Sequence record: SRR31156797_1064
Strand: one strand, 5' to 3'
Length of the DNA: 64,000 bases
This document shows positions 1-64,000 of the stretch, piece after piece (position 1 is the stretch's first letter; each line of letters begins with the position of its first letter). The notes beneath the pieces were generated by a model, which saw only the letters and a list, made by a program, of their open reading frames with translations, did no database searches and had not been told where the DNA came from. The translations under genes and the position numbers were made by a program.

Positions 1-1179
1 GCCGCTGATATTGCATTCAACACAGGCCATAAGGTGATTGCCCCGGGTCTCGCCGATAATTTCGTACCGTTCGAGACGTTTCAGCTGTTGGATAAAATAA
101 GGGCCTATATCCTGCACATGCTCACAAATCTCATCTCTTTGCATTATCTCAATATTCTTGAGCGCTGCAGCGCAGGAAACCGGGTGGCCCGAGTAGGTGT
201 ATCCGTTGGTGAAATAGGCAGTTTCCGGTGCGTTGTGGCCCGAGATACGATCATACAAGCGGTCGGAGATAATCACCGCACCCATGGGCTGATAGCCGCT
301 GGTTATCCCCTTGGCCGTTGTGATAATATCGGGAACAATCCCCCATTCAGGTTCTGCGGAGAAGAACTGCCCAAGCCTGCCGAAACCGGTGACAACCTCA
401 TCGAGGATGTAGAGAATTTCATATTTCTCACACACCTTTTTCATTGCCTTGTGATAGCCTGGGGGGGGGACCAGAACACCGCCTGAACCCATGATCGGCT
501 CAGCAATGAAACAGGCAACGTTGTCAGGACCGATTTTCAGAATCTTTTTCTCAAACTCATCGACCAGTTGATCGCAGTACTCACTAAGAGATTGCCGCTC
601 GTCACGGCGGTATGGGTTCGGCCCGGTCACGTGATGGACGATATCAGAGATATAATGAAAGTATGTCCTGTCAACTGCTTTACCGGACAGAGAGGCAGTC
701 AGGTAAGAACCGCCGTGGTAGCTTTCAGTTCTCGAGATAATATGTTTTTTCTCGGGCCTGCCAAGGGCGCTGAAATAAAAATGGACAAAACGGATTGCAG
801 AGTCAACCGCACAGGAGCCGCTGGTGGTGAAGTGGACGCGGTTCAAATCTCCTGGAGCTAGCCCTGCCAACACTTCTCCCAGTTCGGCAGAGAGATTATT
901 GGTCATCGCGCCAAACGGCGTATAGTAAACAAGCTCTTCAACCTGTTTGGTTATAGCTTCCGCCATTTCCTGGTTGCCGTATCCGATATTGACACACCAC
1001 ATACCGGCAATGCCGTCGAGATACCTTTTCCCGTCACTATCATACACATGGTACCCTTCACCTCTCTTGATTACATGATCTCCCTTTGTGGAGGCAGTAG
1101 CAAGGTCGGCCCATGGGTGGATAGTATGCCGCTTGTCTTTGGTACTTAATTCTTCGGTTATCCCACTTTCGGCTTCCAT
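1..1179 (-). CDS. PLP-dependent class III (omega) aminotransferase, 3' end outside the window; candidate DMSP-amine aminotransferase
   Basis: Absent from the ORF track because it has no stop in the window. Manual translation from ATG at 1179 (RBS GAGAAAGGA) gives MEAESGITEELSTKDKRHTIHPWADL...YLDGIAGMWCVNIGYG...ESYHGG...FIAEPIMGSGGV...DEVVTGFGRLG...DIITTAKGITSGYQPMGA...GYTYSGHP, all class III aminotransferase motifs. The frame is open to position 1. Confidence 0.92.
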   Translation of the reverse strand, partial: MEAESGITEELSTKDKRHTIHPWADLATASTKGDHVIKRGEGYHVYDSDGKRYLDGIAGMWCVNIGYGNQEMAEAITKQVEELVYYTPFGAMTNNLSAELGEVLAGLAPGDLNRVHFTTSGSCAVDSAIRFVHFYFSALGRPEKKHIISRTESYHGGSYLTASLSGKAVDRTYFHYISDIVHHVTGPNPYRRDERQSLSEYCDQLVDEFEKKILKIGPDNVACFIAEPIMGSGGVLVPPPGYHKAMKKVCEKYEILYILDEVVTGFGRLGQFFSAEPEWGIVPDIITTAKGITSGYQPMGAVIISDRLYDRISGHNAPETAYFTNGYTYSGHPVSCAAALKNIEIMQRDEICEHVQDIGPYFIQQLKRLERYEIIGETRGNHLMACVECNISG

Positions 1180-1193
1180 ATGTCCTTTCTCAA

Positions 1194-1709
1194 TCAGCAT
1201 GCTACCATCACAATTTCACTTGATTCACGGTCATGCTGCTCAAGCTGCTTTTCAATGTAGGCAATCCCTTCCGGACTCACCTCTTCTTTACGGCCGGTAA
1301 TCCAAAAACGGCAGTTTGGGGTTCCACACAAACAGGGAAACTGTCTGAACAGTATATCTTCAGTCTGTGAATAGTCCATGGTCAGCGCCTGTCCGGCATT
1401 GATATCACGTAATGCCCACAGCTCAAACTCGGTCATATCAAGGTGGATATTCGGCGCACAGGAGTGCAGAAGGTACCCGGTGAAATGCGGATCGTACATA
1501 TGTGTTGTGGGGGTTACCTGCAAGGTATGCTGGAGTACAGTCGGCACAATGTTTCCCGTAATCCTGGCAACCATTTCTCCGCGCTTGATGTCTTTTTTGG
1601 TGTAGACACCGGCACCTTTTCCGTCGTCACGTCGGCATACTGTAAAATCTTCTTTTTTCGGGTAACCGCAATTCGGGTCCAAACCATATTCTTCAGGGTA
1701 TATCAGCAT
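1194..1709 (-). CDS. Stand-alone SET/post-SET domain methyltransferase (BurB-like; candidate methionine S-methyltransferase)
   Basis: SET motifs GAGVYT, YLLHSCAPN and ALRDINAGQALTMDY plus post-SET Zn motif CLCGTPNCR. Start placed at ATG 1709 behind a strong RBS (AAAGGAGG). The substrate call is inferred from gene context. Confidence 0.85.
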   Translation of the reverse strand: MLIYPEEYGLDPNCGYPKKEDFTVCRRDDGKGAGVYTKKDIKRGEMVARITGNIVPTVLQHTLQVTPTTHMYDPHFTGYLLHSCAPNIHLDMTEFELWALRDINAGQALTMDYSQTEDILFRQFPCLCGTPNCRFWITGRKEEVSPEGIAYIEKQLEQHDRESSEIVMVAC

Positions 1710-1767
1710 TGTGATCCTCCTTTGTTGTGCATCTATTGAATTCAATCTGTCGCTCTTTTGCTGTTGC

Positions 1768-2991
1768 TTAGCCCAGCAAAAGATATTCTGAAAATTCTCC
1801 TCGCATACAGTGATTGGAACTCATGGAAGAGGTGTATGCTCCGGCGTTAATGAACGCCAACAGATCCCCTTCCTCCATTGGTGGTGCCATAAAATCTTCG
1901 ATGAGTACATCGAGTGCTTCGTTTATATTTCCGGCAACGGTTACCGGGGAAAGGTTAGCGGCCGCGAAATACTCCTTTTTTGAGTTGGGCAGCATGCATG
2001 GAACCGGTTCACATGGCAGTTTGTAGTGGACCGGTTCCATCGTAAGATTAAAGCCACCGTTCACGCCCACAAAACGCTTCCCAGCCTTTGTTTCTACACT
2101 ATTGGCCTCCAGCACCAGTACGCCAGCATCTTTGACAATGTAGGTTCCCGGCTCAACGTTGATTTCATACGATGTATCTCCAAAAACCCGCTTTATGACC
2201 GAAGCCCATTCTGAGAGGTCCAGATGCTTGTCCTCCGTTGTAAGCGGTACACCGAGTCCTCCGCCGAGGTTAATTGCCTCTACGGTCGGGATTCTTTCAA
2301 TCATTTTCAGACATTCCCGGAGAATTTTCTCCCACGCTGGAAGTTGATCGCTGAGATACCCGCAGCCTGTATGAAAATGCACTCTGTCGATACGCAGATC
2401 GTATTGCTGTGCGAGTTGGATAGCCTGCTCAAGTTCAGAAATATATATCCCAAATTTGGTGGGTTTCTCCCCGCTGTAACGCAGCAGCTCGTTAGAAGCG
2501 TATCCTGTGCCCATGGCAGGGTTGATGCGGATACCGATAGACCTGCCGGGAGTACGCTCGCCGATACGTCTGATCATGCTGCAACCATCGGCGTTGAGTT
2601 TTAGATCGGGAAAATTTGTAAGAAAATCAAGATCAGCATTGGATACTGAGGTTGCGGTGTAGGATATGTCTGAGGAATAAAATCCACAGCTCATTGCATG
2701 CCGCACTTCAGCCGGCGAGCAGACATCCACGCCGCATGTGGTTGATGACTTGATCCATGTGAGCAGCGGCCTAAACCGGTTAGCCTTCAGCGCATAGTAA
2801 ACTCTGCTCGGCAGCCCTGTACTTTCAAGAGCCCGCTGTACCCGCGCTATATTTTCGAGAATTCTATCAGCACTATATAAAAAAAGCGGTGTTCCGAGCT
2901 GCTCACCCATTTTTTGTACCTCTTTGCCTGCAAAGGTGACCTGGTTTTTCTCATTATAGGCTAACCCCTTTCTCTCCCACCATAATTCCAT
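1768..2991 (-). CDS. PLP fold-III decarboxylase of the LysA/ODC family (candidate S-methylmethionine decarboxylase)
   Basis: YALKAN (PLP lysine), HFHTG, NLGGGLG, EPGTY, GAYTSSMSSN. The usual GPxCESxD loop of LysA reads GNINEALD. Confidence 0.85.
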   Translation of the reverse strand: MELWWERKGLAYNEKNQVTFAGKEVQKMGEQLGTPLFLYSADRILENIARVQRALESTGLPSRVYYALKANRFRPLLTWIKSSTTCGVDVCSPAEVRHAMSCGFYSSDISYTATSVSNADLDFLTNFPDLKLNADGCSMIRRIGERTPGRSIGIRINPAMGTGYASNELLRYSGEKPTKFGIYISELEQAIQLAQQYDLRIDRVHFHTGCGYLSDQLPAWEKILRECLKMIERIPTVEAINLGGGLGVPLTTEDKHLDLSEWASVIKRVFGDTSYEINVEPGTYIVKDAGVLVLEANSVETKAGKRFVGVNGGFNLTMEPVHYKLPCEPVPCMLPNSKKEYFAAANLSPVTVAGNINEALDVLIEDFMAPPMEEGDLLAFINAGAYTSSMSSNHCMRGEFSEYLLLG

Positions 2992-3040
2992 GGATACATC
3001 ACTCCGAAAATATTGTAGTTTTATCGTTGGAACTGTGGTG

Positions 3041-4246
3041 CTACGCGACCGCCATTGCAGAAATGTCGAGCGCTTCTTGCAGCTGAGACACCTTGTTGGT
3101 TTGCTCCCAAGGAAAGATATCTCTGCCGAAGTGACCGGCCACTGCGGTCTGCCTGTAGCTCCAGCCGCGAGGTTTGGTCAGTTCCAGGTCACGGGCGATG
3201 GATGCCGGACGGAAGTCAAAAATTTCTCCAGCTTCAAGAACTTCCTGTATCCTCGACTCCTCAACCGTACCTGTACCAAAGGTATCGATATTGATGCTGA
3301 GAGGCTTGGCAACACCAATCGCATAGGCAACCTGGATTTCACACTTCTCTGCAAGCCCTGCCGCAACAACATTTTTAGCAGCATATCGTGCATAGTAGGC
3401 AGCAGAGCGGTCAACTTTGGATGGATCTTTTCCTGAGAATGCGCCACCACCGTGGCAGCCGACACCGCCATAGGTATCGACGATTATTTTTCTCCCTGTC
3501 AACCCAGCATCACCGTGAGGACCGCCAATGACAAATTTACCGGTCGGGTTAATAAAAAACTGGGTATCTTCAGTGAGAAGACTTGTTGGGGTGAGTACCG
3601 TTTTGGCAACATCAATCAAGTCCTTGCGGATTATCTCAAGGTCGATATCGTCAGTCTGGTGAGAGATAACAATGGAGGTAATTCTTGTTGGTGTACCGTC
3701 AACATGTTCTACGGAAACCTGGGTTTTTGCATCCGGGCGAAGATATGCTATGTCGCCCTTCTTCCTGACATTCTGCAGAGCTTCCAGGAGCAGGTGGCTG
3801 TAATAAATCGGTGCAGGCATAAGAGACGGGGTAGAGCTTGTAGCATAACCAAACATCATGCCCTGATCTCCGGCACCCTGCTCAGTAAAGAGCCCTGCAC
3901 CTTCCAGTACCCCTTGAGCAATATCTGCTGACTGCGGATGGATATGACAAAGATATTTGAATGTGTCGCAGGAGAATAGAAGCTCAGCACGGTCATAGCC
4001 GATGTCCTTTACAACGTCCCTTGCGATTTTCTCCGGATCGATATTTGCCCAGCCATTACAGGTTATTTCACCCAGGTTGGCGACAAAGTCTGTGGTGACT
4101 GCGGTCTCACAAGCCACCTTGCTTTTGCTGTCCTGTTCAAGACAGGCATCAAGAATAGCGTCTGAGATCTGATCACAAACCTTATCGGGATGTCCTTCAC
4201 TCACTGACTCTGACGTAAAAACGTGATTACTCTGCAGTTTACTCAT
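3041..4246 (-). CDS. metK: S-adenosylmethionine synthetase
   Basis: FTSESVSEGHPDK, GAGDQG, GGGAFSGKDPSKVDRS signatures. Confidence 0.98.
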   Translation of the reverse strand: MSKLQSNHVFTSESVSEGHPDKVCDQISDAILDACLEQDSKSKVACETAVTTDFVANLGEITCNGWANIDPEKIARDVVKDIGYDRAELLFSCDTFKYLCHIHPQSADIAQGVLEGAGLFTEQGAGDQGMMFGYATSSTPSLMPAPIYYSHLLLEALQNVRKKGDIAYLRPDAKTQVSVEHVDGTPTRITSIVISHQTDDIDLEIIRKDLIDVAKTVLTPTSLLTEDTQFFINPTGKFVIGGPHGDAGLTGRKIIVDTYGGVGCHGGGAFSGKDPSKVDRSAAYYARYAAKNVVAAGLAEKCEIQVAYAIGVAKPLSINIDTFGTGTVEESRIQEVLEAGEIFDFRPASIARDLELTKPRGWSYRQTAVAGHFGRDIFPWEQTNKVSQLQEALDISAMAVA

Positions 4247-4284
4247 AATGTTCCTTTCTGTATTTCGTTTGCGTACTCTTGATA

Positions 4285-5778
4285 TTAATAGCGATAATGA
4301 TCCGGCTTGTATGGTCCATCAACGGATACACCGATATAATCGGCCTGGTCTGGAGTCATTCTGGTTAGGGTCGCACCGAGTTTATCCAGATGCAGCTGTG
4401 CCACTTCCTCGTCGAGCTTCTTATCGAGGACGTGGACACCGATTTCTTTACTTTCCCTGTTAAGCCAGAGATCAATTTGTGCGAGCACCTGGTTGGTAAA
4501 GCTGTTTGACATAACAAAGCTTGGATGACCTGTTGCACACCCAAGGTTCACTAGTCGGCCTTCTGCCAGCAGATAGATGGAATGCCCATCTTCGAAGGTG
4601 TATTTATCTACCTGCGGTTTGATGGTTGTCCGTTTTACACCCGGCCAGTTGTCGAGTGCATCAACCTGAATTTCGTTATCGAAGTGGCCGATGTTACAGA
4701 CGATTGCCTGGTCCTTCATCTTGCTCATATGCTCTGCGGTGATAATGTCTTTGTTACCGGTTGTGGTTACATAAATATCAGCAGTCGGCAATGCCTGTTC
4801 AACGGTGCATACCGTGTAACCTGCCATACATCCCTGCAGGGCACAGATGGGATCCACCTCTGAGACAAGGATTCTGCATTTCTGTCCGGCAAGAGACTCG
4901 GCCGAGCCTTTACCAACATCGCCAAAACCACAAATCATTGCAGTTTTACCGGCAAGCATCACGTCCATGGCGCGACACAGACCGTCAACGAGGGAGTGGC
5001 GGCAGCCAAATACATTATCAAACTTGGATTTGGTGACGGAATCGTTCACATTAATTGCCGGAACAAGCAGGGAACCTTCTTTCTGCATCTGATACAATCT
5101 ATGCACCCCTGTGGTGGTTTCCTCTGAAACACCCTGCCAGCTCTTGGCGGCGCGCTGCCAGAATTCAGGATCTCCGGCATGAACACCGCTCAGAAGTGCC
5201 ATTACAATATTGAGTTCCCGGTTGCCGGTATCTTCTTTCAGCAGCTCAGGATTCTTTTCAACATCTACACCCTTGTGAATCAACAGCGTTGCATCCCCGC
5301 CGTCATCAACGATCAGCTGCGGAGTCTTGCCATCAGGCCAGGTCATGGCTCTAAACGTACACCACCAGTACTCTTCGAGTGTTTCGCCTTTCCAGGCAAA
5401 AACAGGAATTCCTTCTGCCGCAATCGCTGCCGCTGCGTGGTCCTGTGTTGAGAAGATGTTACAGCTTGCCCAGCGTACATCGGCACCCAGGGCAACCAGT
5501 GTCTCGATGAGGACTGCGGTCTGAATAGTCATATGGAGACTACCCATAATTCTTACGCCCTGAAGAGGCTTCAGTTGTCCATATTTTTCCCGTGTCGCCA
5601 TCAGGCCGGGCATTTCCTGCTCTGCTATTTCAATTTCCCGTCGACCCCATTCGGCGAGACCAAGATCTGCAACCTTGTAGTCAGAAGCATTGTCACCAAG
5701 AGCTTCAGCCATAATGGCTTGAAAGCCGTTGCTACTTGTATTTACTGATGCGGCTGGTTCATCTCCATCAAAAGACAT
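4285..5778 (-). CDS. ahcY: S-adenosyl-L-homocysteine hydrolase
   Basis: [49 protein letters not shown] and C-terminal KPDHYRY. RBS GAGGAA before ATG 5778. Confidence 0.98.
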
Positions 5779-5909
5779 TTTTGTTCCTCTTTGTAAATTT
5801 ACAGTATCCCACTAACGGGCGAGTCTTGCTGTGAACAGACCTTTGCAGCTCTAGTGTAGCTTCAGGCGCAATCAGCGGGTTCCACCTATCAGCGCTTCTT
5901 TGTTGGTAT

Positions 5910-6890
5910 CTATTTAAAACTGGCAGAGGTACGCAACTCCTGCCACTGATTCTCAGGAAGAGTTGTCCCTTCACAGGCTACAACGGCACCACCAAGCAAT
6001 GCTCCAATACTGCCGCTTTTTTGCAAGGATTTACCGGAAAGCAGACCATAGAGAAATCCTGCGGCCCAGAAGTCCCCGGCACCGGTCGTGTCAATAACCT
6101 GCTCAACAATGGTTGCAGGTACATGACAACACTCCCCTGCATGGCAGAGCAAGGCTCCTTTTTCTCCAACCTTCACGGCAGCCGTCTCGCAAAGCTCAGC
6201 CAGGGACTCAAGTCCTGTTTGCGGATTACTGCTGCCTGCAAATGCTTCAGCCTCTTCCTCATTGGCAAAAACGATGTCGACATATTCTGCCAGGAGATCG
6301 TGAAGAACGGGCCGACTTGCGTGAACGACCTCAAAAGAGGCCAAGTCAACACTGACAGTGCAACCAGCATCCTTAGCGGCCCCTAGTGTTGCCTGCATAA
6401 GATCGGGATTGAAGAGTACATAGCCCTCGATATGCGCATGACCGCAACCAATGAAGTCTTCCTTGGCTACATGTTCCGGTGCAAATGTCATAGCAGCACC
6501 AAGATGGGTACGCATGGTTCGCTCGGCATCCGGTGTAACCAGGCTCAGGCACTGTGCCGTTGGCAGGTTGGGCATAACGCGGATCGCTGTGTCATCGCCT
6601 CCAGCTTTCAGCAGTTGATCTCGGAAGAAATTCCCAGCGTGATCATTACCAAGAGCGCCTAAGAAACGACTGGGCATCCCTAAACGGGCCAGGGCAAAAC
6701 TCGTATTACCTGCGCTGCCACCCGGAGTGTAATCAGGCTGGGTGGGTAGTTTTTCTGAAATATTTGCTAAAGTGGCTGAATCGACGAGCTCCATGCCGCC
6801 TTTTTCTCCACCTACTTTTTCTAGAAAACCCTCTTGCACCTGGATAACCTGGTCAACTACAGGTGATCCAACACATATGACGGGTTTCAT
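5910..6890 (-). CDS. PfkB/ribokinase-family kinase, adenosine-kinase-like
   Basis: GGSAGNT, ERTMRTHLGAA, FANEEEA, DTTGAGD. Start moved to ATG 6890 (MKPVICVG), which lies downstream of the sigma54 promoter. Confidence 0.85.
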   Translation of the reverse strand: MKPVICVGSPVVDQVIQVQEGFLEKVGGEKGGMELVDSATLANISEKLPTQPDYTPGGSAGNTSFALARLGMPSRFLGALGNDHAGNFFRDQLLKAGGDDTAIRVMPNLPTAQCLSLVTPDAERTMRTHLGAAMTFAPEHVAKEDFIGCGHAHIEGYVLFNPDLMQATLGAAKDAGCTVSVDLASFEVVHASRPVLHDLLAEYVDIVFANEEEAEAFAGSSNPQTGLESLAELCETAAVKVGEKGALLCHAGECCHVPATIVEQVIDTTGAGDFWAAGFLYGLLSGKSLQKSGSIGALLGGAVVACEGTTLPENQWQELRTSASFK

Positions 6891-7085
6891 GGCACTATTC
6901 TCTCTCATGTTTTTTCCAAATAAAGCATTGCCACTGTTCATTCGACTGTAGCGCAGCTTGACGTTGCACATAACTTGGTCTGTATGCTTGCGATTGTATT
7001 GAAATGAGCTGCTAAGAGTTGTTCCGAGAGTCCTGCTATGGACATCTGTTGAAATAACTGCTGATTTGTTTTGCAAATGCTACAG

Positions 7086-7102
7086 AGCAATAAGCATTCC
7101 AG
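7086..7102 (-). promoter_or_regulatory. Sigma54 (-24/-12) promoter of the pfkB-ahcY-metK-decarboxylase-SET-aminotransferase operon
   Basis: Minus strand reads CTGGAATGCTTATTGCT: exact GG-N10-GC spacing with the TTGC box, beside a divergent sigma54 activator gene. Confidence 0.75.
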
Positions 7103-7233
7103 CCCTGTATCAGCATGCTTTCCCGGTAACCCCAAATCGGCGGATAGCTTTGCGTGGTAAGGGCATGCAGCCAAACAGATTTTCTATAACATTTAGAAAT
7201 TACTGGTAGATGCAAACAAGGAAAGGCGGATAG

Positions 7234-7291
7234 TGAGAAATATGTGCCGCCTTTTTACCATAGCCTGAATGATGTGGGCATATTTTTCCCA
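7234..7291. promoter_or_regulatory. Two candidate enhancer (UAS) sites for the sigma54 activator
   Basis: TGAGAAATATGTGCCGC (7234-7250) and TGGGCATATTTTTCCCA (7275-7291; reverse complement TGGGAAAAATATGCCCA), 41 bp apart and about 130-190 bp upstream of the -24 element. Confidence 0.5.
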
Positions 7292-7451
7292 TGTAGATAG
7301 TGTTGGGAAAATTGATGGACCCAGTGAGTAGTAATCAGTCAGATAATGAAAAAAGTAAAAAAATACCTAAAATTGAGGTTTAAGGGGAGCGTGTTGTATC
7401 GTCAGAATTATTATCTTCTGTTTTTCCTTGTAAAATGGAGGAAAGATGATA

Positions 7452-7468
7452 TGTAAAATATGTGCTCA
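7452..7468. promoter_or_regulatory. Third copy of the 17-bp motif, candidate autoregulatory site
   Basis: TGTAAAATATGTGCTCA, about 70 bp upstream of the activator start codon. Confidence 0.4.
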
Positions 7469-7539
7469 ATGCAAGATGAGAGGTCTCAAATTTTACCCCT
7501 TATTGAATCCATTCCCCTTTATACAACAACAGCTCTTCT

Positions 7540-8916
7540 ATGGAAAACGACCCCCAAAAAATAAAAATTATTTGTGTTGATGAAGGGAGAGGTCTTGCGC
7601 AGCAGGTCAGGAAACTTTATTCAGAACCCCGACTGCATCTTGCGTACGAAAAAACCATTGAAGAAGTGGTTGATCGATTTGAGCACGAATCTTTTGATAT
7701 TATGCTTTTTTCAAGTTCTGTAACCCACCAGCATCCGTCATCGGCGCTTGAGATTCTTGAGATAATTACAGCCAAATGCCCGGAAACACAGATCCTGTTT
7801 TTTGCCCATCCCAGGCGCCTTAAAATCGCTAATCAGGCTCTTCGTGCTGGTGCATTCCACTACTCACTGTTGCCAGTAAGTGATGAGGAGCTGAAGCTGC
7901 TTATTGAAACAGCGGTGGAGAGAAAACCCCAGCTAGGCTTGAACCTGCTGCTTCGCTCCGAGGTTGAAAAAACAACTTTTGAACAAATGGTTGGTCGTTC
8001 AACTGCAATGCGGCAGGTCTATCGTCAGATACGACAGGCAGCGGTAACGGACATCCCGGTTCTTATCTCAGGTGAGACTGGAACGGGCAAAGAACTGGCC
8101 GCACAGGCAATTCATGAGCTGAGCGATCGCTCAAATGAACCATGTATACCTGTACATATCGGTAGTCTGCCATCTGATCTGGTTGCCAGTGAACTGTTCG
8201 GTCATGAGGCTGGTGCGTTTACCGGCGCAAATGAACTGCGCAAGGGGTGTTTTGAGCTGGCTGCTGGAGGCACCATATTTCTTGATGAGATCGCTACCAT
8301 TGACCAGAAAATGCAGGTGAGTCTATTGAGGCTGCTCGAGACAAAATCGTTCCACCGTCTCGGCAGTCAGAACGATATCGATGTGGATGTGCGGGTCATC
8401 GCTGCCTCTAATGCTGATCTCATGAATGAAATTCGCAGGGGCAACTTTCGTGAAGACCTCTACTACCGGCTGGATGTACTTCACATTATCATGCCCCCCC
8501 TGAGGGAACGCCATGGGGATCTGCACCTGCTTGTGGACCATTTTATCAAGCAGTCGTGTGAAGAGTTTCAAAAGGCGATTCGCGGTATCAGCCCCATTTT
8601 TTTTAACTGTATAGATTCCTATAAATGGCCAGGCAATGTGCGCGAGCTTAAAAATGTTTTGCAGCGGGCTGTCATCAACTGCCAGGAGGATGTTCTCGAT
8701 GTTGTCCATCTCCCTGAACGCTTAATGAACAGTCAACATGATGATATTGCCATACCCATTCGCGTCGGGATGAGTCTTGCTGAAGTGGAAAAAGAAGTTA
8801 TTGTTAGAACCCTGGAATACACCAGGTATAACCGCACCAGCGCAGCAGAGATATTAGGTATCTCCCGCCGCGCTCTGTACAATAAGATTCAGAAGCTTAA
8901 CTTGGGCGCTTTCTGA
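7540..8916 (+). CDS. Sigma54-dependent enhancer-binding protein (NtrC family) with a degenerate receiver domain
   Basis: GETGTGKE, ELFGHEAGAFTGA, FLDEI, FREDLYYRL, WPGNVRELKN and a C-terminal Fis HTH (NRTSAAEILGISRRALYNKI). Confidence 0.95.
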   Translation: MENDPQKIKIICVDEGRGLAQQVRKLYSEPRLHLAYEKTIEEVVDRFEHESFDIMLFSSSVTHQHPSSALEILEIITAKCPETQILFFAHPRRLKIANQALRAGAFHYSLLPVSDEELKLLIETAVERKPQLGLNLLLRSEVEKTTFEQMVGRSTAMRQVYRQIRQAAVTDIPVLISGETGTGKELAAQAIHELSDRSNEPCIPVHIGSLPSDLVASELFGHEAGAFTGANELRKGCFELAAGGTIFLDEIATIDQKMQVSLLRLLETKSFHRLGSQNDIDVDVRVIAASNADLMNEIRRGNFREDLYYRLDVLHIIMPPLRERHGDLHLLVDHFIKQSCEEFQKAIRGISPIFFNCIDSYKWPGNVRELKNVLQRAVINCQEDVLDVVHLPERLMNSQHDDIAIPIRVGMSLAEVEKEVIVRTLEYTRYNRTSAAEILGISRRALYNKIQKLNLGAF

Positions 8917-9354
8917 TTATTAAATTTTTACGCCGCCCACGAACATGGTCACAGATTATGTCTCAGGGTAATGAACATCACATTTATAGTACGGAAAGGC
9001 CGAGGATTCTTTGGTTACTTCCGACTGAATAAGGCCGGTGGGTACTTCTGTGGGATGATGCCAGTAAATTGCCAATTCAATCAAGTCGGGCTATTGTGCT
9101 GAAACAGGCAGTAGGTTAGCATTTCCGACCTGCCAGTCTTATCCTGGACAGGAAGTGTCTAAGTTTCCGGATTTGCATAAATAGTTAACATTGCCAGTAA
9201 TAACTTTTTCAATTGCTTTGGAGGCGTTTCCCGTCTCTAACACGAAGAATTCCAACGGCTATTCTCCGAGAAAAACTTTCTATTTTCATTGCAGCTTGCG
9301 TTGTAAAACTAGGGTGTGTCGTATCAGGTGATCACCTGGTGTAAGTGAAAGTTA

Positions 9355-9390
9355 TTGACAGAACTGCCGGGCGGGGTAGACTGGTCTGTA
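9355..9390 (+). promoter_or_regulatory. Candidate sigma70 promoter and TetR operator
   Basis: TTGACA (9355-9360), 16-bp spacer, TAGACT (9377-9382), overlapped by the near-palindrome TAGACTGGTCTG. Confidence 0.45.
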
Positions 9391-9419
9391 TAGTTAAGTG
9401 TTTAAGGAGGGTTTCTGTT

Positions 9420-9998
9420 ATGGCAACAAACAAAATCTCTGCACGTGAACGCCTGCTCAATGCAGCAGCAGATCTTTTTTATGATAACGGAATTGCAGCA
9501 ACTGGCATAGATACCATTATAAAAAAAGCCAGCGTGGCTAAGATGAGTCTCTACAACAATTTCTCATCAAAAGCTGATTTAGTACAGGCATACATTAGTG
9601 AACGACATTCTGAGTGGCTTGGCTTGTATCAAAAAAGACTGGAAAAGGCTTTTACGCCACAAGAGCGTGTACTGGCTGTATTTGATGCCTATATAGATCA
9701 TGCATCTTTTGAATATGAACGAGGTTTCAGGGGGTGCGGTATACTTAATGCAGCTGCAGAGCTTCCTGCAAAATCCCATGGTCGCAATGCGGTAAAGGCA
9801 CACAAAGATGAAGTCGAGGGGTTACTGCAAAAACATATTCTCGAATTTCCTTCAATGTCTCAAAAAAAAGCGCATTCAACTGCAGAACATTTATCATTTC
9901 TTCTTGAAGGGGCTATGGCAAGGGCTGGTCTTGAGGGGAGCAGCGAAAAAGTCAATAATGCAAGGATAATAGCAACCATTATTCTTGAAAAAATATGA
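9420..9998 (+). CDS. TetR/AcrR family transcriptional regulator
   Basis: N-terminal HTH ARERLLNAAADLFYDNGIAATGIDTIIKKASVAKMSLYNNFSSK and FRGC motif. RBS AAGGAGG before ATG 9420. Confidence 0.93.
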   Translation: MATNKISARERLLNAAADLFYDNGIAATGIDTIIKKASVAKMSLYNNFSSKADLVQAYISERHSEWLGLYQKRLEKAFTPQERVLAVFDAYIDHASFEYERGFRGCGILNAAAELPAKSHGRNAVKAHKDEVEGLLQKHILEFPSMSQKKAHSTAEHLSFLLEGAMARAGLEGSSEKVNNARIIATIILEKI

Positions 9999-10116
9999 CA
10001 AAAAATAGCGTATTTTTGGCAACAGTGCGGGTGCTGATGGACACAAAGCTATTGGCAAACAATAATTTCCGAGAGGATACATCTAACATCGTTAATAATA
10101 AAGGGGGATGAGTTAA

Positions 10117-10476
10117 ATGGCCAAAGAAACTAAACCAGTTGTATCGTTCGAAGAATCATTTGATAAGCTTGATATTCGAGTGGGAAGAGTAATTAAAGTG
10201 GAACTTGAAAATAGAACCCATAAACCCACTTATAAGATGGAAATTGATTTCGGAAAATACGGAAGAAAAATTAGTTATGGGCGTTTTACAAGCCACACAA
10301 TAGAAGAGGTAAAAGATAGACTTGTGCTTGGTGTATTGAATTTTGAATCAAGACAAATGGGGCCTGTTATATCAGAAGTGTTGGTCATAGGTGTTCAATT
10401 TCCCAAAGCAGAGAGTGGAGAGGCCACATTTGTGTCACCGGCAGCTAATGCAAAGGTAGGAAGTAAACTTTTTTAA
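10117..10476 (+). CDS. tRNA-binding OB-fold protein / secretion chaperone, CsaA-like
   Basis: FDKLDIRVGRV, IDFG, NFESRQMGPVISEVLVIG, C-terminal GSKLF. Confidence 0.85.
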   Translation: MAKETKPVVSFEESFDKLDIRVGRVIKVELENRTHKPTYKMEIDFGKYGRKISYGRFTSHTIEEVKDRLVLGVLNFESRQMGPVISEVLVIGVQFPKAESGEATFVSPAANAKVGSKLF

Positions 10477-10628
10477 ATCGAGCATCCCAATATGCAAACA
10501 GTCAAGTACTCCTGTTGTCTGCAAAAAACACAATGTGTTTGAGCAGGTGGCAAAATTGGTTACCTTACTACTGGCAATGTTAAATCCAGATACTCTTCAG
10601 TTTTAAACATCAGGCAACACTAAAATTA

Positions 10629-13190
10629 TTACTCAACAATCTTTGATAATGAATAAAGAATGTCACTCAGTCCAATCTTACCATCCCGATTAGCATCGGC
10701 AATTATTGATACATTTTCAGTGGTACTATCGGCCATAACTTGCAAACCGATGATGATATCCTTCAAGTCTATAGATCCATCACCATTTATATCCCCGGCC
10801 AGGTTCACAGTTTCAATGTTGAGATAGTTGATCATGGTATATTCATCCCATATACCAATATCAACAGTCAGTTTGGAATCGCTTACACTGACTTGCTTTT
10901 GACGAATAATATAAAAATCTGCCTCCTCATCATCGATAAATGTTACTCCTTCTATCATTATCCGATTGTGAGAGCGCTTTGTTCTTGGTGTTCCTACAGA
11001 CACTTCCACATTATAAGTACCGTTTGGTAAATCAAATTCAAAAATGCTCGGGTGATGGGCATAATCATCATACGCATAAGTGATTTTTCGTTCATCTGTT
11101 TCACTTCCCCATGGATCGCGCCCGGTTAAAAAATGAGTTGTGTCATCGAGCCACCCAAAACCGGCAGTTTCGTCATACTCTTCAGAGCCCACTTGTAAAT
11201 AATTATGGCCTGCATAAGTAACATATTTGTATCTAACCCCATTATCATATGTCTCTTCTATGTATGTCGTACTAGGTGAGCCTTCCGGATCCTGGAAATT
11301 TATATAATAGTTTCCTGGAAGGGTGTTTGCTCTGGGGTGGGCAATTGGAGGAGTAATATCTGGAATAGAAGCAATCTCTCCCCCGACATACAACCCGATT
11401 AATCGTCTTAAATTATAAAGAAATGTGCTGTCTCGGGTATAGCTCGCAACCCCTTTAATAATTTTGTCTATTTGTGTGTCAACTGCACTGGTGACATTTA
11501 CCTGGGGGGCCGAATTATTGTTCATTACAAAAAAATACTCAAAATCTTCCAGACTATCCCTCATGAGTTCAAATCGGATGGATGTCACAAAGCGGTGATT
11601 GTTAGAACCATAGCTAATAGGGGTGTTGCTTTTTGATGGAGGGTAAAGCATAAACAAATCACCATTATGATTGCCGTTGAGCGGATTTGTCCATGGGTTT
11701 TGGCTCCAGTTGTTCAGGGAATAATAGGCGATTCCTCGAACGCGATATTTCCATAAAAACCAGCCTGTTAATTTGCTTTCAATGCCTGGGTGGTCTAAAG
11801 TTATGGGATTGAAATATGGCGGCCGCGTACCGTGTAGCCAGTATATCCAGGTAGTCTCATTATTGTTGACTTCACGGGGGTGTGATTCTGCTGGGTCAAA
11901 ATTGTTTAACACCGGCATCCAGATGTCAATTTTGGCCCCGGTATGGGTGCTGTGATCGTATATTTCTGGTTTCGGCTCTTCGGAAACCATTAATTTTATT
12001 TGCGGGGCAACTTTTTTCAATTCCTGGGAATACCATGCTATTGCATCATAATCAGCTTGGTTTTGTGGCTCATTTGCAACATAGTGGTAAGCTTTATCCA
12101 AATACCCGGTAGCACTCAAATAGTCTTGAAGAGTAGCCATGTATGAAAACCATTTCTGGTTATACTGCGTATTGGGATTGTTTTCTGTATACCAGTCACT
12201 TGTGGTTTCGGTTATTCCGCAAAATGAGTCGGGACGCTGGTCTGTGGATGGATCATTTGTCTGGAATGTGGCGGCCATAAATGAAGGGAAGCCAGTGCCT
12301 TCGTTAAAGGACTCTGAAAATTTTCCTTGCATCAAGCCGGTTCCTGCTAAATATCTTTCGGCCGGATTTTCAAACCCCCAGATACCGTCGGTATCGGTTA
12401 ATGTGCCGTTGCAATCATAGTCAATATAAGGTCCTGCTCCGCTTGAGGTAATCCCACCTGACCATAAAGCACTTTTGGGTGTTAGGTGATGATCAATAAA
12501 AAAGGTCTTAATTTTGTCAACATACGTCCAGTATTCAGCACCACAGCACGTCGCTCCGTAATGAGCTAGAATTGTGTTATGTGAAACATTCATTTGGGAT
12601 TTGACATGGACTTCGTCGGGGATTGCAAAGTTGAAAACGTGCAGGGTTACCGGGATTGAAATGTCTCCTATTTGAACATGAGTGGTATAATCACCTGATG
12701 GTGTAGTTTTAGGTACATAGGCACTAAACCAGAAGGCAGTATTCTCTCCGGAAACAATATTGACAGATGCACCTTTTTCTATTGGCCATAAAGGGTCTGG
12801 GTAGTCACCTGTACGACCTAAGATATCTGTGGCCTGTGTTATGTTTACATATTTAACCTGATATATTTCAGTCTCAATCCCTGAGGCGAAATCTCCAACG
12901 TTTACATTCACGTTCCCGGAAATATTCGATTTTACAATGACCTGAAAAGGTTCAAATTCATTTTTAGCGGCATAAACCAATACCTGCGAACTGGTGTCAG
13001 TGGGTACCTCATCGTTTTTGAAAACACGCTCTGAAGGTAGTGTCGTCCAAAACATATAATTTTCAGTAGATTGTAAGAGCTTATAGGTATAATTTTCCAC
13101 ATCTATTGCTAAAGACGATGGAGCAGAGAGCAAGTTGGTTACCATAATGAATGGCAATAAAAGAAACCTCACTTGATAGTTTAGATACAT
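10629..13190 (-). CDS. Secreted glycoside-hydrolase-like protein (GH123/DUF4091-like) with a CBM-like domain and a C-terminal dockerin-like repeat
   Basis: Signal-like N-terminus, AAKNEFEPFQV, YPDPL, YHYVANEP, NGDLFMLYP..SIRFELMRDSLEDFEY, beta-sandwich FEFDLPNGTYNVEV, and a duplicated Ca loop GDINGDGSIDLKD...ADANRDGKIGLSD. Confidence 0.75.
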   Translation of the reverse strand: MYLNYQVRFLLLPFIMVTNLLSAPSSLAIDVENYTYKLLQSTENYMFWTTLPSERVFKNDEVPTDTSSQVLVYAAKNEFEPFQVIVKSNISGNVNVNVGDFASGIETEIYQVKYVNITQATDILGRTGDYPDPLWPIEKGASVNIVSGENTAFWFSAYVPKTTPSGDYTTHVQIGDISIPVTLHVFNFAIPDEVHVKSQMNVSHNTILAHYGATCCGAEYWTYVDKIKTFFIDHHLTPKSALWSGGITSSGAGPYIDYDCNGTLTDTDGIWGFENPAERYLAGTGLMQGKFSESFNEGTGFPSFMAATFQTNDPSTDQRPDSFCGITETTSDWYTENNPNTQYNQKWFSYMATLQDYLSATGYLDKAYHYVANEPQNQADYDAIAWYSQELKKVAPQIKLMVSEEPKPEIYDHSTHTGAKIDIWMPVLNNFDPAESHPREVNNNETTWIYWLHGTRPPYFNPITLDHPGIESKLTGWFLWKYRVRGIAYYSLNNWSQNPWTNPLNGNHNGDLFMLYPPSKSNTPISYGSNNHRFVTSIRFELMRDSLEDFEYFFVMNNNSAPQVNVTSAVDTQIDKIIKGVASYTRDSTFLYNLRRLIGLYVGGEIASIPDITPPIAHPRANTLPGNYYINFQDPEGSPSTTYIEETYDNGVRYKYVTYAGHNYLQVGSEEYDETAGFGWLDDTTHFLTGRDPWGSETDERKITYAYDDYAHHPSIFEFDLPNGTYNVEVSVGTPRTKRSHNRIMIEGVTFIDDEEADFYIIRQKQVSVSDSKLTVDIGIWDEYTMINYLNIETVNLAGDINGDGSIDLKDIIIGLQVMADSTTENVSIIADANRDGKIGLSDILYSLSKIVE

Positions 13191-13442
13191 AAAACATCCT
13201 TATCTCCGGATCATTTTCATTTATATTGATCCGCTGGTTGTAGATTGGTTTAGGTCGGAAAAGTAGGAGATGAAAATTCCCTCAATTGACATAAGTATAC
13301 GTGGTTAAGTTCCCAATTCAAACCTTGCCATCAATTATACTGCAATTTCATAATGAAGGTTATCTATGCCAATTTTAGCTTGATTGCCCTGGTTGGTATT
13401 TAGATTTAATGGCTTGATGCTGGCTTACTGTTAGTGCCATAT

Positions 13443-13471
13443 TTGACAATAGTCTTATTGTGGAATATTGT
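13443..13471 (+). promoter_or_regulatory. Sigma70 promoter with palindromic operator for the toxin-antitoxin operon
   Basis: TTGACA-17 bp-TATTGT. Palindrome ACAATA-GTCT-TATTGT (13446-13461) overlaps the -35 box and spacer. Confidence 0.6.
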
Positions 13472-13503
13472 AAGTATGGAATTAGACTAGGTGAGGGTTT
13501 GAT

Positions 13504-13905
13504 ATGGCACTACCACTGTTAGAAGAGCAAGAGTTAAGTATTCCTCAAGTCATCAAGGTAATAGAAGAGGGACTACCTGTTTCAGCGTTCACGCAAATTC
13601 GTGATGATTTGGAGTTGACCGATAAAGAATTGTCTCGAATCATCCGAGTTCCCAAAAGTACGTTGGCAACTCGGAAGAAAAAGGGCAGGTTTTCTTTTGA
13701 AGAATCAGAGAGACTCTACCGGGTCCAGCGTCTCCTTATTAAAGCTGTTGATGTATTTGGGGCTATAGAGCCAGCTCGTAAATGGCTGATAGAAAAAGCC
13801 TACGGGTTAGGAGATATTTCTCCGCTTGAGTTTGCCAAGACAGAGATTGGAGCAAGAGAGGTCGAAAATCTTTTAGGTCGCATTGAGTACGGAGTATTCT
13901 CCTGA
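13504..13905 (+). CDS. Type II antitoxin, Xre/MbcA/ParS family
   Basis: IEEGLP, HTH, RFSFEESERLYR, VFG..ARKWL...LG..SPLEFAKTEIGAREVENLLGRIEYGVFS. Stop overlaps the toxin start (TGATG). Confidence 0.92.
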   Translation: MALPLLEEQELSIPQVIKVIEEGLPVSAFTQIRDDLELTDKELSRIIRVPKSTLATRKKKGRFSFEESERLYRVQRLLIKAVDVFGAIEPARKWLIEKAYGLGDISPLEFAKTEIGAREVENLLGRIEYGVFS

Positions 13906-14363
13906 TGGAGATTGTCTCATATCGTCTTGTCAAAGAAAAACACGCTCAAACAGCTTTTGACGGTGAAGGAGCCAGGCTTTTTGGTGGTCGGTGGAACAGC
14001 CGAGGAGTTCCTCTTATTTACACTTCAGAATCATTGGCATTATGTTGTCTTGAAATCTTTGTTCACTTGCCGTCGTATGATTTGTTATACGAGTATGTGT
14101 ACATACAGGCCTCATTCGGTGATGAGCTGGTAGAAGATGCTCAACTATTTGATGGTTGGGACGCGAGACCTGTCTCAAAAATATCCCAAGCCATTGGAGA
14201 TCAATGGGCAAAGAAAAAACAAAGTCCTATTTTACGTGTACCAAGCATTATCGTCCCTGATAGTCATAATTATATTATTAATAACAATCATCCAGACGCA
14301 CGAAAAATCCAAACAATAGATCCACGTCCATTCAGCTTTGATCCAAGATTAAAGAAAGAGTAG
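13905..14363 (+). CDS. RES-domain toxin (NAD+ phosphorylase/ParT-like)
   Basis: AFDGEGARLFGGRWNSRG, YTSESLALCCLE, LRVPSIIVP..NYIIN..HPD, FDPRL. Confidence 0.92.
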   Translation: MEIVSYRLVKEKHAQTAFDGEGARLFGGRWNSRGVPLIYTSESLALCCLEIFVHLPSYDLLYEYVYIQASFGDELVEDAQLFDGWDARPVSKISQAIGDQWAKKKQSPILRVPSIIVPDSHNYIINNNHPDARKIQTIDPRPFSFDPRLKKE

Positions 14364-14501
14364 GGCTCAAGCAGACAGCATTTGATCTCCTACAAAAAAG
14401 GAATTTTACAAAGTGCCGGGATATTTTTTCCTCGTTCACGTAAGGTCAGTAAATGACTGATAACTTAACTATAATAATAACCACCTAGAAAGGATTACCA
14501 C

Positions 14502-14780
14502 ATGAACAAAACCGATCTCATAACCAAGGTAGCAGAGTTAGCTGATCTCAATCAAAAAGAAGCAGGGGCAGCTTTGCAGGCTTTTATGGATGCTGTTACA
14601 AAAACTTTAGAAGAAGGTGATAAGCTGAGTTTGATAGGATTCGGTACATTCTCAGTAGCAGAACGATCTGCGCGTACTTGCCGGAATCCTCAAACAGGAA
14701 AAGAAATGCAACTTCAAGCTAAAAAAGTAGCCAAGTTTAAAGTTGGTAGCAAATTGGCTGCTGCTGTTAATGGAGAGTAG
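14502..14780 (+). CDS. hup: HU-family DNA-binding protein
   Basis: MNKTDLI, LIGFGTFSVAERSARTCRNPQTG, KFKVGSKL. Confidence 0.95.
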   Translation: MNKTDLITKVAELADLNQKEAGAALQAFMDAVTKTLEEGDKLSLIGFGTFSVAERSARTCRNPQTGKEMQLQAKKVAKFKVGSKLAAAVNGE

Positions 14781-14918
14781 GCATATAATCGGTGAGTTAC
14801 CTACCTTAAACAGCGAAGAGCTAAAAAAACTTATTTTACATTGTTCAGGACAACTCAAGGAGTAAGCCACATGTTTTTAGCCAAAGATATTGAAAATATG
14901 ACATGTTCTCGATAAGAA

Positions 14919-15887
14919 ATGTATATTTCACGAGATAATTTGGGGCTTAACTTCACTACAAGAATCTGCGGCATTCTGTTTTTTTCGATATTCTTCAGCT
15001 TTCAACTCATTATTATTGCTAACCCTGCCAGGGCAATAGAGTTGCTGGTTGATACTATCAAGTCACAACCAGGCAGAACTGTTTCCGTAAGTGTGAATGT
15101 TGCAAAGTATGACCAGGAACAAATTGCAGCTGCCGTTTTCACACTTACCTATAACAGGAGGTATCTTTCTTTAGTAAATGTGGATTCTCCATTTTTTCAT
15201 AGTTTTACCAATCAATGGAATTTATTAAGTCCTGTTCCCGATCCATTACCAGGAACCAGTGTTGTTGTTGACGGTCAGACATACTCCAAACCTTTAGTTC
15301 ATAATACAATCAGTTCGGAGTTCCTCAATAAAACGATGGTTGCAGGTGTCAGGGTGAAATCTGGTAAACCATCTGCTCTTTTTACTTTTACCTTTGCTAT
15401 TGACAGTACTGCACCAGTCGCAATTTATCCGATCTCCATACAGCCGACCATTCTCAATAATACTAATGCAGGCTATTCTGTTAGTGGTGAAACAGTTCCT
15501 ATTCTCACTGACTATGTTGAGAGGGAAAGTGATCCTTTATTGGCATACCCATCCTACTCACCCTCAATAATTAACGGAATGATTATCATCGAAGAGCCTT
15601 TTCTGGATAGTGATAATGATGGAATTGAAGACAATTGGGAACTTGATAATTTTTGGGGGTATGATCTTGCAGATAGTACTAGTGATTTCGATAAAGACAA
15701 TTATACCGATTTACAGGAGTATTTAAATTTTATTGGAAATGAAACCGATACCGATGGAGTTGGTTATGACCCAAAAGTTGTCAATGCTCCTGGAGGTACT
15801 GGATATAATCCTCCAAGCAGTAGTTCTTCTTTTTGGGGTTTGCTTCTTCCTGGTATTATTTTCAATGCAAACGAACAAGCAAATTAG
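14919..15887 (+). CDS. Exported cohesin-domain protein with Ca-binding DxDxDG repeats and a hydrophobic C-terminal tail
   Basis: Signal peptide ending ARA; cohesin-like PGRTVSVSVNV...IAAAVFTLTYN..YLSLVNV...LFTFTFAI..AP..IYPISI; DSDNDGIEDNWE and DFDKDNYTDLQEY; tail SSSSSFWGLLLPGI. Confidence 0.6.
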   Translation: MYISRDNLGLNFTTRICGILFFSIFFSFQLIIIANPARAIELLVDTIKSQPGRTVSVSVNVAKYDQEQIAAAVFTLTYNRRYLSLVNVDSPFFHSFTNQWNLLSPVPDPLPGTSVVVDGQTYSKPLVHNTISSEFLNKTMVAGVRVKSGKPSALFTFTFAIDSTAPVAIYPISIQPTILNNTNAGYSVSGETVPILTDYVERESDPLLAYPSYSPSIINGMIIIEEPFLDSDNDGIEDNWELDNFWGYDLADSTSDFDKDNYTDLQEYLNFIGNETDTDGVGYDPKVVNAPGGTGYNPPSSSSSFWGLLLPGIIFNANEQAN

Positions 15888-15973
15888 GGATTTCCTCTTA
15901 TTAGAAATAGATATTGCGACAGTAAGGGATCGCTGAATCAGGAGAATCCTAACGGGACTTGGTTTTATCTTCC

Positions 15974-16003
15974 TTGACAGTAGCCCAAAAAGTGCATTAT
16001 ACA
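15974..16003 (+). promoter_or_regulatory. Sigma70 promoter of the trp-leader/trpS operon
   Basis: Perfect TTGACA (15974-15979) with TATACA 18 bp downstream. The predicted start site falls at or near the leader ATG. Confidence 0.5.
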
Positions 16004-16010
16004 AAACTTC

Positions 16011-16085
16011 ATGAAGAGCGAAGCAAAACAGACAATAAACAGACGTTGGTGGTGGCATATGACAATGTATATGCCAGCAGAATGA
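16011..16085 (+). CDS. Tryptophan attenuator leader peptide MKSEAKQTINRRWWWHMTMYMPAE
   Basis: 24-codon ORF with TGG TGG TGG, below the ORF-track cutoff, followed by alternative hairpins and a terminator, then trpS. Confidence 0.85.
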   Translation: MKSEAKQTINRRWWWHMTMYMPAE

Positions 16086-16147
16086 TGTTCTGAAAGTAGA
16101 ATAAAATACACTGTCGGCAGAAGGTGCCGGCAGTTTCGTCTTTTTTT

Positions 16148-16186
16148 AAGGGCTGTCGGGAATTTTTCCGACAGCCTTTTTTTTTT
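16148..16186 (+). terminator. Attenuator intrinsic terminator upstream of trpS
   Basis: GGCTGTCGG...CCGACAGCC stem followed by a 10-T run, ending about 35 bp before the trpS start. Confidence 0.88.
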
Positions 16187-16220
16187 ATTAAAAAAACCTT
16201 AGACAAGCACAGGAGAAGTA

Positions 16221-17144
16221 GTGAAACGAATACTCACTGGAGACAGAACAACCGGTAAACTGCATATTGGGCATTATTTTGGTTCGTTGGAATCAAGAGC
16301 CACGCTCCAGGATGATTATGATACCTGTATCATTTTGGCTGATATGCAGGTGCTCTATGACCATTTAAATGATGAAAAGGGAAAGTTGATTCGCACGAAT
16401 GTGTATCACGCCTTACTGGATAACCTTTCTGTTGGCCTTGATCCTGAAAAGGTCACTTTTTTTGTGCAAAGTGAAATTCCAGAATTATCAGAGTTAGCAA
16501 TGCTCTTTATGTTTTTAGTCAGTGTGGGGCGTGCAAAACGAAACCCGACGGTTAAAGATGAAATGAACCAAGCAGGAACGAATTATGAGCATATGAATCT
16601 TGGCTTTCTTTCTTTTCCTGTATCTCAAGCAGCAGATATTCTTCTCCCAAAAGCAAATCTGGTACCTGTTGGCGAAGACCAGATTCCCCATGTGGAGCAA
16701 ACCAGAGAAATCGCCAGACGTTTTAATACGCTTTTTGGGGATGTTTTCCCTGTACCAGAGTTTAAAATAACAAAATTTGCAAGATTGCCAGGGCTTGATG
16801 GGCAGAGCAAAATGTCAAAATCACTTGGCAACGTTATTAACCTTTCCGATACTGAAGAATCTGTTAATCATAAGATTAAGAAGGCATATTCTGGTGAAGG
16901 ACATGCACTGTTTACTTATGGTGAGCTTTTTGGCATCAAGCCTGATGAGAGGATGGGCGCGTTTAAGCCTGCTCTTGCTGATGGAATAAATGCATTTCTC
17001 GCCCCCATCAGAAAACGGCGGGCTGAATTTGAAAAAGAGCCTGGTTATCTCCGTGAAATACTCGATAAAGGGCAAAAAAAGATTAGAACTATTGGCACGG
17101 AAACCATGACCCAGGTAAAAGGTAAAATGGGTATGATTTACTGA
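16221..17144 (+). CDS. trpS: Tryptophan--tRNA ligase (compact form)
   Basis: LTGDRTTGKLHIGH, VQSEIPE, PVSQAADIL, VPVGEDQIPHVEQTREIARRFN, KMSKS. RBS AGGAG before GTG. Confidence 0.95.
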   Translation: MKRILTGDRTTGKLHIGHYFGSLESRATLQDDYDTCIILADMQVLYDHLNDEKGKLIRTNVYHALLDNLSVGLDPEKVTFFVQSEIPELSELAMLFMFLVSVGRAKRNPTVKDEMNQAGTNYEHMNLGFLSFPVSQAADILLPKANLVPVGEDQIPHVEQTREIARRFNTLFGDVFPVPEFKITKFARLPGLDGQSKMSKSLGNVINLSDTEESVNHKIKKAYSGEGHALFTYGELFGIKPDERMGAFKPALADGINAFLAPIRKRRAEFEKEPGYLREILDKGQKKIRTIGTETMTQVKGKMGMIY

Positions 17145-17214
17145 GGGATATTGTAAAGACTCTTACTATCCAAAAGAAACCTGTAGCCTAACCGCTCGAT
17201 AAAAGGTGTATAAA

Positions 17215-18060
17215 ATGAATAAACAGTACAAGACGATTGCTTTCCAGGGAATGCCAGGAGCTTATTCAGAGCTAGCCTGTCAAAAAGCATATCCGGACCT
17301 GAAAACAGTTCCATGCGTCTCCTTTGAGGCGGCTTTTCGAGCTGTACGCAACAGCGAGGCGGATCTTGCTATAATCCCCATTGACAATAGCCTCGCAGGA
17401 CGTGTCGCTGATGTGCATAATCTTATTCCCAACGGAGAACTTTACATAATAGGCGAACACTTTCAGTTGATTCGGCACTGCTTGCTGGGGGTGCCGGGGG
17501 CAAAACTGGAAGACCTGACAGACGTGCATAGCCATGTCCATGCGATCCCTCAATGTAAGCGCTTTATAGATGAACACGGCTTGCAAAAACACGTTGTTGC
17601 CGATACTGCAAAAGCCGCCTCAGATGTTAAAAAATGGAATGATAAGAGTCAGGGCGCTATTAGCTCTGAATTTGCTGCTGATATTTATGGACTTGATATT
17701 TTACAAAAGGATATTCAGGACGCAGACCATAATACCACACGTTTTTTGGTTTTTGCCCCGGATGCAAAGGTTACAGCTCAGATAAATGAGCAGAAGTATC
17801 TTACGAGTTTTTTATTTGAAGTACGTAATATTCCTGCAGCCCTGTATAAAGCGTTGGGTGGGTTTGCGACCAACGGTGTGCAGATGGTGAAGCTGGAGAG
17901 TTATGTTGATAAACATTTCAATGTGGCTCGCTTCTATGCAGATGTTGAAGGACACATTGATGACCCATCGCTGCAATTGGCATTTCAGGAACTTGATTTT
18001 TTCGCAAAACGAGTGTTGATGCTCGGTACCTATCCGGCTCATGAATTTCGAAATGGCTAG
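17215..18060 (+). CDS. pheA: Monofunctional prephenate dehydratase (PDT-ACT)
   Basis: IAFQGMPGAYS, PIDNSLAG, HSHVHAIPQC, NTTRFL, and ACT domain PAALYKALGGFATNGVQMVKLES. No chorismate mutase domain. Confidence 0.92.
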   Translation: MNKQYKTIAFQGMPGAYSELACQKAYPDLKTVPCVSFEAAFRAVRNSEADLAIIPIDNSLAGRVADVHNLIPNGELYIIGEHFQLIRHCLLGVPGAKLEDLTDVHSHVHAIPQCKRFIDEHGLQKHVVADTAKAASDVKKWNDKSQGAISSEFAADIYGLDILQKDIQDADHNTTRFLVFAPDAKVTAQINEQKYLTSFLFEVRNIPAALYKALGGFATNGVQMVKLESYVDKHFNVARFYADVEGHIDDPSLQLAFQELDFFAKRVLMLGTYPAHEFRNG

Positions 18061-18294
18061 AGATCACCGGCAGTGGCAGGGAAACTGTAACAAGATGGTT
18101 TTTATACAAAAAGAGGCATTTGCCTGCAGTGGGTATGGTGGATGTCATAGAGAAATGCTACGACGTTATCATATTGGGGAGTGTATACTTTTAGAGAGAG
18201 ATTTAGCCCACATCTTTGAACCTGACGCTGCCTGAGCTGATAAAAAAACCAGGTTAGTACTTTCAGTAAGTCAATTCTTATAAGGAGTTACACG

Positions 18295-19038
18295 ATGAAA
18301 GTCTTTTTTCACCCTCGTTTTTATGATGTTTATACCTCAGACCCAGCTGCTGAGGCTGGCAGGATGGAATCTGTGGTGGAAGAGGTAGAACCATGTTTTC
18401 AGATGGTTACATGTAATTATGCAGATGAAGAGGATCTGTTGGCAGTTCATGCAGGGACACATGTTGAGGAGGTTGCACGGTTAGGACTATATGATATAGC
18501 ATCCCTGGCAGCAGGAGGGGCCATTCAGGCGGCGGTGTCAGGGATGGAGGAACCAAGTTTTGCCCTCATTAGGCCGCCGGGCCATCATGCCTCGGAGGAC
18601 AGTTACTGGGGATTTTGTTATTTCAACAACATGGCTGTTTCCCTTTCTTACCTGCGCGCCAAGGGACTGATTGCGAAGGCCTTTATCCTTGATTTTGATC
18701 TTCATTATGGGGACGGCAATGTCAATATTCTTGGTCATGAACCCTGGGTCGAGATTTTGAATCCCGAAGCACAGCAGCATGAGGACTATCTTGAGGAGGT
18801 GAACAAGGCCTTACAAACTGTTGAGGCTGATGTTATTGCTGTGTCTGCCGGCTTTGATCACCATGTCAACGACTGGGGCGGCCTTTTGTATACAGAGGAT
18901 TATAGAACCATGGGCAGGTGGGTTCGTGAGGCAGCAGTCCGTAACCATGGGGGGTGTTACGGAATCTTAGAAGGGGGATACAATCATAATGTCCTGGGTT
19001 CCAATGTCCTTGCCTTTCTGGAGGGGATGAACGGTTAG
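18295..19038 (+). CDS. Histone-deacetylase-family amidohydrolase
   Basis: RPPGHHA, GFCYFNN, DFDLHYGDG, SAGFD, LEGGY. Confidence 0.92.
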   Translation: MKVFFHPRFYDVYTSDPAAEAGRMESVVEEVEPCFQMVTCNYADEEDLLAVHAGTHVEEVARLGLYDIASLAAGGAIQAAVSGMEEPSFALIRPPGHHASEDSYWGFCYFNNMAVSLSYLRAKGLIAKAFILDFDLHYGDGNVNILGHEPWVEILNPEAQQHEDYLEEVNKALQTVEADVIAVSAGFDHHVNDWGGLLYTEDYRTMGRWVREAAVRNHGGCYGILEGGYNHNVLGSNVLAFLEGMNG

Positions 19039-19107
19039 CATTGAGTTGCTGTTTTCTGCGCGCGGCTTGTGATGTTATGGATGCAGGGAAGGCAGGAGTT
19101 GTTTACT

Positions 19108-19740
19108 TCATTCGTTACGGAGAAAGGAAAAAAGCAGCTCGCCATGGGTGAGTTGGGTGAGCGCCTTTTTCAAGGCTGGGCATTGCTCTTTTGGCAGTTG
19201 CAGAGTGAATTCAGCATCTGCAGTAAAATTGTTATTGATAATTTGAGCTTCGAAATCGGGCAGAAGGCGTTTTAAAAGGGTGATGTGTGAGTAGTCCAGG
19301 ATAACTTGAACCTTAATAAAGGAAATTTTTTCCCGGACGGGGAGGTCTGCCAGAGCAAGTTTAACCATGCCGGAGTAGGCTCTTACCAGACCACCGGTGC
19401 CGAGTTTGATCCCTCCGAAATACCGGGTCACCACGCAGGAAAGTTCTCCCACATCACTGTGAAGAAGGATATTGAGCATGGGTTTTCCCGCTGTGCCGTG
19501 GGGTTCTCCGTCATCGCTCATTCCGACATGGGCAGTAGTTGCCGGAGGCCCATTTTGAAAAGCCCAGCAGTTGTGGTTGGCATCGGGAAATTCGTCTTTT
19601 ACCCCGGCTATGAAGGCCTTTGCGGCCCTCGTGCTCGTTGTATGTGCTATGGTGGTGATAAACCTGCTGCGCTTAATGATATCCTCCACTCTGTGAAACA
19701 CTGTGTCGTTGAGATCGGGGATGGGATAGCGGTTATTCAT
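19108..19740 (-). CDS. yigZ: YigZ/IMPACT family protein
   Basis: IKRSRFI, ANHNCWA, SDDGEPHGTAGKPML, VTRYFGGIKLGTGGLVRAY. Confidence 0.93.
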   Translation of the reverse strand: MNNRYPIPDLNDTVFHRVEDIIKRSRFITTIAHTTSTRAAKAFIAGVKDEFPDANHNCWAFQNGPPATTAHVGMSDDGEPHGTAGKPMLNILLHSDVGELSCVVTRYFGGIKLGTGGLVRAYSGMVKLALADLPVREKISFIKVQVILDYSHITLLKRLLPDFEAQIINNNFTADAEFTLQLPKEQCPALKKALTQLTHGELLFSFLRNE

Positions 19741-20033
19741 AATTTTTTTATCTGATAATGAATTCGATAGCTAGTATCGTGCGGGGTTCGCTTTTACTCG
19801 GAATAAGTATATATCTCAGCTGCTTGTAAATCATAAAGAAAATGTAAAAGTCAAGCAGGCCGATTGTCGTTTCGTTGGTTTATGTATCTAATAGTGCCTG
19901 ATTTTGTCAAAGAAGGCATCAGATTCCTCGACCGTGTACGTCATCGTCGTTTTTGTGTTGCATCCTTTCAAGGGAACGGTATCTTGTATCAACCTTTTAA
20001 CCTCCTTTACCAAGAATCAAGTAGGAACATATT

Positions 20034-21269
20034 ATGACAACACAAGATTACTCTCGTTATCCTAATCAATACCCCGATGCCACAGGACATTTTGGTAGTT
20101 TCGGTGGATCCTATATTCCACCGGAACTGCAGGTCGAGATGGATAAAATTACAAAGGCTTACCTGACGATAAGTCAAACCCATCGTTTTATTGATGAGCT
20201 GCGCTCCATCCGGAAACATTTTCAGGGGCGTCCGACCCCGGTTTTCCACGCAGATAGGCTTTCCGAGGCGTGCGGCGGAGCTCAGATTTATCTCAAGCGT
20301 GAAGATCTCAACCATACCGGGGCCCACAAACTCAATCACTGCATGGGCGAGGGATTGCTGGCCAAATTCATGGGTAAGAAGAAACTGATTGCTGAAACAG
20401 GTGCTGGGCAGCATGGCGTTGCTCTGGCAACTGCCGCCGCCTATTTTGGTCTTGAATGCGAGATCCATATGGGGGAGGTTGATATTGTGAAAGAAGCCCC
20501 CAACGTAACTCGTATGAAATTGTTGGGAGCTACGGTCGTTCCCGTTTCTTTTGGCTTGCGAACCCTTAAAGAAGCTGTTGACTCCGCTTTTCAAGCGTAC
20601 CTGAAAGATCCTGTCACTTCTATTTACTGTATCGGTTCAGTGGTTGGGCCCCATCCTTTTCCTATGATGGTACGCGATTTTCAAACCATTGTCGGCATTG
20701 AATCCAGGGAGCAGTATATGGATATGACCGGCGGCCTTCCTGATGTGGTTTGTGCCTGTGTGGGTGGCGGGAGTAACGCCATTGGTATTTTCTCCGGATT
20801 TATCAATGATCCCGTCAAGCTGGTAGGAATTGAACCAGGTGGGCGTTCTCTCAGCCTTGGCGACCATGCTGCTACTGCAGCCTTTGGTAAGCCTGGAATC
20901 ATCCATGGCTTTAAGTGTTACCTTCTCCAGGACCAGGAAGGTGAACCAGCACCGGTGTATTCCATTGCCAGCGGACTTGATTACCCTGGTGTAGGGCCGG
21001 AGCACAGTCAGCTAAAGGACGAAGGCCGGATTACCTATGAGATAGCTGATGATGAGGAAACCCTTGAGGCCTTTTATCAGCTGAGCCGTATTGAGGGTAT
21101 TATACCAGCCTTGGAAAGTGCCCATGCCATGGCCTACGCAACGAAGCTCGCCAAAGAGATGGGACATGGCTCAATACTGGTCAATCTCAGTGGACGTGGT
21201 GACAAGGATATGGAGTTTGTTACCGAGAAGTACGGTTTCAGCATGGATGAGGCGAAAAAGAAGTTGTAA
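20034..21269 (+). CDS. trpB: Tryptophan synthase beta chain, stand-alone
   Basis: [57 protein letters not shown]. Confidence 0.95.
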
Positions 21270-21305
21270 AAACCTCATTTCCTTTGAGAATGGGAATTTG
21301 AACTC

Positions 21306-21345
21306 AAAAGAGGTTTGCTTCTTACAAGAAACAAACCTCTTTTTT
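21306..21345 (+). terminator. Intrinsic terminator after trpB (possibly bidirectional)
   Basis: AAAAGAGGTTTG...CAAACCTCTTTTTT inverted repeat. Confidence 0.75.
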
Positions 21346-21372
21346 ATATTAAGGCCGTCGTTTTTGTTGGTA

Positions 21373-21926
21373 GTTTTCACTCTTCGTTCAATTTTACGCC
21401 CTCTACCCTATAGGCAAAGTTATCTCTTGCCGAACCAGCTGGTTGTTGCTGTGCAAGATATCCTTCAGTTGTTTTTAAGGCAACAAGCCGGTCCAACTCT
21501 TCTAAATCCAAGAAGCGTTTAATTTAGGCTCCCTTGGGCCCAGCTGCAGTGTCTGCTAGCGATTAGGCCAACGGCGGCGTATATTCCTGGAGCGTCCCCT
21601 TGCTCAATGGAAATAATTTGCTGTTCAGCCAAGGCGACCTGTCCTTCGGCCTTAATCAAGTCAGGATTAATGGTACGAACTGCTTTCTGATACTCAGCTA
21701 ACTTGCAGCGGACCGGAGAAGGGGGGAGAGCTGGGTACGGAATTACCTCTGCTTCAATAGGTCTGCCTGTGAGTACGTTAAAGCCGTAGCTAAACTGTTT
21801 TCGTTTGGCAAGGGCTTTCTCCAGCTTCATCTCCGCATCCAGCAGGTCTACTTCCAGGCCCGTTTTCTCTGGTACCAACAACTCGCCCAACTCTACACCA
21901 TCTTTGCCGTGGGCTACAGTTGGCAT
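21373..21926 (-). pseudogene. Degraded TolC-family outer-membrane efflux gene remnant
   Basis: Fragments resembling TolC helices (VDLLDAEMKL...FNVLTGRP...AVRTINPDLIKAEGQVALAEQQI). Far shorter than TolC, no signal peptide, interrupted by stops. Confidence 0.35.
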
Positions 21927-21976
21927 TTAGAAAATTCGGGTATATGGGAAGAGGGAAATAACTCAAAACAGGCTGT

Positions 21977-22579
21977 TCAGGACGCTTTTGGCAGTGACCA
22001 GTTCAGGTGAATTGCCATTACCCTTAATAAAATCACTGCTGATGCTGCGATCAGCAGCGAAAGGTTATTGTTTACCTCTAACACCTGGAGCAGTACCAGA
22101 ATGACACCGCCAAGAATGCAGGCCGATGCATAGATTTCGCGACGCATGATCAGGGGAATCTCATTAGAGAGAATATCCCGCAACACGCCACCAGCAGTAC
22201 CGGTCATGACACCCATCAAAACTGCGCCAAGAGGGCCGGTTTGTAAACTGAGAGCTTTGCCTGTACCAATGACCACAAAGGTGCCCAGGCCAATGGCATC
22301 GAGATAGAGGAGCACTGATTCAAACTGCGGCCAAAGGCGATGGGTAAAAAAGACGAACAAGGCTACCAGGATAGGTAACCACAGATATATTTCGTTGTGC
22401 AGGCAGAATGGAGGAAGGTCACCAAGGAGCACGTCACGGATGGTACCTCCGCCGATTGCAGTCACCATACCCAGTACCAGGATGCCAAACAGGTCCATTC
22501 CACGGCGAACTCCAGCCAGTGCCCCGGAAGCGGCAAAGGCGATAGTGCCGATAAGGTCGAGTGTATAAAGGATATTCAT
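21977..22579 (-). CDS. TRIC/UPF0126 (YadS/YicG-like) membrane protein
   Basis: Duplicated repeat DLIGTIAFAASGA...MDLFG...TAIGGGTIRDVLLG / DAIGLG...TGTAGGVLRDIL...EIYA. Confidence 0.92.
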   Translation of the reverse strand: MNILYTLDLIGTIAFAASGALAGVRRGMDLFGILVLGMVTAIGGGTIRDVLLGDLPPFCLHNEIYLWLPILVALFVFFTHRLWPQFESVLLYLDAIGLGTFVVIGTGKALSLQTGPLGAVLMGVMTGTAGGVLRDILSNEIPLIMRREIYASACILGGVILVLLQVLEVNNNLSLLIAASAVILLRVMAIHLNWSLPKAS

Positions 22580-22987
22580 GGAAGAGATGATAACGGTAAG
22601 AACGAGGAAAGGCAACCGTTCACCAATAAATCCACCATGTTCGATTTTAATGGTTGATGTGTAGGGTGCCCAGCCCATTCTTACCAGCAGGAATGGTATC
22701 TTGCAGGTGTATCTATTAGACCTTTTCAAGATTGAAGAAGAGTTGTAACCTCTCTTAAGCTAGCTAGGTGAAAAAGAGTGGAGGGGGAAAATCCAAGGCT
22801 GATGATAAATCGTTCTCAGTTGAGTTGCGGGTAACGCGTGTACTGTATTGTTGATGACGTAATTATCCCGCACGCGATTTAGCTCAACAACTTGACTGTT
22901 GTCCCTCTTTTTTGCTCACTCATCATGTAACAGTACCTTTAAAAATTACTTTTTCTTCCAACCTTGGCGTTGTACTAAAAATTTTTC

Positions 22988-23068
22988 CTCGGAGGTAAGC
23001 GGAGGCTCCGATAGCAAACATATGTTGGCGGTAAAATTCATCGTGCTCTTCGGAGTCTTCGCTTACCT
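22988..23068 (+). repeat. Intergenic hairpin element, member of a dispersed repeat family
   Basis: 19-bp stem (22993-23011 with 23050-23068; 17 Watson-Crick and 2 G-U pairs). Segment 22988-23023 matches the reverse complement of 42817-42852 at 30/36. Confidence 0.7.
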
Positions 23069-23152
23069 GACCTTGATCGCACAATTATTTTTTCAAGGTG
23101 CCCTAAAGAAAAAAATAGGAACTCCGCTAAGGGTTATTTTAGAGTAAATTGT

Positions 23153-23914
23153 ATGAATTCCATCTTGTTACGGTTTGTATTTTTGTTGATTATGGTTTCT
23201 GGGCTGCCCGGAGCAGTGTGTGCAAGGGAGAAAATCACTCTCGCCAGCTTGGAGTGGCCCCCTTATACGAGTGTCGCTTTAGAAGGATACGGGTATGCTG
23301 CAGTGGTAATAAAGGAGGCTTTTCAACGGAATAATATAGATGTCGACGTTCAATTTCATCAGTGGACCAGGGTGGTCGGGCTGTCAAAATACGGCAAGGT
23401 GGATGGCTATTTTTCAGAGTATTTCAATGCCAATATTGCTCGTCATTCGTTGGTTTCCGATCCTTTTCCTGGAGGGCCTTTGGGGTTTTTTAAACTAAAA
23501 AGCAATAAGATCTCCTTTGCAGCATTGGCAGACCTCAAGGGATATTCCATTGGGACGGTTAAAAGCTATGCTAATACCAGAGAATTTGATGATGCCGATT
23601 TTCTGAAGAAAGAGCCGGTGAAAGATGACTTGACCAATTTTAAGAAATTAACAGCTGGTCGAATTGATTTGTTGGTTGCCGACCAGTTGGTTGGGAACTA
23701 TATCGTTGCTCACCATATGCCTGAAAAAATAGAAGATATCGAATTCATGCAGCCGGAATTGGCCGAAACAATGAACCTTTATGTTTGTTTTTCCGCATCT
23801 CAATCGAAAAGCAGCTATTATCTTAAAATGTTTAATGATGGGCTCCGCCAGATGCAGCAGGATGGTACCCTGCAACAGATATTTCGAGAATTTAAGGCTA
23901 AGCAATTTCGTTGA
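23153..23914 (+). CDS. Periplasmic solute-binding protein, family 3
   Basis: Signal peptide, EWPPY, ADLKGYSIGTV, KLTAGRIDL, FNDGLRQMQQDGTLQQI. Confidence 0.88.
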   Translation: MNSILLRFVFLLIMVSGLPGAVCAREKITLASLEWPPYTSVALEGYGYAAVVIKEAFQRNNIDVDVQFHQWTRVVGLSKYGKVDGYFSEYFNANIARHSLVSDPFPGGPLGFFKLKSNKISFAALADLKGYSIGTVKSYANTREFDDADFLKKEPVKDDLTNFKKLTAGRIDLLVADQLVGNYIVAHHMPEKIEDIEFMQPELAETMNLYVCFSASQSKSSYYLKMFNDGLRQMQQDGTLQQIFREFKAKQFR

Positions 23915-23946
23915 TGTTCAACGAGTGGCACCCAGCACTATAAGGT

Positions 23947-26232
23947 ATGAGGACAATGAAGCGCACTACTCATAATACTAAAAGAAAAAAAGGTGCACTC
24001 AAGATAATCTTCTCTGCTTCCTCACCCTTACTCAATAGCATAATTTTACGGACTTTTTTAATTGCTCTTGGATTTTGTTGCATAACAATCGGGTTGACCT
24101 TTTATGCGGGATATCGATATCAGATATTTGAAGTGAAAAAACATTTGGAGTCTCTTTTTGAAAGCCAGCATGAAGTGTTGGTCACCAATATATGGAATTT
24201 TGATACTAGCTCGGTAGAAGAGCAGCTTCTCGGCATGTTGAGTCATCCGGATATCTACCTTATAGAGCTGAAACTTGAGAACAATGAAGGGCTCACGGTT
24301 GGCTCTGTTGAGAAGGAAGCTAGCCTAGGACACACAACACGATACAAACTTTTTAAAGAAGTGGACAGAGAGCGGGAGTATCTAGGGGAACTGAGCATAT
24401 TTGTTACCTATTACAATGTGATTAAAAGGGTTCGTTACGGTTACCTTGCTCTATTTGGGACACTTACCTGTGCCTTGTTCGTGATCTGTGTTTTAATTTA
24501 CCTTTTGTTTCACAAGTTGTTTTACAGGCACCTGAATCAGATAGTCACTTTTGCCGAAGACCTTAATATTAATACCTTGGATAAACCCCTCAGCCTGGAG
24601 CGAAAACGTTCCCAATCTTCTTCCGGGGATGAACTGCAGCTCATTGCCGATGCCTTTAATAATATGCGAAGAAGGCTACTGGATGATATCAGAGTGAATG
24701 AAGCTCTTCGCAAGGACAGACGCCTTCTTGAACAGGTCATTGAGCAATCAACTAACGCTACTCTCATTACCAATGAACGGTGGCAAATTCGCTATGTGAA
24801 TAAGGCACTCCTTAAACGGATGGCATGCACCCCAAAAGATCCTATTAATAGTGACCTGGCAGTCTTTCTCGGACTGTCTCCTCAAGTGTTATCCTATGAT
24901 GCTGTTGCAAAGGTTGTACGTTCCGGTCTGCCTTGGAGAACCCATATCGCTGAAAAAATTAACGATACCCAGCAGAAAGAAGAGGATATTAAAATAACCG
25001 CTATACAAACTGAAGGTGGCAGGCAGTCTCATTTTGTAGTGGTCATTATCGATGTTACCAAGGAGTGGGTCCTTGAGAAGCGGTTGCTCCAGGTTAAAAA
25101 AATGGAGTCTATTGGTACACTGGCCGGTGGTATTGCCCATGATTTTAATAATTTGTTGTCGGTGATTATTGGTTATGCTGAATTAATCCAGGTTAAAACA
25201 AAGAACGGCGCATTTCAGGCTGAAACCGATCGTATTCTCCAGGCTGGTAATCGAGCAAAGGAGCTCGTTAACCAGATTCTGACCTTTAGTAGAGAAACCG
25301 ATGTGGAATTTAAGCCTGTTTTACTCCAGTCTATCTTGCGTGAGGTGGAAGGTCTGTTGTCTGCCTCACTTCCCGCAAGTATCACTTTTACCATGGACAT
25401 TGATGATACTGTTCCTCCTGTATCCGCTGACGGGGGACAGTTGCATCAGGTGGTCATGAACCTTTGCACCAATGCAAAGCAGGCACTGATAGATGATACC
25501 GGAACGGTAGACGTTTCTCTGAAAATGAAAAATGTTGAAGATGCCTTCCGGCTGGACCATAAGACATCCACACTTGAAGCAGGGAAATATGCCTGTCTGA
25601 CAGTCAGGGATAATGGGTGCGGCATGGATGAAGGAGCCTTGCTTCGTATCTTTGACCCCTTTTACAGCACGAAGGCCCATGAAGGGACAGGGCTCGGTCT
25701 TTCGGTAGTGCATGGTATCATTAAGAAACATAAAGGCGAAATTAATGTTACCAGCACGCCGGGGGAAGGAACTTTGTTCCAGGTTTTTCTCCCAACAGTA
25801 GATAGTTTCCAGCCAGTTGGGCAGGCGGAAAGCAGGGAAATGCAAGGTGGAACCGAGAGGATAATGATCGTTGACGATGAGTCGACAGTACTGGAACTCT
25901 TGGATAGCATGCTCACGATGCTTGGCTATAAGGTCACCACCTTTCAGGTTCCTGAAGAAGCCCTGCGCGCTTTTGTTAAACATCCGGATAAATATGATGT
26001 GGTAATAACAGACATGGTTATGCCGGGCATGACAGGTGACAGGTTAACTTCGGAATTAAAGGCCGTGAAGCCGTTGCTTCCTGTTATTCTCTGTACCGGA
26101 TACAGCGAAAATATGGATGACAAAAGGGGCGCAGCCGCTGGTATTGACAAATTTTTAATGAAGCCCGTGGTTACCAGTGAGCTGGCAGGAGCCCTGCGTG
26201 AAGTATTGGCTCAAAAAAATCCATTGTTATGA
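23947..26232 (+). CDS. Hybrid sensor histidine kinase (2 TM, HAMP-like, PAS, HisKA, HATPase, REC)
   Basis: GTLAGGIAHDFNN, QVVMNLCTNA, DNGCGM, FDPFYSTK, GTGLGL, and C-terminal REC (IVDDE...ITDMVMP...KP). Confidence 0.95.
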   Translation: MRTMKRTTHNTKRKKGALKIIFSASSPLLNSIILRTFLIALGFCCITIGLTFYAGYRYQIFEVKKHLESLFESQHEVLVTNIWNFDTSSVEEQLLGMLSHPDIYLIELKLENNEGLTVGSVEKEASLGHTTRYKLFKEVDREREYLGELSIFVTYYNVIKRVRYGYLALFGTLTCALFVICVLIYLLFHKLFYRHLNQIVTFAEDLNINTLDKPLSLERKRSQSSSGDELQLIADAFNNMRRRLLDDIRVNEALRKDRRLLEQVIEQSTNATLITNERWQIRYVNKALLKRMACTPKDPINSDLAVFLGLSPQVLSYDAVAKVVRSGLPWRTHIAEKINDTQQKEEDIKITAIQTEGGRQSHFVVVIIDVTKEWVLEKRLLQVKKMESIGTLAGGIAHDFNNLLSVIIGYAELIQVKTKNGAFQAETDRILQAGNRAKELVNQILTFSRETDVEFKPVLLQSILREVEGLLSASLPASITFTMDIDDTVPPVSADGGQLHQVVMNLCTNAKQALIDDTGTVDVSLKMKNVEDAFRLDHKTSTLEAGKYACLTVRDNGCGMDEGALLRIFDPFYSTKAHEGTGLGLSVVHGIIKKHKGEINVTSTPGEGTLFQVFLPTVDSFQPVGQAESREMQGGTERIMIVDDESTVLELLDSMLTMLGYKVTTFQVPEEALRAFVKHPDKYDVVITDMVMPGMTGDRLTSELKAVKPLLPVILCTGYSENMDDKRGAAAGIDKFLMKPVVTSELAGALREVLAQKNPLL

Positions 26233-26340
26233 GATCCTACTCTAGTTGAACAACGATTCGTGTGTCGGGAAACCGCCCTTTTGATTAGGGGGCTCATGGT
26301 TATATGCAAAGAGTCCGTATACCAGCTTTGCTGCAATTGC

Positions 26341-27339
26341 TTATTGTATCCCGATAGCGTCAACCTCAAAGCTTGTTCCGCACTTATTTTTAAACTTGGG
26401 TTTTGCCCGTTGAATGAGTTCCTCTAAGGAGTTGTCCTGCAGCTGCTCGAAAGGCAGATTGATCAACACATCTACCAGCTTCCCGTCATCGCAGGAAATT
26501 TGCAATCGTTTATGCGCCCCTTCTCCGAAAGCCTTATCCATCGCTTTGAAGAAAGATTGACTTGTTATTTCTTTGCCAATATTGTCAGCCATGAAGCGTG
26601 CCATGCCTCCCTCATTGAATTCTTTTAACATCCGTATTGCTACATAAAAATACCCATCGGCGTCCCACTTGGTTTGACACGTGCCATGTTTGTACCACTC
26701 GTGGCGTTGTAAGCAGGAGCCATGTGCGGCACTAGGCATAACAACCCCTAATTCCTTTAGGGTTTCTGGCTGCATGGGAACAGGTGCAAAGCTGCAGAAA
26801 GGGCGGATGCCTTTTTTGTAATCGCCACAGAATCCGTATGTGATGCCACAGGACTGTTTATTGGGCCAAAGACCATGGAGAGTAAAGTTGTTTGCCTGAT
26901 AGGAGTGTGGGGCGGTTACAGTGCATTCTGGTTTGTCCCTATGCGTTTCGCAGAAAGCAGGCTGCCAACTTATCGCGAGCACATAGCTGTCTCCCAATCC
27001 CGCTGTATTGCATTTTTTAACCGATCCGCTGCCATTTTTGACAGTGATATTGGCTTGGCCGCATTCGAAGTGGGCCCAACGTTCAGCAGGAGTTGCACCG
27101 TCTATGAGAAGACGGTACCAAGTTGTTCCAGGTGATTTGTTGAGCTCTATGATCGGATAACTCGTGCTACGTTCAAGCCGTATTCCACCAGGGTTGGTTT
27201 TACGGTGGATCGATTGATACGCCTGGCAATTCTTTGTCGCCATGAACTCTCCTGCAACATGAACGCTGGCGAATGTTGGGCTGTTGAGGCACGTCAGCAA
27301 GCAAAAAAACATGAGCAGGCATCCTGTTGATCTATTCAT
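26341..27339 (-). CDS. Secreted ribonuclease T2 family protein with an extra N-terminal domain
   Basis: YVLAISWQPAFC, FTLHGLWP (CAS I), HEWYKHGTC (CAS II); signal peptide. Confidence 0.93.
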   Translation of the reverse strand: MNRSTGCLLMFFCLLTCLNSPTFASVHVAGEFMATKNCQAYQSIHRKTNPGGIRLERSTSYPIIELNKSPGTTWYRLLIDGATPAERWAHFECGQANITVKNGSGSVKKCNTAGLGDSYVLAISWQPAFCETHRDKPECTVTAPHSYQANNFTLHGLWPNKQSCGITYGFCGDYKKGIRPFCSFAPVPMQPETLKELGVVMPSAAHGSCLQRHEWYKHGTCQTKWDADGYFYVAIRMLKEFNEGGMARFMADNIGKEITSQSFFKAMDKAFGEGAHKRLQISCDDGKLVDVLINLPFEQLQDNSLEELIQRAKPKFKNKCGTSFEVDAIGIQ

Positions 27340-27839
27340 AATTCTTTCCTGTTTTTGAGTGTTATCTCGGTTGCTGAAGGCAAATGAAGTGACTAAGGAT
27401 ATGTCATCCTGGGGGCGGGGATAGCTGTTAAGGCTAGCATTCAGGTGTTATCGAGGGTACATGTTGTTTGTTGAGGGCATTCTTATAATCTGATTAATTT
27501 GTAGAATGATTGCGTACTTCGTCACTGAATGCATCGAGCTGATAAGCCGATGCCTTATTATTTGACAATGTCAAATGCATTACCCGAAAAGGCCGATCTG
27601 GAAATAATTGTGGGCTTCATATTATTCAATATCCGCAAAACGAACAGGCAGTGATGACTCACCTTCACATTCCCACGCACATTGCAGGTGCCCATTTGAA
27701 GAAAGCCACTTTTATGCAAAATACCCTGGTTAGGTATTGGAGCGGAGGTGTTTTGCCGAATCTTAAAATCAGGGGATCTGTCCTGTGATTGAGGAAGAAG
27801 CGTTGTCGTGTTGTCCAATATTTTTTCAGGAAACCGCAC

Positions 27840-28286
27840 ATGGCTGAAGTAGTTGTGGCCAATGGCTATCTCTTTTTATTTCTACTGAGTTTCTTGGCGG
27901 CCACGGTTGTGCCTGTTGGTTCTGAATGGCTGTTGGTCGCTTTACTCTACTCCTCGCTTGATCCTGTCGGGCTTCTTGCTTCGGCAACAATTGGTAATGT
28001 GCTGGGAGCTTGTACTACCTACGCGATCGGTTTGTACGGTGGCCCTTTTTTGATTGAAAAGGTCTTGAGAATGAGTTGTCAAACCAGAGAGAAAGCAGCG
28101 GTTCAGTATAGGAAATATGGAGCGTGGTCGCTCCTGTTGTCCTGGGTTCCGATTATTGGCGACCCCTTATGTCTCGTTGGAGGTATTTTCAAAACACCGC
28201 CTGCGTGGTTTGTTTCTCTGGTCCTGGCCGGTAAGCTGGGCAGATATGCATTCATCGAATATATTACCCTGCAGGCTATCGGTTGA
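27840..28286 (+). CDS. YqaA/DedA (VTT) family membrane protein
   Basis: SFLAATVVPVGSE, GNVLG, YGAWSLLLSWVPIIGDPLCLVGG, GKLGRY. Confidence 0.9.
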   Translation: MAEVVVANGYLFLFLLSFLAATVVPVGSEWLLVALLYSSLDPVGLLASATIGNVLGACTTYAIGLYGGPFLIEKVLRMSCQTREKAAVQYRKYGAWSLLLSWVPIIGDPLCLVGGIFKTPPAWFVSLVLAGKLGRYAFIEYITLQAIG

Positions 28287-28310
28287 TACCGATAGCCTGC
28301 AGGGTTTTGC

Positions 28311-29039
28311 TCAGCCGCCAAGATAGGCTTTTTTTACCTCTGGGTTGCCAAGTAACTGTTCTGCCGTGCCCTTGGCAACTATTTCCCCTGTATCCAACAC
28401 ATACCCGCGGTGGGCTAAGTGGAGCGCAAGGTTGGCATTTTGTTCGACAAGGAGAATGGTCATCCCTTCTTCATTAAGTCGTTTGAGGGTTCGAAACAGG
28501 TCGTACTTGAGCACAGGGGCTAAGCCCATGGACGGTTCATCCAAGAGCAGAAAGTTGCAGCCGGTCATAAGAGCACGGCCAACAGCAAGCATCTGTTGTT
28601 CTCCACCTGACAATGATTCGCTACGTTGGTCTTTTCTTTCAGCCAGTCTTGGGAAAAGGTCAAATATCCGCTTGTATTCCTTCGAGAAATCAGTGCCGTT
28701 ATCGCGGGCATAGGTTGCCAGAACCAGGTTCTCCATAACGGTAAGGTTGCCAAAAATATGGCGTCCTTCGGGCACAAGGGCGAGTTTGAGATCCTTAACC
28801 ACCGTAGAGGGAGGGGTTTTCAGGATAGAGTTGCCTTCAAAGAGAATGTCACCGGAAACAACCCGCGGCGCTTCGGGGGGCGGTAAGCGGGTGATCGCAT
28901 ACAGACTGGTGGTTTTACCCGCACCATTGGCACCTATCAAGGTTACAATTTCACCTGGATTGACATGGAAGCTGATACCATGCAAAGCCTGGATATTACC
29001 GTATTTGACAACAAGGTTTTCAACAGCGAGCAGCGTCAT
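28311..29039 (-). CDS. livF: Branched-chain amino acid ABC transporter ATPase
   Basis: GANGAGKT, LSGGEQQMLA, LLDEPSMGLAP, LLVEQNA, AYLGG. Confidence 0.95.
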   Translation of the reverse strand: MTLLAVENLVVKYGNIQALHGISFHVNPGEIVTLIGANGAGKTTSLYAITRLPPPEAPRVVSGDILFEGNSILKTPPSTVVKDLKLALVPEGRHIFGNLTVMENLVLATYARDNGTDFSKEYKRIFDLFPRLAERKDQRSESLSGGEQQMLAVGRALMTGCNFLLLDEPSMGLAPVLKYDLFRTLKRLNEEGMTILLVEQNANLALHLAHRGYVLDTGEIVAKGTAEQLLGNPEVKKAYLGG

Positions 29040-29833
29040 ATGGTATCATCCCCTAAATATGCTGAAATGACTGCAGGGTGGTTGCGGATCACTTCCGGTG
29101 TACCTTCGGCTATGGTTTGGCCAAAGTCGATAACTTTTATTTCCGAGCAGAGTTCCATGACCACGTCCATGTGGTGTTCGATGAGCAGGATGGTCACGTC
29201 AAAGGTTTCGTGAATCCAGTGGATGAGCCTGATCAGCTCCTGTGCATCCACAGAGTTCAAACCCGCGGCCGGTTCATCAAGAAGCAGCAACTGCGGTTTT
29301 TCAGACAGTGCACGTACAATCTCCAGTTTACGCTGCAGCCCGTAGGCCAGGTTGGTGGGCAACTCGTCGGCTTGCTTATCCAACTCAAAAATTTTCAGTA
29401 ACTCACGCGCTTCTTTTTCTATTTTTGCTTCGCAATCCCTATAGCTGCGAGTCCTGAACATAGCTCCAAAAAAGCCGTAGTCCAAGGCACCGTGTTGAGC
29501 TACCCGGATATTGTCGAGCACAGACATCTGGTTCCAGAGCCTGATGTTTTGAAAAGTACGGGCGACACCAAGTGAGGTCACCTTGTGAGGCTTGAGTCTG
29601 GCTGTAGGGGTTCCGTTGACGAGGATTTCACCTTCACTGGGCTGGTAAAAACCGCTTATCAGGTTGAATACGGTCGTTTTACCAGCACCGTTAGGGCCGA
29701 TAAGACCGGTAAGCTGGTTCCGTCCGAGGGTAATACTGAAATCGGAGACAGCGACCAAACCGCCAAATCGTTGGGTCATCTTACGGATTTCGAGGACCGG
29801 CATCGAAGATGTTGTCTGTGTCTGCATAATCAC
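29036..29833 (-). CDS. livG: Branched-chain amino acid ABC transporter ATPase
   Basis: FGGLVAV, GPNGAGKTT, ARTFQNIRL, LLDEPAAG, IEHHM. Confidence 0.95.
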   Translation of the reverse strand: MIMQTQTTSSMPVLEIRKMTQRFGGLVAVSDFSITLGRNQLTGLIGPNGAGKTTVFNLISGFYQPSEGEILVNGTPTARLKPHKVTSLGVARTFQNIRLWNQMSVLDNIRVAQHGALDYGFFGAMFRTRSYRDCEAKIEKEARELLKIFELDKQADELPTNLAYGLQRKLEIVRALSEKPQLLLLDEPAAGLNSVDAQELIRLIHWIHETFDVTILLIEHHMDVVMELCSEIKVIDFGQTIAEGTPEVIRNHPAVISAYLGDDTI

Positions 29834-30852
29834 TTGAACTTATAGAAACGTTTGAGGCGAGGGAAAAAATCGCTGAGTTCGCGGTAGCCCATGATGCCTT
29901 CGGGACGAAACTGCATCAGGACAATCAGCAGCAGGGGAATGACGACCCACTTGATAATCTGCAGCGGACGGAGCAGTTCGAGTAGGACCGTAAACAATAT
30001 AGCAGATAAGACGGCACCTGAAAGCGATCCCATACCGCCGAGGTAAACCATGACCAGTGCTTCTGTGGATTTGAGGATATTGAAGCTGCCCGGATTGACA
30101 TAGCCAATGATATAGGCGAAAAGTCCTCCGGCAATGCCTGCCAGACCGGAAGAAAGCATGAAGGTAATGGTTTTCATTTTATTGGTATTGACGCTCATGA
30201 TCTCAGCAGCCACCTCATCCTGACAGATGGCGGAGACGCCTTTCCCGAAAGTCGAGGAGGTGTAGCGTCGCAGCACCCAGACCGTTGCAACGGTAAAGAC
30301 AAAAACCCAGATAACCATCCATGGAAGGTAAATAATGTCCTCCATGGCATTAATGACTTTTTTCATGCCCATGAATCCACGGGAACCGCCAATGACGCTG
30401 AGGTTCTCGATGGAGCTTATGATGATATAATTGGCAGCAATGGTGATGATTGCCAGGTAATCACCACGTGTCTTGTAGGATGGCAGAGCGACAAGTAATC
30501 CGGCTAAGGCGGCAGCGATCCCGCCTGCAATAATGATCAGCGGGAATAGATATATTGCTAGATCCGGGTTCATCAAAGGTGGGCCGAATATTTTGTCCTT
30601 GCTAAACAGCAGGACACCAAGAATAGATGAAACATAGGCACCTACACACATGAACCCTGCGTGGCCGCAGGAGAACTCGCCCATGTTACCGTTAACAAGG
30701 TTTAGGCTGGTGGACATGATGATGTTTACTCCCATAAACATCAATACAGACAGTGTGTAAAGCCCTATTAATTCCTCATAGGCCAGGTAGGTGATGATGC
30801 CGCCGAGGGTGACTAAAATGAGCTGAACCGTATATTGACGAAACATTGGCAT
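29830..30852 (-). CDS. livM: Branched-chain amino acid ABC transporter permease
   Basis: LNLVNG..GEFSCGHAGF, RGDYLAIIT, GGMGSLSG, RPEGIMG. Confidence 0.93.
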   Translation of the reverse strand: MPMFRQYTVQLILVTLGGIITYLAYEELIGLYTLSVLMFMGVNIIMSTSLNLVNGNMGEFSCGHAGFMCVGAYVSSILGVLLFSKDKIFGPPLMNPDLAIYLFPLIIIAGGIAAALAGLLVALPSYKTRGDYLAIITIAANYIIISSIENLSVIGGSRGFMGMKKVINAMEDIIYLPWMVIWVFVFTVATVWVLRRYTSSTFGKGVSAICQDEVAAEIMSVNTNKMKTITFMLSSGLAGIAGGLFAYIIGYVNPGSFNILKSTEALVMVYLGGMGSLSGAVLSAILFTVLLELLRPLQIIKWVVIPLLLIVLMQFRPEGIMGYRELSDFFPRLKRFYKFK

Positions 30853-30857
30853 CTCCC

Positions 30858-31769
30858 CTAAATTTTAGTGGTTTTGGCGATGCCAAACAATCCGGTCGGC
30901 TTGAGCGACAGGATCACCAGCAATACGGTAAAGGCGATCAGGTCGCGGTAGGTCGAAGGAAAAAACGCAACAACCATGATCTCAACTGCTCCCAGCAGAA
31001 ATCCCCCTAAAAATGCACCACGTATATCACCAATCCCTCCTACAACCGCTGCGATAAATGCTTTCCAGCCAATCAGTGCCCCCATGTAGGGCTCCAGCAC
31101 AGGGTAACTCATTGCAAACAGAATACCTGCCAGGCCGGCAAAACCAGAGCCAAGGGCAAAGGTGATAACAATGATGGAGTCGATGGGAATCCCCATCAGG
31201 GGAACGGCAAATTTGTCATAGGAAATGGCTCGCATTGCCATTCCAACCTTGGTTCGGGTGACAATCCAGTGGAGAATGAAAAAAGAAACGATTGCGGTGA
31301 CAATAACCGCAATCTTGAGGTTGGTGAAAGTAACCCCACCGATGGTATACACATGTTCTGTTATCAGAGCAGGGAAAGCCTTTCTGCTGGCACCAAGTAA
31401 GGCCAGATTGCCATGCTCTAAGATGAGACCGCACATAAGGGCGGTGATAACAACATAGAGCCGGTGCGCACCTTTTCTTCTTAGCGGCCGGTAAGCAACC
31501 CTTTCAAGTGAAACTCCCACTATGGAGGTCAGAATCATGGTCAGTGGTATGGTCATGGCAAGTGCAACCCAGCCTGGAAGTCCTAGCATGCTGAGGAGGC
31601 AGGTGGCGACAAAGAATGCAATATAAGCACCCACCATGAAAATGTCGCCGTGGGCAAAGTTGATCAGGGTTAAAACCCCGTATACCATGGTATAGCCGAG
31701 CGCGATCAAGGCGTAAAAACTGCCCCACTGTAGCGCATTAATAATATTCTGGATGGTAGTCGCTAACAT
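30858..31769 (-). CDS. livH: Branched-chain amino acid ABC transporter permease
   Basis: YALIALGYTMVYGVLTLINFAHG, KAFIAAVVGGIG, KPTGLFG. Confidence 0.95.
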   Translation of the reverse strand: MLATTIQNIINALQWGSFYALIALGYTMVYGVLTLINFAHGDIFMVGAYIAFFVATCLLSMLGLPGWVALAMTIPLTMILTSIVGVSLERVAYRPLRRKGAHRLYVVITALMCGLILEHGNLALLGASRKAFPALITEHVYTIGGVTFTNLKIAVIVTAIVSFFILHWIVTRTKVGMAMRAISYDKFAVPLMGIPIDSIIVITFALGSGFAGLAGILFAMSYPVLEPYMGALIGWKAFIAAVVGGIGDIRGAFLGGFLLGAVEIMVVAFFPSTYRDLIAFTVLLVILSLKPTGLFGIAKTTKI

Positions 31770-31825
31770 GAATCGTCTCTGACTTTCATTTGCTGGTAGA
31801 AATTATGTTTTCGATTGAAAACGAT

Positions 31826-31860
31826 AAAGAGCAGGCCGGATATATGCCGACCCGCTCTTT
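31826..31860 (-). terminator. Intercistronic hairpin after the binding-protein gene (partial terminator or mRNA stabiliser)
   Basis: Minus strand AAAGAGCGGGTCGG...CCGGCCTGCTCTTT. Confidence 0.55.
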
Positions 31861-31888
31861 GAGGTTTAAGGTGTGAGTTGTGTGAAAA

Positions 31889-33055
31889 TTATGGACAGAC
31901 AGATTCATTAAATTCAAACTCACCGCTGTCGCTGATGCGAACAACAACTGCACATTTAACGGGGTCGCCCTGTTCGTCAAATTTCATGCTGCCGGTGACA
32001 CCTTCAAATGAAGGAATCTTGGACATGGCTTCGCGAATAGCTTTACGATCTTTGCGCAATTTGCCTGATAATCCACCGGTATCCTGGATGGCCTTGAGTA
32101 CAATATTTGTTGCATCCCATGTCAACGCCGCAACGTCGTCAGGTACATATCCATATTTAGCTGTATAGCGGTCAATGAATTCCTTGGTGGCTCCTTTCGC
32201 GCCGGCTGCTGCATAATGGGTTGAGAAATAGAGACCTTTACAATCGTCGCCGCATAAGGTCATCAGTTCGGAAGAACCCCAGGCGTCTGAACCCATAAAC
32301 TGGCCTTTGTAACCGAGTTGGTGAGACTGTCGTACAATCAGGGCAACCTGGTTGTAGTTGTCTGGAACAAAAATGAAATCAGGCTTGGCAGCAATGATTT
32401 TTGTTAACTGTGCAGAAAAATCCTGATCTTTGGTGCCATGGCTTTCAAAAGCAACCACTGATCCCTTGCCAAGTTTTTCTTCAAATATATCGCGGAAAAT
32501 TTCAGCAAGGCCTTTGGAGTAATCGTTTGACAGGTCGTAGAGAACTGCTGCTGTTTTAGCGCCAAAGGTTTTTACTGCAAAGTTAACTGCCACAGGGCCC
32601 TGGAAGGGGTCAAGGAAAGCAGCTCTGTAAACCCAGGGGCGATCCTTAGTGGTATCAGGGTTGGTAGACCAAGGGGTAACCATAACGGTTCTGTTATCGT
32701 CGGCTACCTGCCCGGCGGGAACTGCCTGCTTGCTGGAATTAGGGCCAATCATGGCCAGAATCTCATCCTTTTCAATGAGTTTTAGTGCGGTGGTGACAGC
32801 TGACTCGGCTTTTGCCTCATTGTCTTCGTAGACAAATTCAAGCATGTATTTTTTGCCGCCAACTTCCAGGCCGCCTGCACCGTTAATATCGGCTTTGAGC
32901 ATTTCGGCTGAGAATTTAGAGGACTCACCAACTTTCGGAATATCTCCGGTCATTGGAATATTGTACCCAATCTTAATGGTGTCCGCGGCCAGAACCGATC
33001 CCGCAAAAAGCAGGGCGGAGCAGGAAAGTAACGCTGTTGCAATTGTTCTCTTCAA
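31889..33055 (-). CDS. livK: Branched-chain amino acid ABC transporter substrate-binding protein
   Basis: Signal peptide, IKIG..PMTG, INGAGG, DYSKGLA, DFSAQLTKI, FEGVTG..KFD..GDP. TTG start with RBS GGAGG. Confidence 0.9.
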   Translation of the reverse strand: MKRTIATALLSCSALLFAGSVLAADTIKIGYNIPMTGDIPKVGESSKFSAEMLKADINGAGGLEVGGKKYMLEFVYEDNEAKAESAVTTALKLIEKDEILAMIGPNSSKQAVPAGQVADDNRTVMVTPWSTNPDTTKDRPWVYRAAFLDPFQGPVAVNFAVKTFGAKTAAVLYDLSNDYSKGLAEIFRDIFEEKLGKGSVVAFESHGTKDQDFSAQLTKIIAAKPDFIFVPDNYNQVALIVRQSHQLGYKGQFMGSDAWGSSELMTLCGDDCKGLYFSTHYAAAGAKGATKEFIDRYTAKYGYVPDDVAALTWDATNIVLKAIQDTGGLSGKLRKDRKAIREAMSKIPSFEGVTGSMKFDEQGDPVKCAVVVRISDSGEFEFNESVCP

Positions 33056-33543
33056 TGTGACGCCTCCATTTTTATGAAAAGGATGTGGTGTAAACCCACC
33101 TCAATAAAACGGTAAAGCCTACTCAATATTTCAATTTATACAAAACAGATTTTTTGTTTCTTGTGTTTTTTTTTCTTACATATATGTGTGACGGTGGTGT
33201 GGGAGGATCAAGAAGCATCAAATATGATAGACATTTTATGCGCATCTTCACAAGAAGGAAAAGGCTGTAGTTGTCATCTAGAGAGGAGTGCAATATTGTA
33301 CTGTTAAATGGGATGACGTCGTAAAAACTTCGGTATGCAATGTTGTGGCATTTTTTATGGTACCAAGGCATATACAAAGTGTACCTGTGCTATGATCAAT
33401 ATATCTTTCAGCAATTGATGGATTTTGATCAATCTTTCAAATGGAACTATTGCTTGTCTTGAAAGGGGATGCGGATAACTGGCAGTTATCAAAATATCCT
33501 GAGGACATCGGTGCAGGCTGGTGGTTATACAGAGAGGGTAACG

Positions 33544-34359
33544 ATGAAATACTTGTTTGCTGTGGTCATGTTTTTATTTGTCATGGTAATTGGTGAGGGC
33601 AGCTCTTTGCCTGCCCTTGTCACAGGAAGCGGCACTGGAGCTGCTGATGAGTTACGCAGTTCTGTTCTCTCTTTGGATAAGGTTATCCGCAATACCATGA
33701 AGACCATTAACCAAAATCCCGGGACAACCCTTTTAACTCCTGAGGAAACAAGAGAACTCATTGAGTTTTCTCTCTATTTGCAAACCCGGGTAGTCTTTTA
33801 TTGTGAACAACTGGCATCCCAGTTTCCTGTACAGGCTATGGCTGACCTGCCATGTCCTTCCCCTAATAGTGCTGCTGGTTCTGGTCTTATCTTGCCGCCT
33901 CGTGCAGCAACAGGTAAGGAGGAAATTGGTAATCTGGAGCAACAGCTGACAGAATCAATGGGGGCCTTTGATGAGATGCTGCTGACTGAAGAGACACGCA
34001 TTGCCAGCCATCGGTCGACATCTTCAGGGAGTGTGCTTGGGGGCTCAGGTCGACAGGGACAGATGCAGAATGGTGTCCAGGTGGAAAAAGACGCAGTTAA
34101 AGGAGATGGGAGCAAAGCGGGGCGCGAAAATCAAGGCAGGGACGCAGGTGGACAGGACAAGGTCGCTGCCGGTGCTGGACAGAGCTCTGATAAGGGAGGC
34201 ACGCCATCTACCTCAAGCAATGATCCCTCCGGAAAGCTGGCGATTGATGATGATATCGTTGCCAGGCAACTGAGGGAGGCTGCTGAAAAGGAACAGGATC
34301 CTGAGCTTAAGGAAAAGCTATGGCAGGAGTATTGGAAGTATAAGGGGAAAAGGATGTAA
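33544..34359 (+). CDS. Exported hypothetical protein with a low-complexity linker and conserved-looking C-terminus
   Basis: Signal-like N-terminus after RBS GAGGG; C-terminal DDDIVARQLREAAEKEQDPELKEKLWQEYWKYK; first gene of a co-directional cluster. Confidence 0.75.
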   Translation: MKYLFAVVMFLFVMVIGEGSSLPALVTGSGTGAADELRSSVLSLDKVIRNTMKTINQNPGTTLLTPEETRELIEFSLYLQTRVVFYCEQLASQFPVQAMADLPCPSPNSAAGSGLILPPRAATGKEEIGNLEQQLTESMGAFDEMLLTEETRIASHRSTSSGSVLGGSGRQGQMQNGVQVEKDAVKGDGSKAGRENQGRDAGGQDKVAAGAGQSSDKGGTPSTSSNDPSGKLAIDDDIVARQLREAAEKEQDPELKEKLWQEYWKYKGKRM

Positions 34360-34389
34360 TAATACTGAAGGGCCTTGGGGGGAGTTGCT

Positions 34390-35622
34390 GTGGTGAAGTG
34401 GAAAAGTGCCGTAGCCTATTGGCTGATTGTGGTGATGATGATCGGTGGCTGTGCATCAATACCCAAAAATCAGGTTGCGGACAAGGTGCGACCGCTGACT
34501 GTAGATGGTGAGATAGAAGAAGAAAAGCTTCTCAATATTTCGATTCAGGTTTTTGATCCGGGTGTGATCCCGGAAGATACAGATGAGAGCGAAGGACTCT
34601 CGCAAGGCATAAGAGATGCGGAGGCTCGATTTGTGCCTATTCATCTTAAGTACTCGTTGCAGCGAACTGGTTACTGGGGAGCTGTTCGAGTCGTCCCTGG
34701 TGATGATATCGGCGCAGAAATATTGGTAAAAGGAAAGGTTGAGTATTCAGACGGAGAGAGCGTTGTCGTCAGTGTAGATGTCGTTGATGCGACGGGGCGA
34801 TCTTGGTTTAAAAAGATATATGCTGAAACGGCAAAAAAGAGTGAACATGAGAGCACTGAGCCAGAAAAGAATGATACCTTTCAGGATCTTTTCAATACTA
34901 TCGCTAATGATTTGGCAATGTATCGGCAACAATTATCACCTCAAGAAGTGGCAAAAATTCGCCAGGTAGCTACCCTGCGTTTTGCTGCAGCCATGGCTCC
35001 TGAATCCTTTGCCGATTATCTTACAGTGGATGATGCTGGGGAATTCACAGTGGTGCATCTACCTGCTGCTGATGATGCCATGTTTAGCCGGATTCAAGCA
35101 TTACGTTCCAGGGATGATATGCTCGTTGATGTTATCAATGGTTATTATGATAATTACTACCTCGATCTTTGGGCTCCGTACAGTCACTGGCGGCGATATA
35201 GAAGTGAGGAAGCGGCAGCAATGCGAAAGCTTGAAAGGGACGCTCTCACTCGACAGATCCTGGGTGTTGCCGCAATCGTTGGTGCCATCGCCATAGGTGC
35301 AGTTGCTGACCAGGACACGCGATCACGTACAGGCACCTTGAGAGACGTGATGGTGCTTGGAGGGGCGGGCGCAGTGTACAGTGGCCACCAGAAGCGACAA
35401 GAGAGTGAAATTAATAGGGCTGCCATTCAGGAGCTTGGAGAGTCTTTCAATGCTGAGGCAGAACCACTGACGATTGAAGTCCAGGGTGAGACAGTACGCC
35501 TGACTGGCTCAGCCGAGCAGCAGTACACTCGCTGGCGACAGTTGCTCAGGGATATATACCTTAAGGAAACCGGATTCCCCGTATCGGAAGTCGGCGGCGA
35601 ACTAGAAGGGCAAGGGCAATGA
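34390..35622 (+). CDS. Hypothetical lipoprotein
   Basis: Lipobox IGG-C; long ORF with a glycine-zipper-like hydrophobic segment near the C-terminus. Exact start uncertain. Confidence 0.75.
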   Translation: MVKWKSAVAYWLIVVMMIGGCASIPKNQVADKVRPLTVDGEIEEEKLLNISIQVFDPGVIPEDTDESEGLSQGIRDAEARFVPIHLKYSLQRTGYWGAVRVVPGDDIGAEILVKGKVEYSDGESVVVSVDVVDATGRSWFKKIYAETAKKSEHESTEPEKNDTFQDLFNTIANDLAMYRQQLSPQEVAKIRQVATLRFAAAMAPESFADYLTVDDAGEFTVVHLPAADDAMFSRIQALRSRDDMLVDVINGYYDNYYLDLWAPYSHWRRYRSEEAAAMRKLERDALTRQILGVAAIVGAIAIGAVADQDTRSRTGTLRDVMVLGGAGAVYSGHQKRQESEINRAAIQELGESFNAEAEPLTIEVQGETVRLTGSAEQQYTRWRQLLRDIYLKETGFPVSEVGGELEGQGQ

Positions 35623-35765
35623 GCAGGGGATGGAATTGGATATTATGGTGAACATTGTGCAAAATTTGCAGCTCCACATATTTTCACTCAACATGATGAA
35701 ATTGTTTGCAATTGGACAAATTGATACAATGTTCATGAAAAATCCGGGTTAAGGAGGAGAGCTCT

Positions 35766-37235
35766 GTGAAGTTGCAGCCGCCGGACACATCACCGGAGAA
35801 ATATCTATCATCCCCGCGGTGGAGAATATTTTTGCTGTTTGCGGTTTTTATCGCGATTAATGGAATTTTGCTCCTTCTGTGGTTTTCCCGCATTGACGAG
35901 CAGGGGGGGCGCACCGATGGTGGGAGTAATAATGAGATAGCAAGCGAGCCGGTTAAAGGTAGGGAAAGGGTATCGTTAGCTGGGATCGTAGACCCCGCAA
36001 AATCTGCAGCAAGAAAGGCAGAAGCTGAAAGGGCATTGCAGGCATGGCTGCATATCCAGGCCAAGGGGCAGGCCATGTCGGTCGAGGTGTGGGCAGAAAA
36101 GGAGTATGCATTTGTCCTTGATGCTGCAGCTAAAGGGGACGCTGGCTTTGCTGAAAAAAGATACCCGGAGGCAACTCTGGCGTACGAACAGGCAACTGCC
36201 CTGCTCGCCGAGATCATGGCAGGGAAAGAGCAGAAAGTGGAGCAGCTTCTGCAAGCAGGGGAGAGAGCTCTCCAGGACGGGAAGGGGAAGGCCGGTGAAG
36301 AATTTTTCGTAAAGGTCTTAGCTGGTAAGCCAGGGAACAGTAAGGCGCTTGAGGGAGTAGAGCGTGCTGCAGTTGCTGATACTGTTGTCGATTTGGTGTA
36401 TCAGGCAGAACTGCTGTTTTTGGGCAAGGATTGGACTGATGCCAAATCAAAGCTTCTGCAGGCTGTTGCTCTTGATCAAAAAAATGAAAAGGCACAATTC
36501 TGGTTGGGTAAGGTTGACAGGGCCATTGAGGAGAAGGCCCTGCAGGATGCAATGGGTGTTTTTTTTGGTGCGCTTGGCAGCCATCAGTATGGGAGGGCTG
36601 AGAAGGCCCTCGCAGCGGCGAGGAAGATTAGCCCGACAAGTCAGGCCGTGGAAAACGGACGGCTGCAGCTGGCGAGAGCTCAAAAAGCTGACAAGATAAA
36701 GCGACTGGAGAAACTGTTGCAGGATGCAATGGCAAAAGAGCAGTGGTCGCAGGCTTCGGAGATTATCAAAAAAATACTTACCACAGACAGCTTGGCCAGT
36801 GTTGTCGTGCAGTACCAGGAGAAGGTGGACAGGCGTAAACAACTTGATCGGCGGCTGGAAACAATACTTTCCATGCCGCTGCGCTTACAAGATGAGAAAC
36901 CTTATGTCGAGGCTGTTTCCCTACTCGGGTATGTGCGGGCTGTTGAGATGCCGGGGCCCCGTCTTGCCAGGCAGCAACAGGCGCTTGCTTCATTGATAGT
37001 AAGCATGCGGCAGGAGGTGCGGGTTACATTGATGTCAGATAATATGTCAGAGATAACGGTTTATAAAGTGGGTAATCTGGGAATGTTTAGGAAAAAAGAA
37101 CTGCAGCTTTATCCCGGTGTCTACACTGTTGTCAGCAGGAGGGCTGGTTATAGGGATGTGCGAAAGAAGTTGTCTGTTCCCATCAATAGCTCCGCTTTGC
37201 CGGTGATGACCATTCGCTGCCAGGAGCCGGTTTGA
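35766..37235 (+). CDS. Membrane-anchored TPR-like helical protein with a C-terminal beta domain
   Basis: Single N-terminal TM, repeated TPR-like helices, C-terminal SDNMSEITVYKVG.LG.F...L.PG.YTVV.RR.GYRDVR. Confidence 0.75.
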   Translation: MKLQPPDTSPEKYLSSPRWRIFLLFAVFIAINGILLLLWFSRIDEQGGRTDGGSNNEIASEPVKGRERVSLAGIVDPAKSAARKAEAERALQAWLHIQAKGQAMSVEVWAEKEYAFVLDAAAKGDAGFAEKRYPEATLAYEQATALLAEIMAGKEQKVEQLLQAGERALQDGKGKAGEEFFVKVLAGKPGNSKALEGVERAAVADTVVDLVYQAELLFLGKDWTDAKSKLLQAVALDQKNEKAQFWLGKVDRAIEEKALQDAMGVFFGALGSHQYGRAEKALAAARKISPTSQAVENGRLQLARAQKADKIKRLEKLLQDAMAKEQWSQASEIIKKILTTDSLASVVVQYQEKVDRRKQLDRRLETILSMPLRLQDEKPYVEAVSLLGYVRAVEMPGPRLARQQQALASLIVSMRQEVRVTLMSDNMSEITVYKVGNLGMFRKKELQLYPGVYTVVSRRAGYRDVRKKLSVPINSSALPVMTIRCQEPV

Positions 37236-39616
37236 GCAAAATATTTGAGGTGTCCCATGGGGCGGAGGTGGTCAGGTATGATGAACATGACCTGCCCTTC
37301 TGCATTGGATCCGGAAGCGATACCCATCTGCAACTTGATGGAATTAGTGAACAGGCTGGGTATCTGGGACTTGCCGACGGACATCTGTTTTTTCAACCCA
37401 CTTTAACCGGTACAGTCTGTTTGCATAATGGTGCCCACATAACGCAATCAGTCTGGATTAAAGGGAGGGATCAAGTCAGGATTGGTGACTCCCTGCTTGA
37501 ATTTCATATCCATCGTGACTTGGTGGAAATAGATGTACTGCCACTTGGATTGCAGGACAGGCATGTTGCAGGCATCAGCCGAACAGAAAAGGGCGAGCAG
37601 CGAGGGTTGCCGAGAATGTCACCTCCTGCGAAGCAAAAGGGGCACAATCGGTTGCTTATTGGTATCGGTTTATTCCTTGCATTTGTTCTTGCTGCCATAA
37701 CCCTGTTTTTGGTACGGGGGAATATCTTTACCCTTGATATTGAGCCCATACCAGAAGCAACAAAGGTGACCGGATTACCACCGGTTCTTCATTTGCAAGG
37801 AAGGTATTTTGGCTGGCCTGGACAATATGCTCTCACGGCTTCTTTGGAAGGGTATGCAGATCTGCACCGAGAAATTACCATTGCTTCCGGTTCCCAGGCA
37901 TCATTTCAATTTACCCTTGAAAAACTTCCCGGAAGCATCAATGTGGAAACGACCCCTTCTGAAGGGGTGCGGGTCAGTATCGACGGCAATTTTGCAGGAA
38001 CCGGCCCGCTGCAAGCTTTCAGTATAGCAGCGGGAAAACATACCATAAAGTTGAACAAAGAACGGTATCAGGAGTTGGTGGAGGTTGTAGAGGTAGAGGG
38101 TATGGGCCGGGCGCAGACCTTTCATTTTCAACTACAGCCTGGATGGGGAACGGTAGAGGTCGTGACCATTCCGGAATCGGTACAGGTGAAGAACGGGGAA
38201 ACACTTTTAGGCTCTACACCCGGCGCTGTAGAAGCCCCTGCTGGTGAACATACATTGACCTTTGCTCAGCCTGGATACCTTCCTTTACGGAGGCAGGTGC
38301 AGGTGACTGGTGGAGAAACAACCGTGTTAGGAGCAATTGTCCTGCAGCGTGAACCAGCTGTGGTTGATCTTGGGTCTTCACCTCCCGGCGCTTCAGTGAC
38401 AGTTGACGGAGTCTACCGTGGGCAAACCCCGCTGGAGGTCGAGGTAACAGCAGGAACGGAACATGCTTTTGTTCTTTTTTCTCCGGGGTATAGGCAGGCA
38501 AAGCGTCAGGTAATTTTAGCATCTGGTGAAGAAAAGCACCTCCAAGTGGCTTTGGAGGCCGAAACAGGTGTAATTTTTGTGGAGGTATACCCAGCAGATG
38601 CCACTTTGTCCATTAACGGTGGGGTACCCCGTAAAAAAAGCGTGGGCAGGTTTGTGCTGCCTGCAGAAAAGGAGCAAAGTCTTATCTTTGCCCGCAAGGG
38701 ATACAAGGATAAGCAGATACAAGTAATACCGCACAGCGCATATAATCAACAGATCCGGGTTACCATGGAACCTCTATCGTCCCGGCACACAGGTAGGCAG
38801 GCTGCTAAAAACAAGGGTCACCTTAAGGCGCTTTTTGAAACACCTGTTCAATTTCAGATGGGAGCTTCCCGCAGGGAACCAGGGAGGCGTGCAAATGAGC
38901 AGCTGAAACAAGTCCGTCTTGTCCGACCTGTGTATGTTGGCCGTCATGAAGTTACCAATGGCGAGTATCGGCGGTTTCGCCCCCAGCACAGATCTGGTTC
39001 CTTTGCCCGCTATTCACTGGAAAACGATAAGCAGCCGGTGGTCAATGTATCTTGGGAAGAAGCCGCTCAATACTGTAACTGGCTCAGCGTGCAGGAAGGG
39101 ATGGAGCCTTTCTATGTGGTGGTAGATGGGCGATTGGTGGCTGGTACCGGTACCGGATACAGGCTGCCCTCAGAGGCAGAGTGGGCCTATGGTGCTCGTC
39201 TAGCCGGTAGAAAACAGCTGGATCGTTACCCCTGGACAGGTTCGTTTCCACCTCGGATGGTGGTTGGTAATTTTGCAGACAAGAGCATGGCCGGTGTGCT
39301 CAATTTTACCCTTACCAATTATAATGATGGTTATCCCGTTACTTCACCTGTGGGCTCATTTGCTGCTGGCCCTGGAGGTTTCTATGATTTTGGTGGAAAT
39401 GTAGCTGAATGGTGTCATGATTTTTATACTGCTGTCAGCGGTTCCCAGCAAAAAGTTGAAGAGGACCCCATGGGGCCTGCCAGAGGAGCCCACCGGGTGG
39501 TTAGAGGGTCGAGTTGGCGTGATGGTTCGGTGGTGGAGCTTCGGTTAAGCTATCGTTCGTATGGTAAAAATAAAAAGGACGATATCGGTTTTCGGGTGGC
39601 GAGGTATCTTCAATGA
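37232..39616 (+). CDS. PEGA-repeat plus FGE-sulfatase (SUMF1) domain membrane protein with an FHA-like N-terminus
   Basis: PEGA repeats (SSPPGASVTVDG..RGQTP), FQMG, HEVTNGEY, PVVNVSWEEA..YCNWLS, YRLPSEAEW, GNVAEW, RGSSW, IGFRVAR. Confidence 0.88.
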   Translation: MSKIFEVSHGAEVVRYDEHDLPFCIGSGSDTHLQLDGISEQAGYLGLADGHLFFQPTLTGTVCLHNGAHITQSVWIKGRDQVRIGDSLLEFHIHRDLVEIDVLPLGLQDRHVAGISRTEKGEQRGLPRMSPPAKQKGHNRLLIGIGLFLAFVLAAITLFLVRGNIFTLDIEPIPEATKVTGLPPVLHLQGRYFGWPGQYALTASLEGYADLHREITIASGSQASFQFTLEKLPGSINVETTPSEGVRVSIDGNFAGTGPLQAFSIAAGKHTIKLNKERYQELVEVVEVEGMGRAQTFHFQLQPGWGTVEVVTIPESVQVKNGETLLGSTPGAVEAPAGEHTLTFAQPGYLPLRRQVQVTGGETTVLGAIVLQREPAVVDLGSSPPGASVTVDGVYRGQTPLEVEVTAGTEHAFVLFSPGYRQAKRQVILASGEEKHLQVALEAETGVIFVEVYPADATLSINGGVPRKKSVGRFVLPAEKEQSLIFARKGYKDKQIQVIPHSAYNQQIRVTMEPLSSRHTGRQAAKNKGHLKALFETPVQFQMGASRREPGRRANEQLKQVRLVRPVYVGRHEVTNGEYRRFRPQHRSGSFARYSLENDKQPVVNVSWEEAAQYCNWLSVQEGMEPFYVVVDGRLVAGTGTGYRLPSEAEWAYGARLAGRKQLDRYPWTGSFPPRMVVGNFADKSMAGVLNFTLTNYNDGYPVTSPVGSFAAGPGGFYDFGGNVAEWCHDFYTAVSGSQQKVEEDPMGPARGAHRVVRGSSWRDGSVVELRLSYRSYGKNKKDDIGFRVARYLQ

Positions 39617-39834
39617 AATTGACGGCGGGTTTTGTATTATTTGGGGCACTCGTTTTGATGGCTGTTGTCACTCCGGTGGCTGCAGTTGAACAGGAAGTGA
39701 AAAAAAAGGAGCAAGAGAGGCCGCAAGAGAGCGCAAAACCATCTTCCCAACCTCAATCCGATGGCTATACGGTTTTTGTACCAACCCAAAAAGTTGATGC
39801 GGACACAGTGATCGACCTTCCAGCTGATATTTAA
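39613..39834 (+). CDS. Small exported hypothetical protein
   Basis: Signal peptide, C-terminal FVPTQKVDADTVIDLPADI, ATGA overlap with the upstream gene. Confidence 0.7.
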   Translation: MKLTAGFVLFGALVLMAVVTPVAAVEQEVKKKEQERPQESAKPSSQPQSDGYTVFVPTQKVDADTVIDLPADI

Positions 39835-39842
39835 AAACCAGT

Positions 39843-40658
39843 GTGAATAGAATGCCTAAAAAAGTCCCTTTTGAATTTTTTTATCAGATTTTTTCCCTGC
39901 TTACGGCTTTTATTCTCGTTCATGGGGCCTTTGTCACTGTTGTCAGGCCAGAGGCGGAACTGTTTCAGATCAAGGAACAGCAGCAGATGGCTGTTGATCC
40001 TGCTTATGTACAGCAGCGCAATTTTTATGTGGTGCTTAAGGATTATGAGCAAGAAGCCTGTCTGGTACTTATGTTGTGGGCATTGGCTATTCTCGGTTTT
40101 AAAGGTGTTACCACATGGCAGCAGCGACGTCAGCTTGATGTGGATTTGCTGCAGCTGCCGGAAACGCTGCCGCTTGGGCCGGAGGATGCCGTGGCTGTTG
40201 AACAGCGAATCCAGGAACTTTCCGGAAAACAGGAGACCTACCTGCTGTCTCGAGCCCTTGATGCTGCAATCAGGCGTTTTGGTGCCACTCATAATGTGCA
40301 GGATGCGGCAACAGCCTTGCGTGATGTATGCACGTCGGAAGGGGAGCGGTTGGAGGCGGAACTCTCAACCATACGATATATTGCCTGGGCCATACCATCG
40401 GTGGGGTTTATCGGAACTGTTCGTGGGATTGGCGCTGCCCTATCTCTTGCTAACAAGGCGGTTGAAGGGGATATTACCGGGGTTACCCAAAATCTCGGTG
40501 TTGCCTTTAACTCCACCTTTATTGCTTTGGTGATCTCCATTGTATTAATGTTTTTCATTCATCAGCTTCAGTTACTTCAGGATCGACTGGTGCTTGACAC
40601 TGAAAGTTATTGCGATCGCAATCTGATTGCACGGCTGCGGGCTCATCCCTCCCGGTAG
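39843..40658 (+). CDS. MotA/TolQ/ExbB proton-channel family protein
   Basis: AIPSVGFIGTVRGI...LGVAFNSTFIALVISI transmembrane hairpin. Confidence 0.92.
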   Translation: MNRMPKKVPFEFFYQIFSLLTAFILVHGAFVTVVRPEAELFQIKEQQQMAVDPAYVQQRNFYVVLKDYEQEACLVLMLWALAILGFKGVTTWQQRRQLDVDLLQLPETLPLGPEDAVAVEQRIQELSGKQETYLLSRALDAAIRRFGATHNVQDAATALRDVCTSEGERLEAELSTIRYIAWAIPSVGFIGTVRGIGAALSLANKAVEGDITGVTQNLGVAFNSTFIALVISIVLMFFIHQLQLLQDRLVLDTESYCDRNLIARLRAHPSR

Positions 40659-40663
40659 TACTC

Positions 40664-41755
40664 ATGGCTCTTCGTCACCGTCGCCCAATCTCTTCTTTTA
40701 ACCTTGCCTTTCTCGATATAATGTTTTGCGGTTTTGGGGCGGTGGTGCTGCTGGTACTCATTGTTCATGCCAATACGGTGGCACATCGAAAGCAGAAGGT
40801 TAAAGACCTGACGGCGGAGGTCGAGCGCGCAGCCTTGACTGTGACCGCTGAAAGCCAACATCTTAAAGAGTTAAAGACGGAACTGGCTCGCAAAGAGCAA
40901 CTCCTGGTAAAGTCCAGACAGAAACTGGAAGCTGTTAAGCAGCAAACCATTGCGGAGGAGAAGAGGCTTGCCAGCCATTTGCAGCAGACAGCAGCAGACC
41001 GACATAAGCTTGAGCTGGCGCAGCAGGCCTTAAAGGCTTTGGATGTAGAGCGGCAGCAGCTCAAGGCAGGGGAAATGGTATCGCTGGTAACCGGAGGAAA
41101 AGTCCGTCATTTTGCTGGAGAAGGGATGCGGCAGTATCTCACGGGGCTAAGACTTAGCGGCAGGAGAATAGCACTGTTAGTTGACGTGAGTGCATCAATG
41201 CTCGATGAAACAGTGGTCAATGTGTTGCGCAGGCGGAATATGAGCAAAGAGGTTCAGCGCAATTCCAGAAAATGGCAGCAGGCACTAAAAACTGTTTCTT
41301 GGCTGCTGGCTAATATGCCGGAGACGGCCCACGTACAGATTCTTGCTTTCAACACCGCCTCCGTGCAACTGGGAAGTGAGGCTTGGGTTGGTGTCCAGAA
41401 CAGGCAGCAAGTAGATACAATGGTGGAGAAGCTGCAGGTGATGGTCCCAGCTGGTGGTACGCATCTGACAAAGGCATTTACAGCTCTGACGAGCCTAACT
41501 CCTCCCCCTGACAATTGTATTTTACTCACCGATGGTTTGCCCACCCAAGGGAACAGAGGGGCCGCTTCCGGGGCGGTTTCCGGGAAAAAAAGGGTGTCTT
41601 TTTTTAAAGAGGCCAGGCGTAAACTGCCTGCAAAAATGCCAGTGAATACCATTTTGTTTCCCATGGAAGGTGACCCGCTGGCAGCCACACTTTTCTGGCA
41701 GCTTGCCGTTGAAACAAAGGGATCATTTTTAACGCCCACCCGGGACTGGCCATGA
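40664..41755 (+). CDS. ExbD/MotB-like TM, coiled coil and vWA domain protein
   Basis: FNLAFLDIMFCGFGAVVLL (TM Asp), coiled coil, MIDAS DVSAS...GGT...LLTDG. Confidence 0.85.
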   Translation: MALRHRRPISSFNLAFLDIMFCGFGAVVLLVLIVHANTVAHRKQKVKDLTAEVERAALTVTAESQHLKELKTELARKEQLLVKSRQKLEAVKQQTIAEEKRLASHLQQTAADRHKLELAQQALKALDVERQQLKAGEMVSLVTGGKVRHFAGEGMRQYLTGLRLSGRRIALLVDVSASMLDETVVNVLRRRNMSKEVQRNSRKWQQALKTVSWLLANMPETAHVQILAFNTASVQLGSEAWVGVQNRQQVDTMVEKLQVMVPAGGTHLTKAFTALTSLTPPPDNCILLTDGLPTQGNRGAASGAVSGKKRVSFFKEARRKLPAKMPVNTILFPMEGDPLAATLFWQLAVETKGSFLTPTRDWP

Positions 41756-42753
41756 AGAAGAAATCGCGTAGTGTGGAAATATTTAATCTTTCTTTTCTCG
41801 ATGTCGTTTCCTGCGGGTTCGGTGCCCTTATTCTATTGTTGGTTATCAGCAAGATTTCAGAACCACAGGTCGCAGCAACATTGGCCAGTGATCAGCGTGC
41901 TGAATTGGCCGCTTCAGAACTACAGCTTACTGCCGTTCGCGAAGAGGCAAAGCAGGTACAGCAGCAGCTTTTTCAACAACAGCAGCAGCTTGAAAAATCC
42001 AACCTGCAACTGGCAGGGAATACTGCCGATCTTGCCCTGGTTAAGGAAAGCGTTGTTGACCGCCGTAAGAGCAGCCAGGCGCTGGAAATAGTAGAAAAAA
42101 AATTACAGACAGCCAAGCAGGCGCTCACAGAGGAAATGCAACGTCTTCAGCAACAGCAACACATACGGACTGTGGCTGAACATCCGGTAGGTGGTGTTCC
42201 GGTAGACAGCGAATATATTATTTTTGTTATTGATACTTCAGGCTCCATGCAAAAGTTTGCTTGGTCGATGGTGCGCAAAAAAATGGCGGAAATACTGGAT
42301 GTCCATCCACGGGTCAAGGGCCTGCAGGTGCTAAATGACATGGGGGATTATATGTTTTCCCAGTATCGAGGACGTTGGATTTCAGATACTCCTGCAAGGC
42401 GGAAGGCTGTCCTCAGACGTCTGGCATCGTGGGCTCCTTTTTCTAATTCTAGTCCGGTGGAAGGGATTACCAGCGCGATTAAACGTTTTTATAGTAAAGA
42501 TAAAAAGATTTCTCTTTATGTCTTTGGCGATGATTTTTCGAGGGGCTCGATTCAAGCTGTTGTCAATACCGTGACTCAGATGAATAGACGTGATATGTCC
42601 GGTAATAAAAGGGTACGTATCCATGCTATCGGTTTCCCGGTTTTGTTTACCCAATCTGGCGCGGAAAACAATGTGATAAGGTTTGCAGCGTTGATGCGTC
42701 GTCTTGCTGAAGATAATAACGGTAGTTTTGTTGGGCTTACCGAGCTTCGTTAG
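41752..42753 (+). CDS. Second ExbD/MotB-like TM, coiled coil and vWA domain protein
   Basis: FNLSFLDVVSCGFGALILL, coiled coil, FVIDTSGSM...FGDDF...RIHAIGFP; ATGA overlap. Confidence 0.85.
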   Translation: MKKKSRSVEIFNLSFLDVVSCGFGALILLLVISKISEPQVAATLASDQRAELAASELQLTAVREEAKQVQQQLFQQQQQLEKSNLQLAGNTADLALVKESVVDRRKSSQALEIVEKKLQTAKQALTEEMQRLQQQQHIRTVAEHPVGGVPVDSEYIIFVIDTSGSMQKFAWSMVRKKMAEILDVHPRVKGLQVLNDMGDYMFSQYRGRWISDTPARRKAVLRRLASWAPFSNSSPVEGITSAIKRFYSKDKKISLYVFGDDFSRGSIQAVVNTVTQMNRRDMSGNKRVRIHAIGFPVLFTQSGAENNVIRFAALMRRLAEDNNGSFVGLTELR

Positions 42754-42816
42754 GAGGTTCTCCTAAAAGAGGAATTTTTTTTCGAATCAATGATCGCTCA
42801 AAAGATGAGCGCAGGC

Positions 42817-42852
42817 ATGCGTTTGATATTGGAGTCTACGCTTACCTCCGAG
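42817..42852 (-). repeat. Partial second copy of the dispersed hairpin repeat
   Basis: ATGCGTTTGATATTGGAGTCTACGCTTACCTCCGAG versus the reverse complement of 22988-23023 (ATATGTTTGCTATCGGAGCCTCCGCTTACCTCCGAG): 30/36. Confidence 0.7.
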
Positions 42853-42997
42853 TATTACTTCTTGAGTATGACGCTGAGTCGGGCGAAAATAGTATTTCCG
42901 GGCAGACTCTAGGTAATATGTGCTGCCATCCTAAAAGGGAAAACCTGTTTGCTCCTCGTCAGATGAATATATTATATAGAGTGCTTACTCCCTGATT

Positions 42998-43591
42998 ATG
43001 AAAATTCTTGTTGTAGCTGATGCCGTGGTTCCTGGATTAGCAGAGGGGCATGAAGACATTCCTGAAATAAAGGATGTTGAGCTGATCATTTCCTGCGGCG
43101 ACCTCCCTCCCGAATATCTAACGTTGCTCAGTAAGCGGACCGGGGTGCCTGTTTATTACGTTATGGGAAATCATGATATTCGATATGAGGCCTCACCACT
43201 GGAAGGGTGTCTTGATATTCATCGTCGTATAGTTTCCTACCATGGTTTCCGCATCCTGGGGCTTGCCGGGTCACGGTGGTATAATGGCGGCATGAACCAA
43301 TACACAGAGGGGCAAATGCGCAATTTTATTTTCCGGCTCTGGTTTGGTTTATGGCGCACCAAGGGTGTCGACATCGTGGTTACCCATGCGCCCCCACGTA
43401 AGATAGGTGATGCTGAAGATCCCTGCCATCGTGGATTTCGTTGCTTTTGCCGACTGGTGGAGCGTTATCAGCCGGCCTATTTTTTCCATGGTCATATCCA
43501 TAAGTTATTTAACGATGACAGCGAAAGGGTACATCAGCTCGGGAAGACCCAGATTATTAACTGTTATGGATTTTATATACTCAATGTTTGA
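42998..43591 (+). CDS. Calcineurin-like metallophosphoesterase
   Basis: VVAD, SCGDL, GNHD, THAPP, HGHIH. Confidence 0.9.
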   Translation: MKILVVADAVVPGLAEGHEDIPEIKDVELIISCGDLPPEYLTLLSKRTGVPVYYVMGNHDIRYEASPLEGCLDIHRRIVSYHGFRILGLAGSRWYNGGMNQYTEGQMRNFIFRLWFGLWRTKGVDIVVTHAPPRKIGDAEDPCHRGFRCFCRLVERYQPAYFFHGHIHKLFNDDSERVHQLGKTQIINCYGFYILNV

Positions 43592-44684
43592 TAGCTTAAA
43601 AAAAAGTCTGAACAGGATATTTATCCGCCTGGAACCGATAGAACCGGTAAAAGAACTGCAGCATTTTGATACTGTCCAGACTTCGGAGCAGGCATTTGAG
43701 TCAGTTAACCGAGGGGTTCGCAGCATCCCTTTGGAGAAGATTGTAGGTACTGTGGGCCGTTATCATGATTTTGACAGTAGGTTCAGGCCCAAGCGAAAAG
43801 AGTACAGCGGTCGTCTCCAGGGAATTCTTAAGGCAATGGTTGAGGGCAAGCCCATGCCTCCGGTCTCCCTATATCAGATTAAAGATGATTATTTTGTCCT
43901 GGATGGGCACCACCGGGTTACGGCATCCAAGGAGCTTGGACATACCCACATACAGGCCTGTATATTGGAACTGCTGCCCGGTGCAGACACGTATGAGAAT
44001 ATTTTATATCGAGAGAAGATCGCCTTTCGCGATAAGGCAGGATTGACTGAGACCATTGATTTGACCGAACTGGATCAATTTATTCATTTTGAACAGCAGA
44101 TCATGGTCCATCAAGAGTTCCTGAAGCAAACAGCGAACCAGGAAGTTGACTATGTTCATGCTGCCATTGATTGGTACCGAACCATCTACAAACCTCTGTT
44201 TTCCATGGTGTCAAGCAGTGGGTTGGCTGCCTCCTTTCCCGGGCGTACGGTGGATGACCTTTGTCTTTATATTTCGGTGCATCAATGGGAACTGACTAAG
44301 CGTCGCCGCTACGGGATCGGCATTGACCGGTTGATCTCAAAAAACATGGAGGAGTTCAGAGCTAAAATGGCAGAATACAGAGCAGCAGAGTACCCAGAGA
44401 TGAAGCGGGAAATAACGATTTTTATCTTGCTTAATATTGAAGGGCGCCATGAAAATCATATTATGGATAAATTGTTACAACTTGATGAGGTTGACGAGGT
44501 GCACTCGGTACACGGTTCCATTGACATGATCGTTAAAGCGACTTTGATGCGGGATTTGCTGACCTCGGATGCTGAGTTGATCTCCCAGTTTACCCATAGT
44601 CATGTTCGGAACCTGCGTGGAGTCAAAGGTTCACAAACCCTGATTCCTGGAGTCTCCAAGGTGAGGAAGAAAGAGGAGCGGTAA
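43584..44684 (+). CDS. ParB/Srx-like domain protein fused to a C-terminal Lrp/AsnC (RAM) ligand-binding domain
   Basis: IPLEKIVGTVGRYHDFD..FRP, MPPVSLYQIKDDYFVLDGHHRV; C-terminal EVDEVHSVHGSIDMIVK...GVKGSQTLI. Overlaps the upstream gene by 8 bp. Confidence 0.8.
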   Translation: MFDSLKKSLNRIFIRLEPIEPVKELQHFDTVQTSEQAFESVNRGVRSIPLEKIVGTVGRYHDFDSRFRPKRKEYSGRLQGILKAMVEGKPMPPVSLYQIKDDYFVLDGHHRVTASKELGHTHIQACILELLPGADTYENILYREKIAFRDKAGLTETIDLTELDQFIHFEQQIMVHQEFLKQTANQEVDYVHAAIDWYRTIYKPLFSMVSSSGLAASFPGRTVDDLCLYISVHQWELTKRRRYGIGIDRLISKNMEEFRAKMAEYRAAEYPEMKREITIFILLNIEGRHENHIMDKLLQLDEVDEVHSVHGSIDMIVKATLMRDLLTSDAELISQFTHSHVRNLRGVKGSQTLIPGVSKVRKKEER

Positions 44685-44720
44685 TGTTTTTATCTAGAGC
44701 GTTAAGTCAGAGGCACATAC

Positions 44721-45293
44721 ATGAATCGTGATGCGAAAGAGCAGACAGGGCATTTTTTGGATCTTGTCTTATCGCGGCAAAGTGTACGGGCCTATCAGGA
44801 CCGGGATGTAGAAGAGGAAAAACTGCACCAGTTGACAGAAGTCTGCCGGATGGCACCCTCAGCGAGTAACGGGCAGCCATGGAAATTAATTTTTGTTACC
44901 GATCCTGCATTGAAAGACCAGGTTGCAGATGCCACGTTCAGCACCATGGTGTCATTTAATAAATTTGTCCCTCAGGCACCTGTGCTGGTAGTGATAGCCA
45001 TTGAAAAAACCAGAGTGGTTACCCAAATAGGGGGACTTTTGAAAAAACGTGATTTCCCCTTAATTGATATCGGGATTGTTGCCGAACATTTCTGTCTGCA
45101 GGCTGCTGAGCTGGGACTCGGGACCTGTATGCTTGGCTGGTTTGATGAGCAGCGGATAAGAAAATTACTCCACATTCCAACCCGGATAAGGATAGGCTTG
45201 GTTATTTCCCTGGGGTATCCTCCTCCTGGGTATCGATTGCGAAATAAGCAACGGAAAAAAGTCGAAGAAATGTGCAGCTTTAACAGGTATTAG
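44721..45293 (+). CDS. Nitroreductase family protein
   Basis: RQSVRAY, APSASNGQPW, DIGIVAEHFCLQAAELGLGTCMLG. Confidence 0.93.
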   Translation: MNRDAKEQTGHFLDLVLSRQSVRAYQDRDVEEEKLHQLTEVCRMAPSASNGQPWKLIFVTDPALKDQVADATFSTMVSFNKFVPQAPVLVVIAIEKTRVVTQIGGLLKKRDFPLIDIGIVAEHFCLQAAELGLGTCMLGWFDEQRIRKLLHIPTRIRIGLVISLGYPPPGYRLRNKQRKKVEEMCSFNRY

Positions 45294-45540
45294 TGTTGTC
45301 AGTAGGTGTTCTGTATTGCCTTTAAAGGTTACCGCATCCTGCATAGAGTTAGCCGTATGGTTTCTCTGAACACCTCAACCGAGAAAGAGTGACAGCAGCT
45401 TGGTCTTGCCGGTACCAATCTTCAAGTGAAGCATGAAGGATACTCCCAGTGTTCCTTCCGTCGTCTTTTGTAATATGGAGTAGGATAAAAAAGTACAAAG
45501 AAAAAAACTCAATCTGGCTGGAATGCCCCAAAAGTCGAAA

Positions 45541-46689
45541 ATGAAAAATATTCTTGATTGCACAGGCCATAAATTACTCATTCTAGATATTGTTGACAGT
45601 GATGGCCTGTATCTCTTTGATGCAGAGGGAAAGCAATACATGGATTTGGAATCTGGCGTATGGTGTACGTCGCTGGGACACAAAAACCAACGAGTCAATA
45701 ATGCGATCAGAGATCAAATGGATTGCATCATGCATTCAGGGTTTTGTTTTACAAGTAGTGTTGTGGACAGGTCTGCGAAATCAATACTGTCTGTTACCGA
45801 TCTAAAAGATGGCCAGTGTGTATTTCTTAGTTCAGGAAGTGAGGCTGTCGAAATACTTGTACAGGCTGCAAAACATTTAGCTGTAAGGTCTAAATCCTTA
45901 ACTTTATACGGTTCTGAACTTGGGGCTTATGATTCACTTACTCAAAGAGGTCACGGGTGGCTCAGCTTCGAGTGGGAGAATTGTACGGAATGTACAGATG
46001 ACTTTATTTGTGATCTCCATCTGGATTCTTTAAGTAAGATACCTAAGGATATTACAGAGTTTATTTTTGAGCCTGGAAGTAATGCAGGGCGTGTACGCTT
46101 TCCTTCCAAAGCGTTGATTCATGAAATCGTAAAAATTGTAAGAAAAAACAGTGGCTTGGTAATCGTGAATGAGGTTACCACTGGAATTGGTCGTACAGGC
46201 AAATGGTTCGGCTATCAACATTATGACATCAAACCGGATATGGTTGCGATCGGTAAAGGTATTGGCAATGGGTACCCTGTGAGTGTTGCTGTTTTTTCAA
46301 AAACTGTAAGTGGTAAGTTGGGCTCCTTCAAATATTCACAGAGTCATCAAAATGATCCATTAGGGGCTGCTGTTGCCTTGGAAGTTGTAAAAACAATACG
46401 TGATAATGATTTAATTAGAGAAGCGAAGAAAAAAGGGGATGTCTTTTTGTCCCAACTCAAGTCATTAGAAAACAGCAGAATTAAGATTCGTGGTAGAGGC
46501 CTGATGTTTGCCATTGATTTTGATGATAAAGAATATGCTAATCGTATATACAATGAGCTATTAGAAAGTGGTTTTATAGTTTGTAATAGAGGCACCTTTC
46601 TTCGAATTGACCCTCCACTTATGATAAATGAGAAAGAATTTGTGAAATTTATGGATACGCTCTCTATCGCTGTAGGCAAGCTTTCTTGA
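45541..46689 (+). CDS. Class III aminotransferase (ArgD-like, divergent)
   Basis: YMDLESGVWCTSLGH, SSGSEAVE, FEPG, NEVTTGIGRTGKWF, PDMVAIGKGIGNG, RGRGLM. Confidence 0.88.
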   Translation: MKNILDCTGHKLLILDIVDSDGLYLFDAEGKQYMDLESGVWCTSLGHKNQRVNNAIRDQMDCIMHSGFCFTSSVVDRSAKSILSVTDLKDGQCVFLSSGSEAVEILVQAAKHLAVRSKSLTLYGSELGAYDSLTQRGHGWLSFEWENCTECTDDFICDLHLDSLSKIPKDITEFIFEPGSNAGRVRFPSKALIHEIVKIVRKNSGLVIVNEVTTGIGRTGKWFGYQHYDIKPDMVAIGKGIGNGYPVSVAVFSKTVSGKLGSFKYSQSHQNDPLGAAVALEVVKTIRDNDLIREAKKKGDVFLSQLKSLENSRIKIRGRGLMFAIDFDDKEYANRIYNELLESGFIVCNRGTFLRIDPPLMINEKEFVKFMDTLSIAVGKLS

Positions 46690-47052
46690 TCAAGAGGGAG
46701 ATAATTGTAGACAGAAAGGGATGACTGGACTGCTTCCAGTATAGGCGAAGTATCTTGTTGATACAGCTACGTATGCTGCGCTCCCTGACATGAAAAAAGC
46801 ACAATACGGAAGTGAAGAAAAGATTAAAGGAAAAAGAGCTGAGATGTTTAAGGGGCATCGTTGTGTCTTTTTCTCTTTGGAAAAGGAGTAGGGCAAAAGC
46901 GGAAGCTTAAGATACAGGCAGATTAATCTGGGAAGAACGTTATGAAGCAGCTCGTGATTTTAGCCGAACAATGAGAGCTGAATATCTTGATGGAGGGGAG
47001 TGCCAAAACAAATGTAACAACAGTGTTGATTGGCAAATCCCCCTTTCCATCT

Positions 47053-49512
47053 TTATTTGTTATGATGCAGGCAGGCTTGAATTTTTTTGTATACCTGTTC
47101 CTTGAGAGATTCGTAGGTATGCTTTTCCGGGTAAATAGGCTGCTGAAAGTTGACTGAAATCCTACTGAACGGTTTGGGCATGATGGAACCGCTTGGTAGG
47201 GCGGCAAAAGCACCATTGATGGTCACCGGCACCACTGGTACATTGAGTTCTTTGCTTAAGATTGCAAAAGTTTTCTTGAAATCCCCCAAGCCACCGTCCT
47301 GGGTCCTGGTGCCTTCCGGAAAGATCATGATGTTTTTACCGCTTTTTAGAAGTGCTGCTGTCTTTTGGATGGAGGCTTTGACATCGGATTGAATGTCCAT
47401 GACTACTACATTGTGACGATCCGCAATTTGCCGAATCCAGTTTTTGCGCAGGTGCTTCTCCTTCGCATAGAAGTAGGTCTTTTTCATCAGGGTGTTGGAA
47501 AGTGATGAAGCAACAAAGAGGGCGTCAAAAAAGCTTTGATGGTTGGGCGCAATGATGCAAGGCGTATCGGGAAGGTTTTCTCGCCCTTCTGTACGCATGG
47601 AAAAGTAGAGACTAAGCAGGCCCCTGGACAGGTTTTTCAGTAATACGGTTGTTGCCCAGGTGCGTGGCAGGGGCAAGTCAACTTTCTCTTTGATAATTTG
47701 CTCCCAGTTGAACACTTCCACGCTGATTTTTTCTTTGTTTTCCTTTACATATGCACTGAGCCTGGCAGGATTCTGGTGCTGCATCAGCTCGGATTCGGCT
47801 ATCTCCAGGCCAAAGGTATTTTTGATGAACACCAGCAGGCTGATTTTATCGAGCGAATCCAGAGCAAGGTCGATTTCCAGGTGGTCATCGGGGTGAATGG
47901 GGTGTGCAGTCAGTGACTCGATGTATTGTTTGAGTATAGTGTATTCTTTGTCTTTCGGCGGTTTTGTTGTTTTTTTCTTCTGACTCTTTTGCTGTGCCAT
48001 CTCCGGTAGAAGAAAGCGCTTGAGCTTTGATAGTCGTGTTCTCGGGAGTTCGTCATCAACCAGAGTAAACTGCATGATTTTATACGCTGGTGAAACACTA
48101 CGGTTGAATTGGTCAAGCACTTGGTTTCGGAAGTAACCGTCAATATCGGTAACTCCCTTTTCTCTTATCACTGCCAGGTTCGGGCGAATAACGGCCTGCA
48201 GGATATCATTTTTAAGAAAAATTCCCACCTCTGTAATTGCCTGGCTCATGGTCTCGAGCTTATCTTCCAGAAGAACTGGGTTGATGTTCTTGCCGCTTGA
48301 CATTACCAGAATTTCTTTTTTCCTACCGGTAATGAACAGTCGCCCCTGATCGTCCAGGTGGCCGAGATCTCCTGTGTGAAGCCAGCCATCTTCAAGCACC
48401 TCGGCGGTTGCCTCTGGATTTTGCCAGTATCCCTGCATTATATTTTTACCTTTGGCGAGAACCTCCCCATCGCGGATAACAATTTTTGTTCCTGGGAGAT
48501 TGGTTCCTGCAGAGCCGATCTTCAACTTACCAGGACGGGTAAAGGTTATCATAGGTGCGGCTTCAGTCATGCCATAACCTTCCAGAACCTCAAAACCAAG
48601 GGTGGTGAACTGCTGACCGACTACGGGATCCAGGGCGGCTCCACCGCAGACAAGGAATTTGAGATGGCCGCCAAATTTTTTATGTACAGACCCAAAGAGC
48701 AGTTTGGATAGGGATTGGCTCTGTGCCTTGTCTGCAAGTTTATAAAGCAGGGAGGCGATTTTGTTACTCTGTATTCGACCCATTATAGCGGTGCTGATTA
48801 ATTTGTAGAGTCGGGGGACACCGATGATAATAGTGAGCTTGTTTTTTTGGAGGGTCTGGACAATGTCCTCGGACTGGAGAGTGGGGCAAAGGGCAATGGT
48901 GGCACCAGTATAAAGTGGGGCTACCATGGTGCCAAGGAGAGGGAAGATGTGGTGTAGGGGGAGCAGCATTAATACCCGTTCTTCTCTATTGAAAATGGGG
49001 ATTCCTTCGGTAACCGCATCGATATTAGCCATAATGTTAGTAAAGGAGAGCATCACCCCCTTCGGTGCTCCGGTGGTTCCAGACGTGTATATAAGCAGGG
49101 CAGTGTGTTCATGGTCAGGGATTTCTATGGCTGCCGGTGGGGTTGGCTGGTGCTGGTCAAGTTCTTCGAAAACAAGTAACTGCGGAGAGTCATCAAGTAG
49201 TGCAATTACTTTGCTTGCAACTTCCTTGCATCCTGCTGAACAAAAAATAGCTCCAGGCCGACAATCGCGCGCAATATATTCGACTTCATCTGGAGTGGAC
49301 AGGTAGTCAACCGGAACAACGGTACAGTTTGTCATCCAGGCTGCATAAAACGCGGCAATCCATTCAAGCCGATTTTCAGAAAAGATGAGTACCCTCTCAG
49401 GGTGACCGGAAATCGATGCAGCAAGCCTTGCCGTCGCTTCCAGTAACTGGGAATAGGTGAATGTTCGGTCTGGGAGGATGACAGCAGTCTTATGATGATC
49501 TGTGAGCAGCAT
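47053..49512 (-). CDS. Fatty-acyl ligase - acyl carrier protein - PlsC-type acyltransferase fusion
   Basis: YTSGTTGAPKG, GYGMTE, TGDLG; ACP DLALDSL; acyltransferase NHQSFFD and FPEGTR. Confidence 0.92.
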   Translation of the reverse strand: MLLTDHHKTAVILPDRTFTYSQLLEATARLAASISGHPERVLIFSENRLEWIAAFYAAWMTNCTVVPVDYLSTPDEVEYIARDCRPGAIFCSAGCKEVASKVIALLDDSPQLLVFEELDQHQPTPPAAIEIPDHEHTALLIYTSGTTGAPKGVMLSFTNIMANIDAVTEGIPIFNREERVLMLLPLHHIFPLLGTMVAPLYTGATIALCPTLQSEDIVQTLQKNKLTIIIGVPRLYKLISTAIMGRIQSNKIASLLYKLADKAQSQSLSKLLFGSVHKKFGGHLKFLVCGGAALDPVVGQQFTTLGFEVLEGYGMTEAAPMITFTRPGKLKIGSAGTNLPGTKIVIRDGEVLAKGKNIMQGYWQNPEATAEVLEDGWLHTGDLGHLDDQGRLFITGRKKEILVMSSGKNINPVLLEDKLETMSQAITEVGIFLKNDILQAVIRPNLAVIREKGVTDIDGYFRNQVLDQFNRSVSPAYKIMQFTLVDDELPRTRLSKLKRFLLPEMAQQKSQKKKTTKPPKDKEYTILKQYIESLTAHPIHPDDHLEIDLALDSLDKISLLVFIKNTFGLEIAESELMQHQNPARLSAYVKENKEKISVEVFNWEQIIKEKVDLPLPRTWATTVLLKNLSRGLLSLYFSMRTEGRENLPDTPCIIAPNHQSFFDALFVASSLSNTLMKKTYFYAKEKHLRKNWIRQIADRHNVVVMDIQSDVKASIQKTAALLKSGKNIMIFPEGTRTQDGGLGDFKKTFAILSKELNVPVVPVTINGAFAALPSGSIMPKPFSRISVNFQQPIYPEKHTYESLKEQVYKKIQACLHHNK

Positions 49513-49811
49513 GGAGTAATTGGCTGGTAAAGGTTACAAGGGCTAGATCACTTGAACAATAACTAATGACTAGTAAAACTTTATACTACCCTAACCTGAA
49601 CCTGTGGGCAAGAATGAGGTGCCACTATGTCGGTAATCAGTAAAGTATATTTGTTTATAGAGTGTTGTGGCGGGCACAGAACTTAGGAGTGTGTGCTTTT
49701 TTGTGAAAGAAGAGGACGCTACTTTTCTGTCTTGTCGTCTTATATATGGTATTGTACGGTGGAAATAATCTACACTGGAGCAGGGCTACCCCAATGGTAA
49801 GAGGTGATTGC

Positions 49812-51278
49812 ATGGATAATGGCATGATGCAGAAAACATCTTTTCAAGACGAACTGGACCGCCTGCAGGAAACTATACAGACATGTGAGGCGTTTCCTGC
49901 TGACCAGGTTATTGCCGGTAAGGGGTATGATGTCAATCCGTCTCTTGAGTTACTGGAGCTGCAAGGGACCGGTATGGCAGATATTGCATTAGGTCGTGCG
50001 AGTGAGCCAGAACCGGGCAAGGAGATGGTGCTGGTGTGGAAGCATCCAAAATCCCTTGCTGTCCACTGCAGGCCGGCTTTACCAAATGACCTGCTGGCAC
50101 TCAAACTTGTCCATGAAACAATCGATTTGACGCAAGCTGCCAACGAAAGTGGTGTCACCGTTGGTGCTGTTGAGGATGTTCTTTTTCAGGCAGTGAAAGA
50201 TGGGCTTGTCCTGAGAGCCCCTTCATTGCTTTGTCGCGATCAGGGTACCTTCCCCACCGAGTTTGATGATCAGGAATATCGGTCAACACCGGTTTTTACC
50301 CTTCAGTGGCATGTCACCCAGGCCTGTGATCTGCACTGCAAGCACTGTTATGACAGGAGCGACCGGGTAACGCTCCCCCTTGATAAGGGGTTGCGCGTGC
50401 TTGATGATATGCACCGTTTTTGTCACCAGAATAATGTGCTGGGGCAGATTACCTTTACCGGTGGTAATCCTTTGATGTATCCACGATTCAAAGACCTCTA
50501 TAGGGCTGCAGCAGATAGGGGATTTATGTTGGCTATTTTGGGAAATCCGACTTCGGCATCCATCATGGATGAAATTGTTGCTGTTCAGCAGCCTGAATTC
50601 TATCAGGTAAGCCTGGAAGGGTTGGCGGAGCATAATGATGCTATCCGTGGAGAGGGCCATTATCAGCGGGTTATGGATTTTTTAAAGATCCTGCAGCAAA
50701 AACAGATCTATTCAATGGTTATGTTGACCCTGACCCAGGCTAACTACCAGCAGGTTATCCCCCTTGCCGAGCAGTTACGGGATAAGGCTGATCTGTTTGT
50801 ATTTAACAGGTTGACTCTCTTTGGCGAAGGAGCAGCCCTCAAGCCGGTTGAAGATGCAGTTTTCGAGGATTTTCTTAAACGTTACCAGGAAGCAGCTAAA
50901 GAAAATCCGATTATGGCGTTTAAAGATAACCTGTTCAACCGTATTAATCATTGCGCAGATAATCCCCTCTTTGGCGGTTGCGCAGGCTTTGGCTGCGGTG
51001 CAGCCTTCAATTTTGTTTCACTGCTTCCAGATGGAGAGGTCCACGCTTGTCGTAAACTGCCCTCTTATATGGGAAATATCTTTGAGCAATCTTTGCAGGA
51101 GATCTATCAGTCGGAAAAGGCAAAAAAGTACCGTGTCGGCAGTGCTGCCTGCGCTGACTGCAGTATTAAGATTGCCTGCCGGGGGTGCCTGGCAGTAGTG
51201 GCCGGCCATGGCCTTGACCCCTTTGTTGACCGTGACCCTTATTGTCCTGGAATTGTATCGCAGGATCAGGACAATTGA
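49812..51278 (+). CDS. sbtM: Radical SAM/SPASM RiPP maturase, SbtM ('selenobiotic', thio/seleno-oxazole) family
   Basis: Long N-terminal extension, FTLQWHVTQACDLHCKHCYDRS, TGGNP, SPASM GGCAGFGCGAAFNF...ACRK...CADC...CRGCLA...DPYC. Family assignment is from recalled motifs. Confidence 0.78.
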   Translation: MDNGMMQKTSFQDELDRLQETIQTCEAFPADQVIAGKGYDVNPSLELLELQGTGMADIALGRASEPEPGKEMVLVWKHPKSLAVHCRPALPNDLLALKLVHETIDLTQAANESGVTVGAVEDVLFQAVKDGLVLRAPSLLCRDQGTFPTEFDDQEYRSTPVFTLQWHVTQACDLHCKHCYDRSDRVTLPLDKGLRVLDDMHRFCHQNNVLGQITFTGGNPLMYPRFKDLYRAAADRGFMLAILGNPTSASIMDEIVAVQQPEFYQVSLEGLAEHNDAIRGEGHYQRVMDFLKILQQKQIYSMVMLTLTQANYQQVIPLAEQLRDKADLFVFNRLTLFGEGAALKPVEDAVFEDFLKRYQEAAKENPIMAFKDNLFNRINHCADNPLFGGCAGFGCGAAFNFVSLLPDGEVHACRKLPSYMGNIFEQSLQEIYQSEKAKKYRVGSAACADCSIKIACRGCLAVVAGHGLDPFVDRDPYCPGIVSQDQDN

Positions 51279-51427
51279 CCGTTATAATCTATACAAACCT
51301 CCTGTTGTGTTTCCCTCGAGAGGTGGGTATAAACACTCCAAAGAAAAATATAGAGGGGATGCCCATCTAAAAGAGATGTCGCGTTGAACATGAATACGCC
51401 AGAAATAATCAAAAGGATACCTGTAAC

Positions 51428-53113
51428 ATGAGTACAAATGAGCCAAACAAGATCATCTATTCGATGATCAAGGTCAGTAAAAAATACAAAGATAAACAAA
51501 TTTTAAAAAATATTTCCCTTTCCTACTTCTACGGGGCCAAAATTGGAGTGCTTGGCTTAAACGGTTCCGGAAAAAGTACTTTGTTACGGATTTTGGCCGG
51601 TATTGATCAGGAGTTTGACGGTAAAACCGTAATGTCAGACGGTTTTACCATTGATTATCTGCCTCAGGAACCAGTTTTTGATGCCGACAAGACCGTTCGT
51701 GAGGTGGTGGAAGAGGGGGCCCAGGCAACCTTGGATTTGATGGCTGAATTTAATGCCATCAACGAGCAGTTTGCTGAACCCATGGATGATGATGCCATGC
51801 AGGCACTGCTGGATCGGCAGGCTGAGGTGCAGGATAAACTGGATGTACTTGATGCCTGGAACCTGGACAGTAAGCTGGATATGGCCATGGATGCCTTACG
51901 GTGCCCACCTGGTGATATGAAAATGGACGTGCTTTCCGGCGGAGAGCAGCGGCGGGTAGCTCTTTGCCGAATTTTACTTAAACAGCCAGATATTTTGCTC
52001 CTTGATGAACCGACCAACCATTTGGATGCCGAGTCTGTCTCGTGGTTGGAACAGCACCTGCAAAAATATGCAGGAACCGTTATTGCGGTGACCCATGATC
52101 GTTATTTTCTCGATAATGTGGCCGGCTGGATTCTGGAACTTGACCGTGGTCAGGGTATCCCCTGGAAAGGAAATTATTCTTCATGGTTGGATCAGAAGGG
52201 AAAACGACTGTCCCAGGAAGAAAAGAAAGAGAGTAAGCGACAGCGGACGCTGCAGCGGGAGCTGGACTGGATTCGTTTAAGTCCCAAGGGGAAGCGCTCC
52301 AAATCTAAGGCGCGTATAACAGCTTACGAGAAGTTGTTGAGCCAGGAGTCAGACAAGCTTGATAGTGATCTGGAACTGTATCTACCGCCTGGCCCTCGGC
52401 TAGGTAAGGTGGTTATTGAAGCAGAGGGCTTGACCAAAGCTTTTAACGATCGTGTTCTTGTTGAAAACCTGAATTTTTCGCTGCCGCCTGGTGGTATTGT
52501 CGGTATTGTCGGACCTAATGGTGCGGGTAAATCAACGCTGTTTAAGATGATTACCGGTCAAGAGGAGCCTGATCAAGGAACGATTCGGATTGGAGATACT
52601 GTGAAGTTGGCCTATGTGGACCAGAGCCGTGACAGCTTGGATCCGAATCAGAATATCTGGGAAGCCATTTCAGAAGGACAGGATACCATTTGGCTCGGGA
52701 CCCAGGAGTATAATTCGCGTGCTTATGTTGCTAAGTTTAATTTTACTGGCAGCGAGCAGCAGAACAAGGTGAGTGAAATATCCGGTGGTCAGCGCAATCG
52801 AGTTCACCTGGCATGTACTTTAAAAGAGGGGGGGAATGTACTGCTTTTGGATGAGCCGACCAATGATCTAGATGTGAATACCATGAGGGCACTGGAAGAG
52901 GCGTTGGAAAATTTCGCCGGTTGCGCAGTGGTTATCAGCCATGATCGTTGGTTTTTAGATAGGATTGCCACGCATATTATGGCCTTTGAAGGAGATTCTG
53001 AAGTAGTCTGGTTTGAAGGTAATTACTCTGACTATGAGCAGGATTATAAGCGGCGGAAAGGGGCAGATGCTGACCAACCTCATCGGATACGGTATCGGCA
53101 GTTGACCCGTTAA
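51428..53113 (+). CDS. ettA: ABC-F energy-dependent translational throttle protein
   Basis: GAKIGVLGLNGSGKST, two ABC cassettes, PWKGNYSSWL, C-terminal PHRIRYRQL. Confidence 0.95.
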   Translation: MSTNEPNKIIYSMIKVSKKYKDKQILKNISLSYFYGAKIGVLGLNGSGKSTLLRILAGIDQEFDGKTVMSDGFTIDYLPQEPVFDADKTVREVVEEGAQATLDLMAEFNAINEQFAEPMDDDAMQALLDRQAEVQDKLDVLDAWNLDSKLDMAMDALRCPPGDMKMDVLSGGEQRRVALCRILLKQPDILLLDEPTNHLDAESVSWLEQHLQKYAGTVIAVTHDRYFLDNVAGWILELDRGQGIPWKGNYSSWLDQKGKRLSQEEKKESKRQRTLQRELDWIRLSPKGKRSKSKARITAYEKLLSQESDKLDSDLELYLPPGPRLGKVVIEAEGLTKAFNDRVLVENLNFSLPPGGIVGIVGPNGAGKSTLFKMITGQEEPDQGTIRIGDTVKLAYVDQSRDSLDPNQNIWEAISEGQDTIWLGTQEYNSRAYVAKFNFTGSEQQNKVSEISGGQRNRVHLACTLKEGGNVLLLDEPTNDLDVNTMRALEEALENFAGCAVVISHDRWFLDRIATHIMAFEGDSEVVWFEGNYSDYEQDYKRRKGADADQPHRIRYRQLTR

Positions 53114-53183
53114 GATGTTAAGGACCTTTTTCGCATATGAACCTGTAACCAATACTAACGGTTTCAACAAAAGGAGGGAAGTG

Positions 53184-54434
53184 ATGAATAAAATGTTTGC
53201 AGCAGGTGCAGCCTTATTTGTGTCCGGCGTTTTTGCATCTGGTGTCAGTGCTGCCAATGACCCCGGTGTGGACATCACAGGAGACGCTAGAGCGCGAGTG
53301 ATCTATAAGGACAAATATGATTTTGGCAACTCAGACAAAGATGCAGCCAGCTATGGCGACAGTCGTGTCCGTTTTGTTCTATCCGGTACAGCAGCAGGCG
53401 GCGCTTATGCAAAAGGTCGGCTGCGTCTGGGAGATACCAAAATGGATGGGGCGGCAGATCCTGCTAATGATAATAATATATGGGTTGATTATGCTTATAT
53501 CGGCGTCCCCATCGGGCCGACGGTTGTTGAAGCTGGTAAGATTAAATCCAATATCACCAAGTTTCTTCAGTGGGATCAAAGTGTCGCTCGATTAAGTGTT
53601 GATTGGGGAGTTGATAAATATCACATCATTGGTCTCGTCGATACTTGGAGTGAGGGACAGGTGTCTGATGTTGAGATTGATCAAATTGAAGACAATGACT
53701 GGATGATGTATGGCTTGGTTGCCAAAGGCGATTTTAGCGAGAACTGTTTTGCTCAGCTTAACCTTGCATATTTCGATGACCAGCGAGATGAATTTGCTTC
53801 GGGGCAGTACGTAGAGGGTAGAAGCGGTGTGGTAGCCTCTGTGTATATGAGTGGTCTCTTGATGAATTTTGGTTTGGAAACCGAGCTTGCCTTTAAAGAG
53901 GCCAGTTTTATTAATTCAAGCATGGAAGGGAATGGTGAATCCAATCCCAATAACCAAGATCCAGACGATGGATGGGGCTGGTATGGTAATGTAGATTACC
54001 CCATGGGTAATTTTACTCCGTCATTGAACATCGGTCTGTCTACAAATAATTTTGCCGTAGATAATGATTTTGGCTGGATTATGACCGGTAATGGTAACAA
54101 TGAACCTATTGCCGTGTTTAATCAATTGGGCGTTGAGGGCGACTGGTACTGGATTGCCCCATCTGTTACATATGACATCAGCGAACAGTTGCGCCTGGTC
54201 GGTAATTTTGTCTGGGTGAGCATTGATGGCAATGACAATGTGGCAGTCGATGATAAGCGGCTGGCTAACCTGATGGAAATTTCCGGTTCCTTGACCTATG
54301 TGATCTCCAAAGGAGCAGATTTTACCTGGAAGGCGGGGTATCTCCAACCTGATTTTGACGGACGTCTCGATGGCGCCGGAGTCGAAGATGATGGAGCCTT
54401 TGGTACTTATGCGAGGCTGGAAGTAAAATTCTAA
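53184..54434 (+). CDS. Outer-membrane porin
   Basis: Signal peptide, beta-strand pattern (ITGDARAR, VDYAYI), C-terminal YARLEVKF; RBS AAGGAGG. Confidence 0.8.
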   Translation: MNKMFAAGAALFVSGVFASGVSAANDPGVDITGDARARVIYKDKYDFGNSDKDAASYGDSRVRFVLSGTAAGGAYAKGRLRLGDTKMDGAADPANDNNIWVDYAYIGVPIGPTVVEAGKIKSNITKFLQWDQSVARLSVDWGVDKYHIIGLVDTWSEGQVSDVEIDQIEDNDWMMYGLVAKGDFSENCFAQLNLAYFDDQRDEFASGQYVEGRSGVVASVYMSGLLMNFGLETELAFKEASFINSSMEGNGESNPNNQDPDDGWGWYGNVDYPMGNFTPSLNIGLSTNNFAVDNDFGWIMTGNGNNEPIAVFNQLGVEGDWYWIAPSVTYDISEQLRLVGNFVWVSIDGNDNVAVDDKRLANLMEISGSLTYVISKGADFTWKAGYLQPDFDGRLDGAGVEDDGAFGTYARLEVKF

Positions 54435-54458
54435 CCCCCCTTTTTTTCAACTGGTGTG

Positions 54459-54489
54459 AAAGCGGGTCCTGCATGGGCCCGCTTTTTTT
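54459..54489 (+). terminator. Intrinsic terminator
   Basis: AAAGCGGGTCC-TGCAT-GGGCCCGC followed by a T run. Confidence 0.85.
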
Positions 54490-54614
54490 GGTGGCAGCTG
54501 GCTGGACTTGTGGTTACTCGTAGCTATTGTTTATCTATCTTTGCAGAATGTTTACGCTTGCCTTTGTGCTACGTTGTGGTAGATGTCGGTGACGGTGTTG
54601 ATCATCGTTCTATG

Positions 54615-54631
54615 CTAGAAACGGTTTCTAG
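54615..54631. promoter_or_regulatory. Perfect palindrome upstream of metX, candidate operator
   Basis: CTAGAAAC-G-GTTTCTAG, 60 bp upstream of the metX start. Confidence 0.45.
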
Positions 54632-54690
54632 TCATTGTTGCTTGAATTTTGTGTTTTTTGAAACCTACTATGTTTGACTGAATAAAAACC

Positions 54691-55842
54691 ATGGTCACGT
54701 CAACAGTTAATAATAAACGAAAATCGCTGGTGGAGCGGCAATATTACACTTTTGCTCATTCGCCCCACGAGATGGTATTGGACTGCGGGGAAAAATTAGG
54801 GCCGATTACCTTAGCCTATGAGACCTGGGGAACTCTTAATGCACAAAAAAACAATGCTATTCTTATCCACCATGCTTTTTCAGGAGATTCGCATGTTGCC
54901 GGTTATTTGAAAGAGGAGGATGAGCGTCCTGGCTGGTGGGACAACATGGTCGGATCGGGTAAGCCTATTGATACCGACAAATTTTTTGTTATCTGCTCTA
55001 ATATCCTCGGCAGTTGTGTAGGCTCAACAGGGCCATCTTCAATCAATCCGGACTCTGGAAAACCCTATGGGCTCAATTTTCCCATGGTGACCATCAAGGA
55101 CATGGTGCGAGCACAGAGGGAGCTTATTGATCATCTCGATATAAAAAAGCTGCTCTCTGTCATCGGTGGTTCTGTTGGAGGAATGCAGGTGCTGCGCTGG
55201 TGTGTGGAGTATCCGGAGATGGTTCTCTCGGCCATTCCTTTGGCAACAACTATCCGCCACTCTGCCCAGGCCATTGCCTTTAATGAGGTTGCCAGGCAGG
55301 CGATCATGGCCGATCCGGATTGGAATCAAGGCGATTACTATAACGGTTCCGGGCCAACCCATGGCCTGGCAGTAGCAAGGATGATTGGACATGTGACTTA
55401 TCTCTCTGATGATGCCATGCGTGAGAAGTTTGGTCGCAGACTCTACCGGGATACCCTCTCTTTTGGTTTTGACAGTGATTTTCAGGTTGAGAGTTACCTC
55501 CATCACCAGGGGAAAAAATTTGTCGATCGTTTTGATGCCAATTCCCTATTATACATCACCAAGGCGGCGGACTATTTTGACCTTGACCGCGGTGAAGGGA
55601 GCCTGCTTGTAAATGAAGGGCTTGCCAATGTGAAATTTCTCGTCGTTTCCTTTAGTTCAGATTGGCTCTATCCAACGTATCAGTCAAAAGCTTTGGTCTC
55701 TGCGCTCAAGAAAAACGGAAGCGATGTCAGTTTTTGTGAAATTGAGGCGCCGGGAGGGCACGATGCCTTTTTACTGCCTAATGAGCGTCTCAATGGATTA
55801 ATCAATGGCTTTTTAGGTAGAGTGTATGATGAACAGTGCTGA
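54691..55842 (+). CDS. metX: Homoserine O-acetyltransferase
   Basis: LAYETWGTLN, HAFSGDSH, GWWD, GGSVGGMQ, RFDANS, SDWLYP, GHDAFL. Confidence 0.95.
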   Translation: MVTSTVNNKRKSLVERQYYTFAHSPHEMVLDCGEKLGPITLAYETWGTLNAQKNNAILIHHAFSGDSHVAGYLKEEDERPGWWDNMVGSGKPIDTDKFFVICSNILGSCVGSTGPSSINPDSGKPYGLNFPMVTIKDMVRAQRELIDHLDIKKLLSVIGGSVGGMQVLRWCVEYPEMVLSAIPLATTIRHSAQAIAFNEVARQAIMADPDWNQGDYYNGSGPTHGLAVARMIGHVTYLSDDAMREKFGRRLYRDTLSFGFDSDFQVESYLHHQGKKFVDRFDANSLLYITKAADYFDLDRGEGSLLVNEGLANVKFLVVSFSSDWLYPTYQSKALVSALKKNGSDVSFCEIEAPGGHDAFLLPNERLNGLINGFLGRVYDEQC

Positions 55843-56458
55843 TACGTCGTGTACAACCATGCGTTTTGATCTCCAGGTTATCGCTTCATGGATTGCTTCC
55901 GGCTCTCGGGTTCTTGATCTTGGTTGTGCCAATGGTGACTTGTTGGCCTATCTCAAAGAACATCATCAGGTGAAGGGAACAGGGATCGATTTTTCCGAGG
56001 AAAAAGTTGCCCGTTGTATTGAGCGCGGTTTAACAGTTCTTCAGGGTGATTTTCGAGAGGAAGTGGGTGATTACCCCAAGAATAGATTTGATGTGGTGGT
56101 GCTGAGCCAGACCCTGCAGCAAATAAGGGACCCGAAGGAGCTGTTACTCGATCTGCTGCGCATCGGCAAGCGGGTGATCGTCAGTTTCCCTAATTTTGCC
56201 CACTGGTCATGCCGGTTGCAGGTTCTTTTTTTCGGAACGGCACCGGTAACGGATCAGCTACCCTATGACTGGTACAATACACCGAATATTCGGGTGATTT
56301 CGATTCGAGATTTTCACCGGTTTTTACACATGATTGGGGTAAGGGTGGTTAAAGAGGTGGCAATTAATACCCATCATCATGATTGTGAAGGTAATACAGT
56401 TCGTTACTTGAAAAATTGCAGAGCCACCTACGGTATTATGATGTTGGAGCGAGTATAA
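55826..56458 (+). CDS. metW: Methionine biosynthesis protein MetW
   Basis: RVLDLGC..G.LL, LSQTLQ, VSFPNFAHW, LPYDWYNTPNI; directly follows metX. Confidence 0.93.
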   Translation: MMNSADTSCTTMRFDLQVIASWIASGSRVLDLGCANGDLLAYLKEHHQVKGTGIDFSEEKVARCIERGLTVLQGDFREEVGDYPKNRFDVVVLSQTLQQIRDPKELLLDLLRIGKRVIVSFPNFAHWSCRLQVLFFGTAPVTDQLPYDWYNTPNIRVISIRDFHRFLHMIGVRVVKEVAINTHHHDCEGNTVRYLKNCRATYGIMMLERV

Positions 56459-57465
56459 TGGCGACTACTATTAAGGGTGATCTCCCCTGCGGACAGCAGG
56501 AGCTGATCGCCAGTACATGCAGCACTGATTGCAGCACCGATGCTGCAGGAGCAGCGAAGATTGTTAATCCGATTCCAGCAGTTGTGGAAGAATTGGCTGA
56601 AGAATTTAAGAGCGGACGTTTGACCAGTCACATTGAACCGGTTCCTATCCCTTCCAAAGAGGAGGTGATAAATCTGGTTGAGCAGGTGCAGCGGATTTTG
56701 TTCCCAGGTTTTTTTACATCCATGATTCTGCGGCCTGAAAATCTTGAATATTATTTGGGCCAGCAACTCAGCTTGCTGTATGAAAATCTGGCTAAGCAGA
56801 TCAGTTCGGCAATTCGGCACGATTGTTTCCGCCATAACCAGGAGTGTACCCGCTGTGGTGAACGTAGTTATGAAATTGCCGCAGGGCTGGTGGAGTCGTT
56901 GCCGCAAATACGTAGACTGCTTGAGTCGGATATTGAGGCAACTCTTGAAGGTGACCCGGCAGCCGCGAACCGGGACGAGGTTATATTTAGCTACCCCGGA
57001 CTGTTTGCAACCCTGGTTTATCGTTTAGCCCACAAGCTATACCAATTGAAGGTACCACTTCTGCCGCGGATAATGAGTGAGCATGCCTTTCATCGGACAG
57101 CCATTGATATCAATCCGGCAGCAACCATCGGCGGTAAATTTTTTATAGATCATGGCGCAGGGGTTGTTATTGGTGCCACTACCCAAATCGGCTGCCAGGT
57201 CCGTATTTATCAGGGGGTAACACTTGGTGCGTTGTCACTGCCAAGAGATGCCGGTGAAAAACTGCGCAACGTCAAGCGTCATCCAACCATTGAGGATAAT
57301 GTTATTATTTATGCCAATGCGACCATTCTTGGTGGCGAAACCGTGGTCGGTGCTCGCTCGGTGATTGGAGGTAACGTGTGGGTGACTGAGTCTATAAGTC
57401 CAGATACCAAGGTTCTACTTGAACAGCCTCAGCTTTTATACCTGGGGCAGGGAGAAGAGATATGA
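56458..57465 (+). CDS. cysE: Serine O-acetyltransferase (long form)
   Basis: [40 protein letters not shown]. Confidence 0.93.
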
Positions 57466-58388
57466 ACACTCATTTGTGCAAAAATATAGCTGACGCTGTG
57501 GGTGCAACACCGCTGGTGAAGTTGAAAAATACCTCAGCAAGGTTGGGGATTGAGTTGTTTGCCAAGCTGGAGTCGATGAATCCTCTCGGCAGCGTTAAAG
57601 ATCGGGTAGCGCTTGCCATGATCACCGATGCCGAGGAGTCAGGGCTGCTCACAGCCGATTCCGTTATCATTGAACCAACCAGCGGCAACACTGGTATTGG
57701 TTTGGCCTTTTTGAGTGCCAGTCGTGGCTATCGGTTAATTTTAACCATGCCAGAGAGTATGAGCATTGAGCGGCGAAAACTTTTGAAGCACCTGGGCGCT
57801 GAGCTGGTCTTGACCCCGGCTGCACAAGGTATGAAAGGAGCCATCGCCAAAGCAGAGGAACTGCAGCAGACTACCCCTGGTTCCTGGATGCCCAACCAGT
57901 TTGCAAATCCTGCCAATCCGGCTATGCATAGAAAAACAACCGGTCCGGAAATATGGGAACAAACCCAGGGGCAACTTGATATCTTTATTGCCGGTGTGGG
58001 GACTGGCGGCACCATCACCGGTGCTGGCGGTTACCTGAAAGAAAAGGAACCGCAGATCACGGTAGTTGCAGTGGAACCTGCCGCGTCACCAGTTCTTTCC
58101 GGCGGTAACCCCGGCCCCCATAAGATTCAGGGGATAGGTGCCGGTTTTGTTCCAGATATTTTAGATCGTACGGTTATCGATGAAATTATCCAGGTCGAAA
58201 ATGAAGAGGCTGTGCTTCAGGCTCGAGAGATTGCCCGTTGTGAAGGTATCTTGGCGGGGATTTCATGTGGTGCTGCAATGGCTGGTGTTTTTAAGATTGC
58301 GGCAAAGTCTGAGCATGCTGGTAAACGAGTTGTAGTGGTGCTGCCTGATACCGGGGAGCGATATTTAAGCACCGATCTGATGATCTAA
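57462..58388 (+). CDS. cysK: Cysteine synthase A
   Basis: [50 protein letters not shown]. Confidence 0.96.
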
Positions 58389-58404
58389 CCAGGGGAGTGG
58401 TATT

Positions 58405-58854
58405 GTGGGAAAAATAATTTCATTAAATGTTAGCAAGGAAAAAGGTGTCAATAAAGAGCCGGTTGAAAGCATCACGTTGCGTGTAGATCATGGGATTGAA
58501 GGTGATGCCCATGCGGGTAACTGGCATAGACAGGTAAGCCTTCTGGCTGAAGAATCCATAGACTTTATGCGTAACAAAGGGCTGGAACTTGATCCTGGTG
58601 CTTTTGCTGAAAACATAACCACTTATGGTCTTGAACTGGCGACTCTTCCTGTTGGGAGTTTGTTGGAGAGCAATGATGTCGTGCTCGAAATTACCCAGAT
58701 AGGAAAAAAATGCCACCAGGGATGTGCAATTTTCCAGCAGGTTGGTGATTGCATTATGCCGCGGGAGGGGGTTTTTGCCAAAGTGGTTAAACCAGGGGTG
58801 CTTCGACGTGGTGATGAATTACAGGTAAAGGGTACTCAGGAAGGGACGAAATAA
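58405..58854 (+). CDS. MOSC domain protein
   Basis: GIEGDAHAG.WHRQVSLL, PGAFAEN, TQIGKKCH..C, CIMPREG. Confidence 0.9.
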   Translation: MGKIISLNVSKEKGVNKEPVESITLRVDHGIEGDAHAGNWHRQVSLLAEESIDFMRNKGLELDPGAFAENITTYGLELATLPVGSLLESNDVVLEITQIGKKCHQGCAIFQQVGDCIMPREGVFAKVVKPGVLRRGDELQVKGTQEGTK

Positions 58855-58856
58855 GG

Positions 58857-59531
58857 ATGGTTAAAAAAACAAGTTGTGATCGTTGCGGCGCTTGTTGCCT
58901 TCAAGGGGGGGCGGCGCTGCACACCCAGGATTTGCAGTTAATTCAGGGGAGGAAATTAACATATGAAGATTTGGTGACAGTTCGTCAAGGCGAGCTGGCT
59001 TTTCACCCCATGGCTTCCGAGGCTGGCCCGGTAGCGCATGAGTTTTTAAAGCTGCAGGGAAAAACAGGGAGCTGGAGCTGCAAGTTTTATGATGATGATT
59101 TCTTACGGTGCAGTATTTACCAGGATCGACCGCTTGCCTGCAGAGTGTTGGAGTGCACGGCTCCAGAAGCACTTTTGAACATTACTGGGAAAAATCTGAT
59201 TACCCGGTTTGATTGTATTGATGATGACGACCCCTTGCTGCCTGTTATCAGGGAGCACGAGACCAGTTGTCCCTGTCCTGATTTAAGCACTGTTAACCGT
59301 AAGCTAGATGAGGGGGGGGCAGACCAGAAACTGTTACAATCGCTGGAGGCCGCAGTCAACCTTGATTTGAGGTATCGAACCCTTGGCAGCAGAAAATTTC
59401 AGTTGCCTGTAGCCAGTGAACTTTTTTATTTTGGCAGACCACTGTTTCAGTTACTTGCACCTTTGGGGATTGCGGCTGTCCAACAGGAAGAGGGGCTGAT
59501 ACTCTCTATTAAAGATAGAGGTAACCGGTAA
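58857..59531 (+). CDS. YkgJ-family cysteine-cluster protein
   Basis: CDRCGACC ... CKF ... CSIYQDRPLACR. Confidence 0.88.
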   Translation: MVKKTSCDRCGACCLQGGAALHTQDLQLIQGRKLTYEDLVTVRQGELAFHPMASEAGPVAHEFLKLQGKTGSWSCKFYDDDFLRCSIYQDRPLACRVLECTAPEALLNITGKNLITRFDCIDDDDPLLPVIREHETSCPCPDLSTVNRKLDEGGADQKLLQSLEAAVNLDLRYRTLGSRKFQLPVASELFYFGRPLFQLLAPLGIAAVQQEEGLILSIKDRGNR

Positions 59532-59585
59532 CATGACCGGCTACTTTTTCTCTGATGGTGAAGCTGAGTCGGTTTAAGAAAATTA

Positions 59586-59948
59586 TTACGGGTGCTGTTT
59601 GTCAAATATGGACAGCGCGCCTTTGGGGCTTTCTGCTGAGATAATCTCTTTTTCTTCGTAGCCTTGAGAATAGAGTGTTGCCTCCCACCAGTCATTGCCT
59701 TTAAGGCCAAAGATAATACTGACGGCGATGGAGAGGATGTTTATGATGCTGTCTCCTCTCGCACCCATTTCGGCTTGGCCGATAATGGCACCAAGGAGGA
59801 GAGAGGCCAAGAACAGCGCCGTGCCTGTAAGCCACATTTTTTTAGCAATGGCCCAGAAACAGCTGAAGAAAAAGGCGGGCCATGACCAGCCCTGTTTTAC
59901 TGCTTCGGTTGTTCCGTCCGGGTGTCTGAAAATTTTATAGTGCTGCAT
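59586..59948 (-). CDS. DUF2628-like small membrane protein
   Basis: EAVKQGWSWPAFFF..FWA..KKMW, two TM segments, GNDW....L...GY. Confidence 0.8.
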   Translation of the reverse strand: MQHYKIFRHPDGTTEAVKQGWSWPAFFFSCFWAIAKKMWLTGTALFLASLLLGAIIGQAEMGARGDSIINILSIAVSIIFGLKGNDWWEATLYSQGYEEKEIISAESPKGALSIFDKQHP

Positions 59949-60302
59949 ACAATGTAACTTTTGCCTGTTTGTCAAGTATTGTCAGTGAGGGGGCTGGGTC
60001 ACAATATCGTAGGTGGAAATCGTTACGATGGCTCGCTGTACGCCCCTATGGTCTAGGCCGAAGGTCAGTCCATTCGATACCATCTTCTTCAGTATTTGGG
60101 CAGTAGAAAAATCTACTATGATTTACTACCAAAAAACTTTGAACTGGCACCGCCTGAACTGATGAAAAATCCCAATTAGCTTAAAGTAATAAAGATTGGC
60201 GAAAAAGCAATCCCAGGTAGACAAAGGGATGTAAAATAGACCTCCCACATGCCGCTTCAAAAACAGAAATATGTTCCCAGCAGCTCTTTGCCAATTGTCC
60301 CG

Positions 60303-60986
60303 TCACTCCCTCAGAACTATCTTCAGATTGCCTTCGTTAACCTGCAGGGATTCAACGCCGTCTGCAAATCCCTGCCAAAAACCTTTTTCTGTACCGAATT
60401 CTTCGATGAGATCAATGTTTTTCATGCCGCCAAGCCAGGCTTTTGGGAGAGGGACACCCATGAGCGAAATGCCGCGAAAGATAATTATCGGACGATTTTG
60501 ACGGTAGGCAAGTTCGGCTCCAGCCCTTATTTTTAAGGTTTTACCTCCTAGTATAGGGAAGTCAGGTGGAATAGGGATCAGCATCTTGATACTCACCAGG
60601 TCCTGGGCCAGGTCTATGGCAACTTGTTCGGCCAGGTTAGTATTTGTTGTCAGTAGACTATTAAGCTCTTTTTCGTTGAATAACACAGTGCGACTGGCAG
60701 CGTCTTCTGTGTATGCTTCAGGTGTGATTCCAGGCAGTTTCTTCTCTCCCTTTGGCAGACTCTCTCTATTTTTTGTGGTAGTGGCTACAGGGCCATCCAG
60801 CTGATGGAGTTTTACTTCAAGCTCCTCCTGTTCTTGAGGGGTGAGAATGACTGGGGTAAAGGGCTGCGGATAAAGGAAAATCCGGAAGATGAACAAGGTT
60901 GCAATGATGGTACATGCTATTGCCAAAAAGACGATGACGGCTACTTGTTTGCCAGAAAATTTATTCTTTTGCTGCTTTTGCTCCAT
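60303..60986 (-). CDS. Membrane-anchored hypothetical protein
   Basis: 227-aa ORF with RBS GGAGG, single N-terminal TM and motif GVPLPKAWLGGMKNIDL. Confidence 0.75.
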   Translation of the reverse strand: MEQKQQKNKFSGKQVAVIVFLAIACTIIATLFIFRIFLYPQPFTPVILTPQEQEELEVKLHQLDGPVATTTKNRESLPKGEKKLPGITPEAYTEDAASRTVLFNEKELNSLLTTNTNLAEQVAIDLAQDLVSIKMLIPIPPDFPILGGKTLKIRAGAELAYRQNRPIIIFRGISLMGVPLPKAWLGGMKNIDLIEEFGTEKGFWQGFADGVESLQVNEGNLKIVLRE

Positions 60987-61205
60987 GTCTTTCCTCCTTC
61001 ATGTGTACCAGCCTAAGAATTATTTTATACCATTAGGCATATGGCAGGGGAATAAAGAATATATTCGATTCATGCTGGTTTTCCTTTTTCTGCTACTTAT
61101 TATTTTATTGCGCTGGCAGCCTATCACCGGTAAATCAGCTTGTTACTTGTTTTTGAAGACTTTCCCGTTGTCGCTAAAAATATTTTTCCTGTGAGCTTGG
61201 TAGTT

Positions 61206-62453
61206 ATGAATGGTTATCTCCTTTTTATTGTCGGTGTTATTGTAGCGCATTACCTGCTAGATGTGACCGTATCGTTACTGAATCTGCGATCCCTTGACCC
61301 TGAGCTGCCCGAAGAGTTTACGGGCGTCTATGATAATGCCAAGTATAGAGAGTCTCAGGAATACATACGGGTCACCACCAGGTTCTCATTGCTGCAGACA
61401 ACTATTGTTACTGCTGTCACCTTACTGTTTATTGTTTGCGGCGGGTTTAATTATCTAGACACGTTGGCAAGATCTTTTGCCTTTTCTTCGCTTTTTACCG
61501 GCCTCTTGTTTATTGGCATTTTAGCTTTGCTTTCTTCAGTATTGAGCCTTCCCTTTTCCCTTTATTCAACCTTTGTTATCGAGCAGCGGTTTGGTTTCAA
61601 TACAACCACCCCAATAACCTACTTACTTGATATGGCAAAAGCAATGTTGCTTGCCGTGCTGCTTGGGGCACCACTTTTAGGTTTTATTCTATGGTTTTTT
61701 GAGACAAGTGGCCAGTGGGCATGGCTTTACTGCTGGTTGGCTGTTGTTGCTTTTATTGTTATTGCGCAGTTTTTAGCACCAGTGCTCATCATGCCGCTTT
61801 TTAACAAATTTATTCCTCTCGAAGAGGGGGAGCTTAAAGACGCCGTTACCGGCTATGCTGGAAAGCAGCAGTTTGCATTGCAGGGGATATATACCATGGA
61901 CGGTTCCAAACGTTCCACACGATTGAATGCCTTTTTCACTGGATTTGGCAAGTATCGCCGGATTGTCTTTTTTGATACGTTGCTTGAGAAGGTGTCGACC
62001 AGTGAACTGGTAGCCATCTTAGCCCATGAAATGGGGCATTTTAAGAAAAAACATATAATGATGATGCTGGCTGCCTCCATCCTGCAGACTGGAATCATGT
62101 TTTATATCATGTCCTTTTTTATTAAAAATGAGCACCTTTTTGCTGCTTTTCAGATGGAACACCTGTCCATTTACGCAAGCCTGGTATTTTTTAGTTTTCT
62201 CTATTCACCCCTATCCACAGTTCTTTCCATTTTTTTTCACGCCGCATCCAGACGTCATGAATATGAGGCCGATGCCTTTGCAGTGACAACCACCAGTGAT
62301 AAAGAAAGTCTTATTAGTGGATTAAAGAAACTCAGTGTCAGTAATCTGTCTAACCTGACTCCCCATCCACTCAACGTCTTTTTACACTACAGTCACCCGC
62401 CGATTTTGCGTCGTATACAAGCCTTGCGGGAACTCCATATCCCAAATGTATAG
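61206..62453 (+). CDS. M48 family Ste24-type zinc metallopeptidase
   Basis: Multiple TM segments, DGSKRS...NAFFTG.G, LAHEMGH, SRRHEYEADAFA, YSHPP. Confidence 0.94.
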   Translation: MNGYLLFIVGVIVAHYLLDVTVSLLNLRSLDPELPEEFTGVYDNAKYRESQEYIRVTTRFSLLQTTIVTAVTLLFIVCGGFNYLDTLARSFAFSSLFTGLLFIGILALLSSVLSLPFSLYSTFVIEQRFGFNTTTPITYLLDMAKAMLLAVLLGAPLLGFILWFFETSGQWAWLYCWLAVVAFIVIAQFLAPVLIMPLFNKFIPLEEGELKDAVTGYAGKQQFALQGIYTMDGSKRSTRLNAFFTGFGKYRRIVFFDTLLEKVSTSELVAILAHEMGHFKKKHIMMMLAASILQTGIMFYIMSFFIKNEHLFAAFQMEHLSIYASLVFFSFLYSPLSTVLSIFFHAASRRHEYEADAFAVTTTSDKESLISGLKKLSVSNLSNLTPHPLNVFLHYSHPPILRRIQALRELHIPNV

Positions 62454-62516
62454 AATGAATTCGACTCATGCAAGAAAGTGGTGATGTATATGCGGTGTGA
62501 GCAGGAAAAAGAGTAA

Positions 62517-63638
62517 ATGAAGAAGATTGCCATCCAGATGGAAAGTGCGTGGTTGTCCCAGCTTAGCACTGAATTTGATAACATTTGTTACCAGTACAGA
62601 TTACAGTTGCGGCCCCCTATCCTGCAGATTTCCAGATCAACAAGGGTACTGGGCAGCTGGGAAGGGCAATCGCGAACTCTGAGTATCAGCAGCTATCTTA
62701 TACTAGAGCATCCGTGGCAGGTAACGCTGCAGGTATTAAAACATGAAATGGCCCACCAGATATGCAGTGAGATTTATCGTGATCAAAAAAACGGCCATGG
62801 GGAGGGGTTTAAGAAAGCATGTTGTTTGATTGGGGTGGACCAATGCTTTAAGCGGGCAGCGGCAGACACTGCAGAATTTCTTTCTGCCTGGCAAGAAGAA
62901 GAAAAAGCGCCTCAACAGCATATTCTGGATAAGATAAAGAAGTTATTTGCTCTGGGCCAATCTGGAAACGAACATGAAGCAGCCCTGGCTCTGCAAAAGG
63001 CAGGCAATCTGCTTCGGCAGCATAACTTGTCCATGGCTCATCTCGTGCAAAGCAATGATCTTACACACAGGACCATTGACACTAAGAAACAAAGAATGGC
63101 TGTGCATTTGAAGGTGATTTCTTCCCTCCTGGATGGCTACTTCGGTGTGCGCGTGATCCATGCAAGCCAGTATGATCCCTATTTGGATAAAGTCCATAAG
63201 ACCATAGAACTGATGGGTACGAGGGAAAATGTTACCATTGCTGAGCATTGCTATTATTTTCTAGAAGAGCGGTTGGGTACACTTTGGAAGTCTCATCAGG
63301 GTGGCCTTGTTGGCGACCGCAGGATGGCAAAGAAGAGTTATTATCTGGGACTTTTGGCTGGATTTAAAGAAAAACTTGCAAGCGAGAAAAAGGCTTCTGT
63401 TGCTCGGAAGGAACCTTTAGACAAAGCGCTTATGGAGAAGGCCTTATTGAAAACAGAAGACATGCTCGATATCTTTGTGACTAAGCGTTTCCCACGGCTG
63501 CGCACAACCAAAACCAACAAGATGTATATCAATCCTGATGTCTATCGCAAAGGTTGTGCGACAGGGAAAAAAATCCATCTTCGGCAGCCAATGGACGGTG
63601 GCCGTAAACCGCTGTTGTTGCCTGGAAAGGATGACTAA
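62517..63638 (+). CDS. SprT-like zincin plus DUF2786-like domain protein
   Basis: LGSW, VLKHEMAHQ, HGEGFKKAC; KIKKLFALGQSGNEHEAALA. Confidence 0.8.
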   Translation: MKKIAIQMESAWLSQLSTEFDNICYQYRLQLRPPILQISRSTRVLGSWEGQSRTLSISSYLILEHPWQVTLQVLKHEMAHQICSEIYRDQKNGHGEGFKKACCLIGVDQCFKRAAADTAEFLSAWQEEEKAPQQHILDKIKKLFALGQSGNEHEAALALQKAGNLLRQHNLSMAHLVQSNDLTHRTIDTKKQRMAVHLKVISSLLDGYFGVRVIHASQYDPYLDKVHKTIELMGTRENVTIAEHCYYFLEERLGTLWKSHQGGLVGDRRMAKKSYYLGLLAGFKEKLASEKKASVARKEPLDKALMEKALLKTEDMLDIFVTKRFPRLRTTKTNKMYINPDVYRKGCATGKKIHLRQPMDGGRKPLLLPGKDD

Positions 63639-64000
63639 TCATCTGTTTGGGTATCCTGAGGATTATTGGGACTCAGAAACTCGATACACTTCGGTAAAGG
63701 CATGGGCGGTGAGAAAAAATATCCCTGAATTTCAAAGCACCCCAGATTTTGAAGGCACTGCAGTTGTTCATTGTGCTCAACTCCCTCAGCGACCAGGCCT
63801 AAATTTAATTTTTTTGCCATGAGTATAATGGTTTCAACGATGGTGAAGTTCTCTCTGTCGCTAAGGATATCGTCTATAAAGGACTTGTCTATCTTAAGCA
63901 CAGAGATCGGCAATTTTTTTAAATAGGCCATAGACGAGTAACCGGTTCCAAAGTCATCGACTGCAAGCATGATTTTGTGCTTCTCAAACCAATTTAACAG
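63635..64000 (-). CDS. EAL-domain c-di-GMP phosphodiesterase, C-terminal part only
   Basis: DDFGTGYSS, LKIDKSF, AEGVE, QGYFFSPP. The 5' part lies outside the window. Confidence 0.92.
   Translation of the reverse strand: MLNWFEKHKIMLAVDDFGTGYSSMAYLKKLPISVLKIDKSFIDDILSDRENFTIVETIILMAKKLNLGLVAEGVEHNEQLQCLQNLGCFEIQGYFFSPPMPLPKCIEFLSPNNPQDTQTDD

Follow-up and report, generated by a model that had tools for sequence, protein, structure and literature searches.

The closest described counterpart of the locus analysed here is the bur (malleicyprol) cluster of Burkholderia thailandensis, in which the same four enzyme families, BurB, BurI, BurD and BurE, act in the same chemical order. That cluster supplies a toxin precursor, whereas the locus is likely to serve the accumulation of DMSP. 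The locus also differs from bur in lacking PKS/NRPS, TauD-type dioxygenase and FkbH genes and in its gene order, decarboxylase–SET–aminotransferase; additional metK, ahcY and adenosine kinase genes adjoin it (and, in the relatives, homocysteine-synthesis genes are present as well), it has a sigma-54 promoter, and its host is an anaerobic sulfate reducer. A bur-type cluster of Eleftheria terrae holds four matching proteins about 47–55% identical, with 55% for the aminotransferase and the dehydrogenase. In Novosphingobium sp. BW1 and Streptomyces mobaraensis, the MmtN pathway (MmtN/MSMT, SMMDC, DMSPAAT and DMSPADH) takes the route proposed for the locus, and mmtN clusters without an NRPS gene stand alone, as the locus does (PMC9135737). 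However, MmtN is a class I methyltransferase and the first enzyme of the locus is a SET protein of unrelated fold, so that the locus would escape surveys that probe for mmtN or dsyB. In the plant SMM route of Spartina (MMT, SDC, DOX), methylation is likewise followed by decarboxylation on a fold-type III PLP enzyme, but the decarboxylase comes from ornithine decarboxylase and the copper amine oxidase needs O2 (PMC11464771). Where plants use the amine oxidase the locus uses an aminotransferase, which suits an anaerobe and would make the route oxygen-independent.

BurB was said to occur in closely related Burkholderia only (PMC10989797, 2022) and, later, to be 'reported exclusively in B. thailandensis' and to carry little environmental weight (PMC13360808, 2026). 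The original prediction knew of no description of DMSP synthesis in Desulfobacterota; in the literature we found no report of it, or of BurB, in this group, and reviews up to 2026 keep BurB Burkholderia-only.

Layout and control of the locus

The features of the locus are the following; the window is the whole 64-kb stretch of DNA that was analysed.

1..1200, minus strand: class III (omega) aminotransferase, BurD-like, partial (Pfam Aminotran_3, 2.4e-78)
1194..1709, minus strand: stand-alone SET protein, 171 aa, BurB-like (Pfam SET, 5.7e-09)
1768..2991, minus strand: fold-type III PLP decarboxylase, LysA paralog of the BurI/SMM-decarboxylase clade (Pfam Orn_Arg_deC_N and Orn_DAP_Arg_deC)
3041..4246, minus strand: metK, methionine adenosyltransferase, second, cluster-linked copy (TIGR01034, 507 bits, cut-off 309)
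4285..5778, minus strand: ahcY, adenosylhomocysteinase, second, cluster-linked copy (TIGR00936, 591 bits, cut-off 498)
5910..6890, minus strand: PfkB-family kinase, probably adenosine kinase (Pfam PfkB, 3.9e-48)
7101-7086, minus strand: sigma-54 type −24/−12 promoter element (TGG-N8-TTGC), TGGAATGCTTATTGCT (pattern and conservation in relatives)
7540..8916, plus strand: sigma-54 enhancer-binding protein, divergent (Pfam Sigma54_activat, 6.4e-65; HTH_8, 1.6e-15)

The six genes first described as a co-directional run within positions 1–7102 are all present where they were placed, and all on the minus strand. They are separated by 38–131 nt, except that the SET and aminotransferase genes overlap, and no terminator-like sites were found in the intergenic gaps on the minus strand of the run; from this arrangement we infer a single transcript. 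Within the run, the gene order is decarboxylase–SET–aminotransferase. The longest ORF of the PfkB gene spans 5910–7076, and the comparison with a 330-aa ORF in the nearest complete genome (L001) indicates the ATG at 6890 as the likely start, giving a protein of 326 aa.

The promoter element lies about 195 nt upstream of this start codon. The sigma-54 pattern in the window is not above chance (14 matches against 10.7 expected, a number reached by 24 of 100 shuffles). The element itself shows GG at −24, GC at −12, the canonical spacing and an enhancer-binding protein gene nearby, and it forms a conserved island amid poorly conserved flanks in all five aligned relatives (L001, L003, L004, L007 and L048). 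The promoter claimed ahead of the six genes is kept in each aligned relative and faces a divergent activator gene. The latter encodes a weak receiver domain, an AAA+ domain and a Fis-type HTH, is found in the same position in L001, and is presumed to specify the activator of the operon.

The SET protein and the decarboxylase

The SET ORF extends over 1194–1745, and the start common to the relatives, taken from an alignment with 14 homologs, sets the gene at 1194–1709, that is, at a single SET domain in a stand-alone protein of 171 aa, the length given in the original prediction; BurB has 172 aa (PMC12542666). Its best match in the PDB is BurB (9l4t; E 2.2e-51, 177 bits, residues 15–160), with an identity of about 54% as counted on the printed alignment (79/146 positions), and the next best solved match is KMT2D (4z4p; E 1.3e-08, 38 bits). 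As had been claimed, the protein's close homology is to the crystallised BurB, not to lysine methyltransferases. Among the BurB residues contacting SAM, namely R42, A44, H72, H93, R133 and H138 (PMC12542666), four are kept (A44, H72, H93 and R133) and R42 is Lys; Y124 of BurB is identical too. The remaining contact, H138, touches the SAM adenine and is Leu in the SET protein, which we counted against a BurB-type reading. Met is held in BurB by main-chain atoms (PMC12542666), so these contacts are of a kind that sequence cannot test. We propose the SET protein as a candidate Met S-methyltransferase, which would convert Met and SAM into S-methylmethionine (SMM).

The usual activity of SET domains is lysine N-methylation, and the NCBI annotation labels the homologs 'protein-lysine N-methyltransferase'. 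The enzyme might instead N-methylate a free basic amino acid, for instance Lys or Orn, and the downstream enzymes would then yield a trimethylammonium betaine, for example delta-valerobetaine or gamma-butyrobetaine; the dehydrogenase family of the relatives works on both amino- and betaine-aldehydes. We regard this as improbable, given the match to BurB at 177 bits against no more than 38 bits for lysine methyltransferases. In fact, of the three substrates tried with BurB, Met was methylated and MTHB and MMPA were not, with Km values for Met and for SAM in the millimolar range, and crystal structures exist with Met and with SMM (PMC12542666). Another study reports that a B. thailandensis burI mutant builds up SMM (PMC7496086). 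Moreover, a stand-alone homocysteine S-methyltransferase gene adjoins SET in three of the seven pair-type loci, which fits SMM and not a lysine derivative.

The decarboxylase shares the fold and the PLP contacts of LysA (TIGR01048) and differs from it in the arginines for the distal carboxylate and in Cys342. Its homologs are automatically annotated as 'diaminopimelate decarboxylase'; Novosphingobium proteins, recognised by name only, turn up among them. Against TIGR01048 the protein scores 214 bits, under the cut-off of 297.9, and it is 24–25% identical to true LysA. Identities of 46.5% and 45% were obtained with the Eleftheria bur-cluster decarboxylase and with Burkholderia ubonensis P0099, respectively, the uncharacterised Eleftheria cluster and the B. 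ubonensis protein standing in here for BurI, BurD and BurE of B. thailandensis. R271, R307 and C342 of E. coli LysA correspond to T283, E319 and N357; in all 43 SET-linked decarboxylases R307 is replaced by Glu and C342 by Asn, and R271 by Asp (33) or Thr (10), whereas both arginine positions are Arg in the seven LysA compared. Of the PLP contacts, the SET-linked enzymes retain the lysine, the glycine loop and the other residues that were checked. In the Thermotoga DAPDC, the two equivalent arginines hold the carboxylate at the distal end of diaminopimelate through salt bridges (PMC8277567). The replacement of both arginines in the distal pocket by acidic or polar residues fits a cationic sulfonium substrate, although such an acidic pocket would suit the ammonium group of a betaine precursor as well.

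The expectation that the enzyme would group with BurI/SMM decarboxylase and away from LysA agrees with the tree, in which the SET-linked decarboxylases and the Eleftheria bur-cluster decarboxylase form one clade (SH-aLRT 100), and with the loss of the LysA substrate arginines. Separate, better-scoring LysA proteins are encoded in 5/5 relatives' genomes tested. The identity with LysA is contradicted by the low percentage of identical residues, the score below the cut-off, the lost arginines and the separate LysA of the relatives.

SET and decarboxylase genes are adjacent in 43/48 related loci and in 7/7 further loci; such adjacency was seen in 0/32 control loci with more distant SET proteins. 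In addition, three proteins are SET–decarboxylase fusions.

SAM-cycle neighbours and the downstream steps

In the relatives, a separate metK elsewhere in the genome scores 603–617 bits, compared with 499–509 bits for the cluster copy, and metK adjoins the SET/decarboxylase genes in 17 of the 48 loci. Genomes G001 and G519 each carry, besides the cluster copy, a higher-scoring ahcY elsewhere. Judged by these scores, the cluster metK and ahcY are extra paralogs. The best solved relatives of the PfkB protein are the adenosine kinase 3ubo (3.8e-46) and then 4e3a, and none of the NCBIfam sugar-kinase models reaches its cut-off on it; the kinase probably clears the adenosine made by AhcY.

A chance grouping of housekeeping genes, consisting of LysA, a protein-lysine SET methyltransferase and the sole metK and ahcY, would agree with the automatic names 'diaminopimelate decarboxylase' and 'protein-lysine N-methyltransferase'. 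This explanation is hardly tenable, being contradicted by the LysA score, the substrate arginines and the separate LysA of the relatives, by the SET–decarboxylase linkage and the fusion proteins, and by the second metK and ahcY copies in relatives.

The 64-kb window is free of PKS/NRPS genes, as first claimed, and so are 20 kb of L001. It is conceivable, but very improbable, that DMSP is only a building block of a malleicyprol-like secondary metabolite, with the assembly-line genes elsewhere in the genome: the sole characterised BurB works in this way (PMC7496086), and PKS and NRPS genes surround the same four enzymes in the Eleftheria cluster. Besides the absence of such genes here, the SAM-cycle and homocysteine-synthesis neighbours point to bulk flux, and, among mmtN clusters, those lacking an NRPS gene are found in DMSP accumulators (PMC9135737).

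The aminotransferase gene runs past the window edge, which leaves 400 of its roughly 472 codons in view. It scores 626 bits with NCBIfam NF005447 (cut-off 618) and is 90–94% identical to the genes downstream of SET in L001 and L002; its ortholog in L001 shares 55% identity with that of the Eleftheria bur-like cluster. The family is generic, since 76/80 metagenome relatives (44–59% identity) are without SET or decarboxylase nearby. Three of the four pathway genes, for methyltransferase, decarboxylase and aminotransferase, are thus within the window; because this stops within the aminotransferase gene, the dehydrogenase is out of view in the source genome and lies, in relatives, beyond the corresponding edge. 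An aldehyde dehydrogenase had been predicted to the left of position 1. In L001 a dehydrogenase indeed follows the aminotransferase (PRK13473, aminobutyraldehyde dehydrogenase, 748 bits, cut-off 615), and a gene of this type does so in 10 out of 11 close relatives where the flank was readable.

In Desulforhopalus vacuolatus, one of the two nearest relatives and the closest by decarboxylase sequence, the aminotransferase is followed by MTHFR and a LuxR regulator in place of the dehydrogenase, and the best aldehyde dehydrogenase genome-wide is only 43% identical. Among the 48 loci, some of them cut by contig ends, the aminotransferase was not found beside the SET–decarboxylase pair in 24 and the dehydrogenase in 32. 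The two-gene form, SET and decarboxylase alone, is present in about 40 of the 187 genomes of the family, and no BurD/BurE-level orthologs were found anywhere in six genomes of this kind; the conserved core would therefore reach only DMSP-amine. To our knowledge, DMSP-amine, the sulfonium analog of a diamine, is undescribed as a stand-alone metabolite of bacteria.

The SET and decarboxylase steps might hold and the end product nevertheless be DMSP-amine or another sulfonium compound, the aminotransferase serving turnover or another branch. Although the universally conserved core (43/48 and 7/7 loci), the pair-only genomes, D. vacuolatus and the dehydrogenase lying out of view all speak in its favour, we consider this outcome unlikely. 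The aminotransferase is in the window and overlaps SET, and the dehydrogenase follows it in nearly all the close relatives with readable flanks. Furthermore, burD and burE mutants of B. thailandensis still make the end product, and the authors suggest housekeeping enzymes (PMC7496086); the absence of dedicated genes therefore does not stop the pathway.

Proposed pathway and its possible meaning

Homology, gene linkage, paralogy and residue changes are established by computation, and the computationally testable points of the original prediction all came out as predicted. We consider it probable that the locus encodes a Met-methylation route to DMSP with a BurB-type enzyme set, free-standing and outside a polyketide cluster. 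We infer each chemical step from the enzyme families. The SET protein would methylate the Met sulfur with SAM as donor, giving SMM; the LysA-like PLP decarboxylase would strip the carboxyl group from SMM, giving DMSP-amine; the class III aminotransferase would turn this into DMSP-aldehyde; and the aminobutyraldehyde-type dehydrogenase, encoded past the window edge in relatives, would oxidise the aldehyde to DMSP. The extra MetK and AhcY, together with the adenosine kinase, may regenerate SAM and clear SAH, supporting a high flux, and the sigma-54 promoter with its own activator would switch the operon on. The product may act as a compatible solute or stress protectant; that it is an osmolyte is our guess. 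Several holders of the SET and decarboxylase pair are non-marine (soil Azospirillaceae, Rhodocista), which weakens a purely osmotic role.

DMSP is a climate-relevant sulfur compound, for which dsyB, mmtN and dsyGD are the marker genes of the field, and its levels are high in sediments and salt marshes, where only some of the producers are known. We suggest tentatively that anaerobic sulfate reducers (Desulfocapsaceae, Desulfobacteraceae, Desulfosarcinaceae and others), together with purple sulfur bacteria, may make DMSP by way of BurB in anoxic marine and salt-marsh sediments and be unrecognised as a source of it, with the wider two-gene form ending at DMSP-amine. If this is true, the BurB-type pathway of sulfate reducers would add strict anaerobes, bacteria of anaerobic sediments, to the DMSP producers, it would represent an oxygen-independent route to DMSP, and SET with its decarboxylase would be a new marker gene pair for sediment metagenomes.

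Layout and control region of the probable operon

The six co-directional genes of the original prediction are present at 1-7102, all on the minus strand, and the region contains the following features:

5910-7076, minus: PfkB-family kinase (longest ORF; 326 aa from the ATG at 6890, in agreement with the 330-aa ORF of L001, the Desulfopila sp. IMCC35008 locus)
4285-5778, minus: ahcY, above the NCBIfam cut-off
3041-4246, minus: metK, above the NCBIfam cut-off
1768-2991, minus: decarboxylase of the Orn/DAP/Arg fold
1194-1709, minus: SET-domain protein, 171 aa from the start common to homologs
1-1200, minus: class III aminotransferase, running off the window after 400 codons
7101-7086, minus: sigma-54 element TGGAATGCTTATTGCT, whose GG and GC show canonical -24/-12 spacing, between operon and activator
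7540-8916, divergent from the six-gene block: sigma-54 activator

The intergenic gaps in the block are 38-131 nt, the SET and aminotransferase genes overlap, and the six genes probably share one common transcript. The sigma-54 pattern by itself occurs at chance level in the window (14 found, 10.7 expected); the element carries weight, rather, because it is the sole conserved block amid a divergent region in all five aligned relatives. Scans of the window for sigma-70 promoters and terminators gave chance level only, and no riboswitch was found, a comparison of 1-9400 with Rfam giving nothing at E <= 1.

Further along, the window holds a toxin-antitoxin pair at 13504-14363, namely an Xre-like antitoxin (13504-13905) followed by a RES-domain toxin (13905-14363). 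The segment 10629-15887 encodes an 853-aa GH123-like glycoside hydrolase, with a cohesin-domain protein nearby, and its GC content (0.38-0.42) is below that of the operon (about 0.49).

The SET protein and the decarboxylase

Among all solved structures, the best match of the SET protein is BurB, the SET methyltransferase of the Burkholderia thailandensis bur (malleicyprol) cluster (9l4t; E 2.2e-51, 177 bits, residues 15-160), whereas the runner-up, a histone methyltransferase, scores 38 bits; this bears out its assignment to the BurB type. In the printed alignment we counted 79 identical positions of 146. BurB, a protein of 172 aa, converts Met to S-methylmethionine (SMM; Km for Met 16.6 mM, Km for SAM 1.8 mM) and does not accept MTHB or MMPA (PMC12542666). 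The positions A44, H72, H93, R133 and Y124, which make contacts in the BurB crystal, are identical in the window protein, and R42 and H138 are replaced by Lys and Leu, respectively; Met itself is bound via main-chain atoms, beyond the reach of sequence comparison (PMC12542666). BurB-like SET genes (42-45% identity) were also observed in three Pseudomonas spp. loci (L044, L046, L047), none of them lying within 10 kb of a decarboxylase, aminotransferase or dehydrogenase gene.

The decarboxylase scores 214 bits on the LysA model, under the cut-off of 297.9. In the genomes of five relatives a separate LysA reached 293-537 bits, compared to 203-241 bits for the SET-linked gene. Among themselves the SET-linked decarboxylases share at least 50% identity, against 24-25% with the LysA of the relatives and of E. 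coli. PMC11464771 names a diaminopimelate decarboxylase as the protein nearest to SMMDC and BurI, the SMM decarboxylases of bacteria, at an identity of only 24-27%; the window protein thus stands to LysA as these two do, at comparably low identity.

Residues were compared in an alignment of 43 SET-linked decarboxylases (the window and 42 loci; the locus L048, with its gene in two pieces, was left out) and 7 LysA proteins. The SET-linked proteins all retain the PLP lysine, H191, the glycine loop, E268, Y311, E343 and Y378. The position of E. coli LysA R271 is Asp in 33 and Thr in 10 of the 43, that of R307 is Glu in 43/43 and that of C342 is Asn in 43/43, while all seven LysA rows have Arg, Arg and Cys. 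In the Thermotoga enzyme, according to PMC8277567, two corresponding arginines form a salt bridge with the distal carboxylate of diaminopimelate; judging from conserved motifs, these would be R271 and R307 of E. coli. The replacement of both arginines by acidic or polar residues would fit a pocket for a cationic side chain, for instance a sulfonium; the SET-linked enzyme is a LysA paralog with, judging by these residues, an altered pocket.

In a quick-search tree with long LysA branches (56 rows: 48 family members, 7 LysA proteins and an outlier), all SET-linked decarboxylases fell together with the protein of a bur-like Eleftheria terrae cluster on the same side of a branch supported at 100 SH-aLRT. 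The decarboxylase therefore groups apart from LysA and with that of a bur-type cluster, as anticipated, with stand-ins used for BurI. Taken together, the SET protein and the decarboxylase very probably make SMM and DMSP-amine, as far as can be judged from sequence.

Gene linkage and the later steps of the proposed route

The 48 best loci were obtained from a genome-contig scan by a peptide pattern, which BurB mismatches at the first position, so that Burkholderia was missed. The ORF-based neighbourhoods of the high-GC loci L015, L022, L044 and L046 were left out, several of their ORFs being without family and one overlapping a clear decarboxylase match. SET adjoins the decarboxylase in 43 of these 48 loci (exceptions L042 and L044-L047) and in 7/7 further loci from a family-level sample; the adjacency was found in none of 32 loci of more distant SET proteins (27-39% identity). 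Moreover, three proteins are SET-decarboxylase fusions (P0142, 553 aa; P0215, 573 aa; P0216, 572 aa), and in P0142 the SET domain precedes the decarboxylase. P0142 is labelled as a Novosphingobium mangrovi protein, and its SET and decarboxylase parts are 48% and 49% identical to the window proteins.

Beside this pair the 48 loci contain an aminotransferase (24), a dehydrogenase (16), metK (17) and homocysteine-synthesis genes, HcyBio and NIL-ferredoxin (7), all lower bounds, since several loci end at contig ends. In L001, which belongs to the nearest complete genome, the genes run activator (divergent), PfkB, ahcY, metK, decarboxylase, SET, aminotransferase, aldehyde dehydrogenase, HcyBio and NIL-ferredoxin. 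Its dehydrogenase reaches 748 bits on the aminobutyraldehyde dehydrogenase model PRK13473 (cut-off 615), and the best solved relative is E. coli YdcW. An aldehyde dehydrogenase had been predicted left of position 1, and so beyond the window. The gene order of the window is found in 14 loci, with a readable flank 3' of the aminotransferase in 11, and a dehydrogenase follows directly in 10 of these (L001, L003, L005-L009, L048, L112, L113). In the eleventh, L002 of Desulforhopalus vacuolatus, the expectation fails: MTHFR and a LuxR regulator stand in its place, and the best aldehyde dehydrogenase anywhere in that genome is 43% identical. L002 also has a class I methyltransferase before metK (features at L002 6220-6861 and 12206-13126). 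In the MAG locus L048 (7474-11718), metK, the decarboxylase and the aminotransferase each match in two pieces, from frameshifts or assembly errors.

The comparisons with BurI, BurD and BurE (decarboxylase, aminotransferase and dehydrogenase) were made with stand-ins, namely the uncharacterised Eleftheria terrae cluster and a Burkholderia ubonensis protein. Searching plasmid proteins had turned up a SET homolog encoded on a replicon of Eleftheria terrae, in a cluster that we take to be bur-like by gene content and order. Its annotations comprise a type I PKS, SET, a TauD-type dioxygenase, an aminotransferase, a gamma-aminobutyraldehyde dehydrogenase, a very large thioester-reductase protein, an NAD(P)-binding protein, an FkbH-domain protein, a 'diaminopimelate decarboxylase' and an AMP-binding protein. 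This PKS/NRPS cluster of the teixobactin producer (L100/L101) lies on a 737-kb plasmid (NZ_CP106953.1, record 186452-214160).

Identity of window or L001 proteins to those of the Eleftheria cluster
Decarboxylase: 46.5% (E 7e-131)
Aminotransferase: 55%
Dehydrogenase: 54.6%
SET: 52.6%

The Asp/Glu/Asn signature is also present in the Eleftheria decarboxylase. Used as a query, this protein matched 1653 of 8000 scored candidates at E <= 1e-40, the named matches coming from Burkholderia, Paraburkholderia, Pseudomonas, Novosphingobium and Desulfoluna. The B. ubonensis protein is 45% identical to the window decarboxylase over 407 residues. The aminotransferase identity was rejected as a bur-specific sign, the family being generic: of the metagenome relatives, 80 in all, the 76 with 44-59% identity have no SET or decarboxylase nearby, and only the four that are at least 75% identical sit in a SET cluster.

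The conserved core of the clusters is thus the first two steps only, and in six genomes that carry the pair without the rest of the cluster no aminotransferase or dehydrogenase was found at ortholog level (best matches 33-38% and 34-47%, or no match). For these reasons the pair-only form may end at DMSP-amine, or may use housekeeping enzymes for the later steps. PMC7496086 reports that burD and burE mutants of B. thailandensis still yield the final product, and its authors propose housekeeping enzymes.

The complete operon also encodes a SAM cycle of its own. Three relatives, Desulfopila sp. IMCC35008 among them, have a metK elsewhere in the genome that scores 603-617 bits, against 507-509 bits for the cluster copy, and ahcY in two relatives scores 647-659 bits elsewhere and 588-600 bits in the cluster; the window genes (507 and 591 bits) are of the cluster type. 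Both are single-copy in Desulfoluna limicola, a pair-only genome. Adenosine kinases are the nearest relatives of the PfkB protein (3ubo, E 3.8e-46). An enzyme that has millimolar Km values and must sustain a high flux would account for the additional MetK, AhcY and adenosine kinase, which argues for a bulk product rather than a trace metabolite. A second Met/Cys biosynthesis group, with an alpha/beta hydrolase (MetX-like), MetW, a hexapeptide transferase and a PALP enzyme (CysK-like), is located at 54691-58388.

The absence of PKS/NRPS genes holds in the 64-kb window and in L001. At 47053-51278 an Aas-like AMP-binding/carrier/acyltransferase protein of 819 aa (minus) lies beside a radical SAM-SPASM protein; this does not constitute a PKS/NRPS assembly line. 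On the whole, the reading as a DMSP operon is supported, with its chemistry predicted from sequence: DMSP is the likely product of the complete operon, and its use as a compatible solute is at best a tentative suggestion.

Host range and relation to the bur cluster

Desulfopila sp. IMCC35008 and Desulforhopalus vacuolatus have counterparts of the window proteins at 87-95% identity, so the source is a member of the Desulfocapsaceae, in line with the proposed sulfate-reducing host. The 43 pair-bearing loci include 28 from Thermodesulfobacteriota (Desulfobacteraceae 11, Desulfocapsaceae 6, Desulfosarcinaceae 4, and others), and the remaining ones belong to Chromatiaceae (Thiorhodococcus), Azospirillaceae, Rhodospirillaceae, Myxococcota, Planctomycetota and unclassified Pseudomonadota. 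Across the phylum few genomes have the SET gene, 3 of 401 in an even sample at E <= 1e-25 (the query's own relative included), but it is common in the family (46/187).

Seven of the 187 family genomes have the window-type SET (78-89% identity) and about 40 a second type (47-53%), which forms a bare SET-decarboxylase pair in 7/7 loci examined (L092-L098, in genomes G519, G479, G504, G530, G525, G497 and G481). Both types occur together in two genomes. In 3/7 pair-type loci a stand-alone homocysteine S-methyltransferase-like gene, scoring under its family cut-off, is found immediately upstream and next to SET; with these numbers and scores it is a hint of SMM, as in the SMM cycle, and no rule.

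Thiorhodococcus drewsii and T. minor (L008, L009) have decarboxylase, SET, aminotransferase and dehydrogenase in this order, 70-84% identical to the proteins of the window and L001. As their decarboxylase nests within the Desulfobulbia clade of the tree, lateral transfer between sulfur-cycle neighbours, these purple sulfur bacteria and Desulfobulbia, is suggested.

Full-text literature on burB concerned only Burkholderia BurB or was in reviews, supplements and most subscription papers not being covered. A published survey states that Tara Oceans water-column data have no close burB homolog at e < 1e-40, and a literature statement limits burB to a narrow taxon range. Searchable full texts held no report of DMSP synthesis by sulfate reducers, bacteria of anoxic settings or Deltaproteobacteria, which agrees with the original prediction for Desulfobacterota and does not prove absence from print. 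Unlike in the bur cluster, the predicted BurB/BurI/BurD/BurE chemistry occurs here without polyketide context, with a private SAM cycle and under predicted sigma-54 control. BurB-type chemistry is thereby proposed in anaerobes, in which, according to the full-text search, DMSP synthesis has not been described so far.
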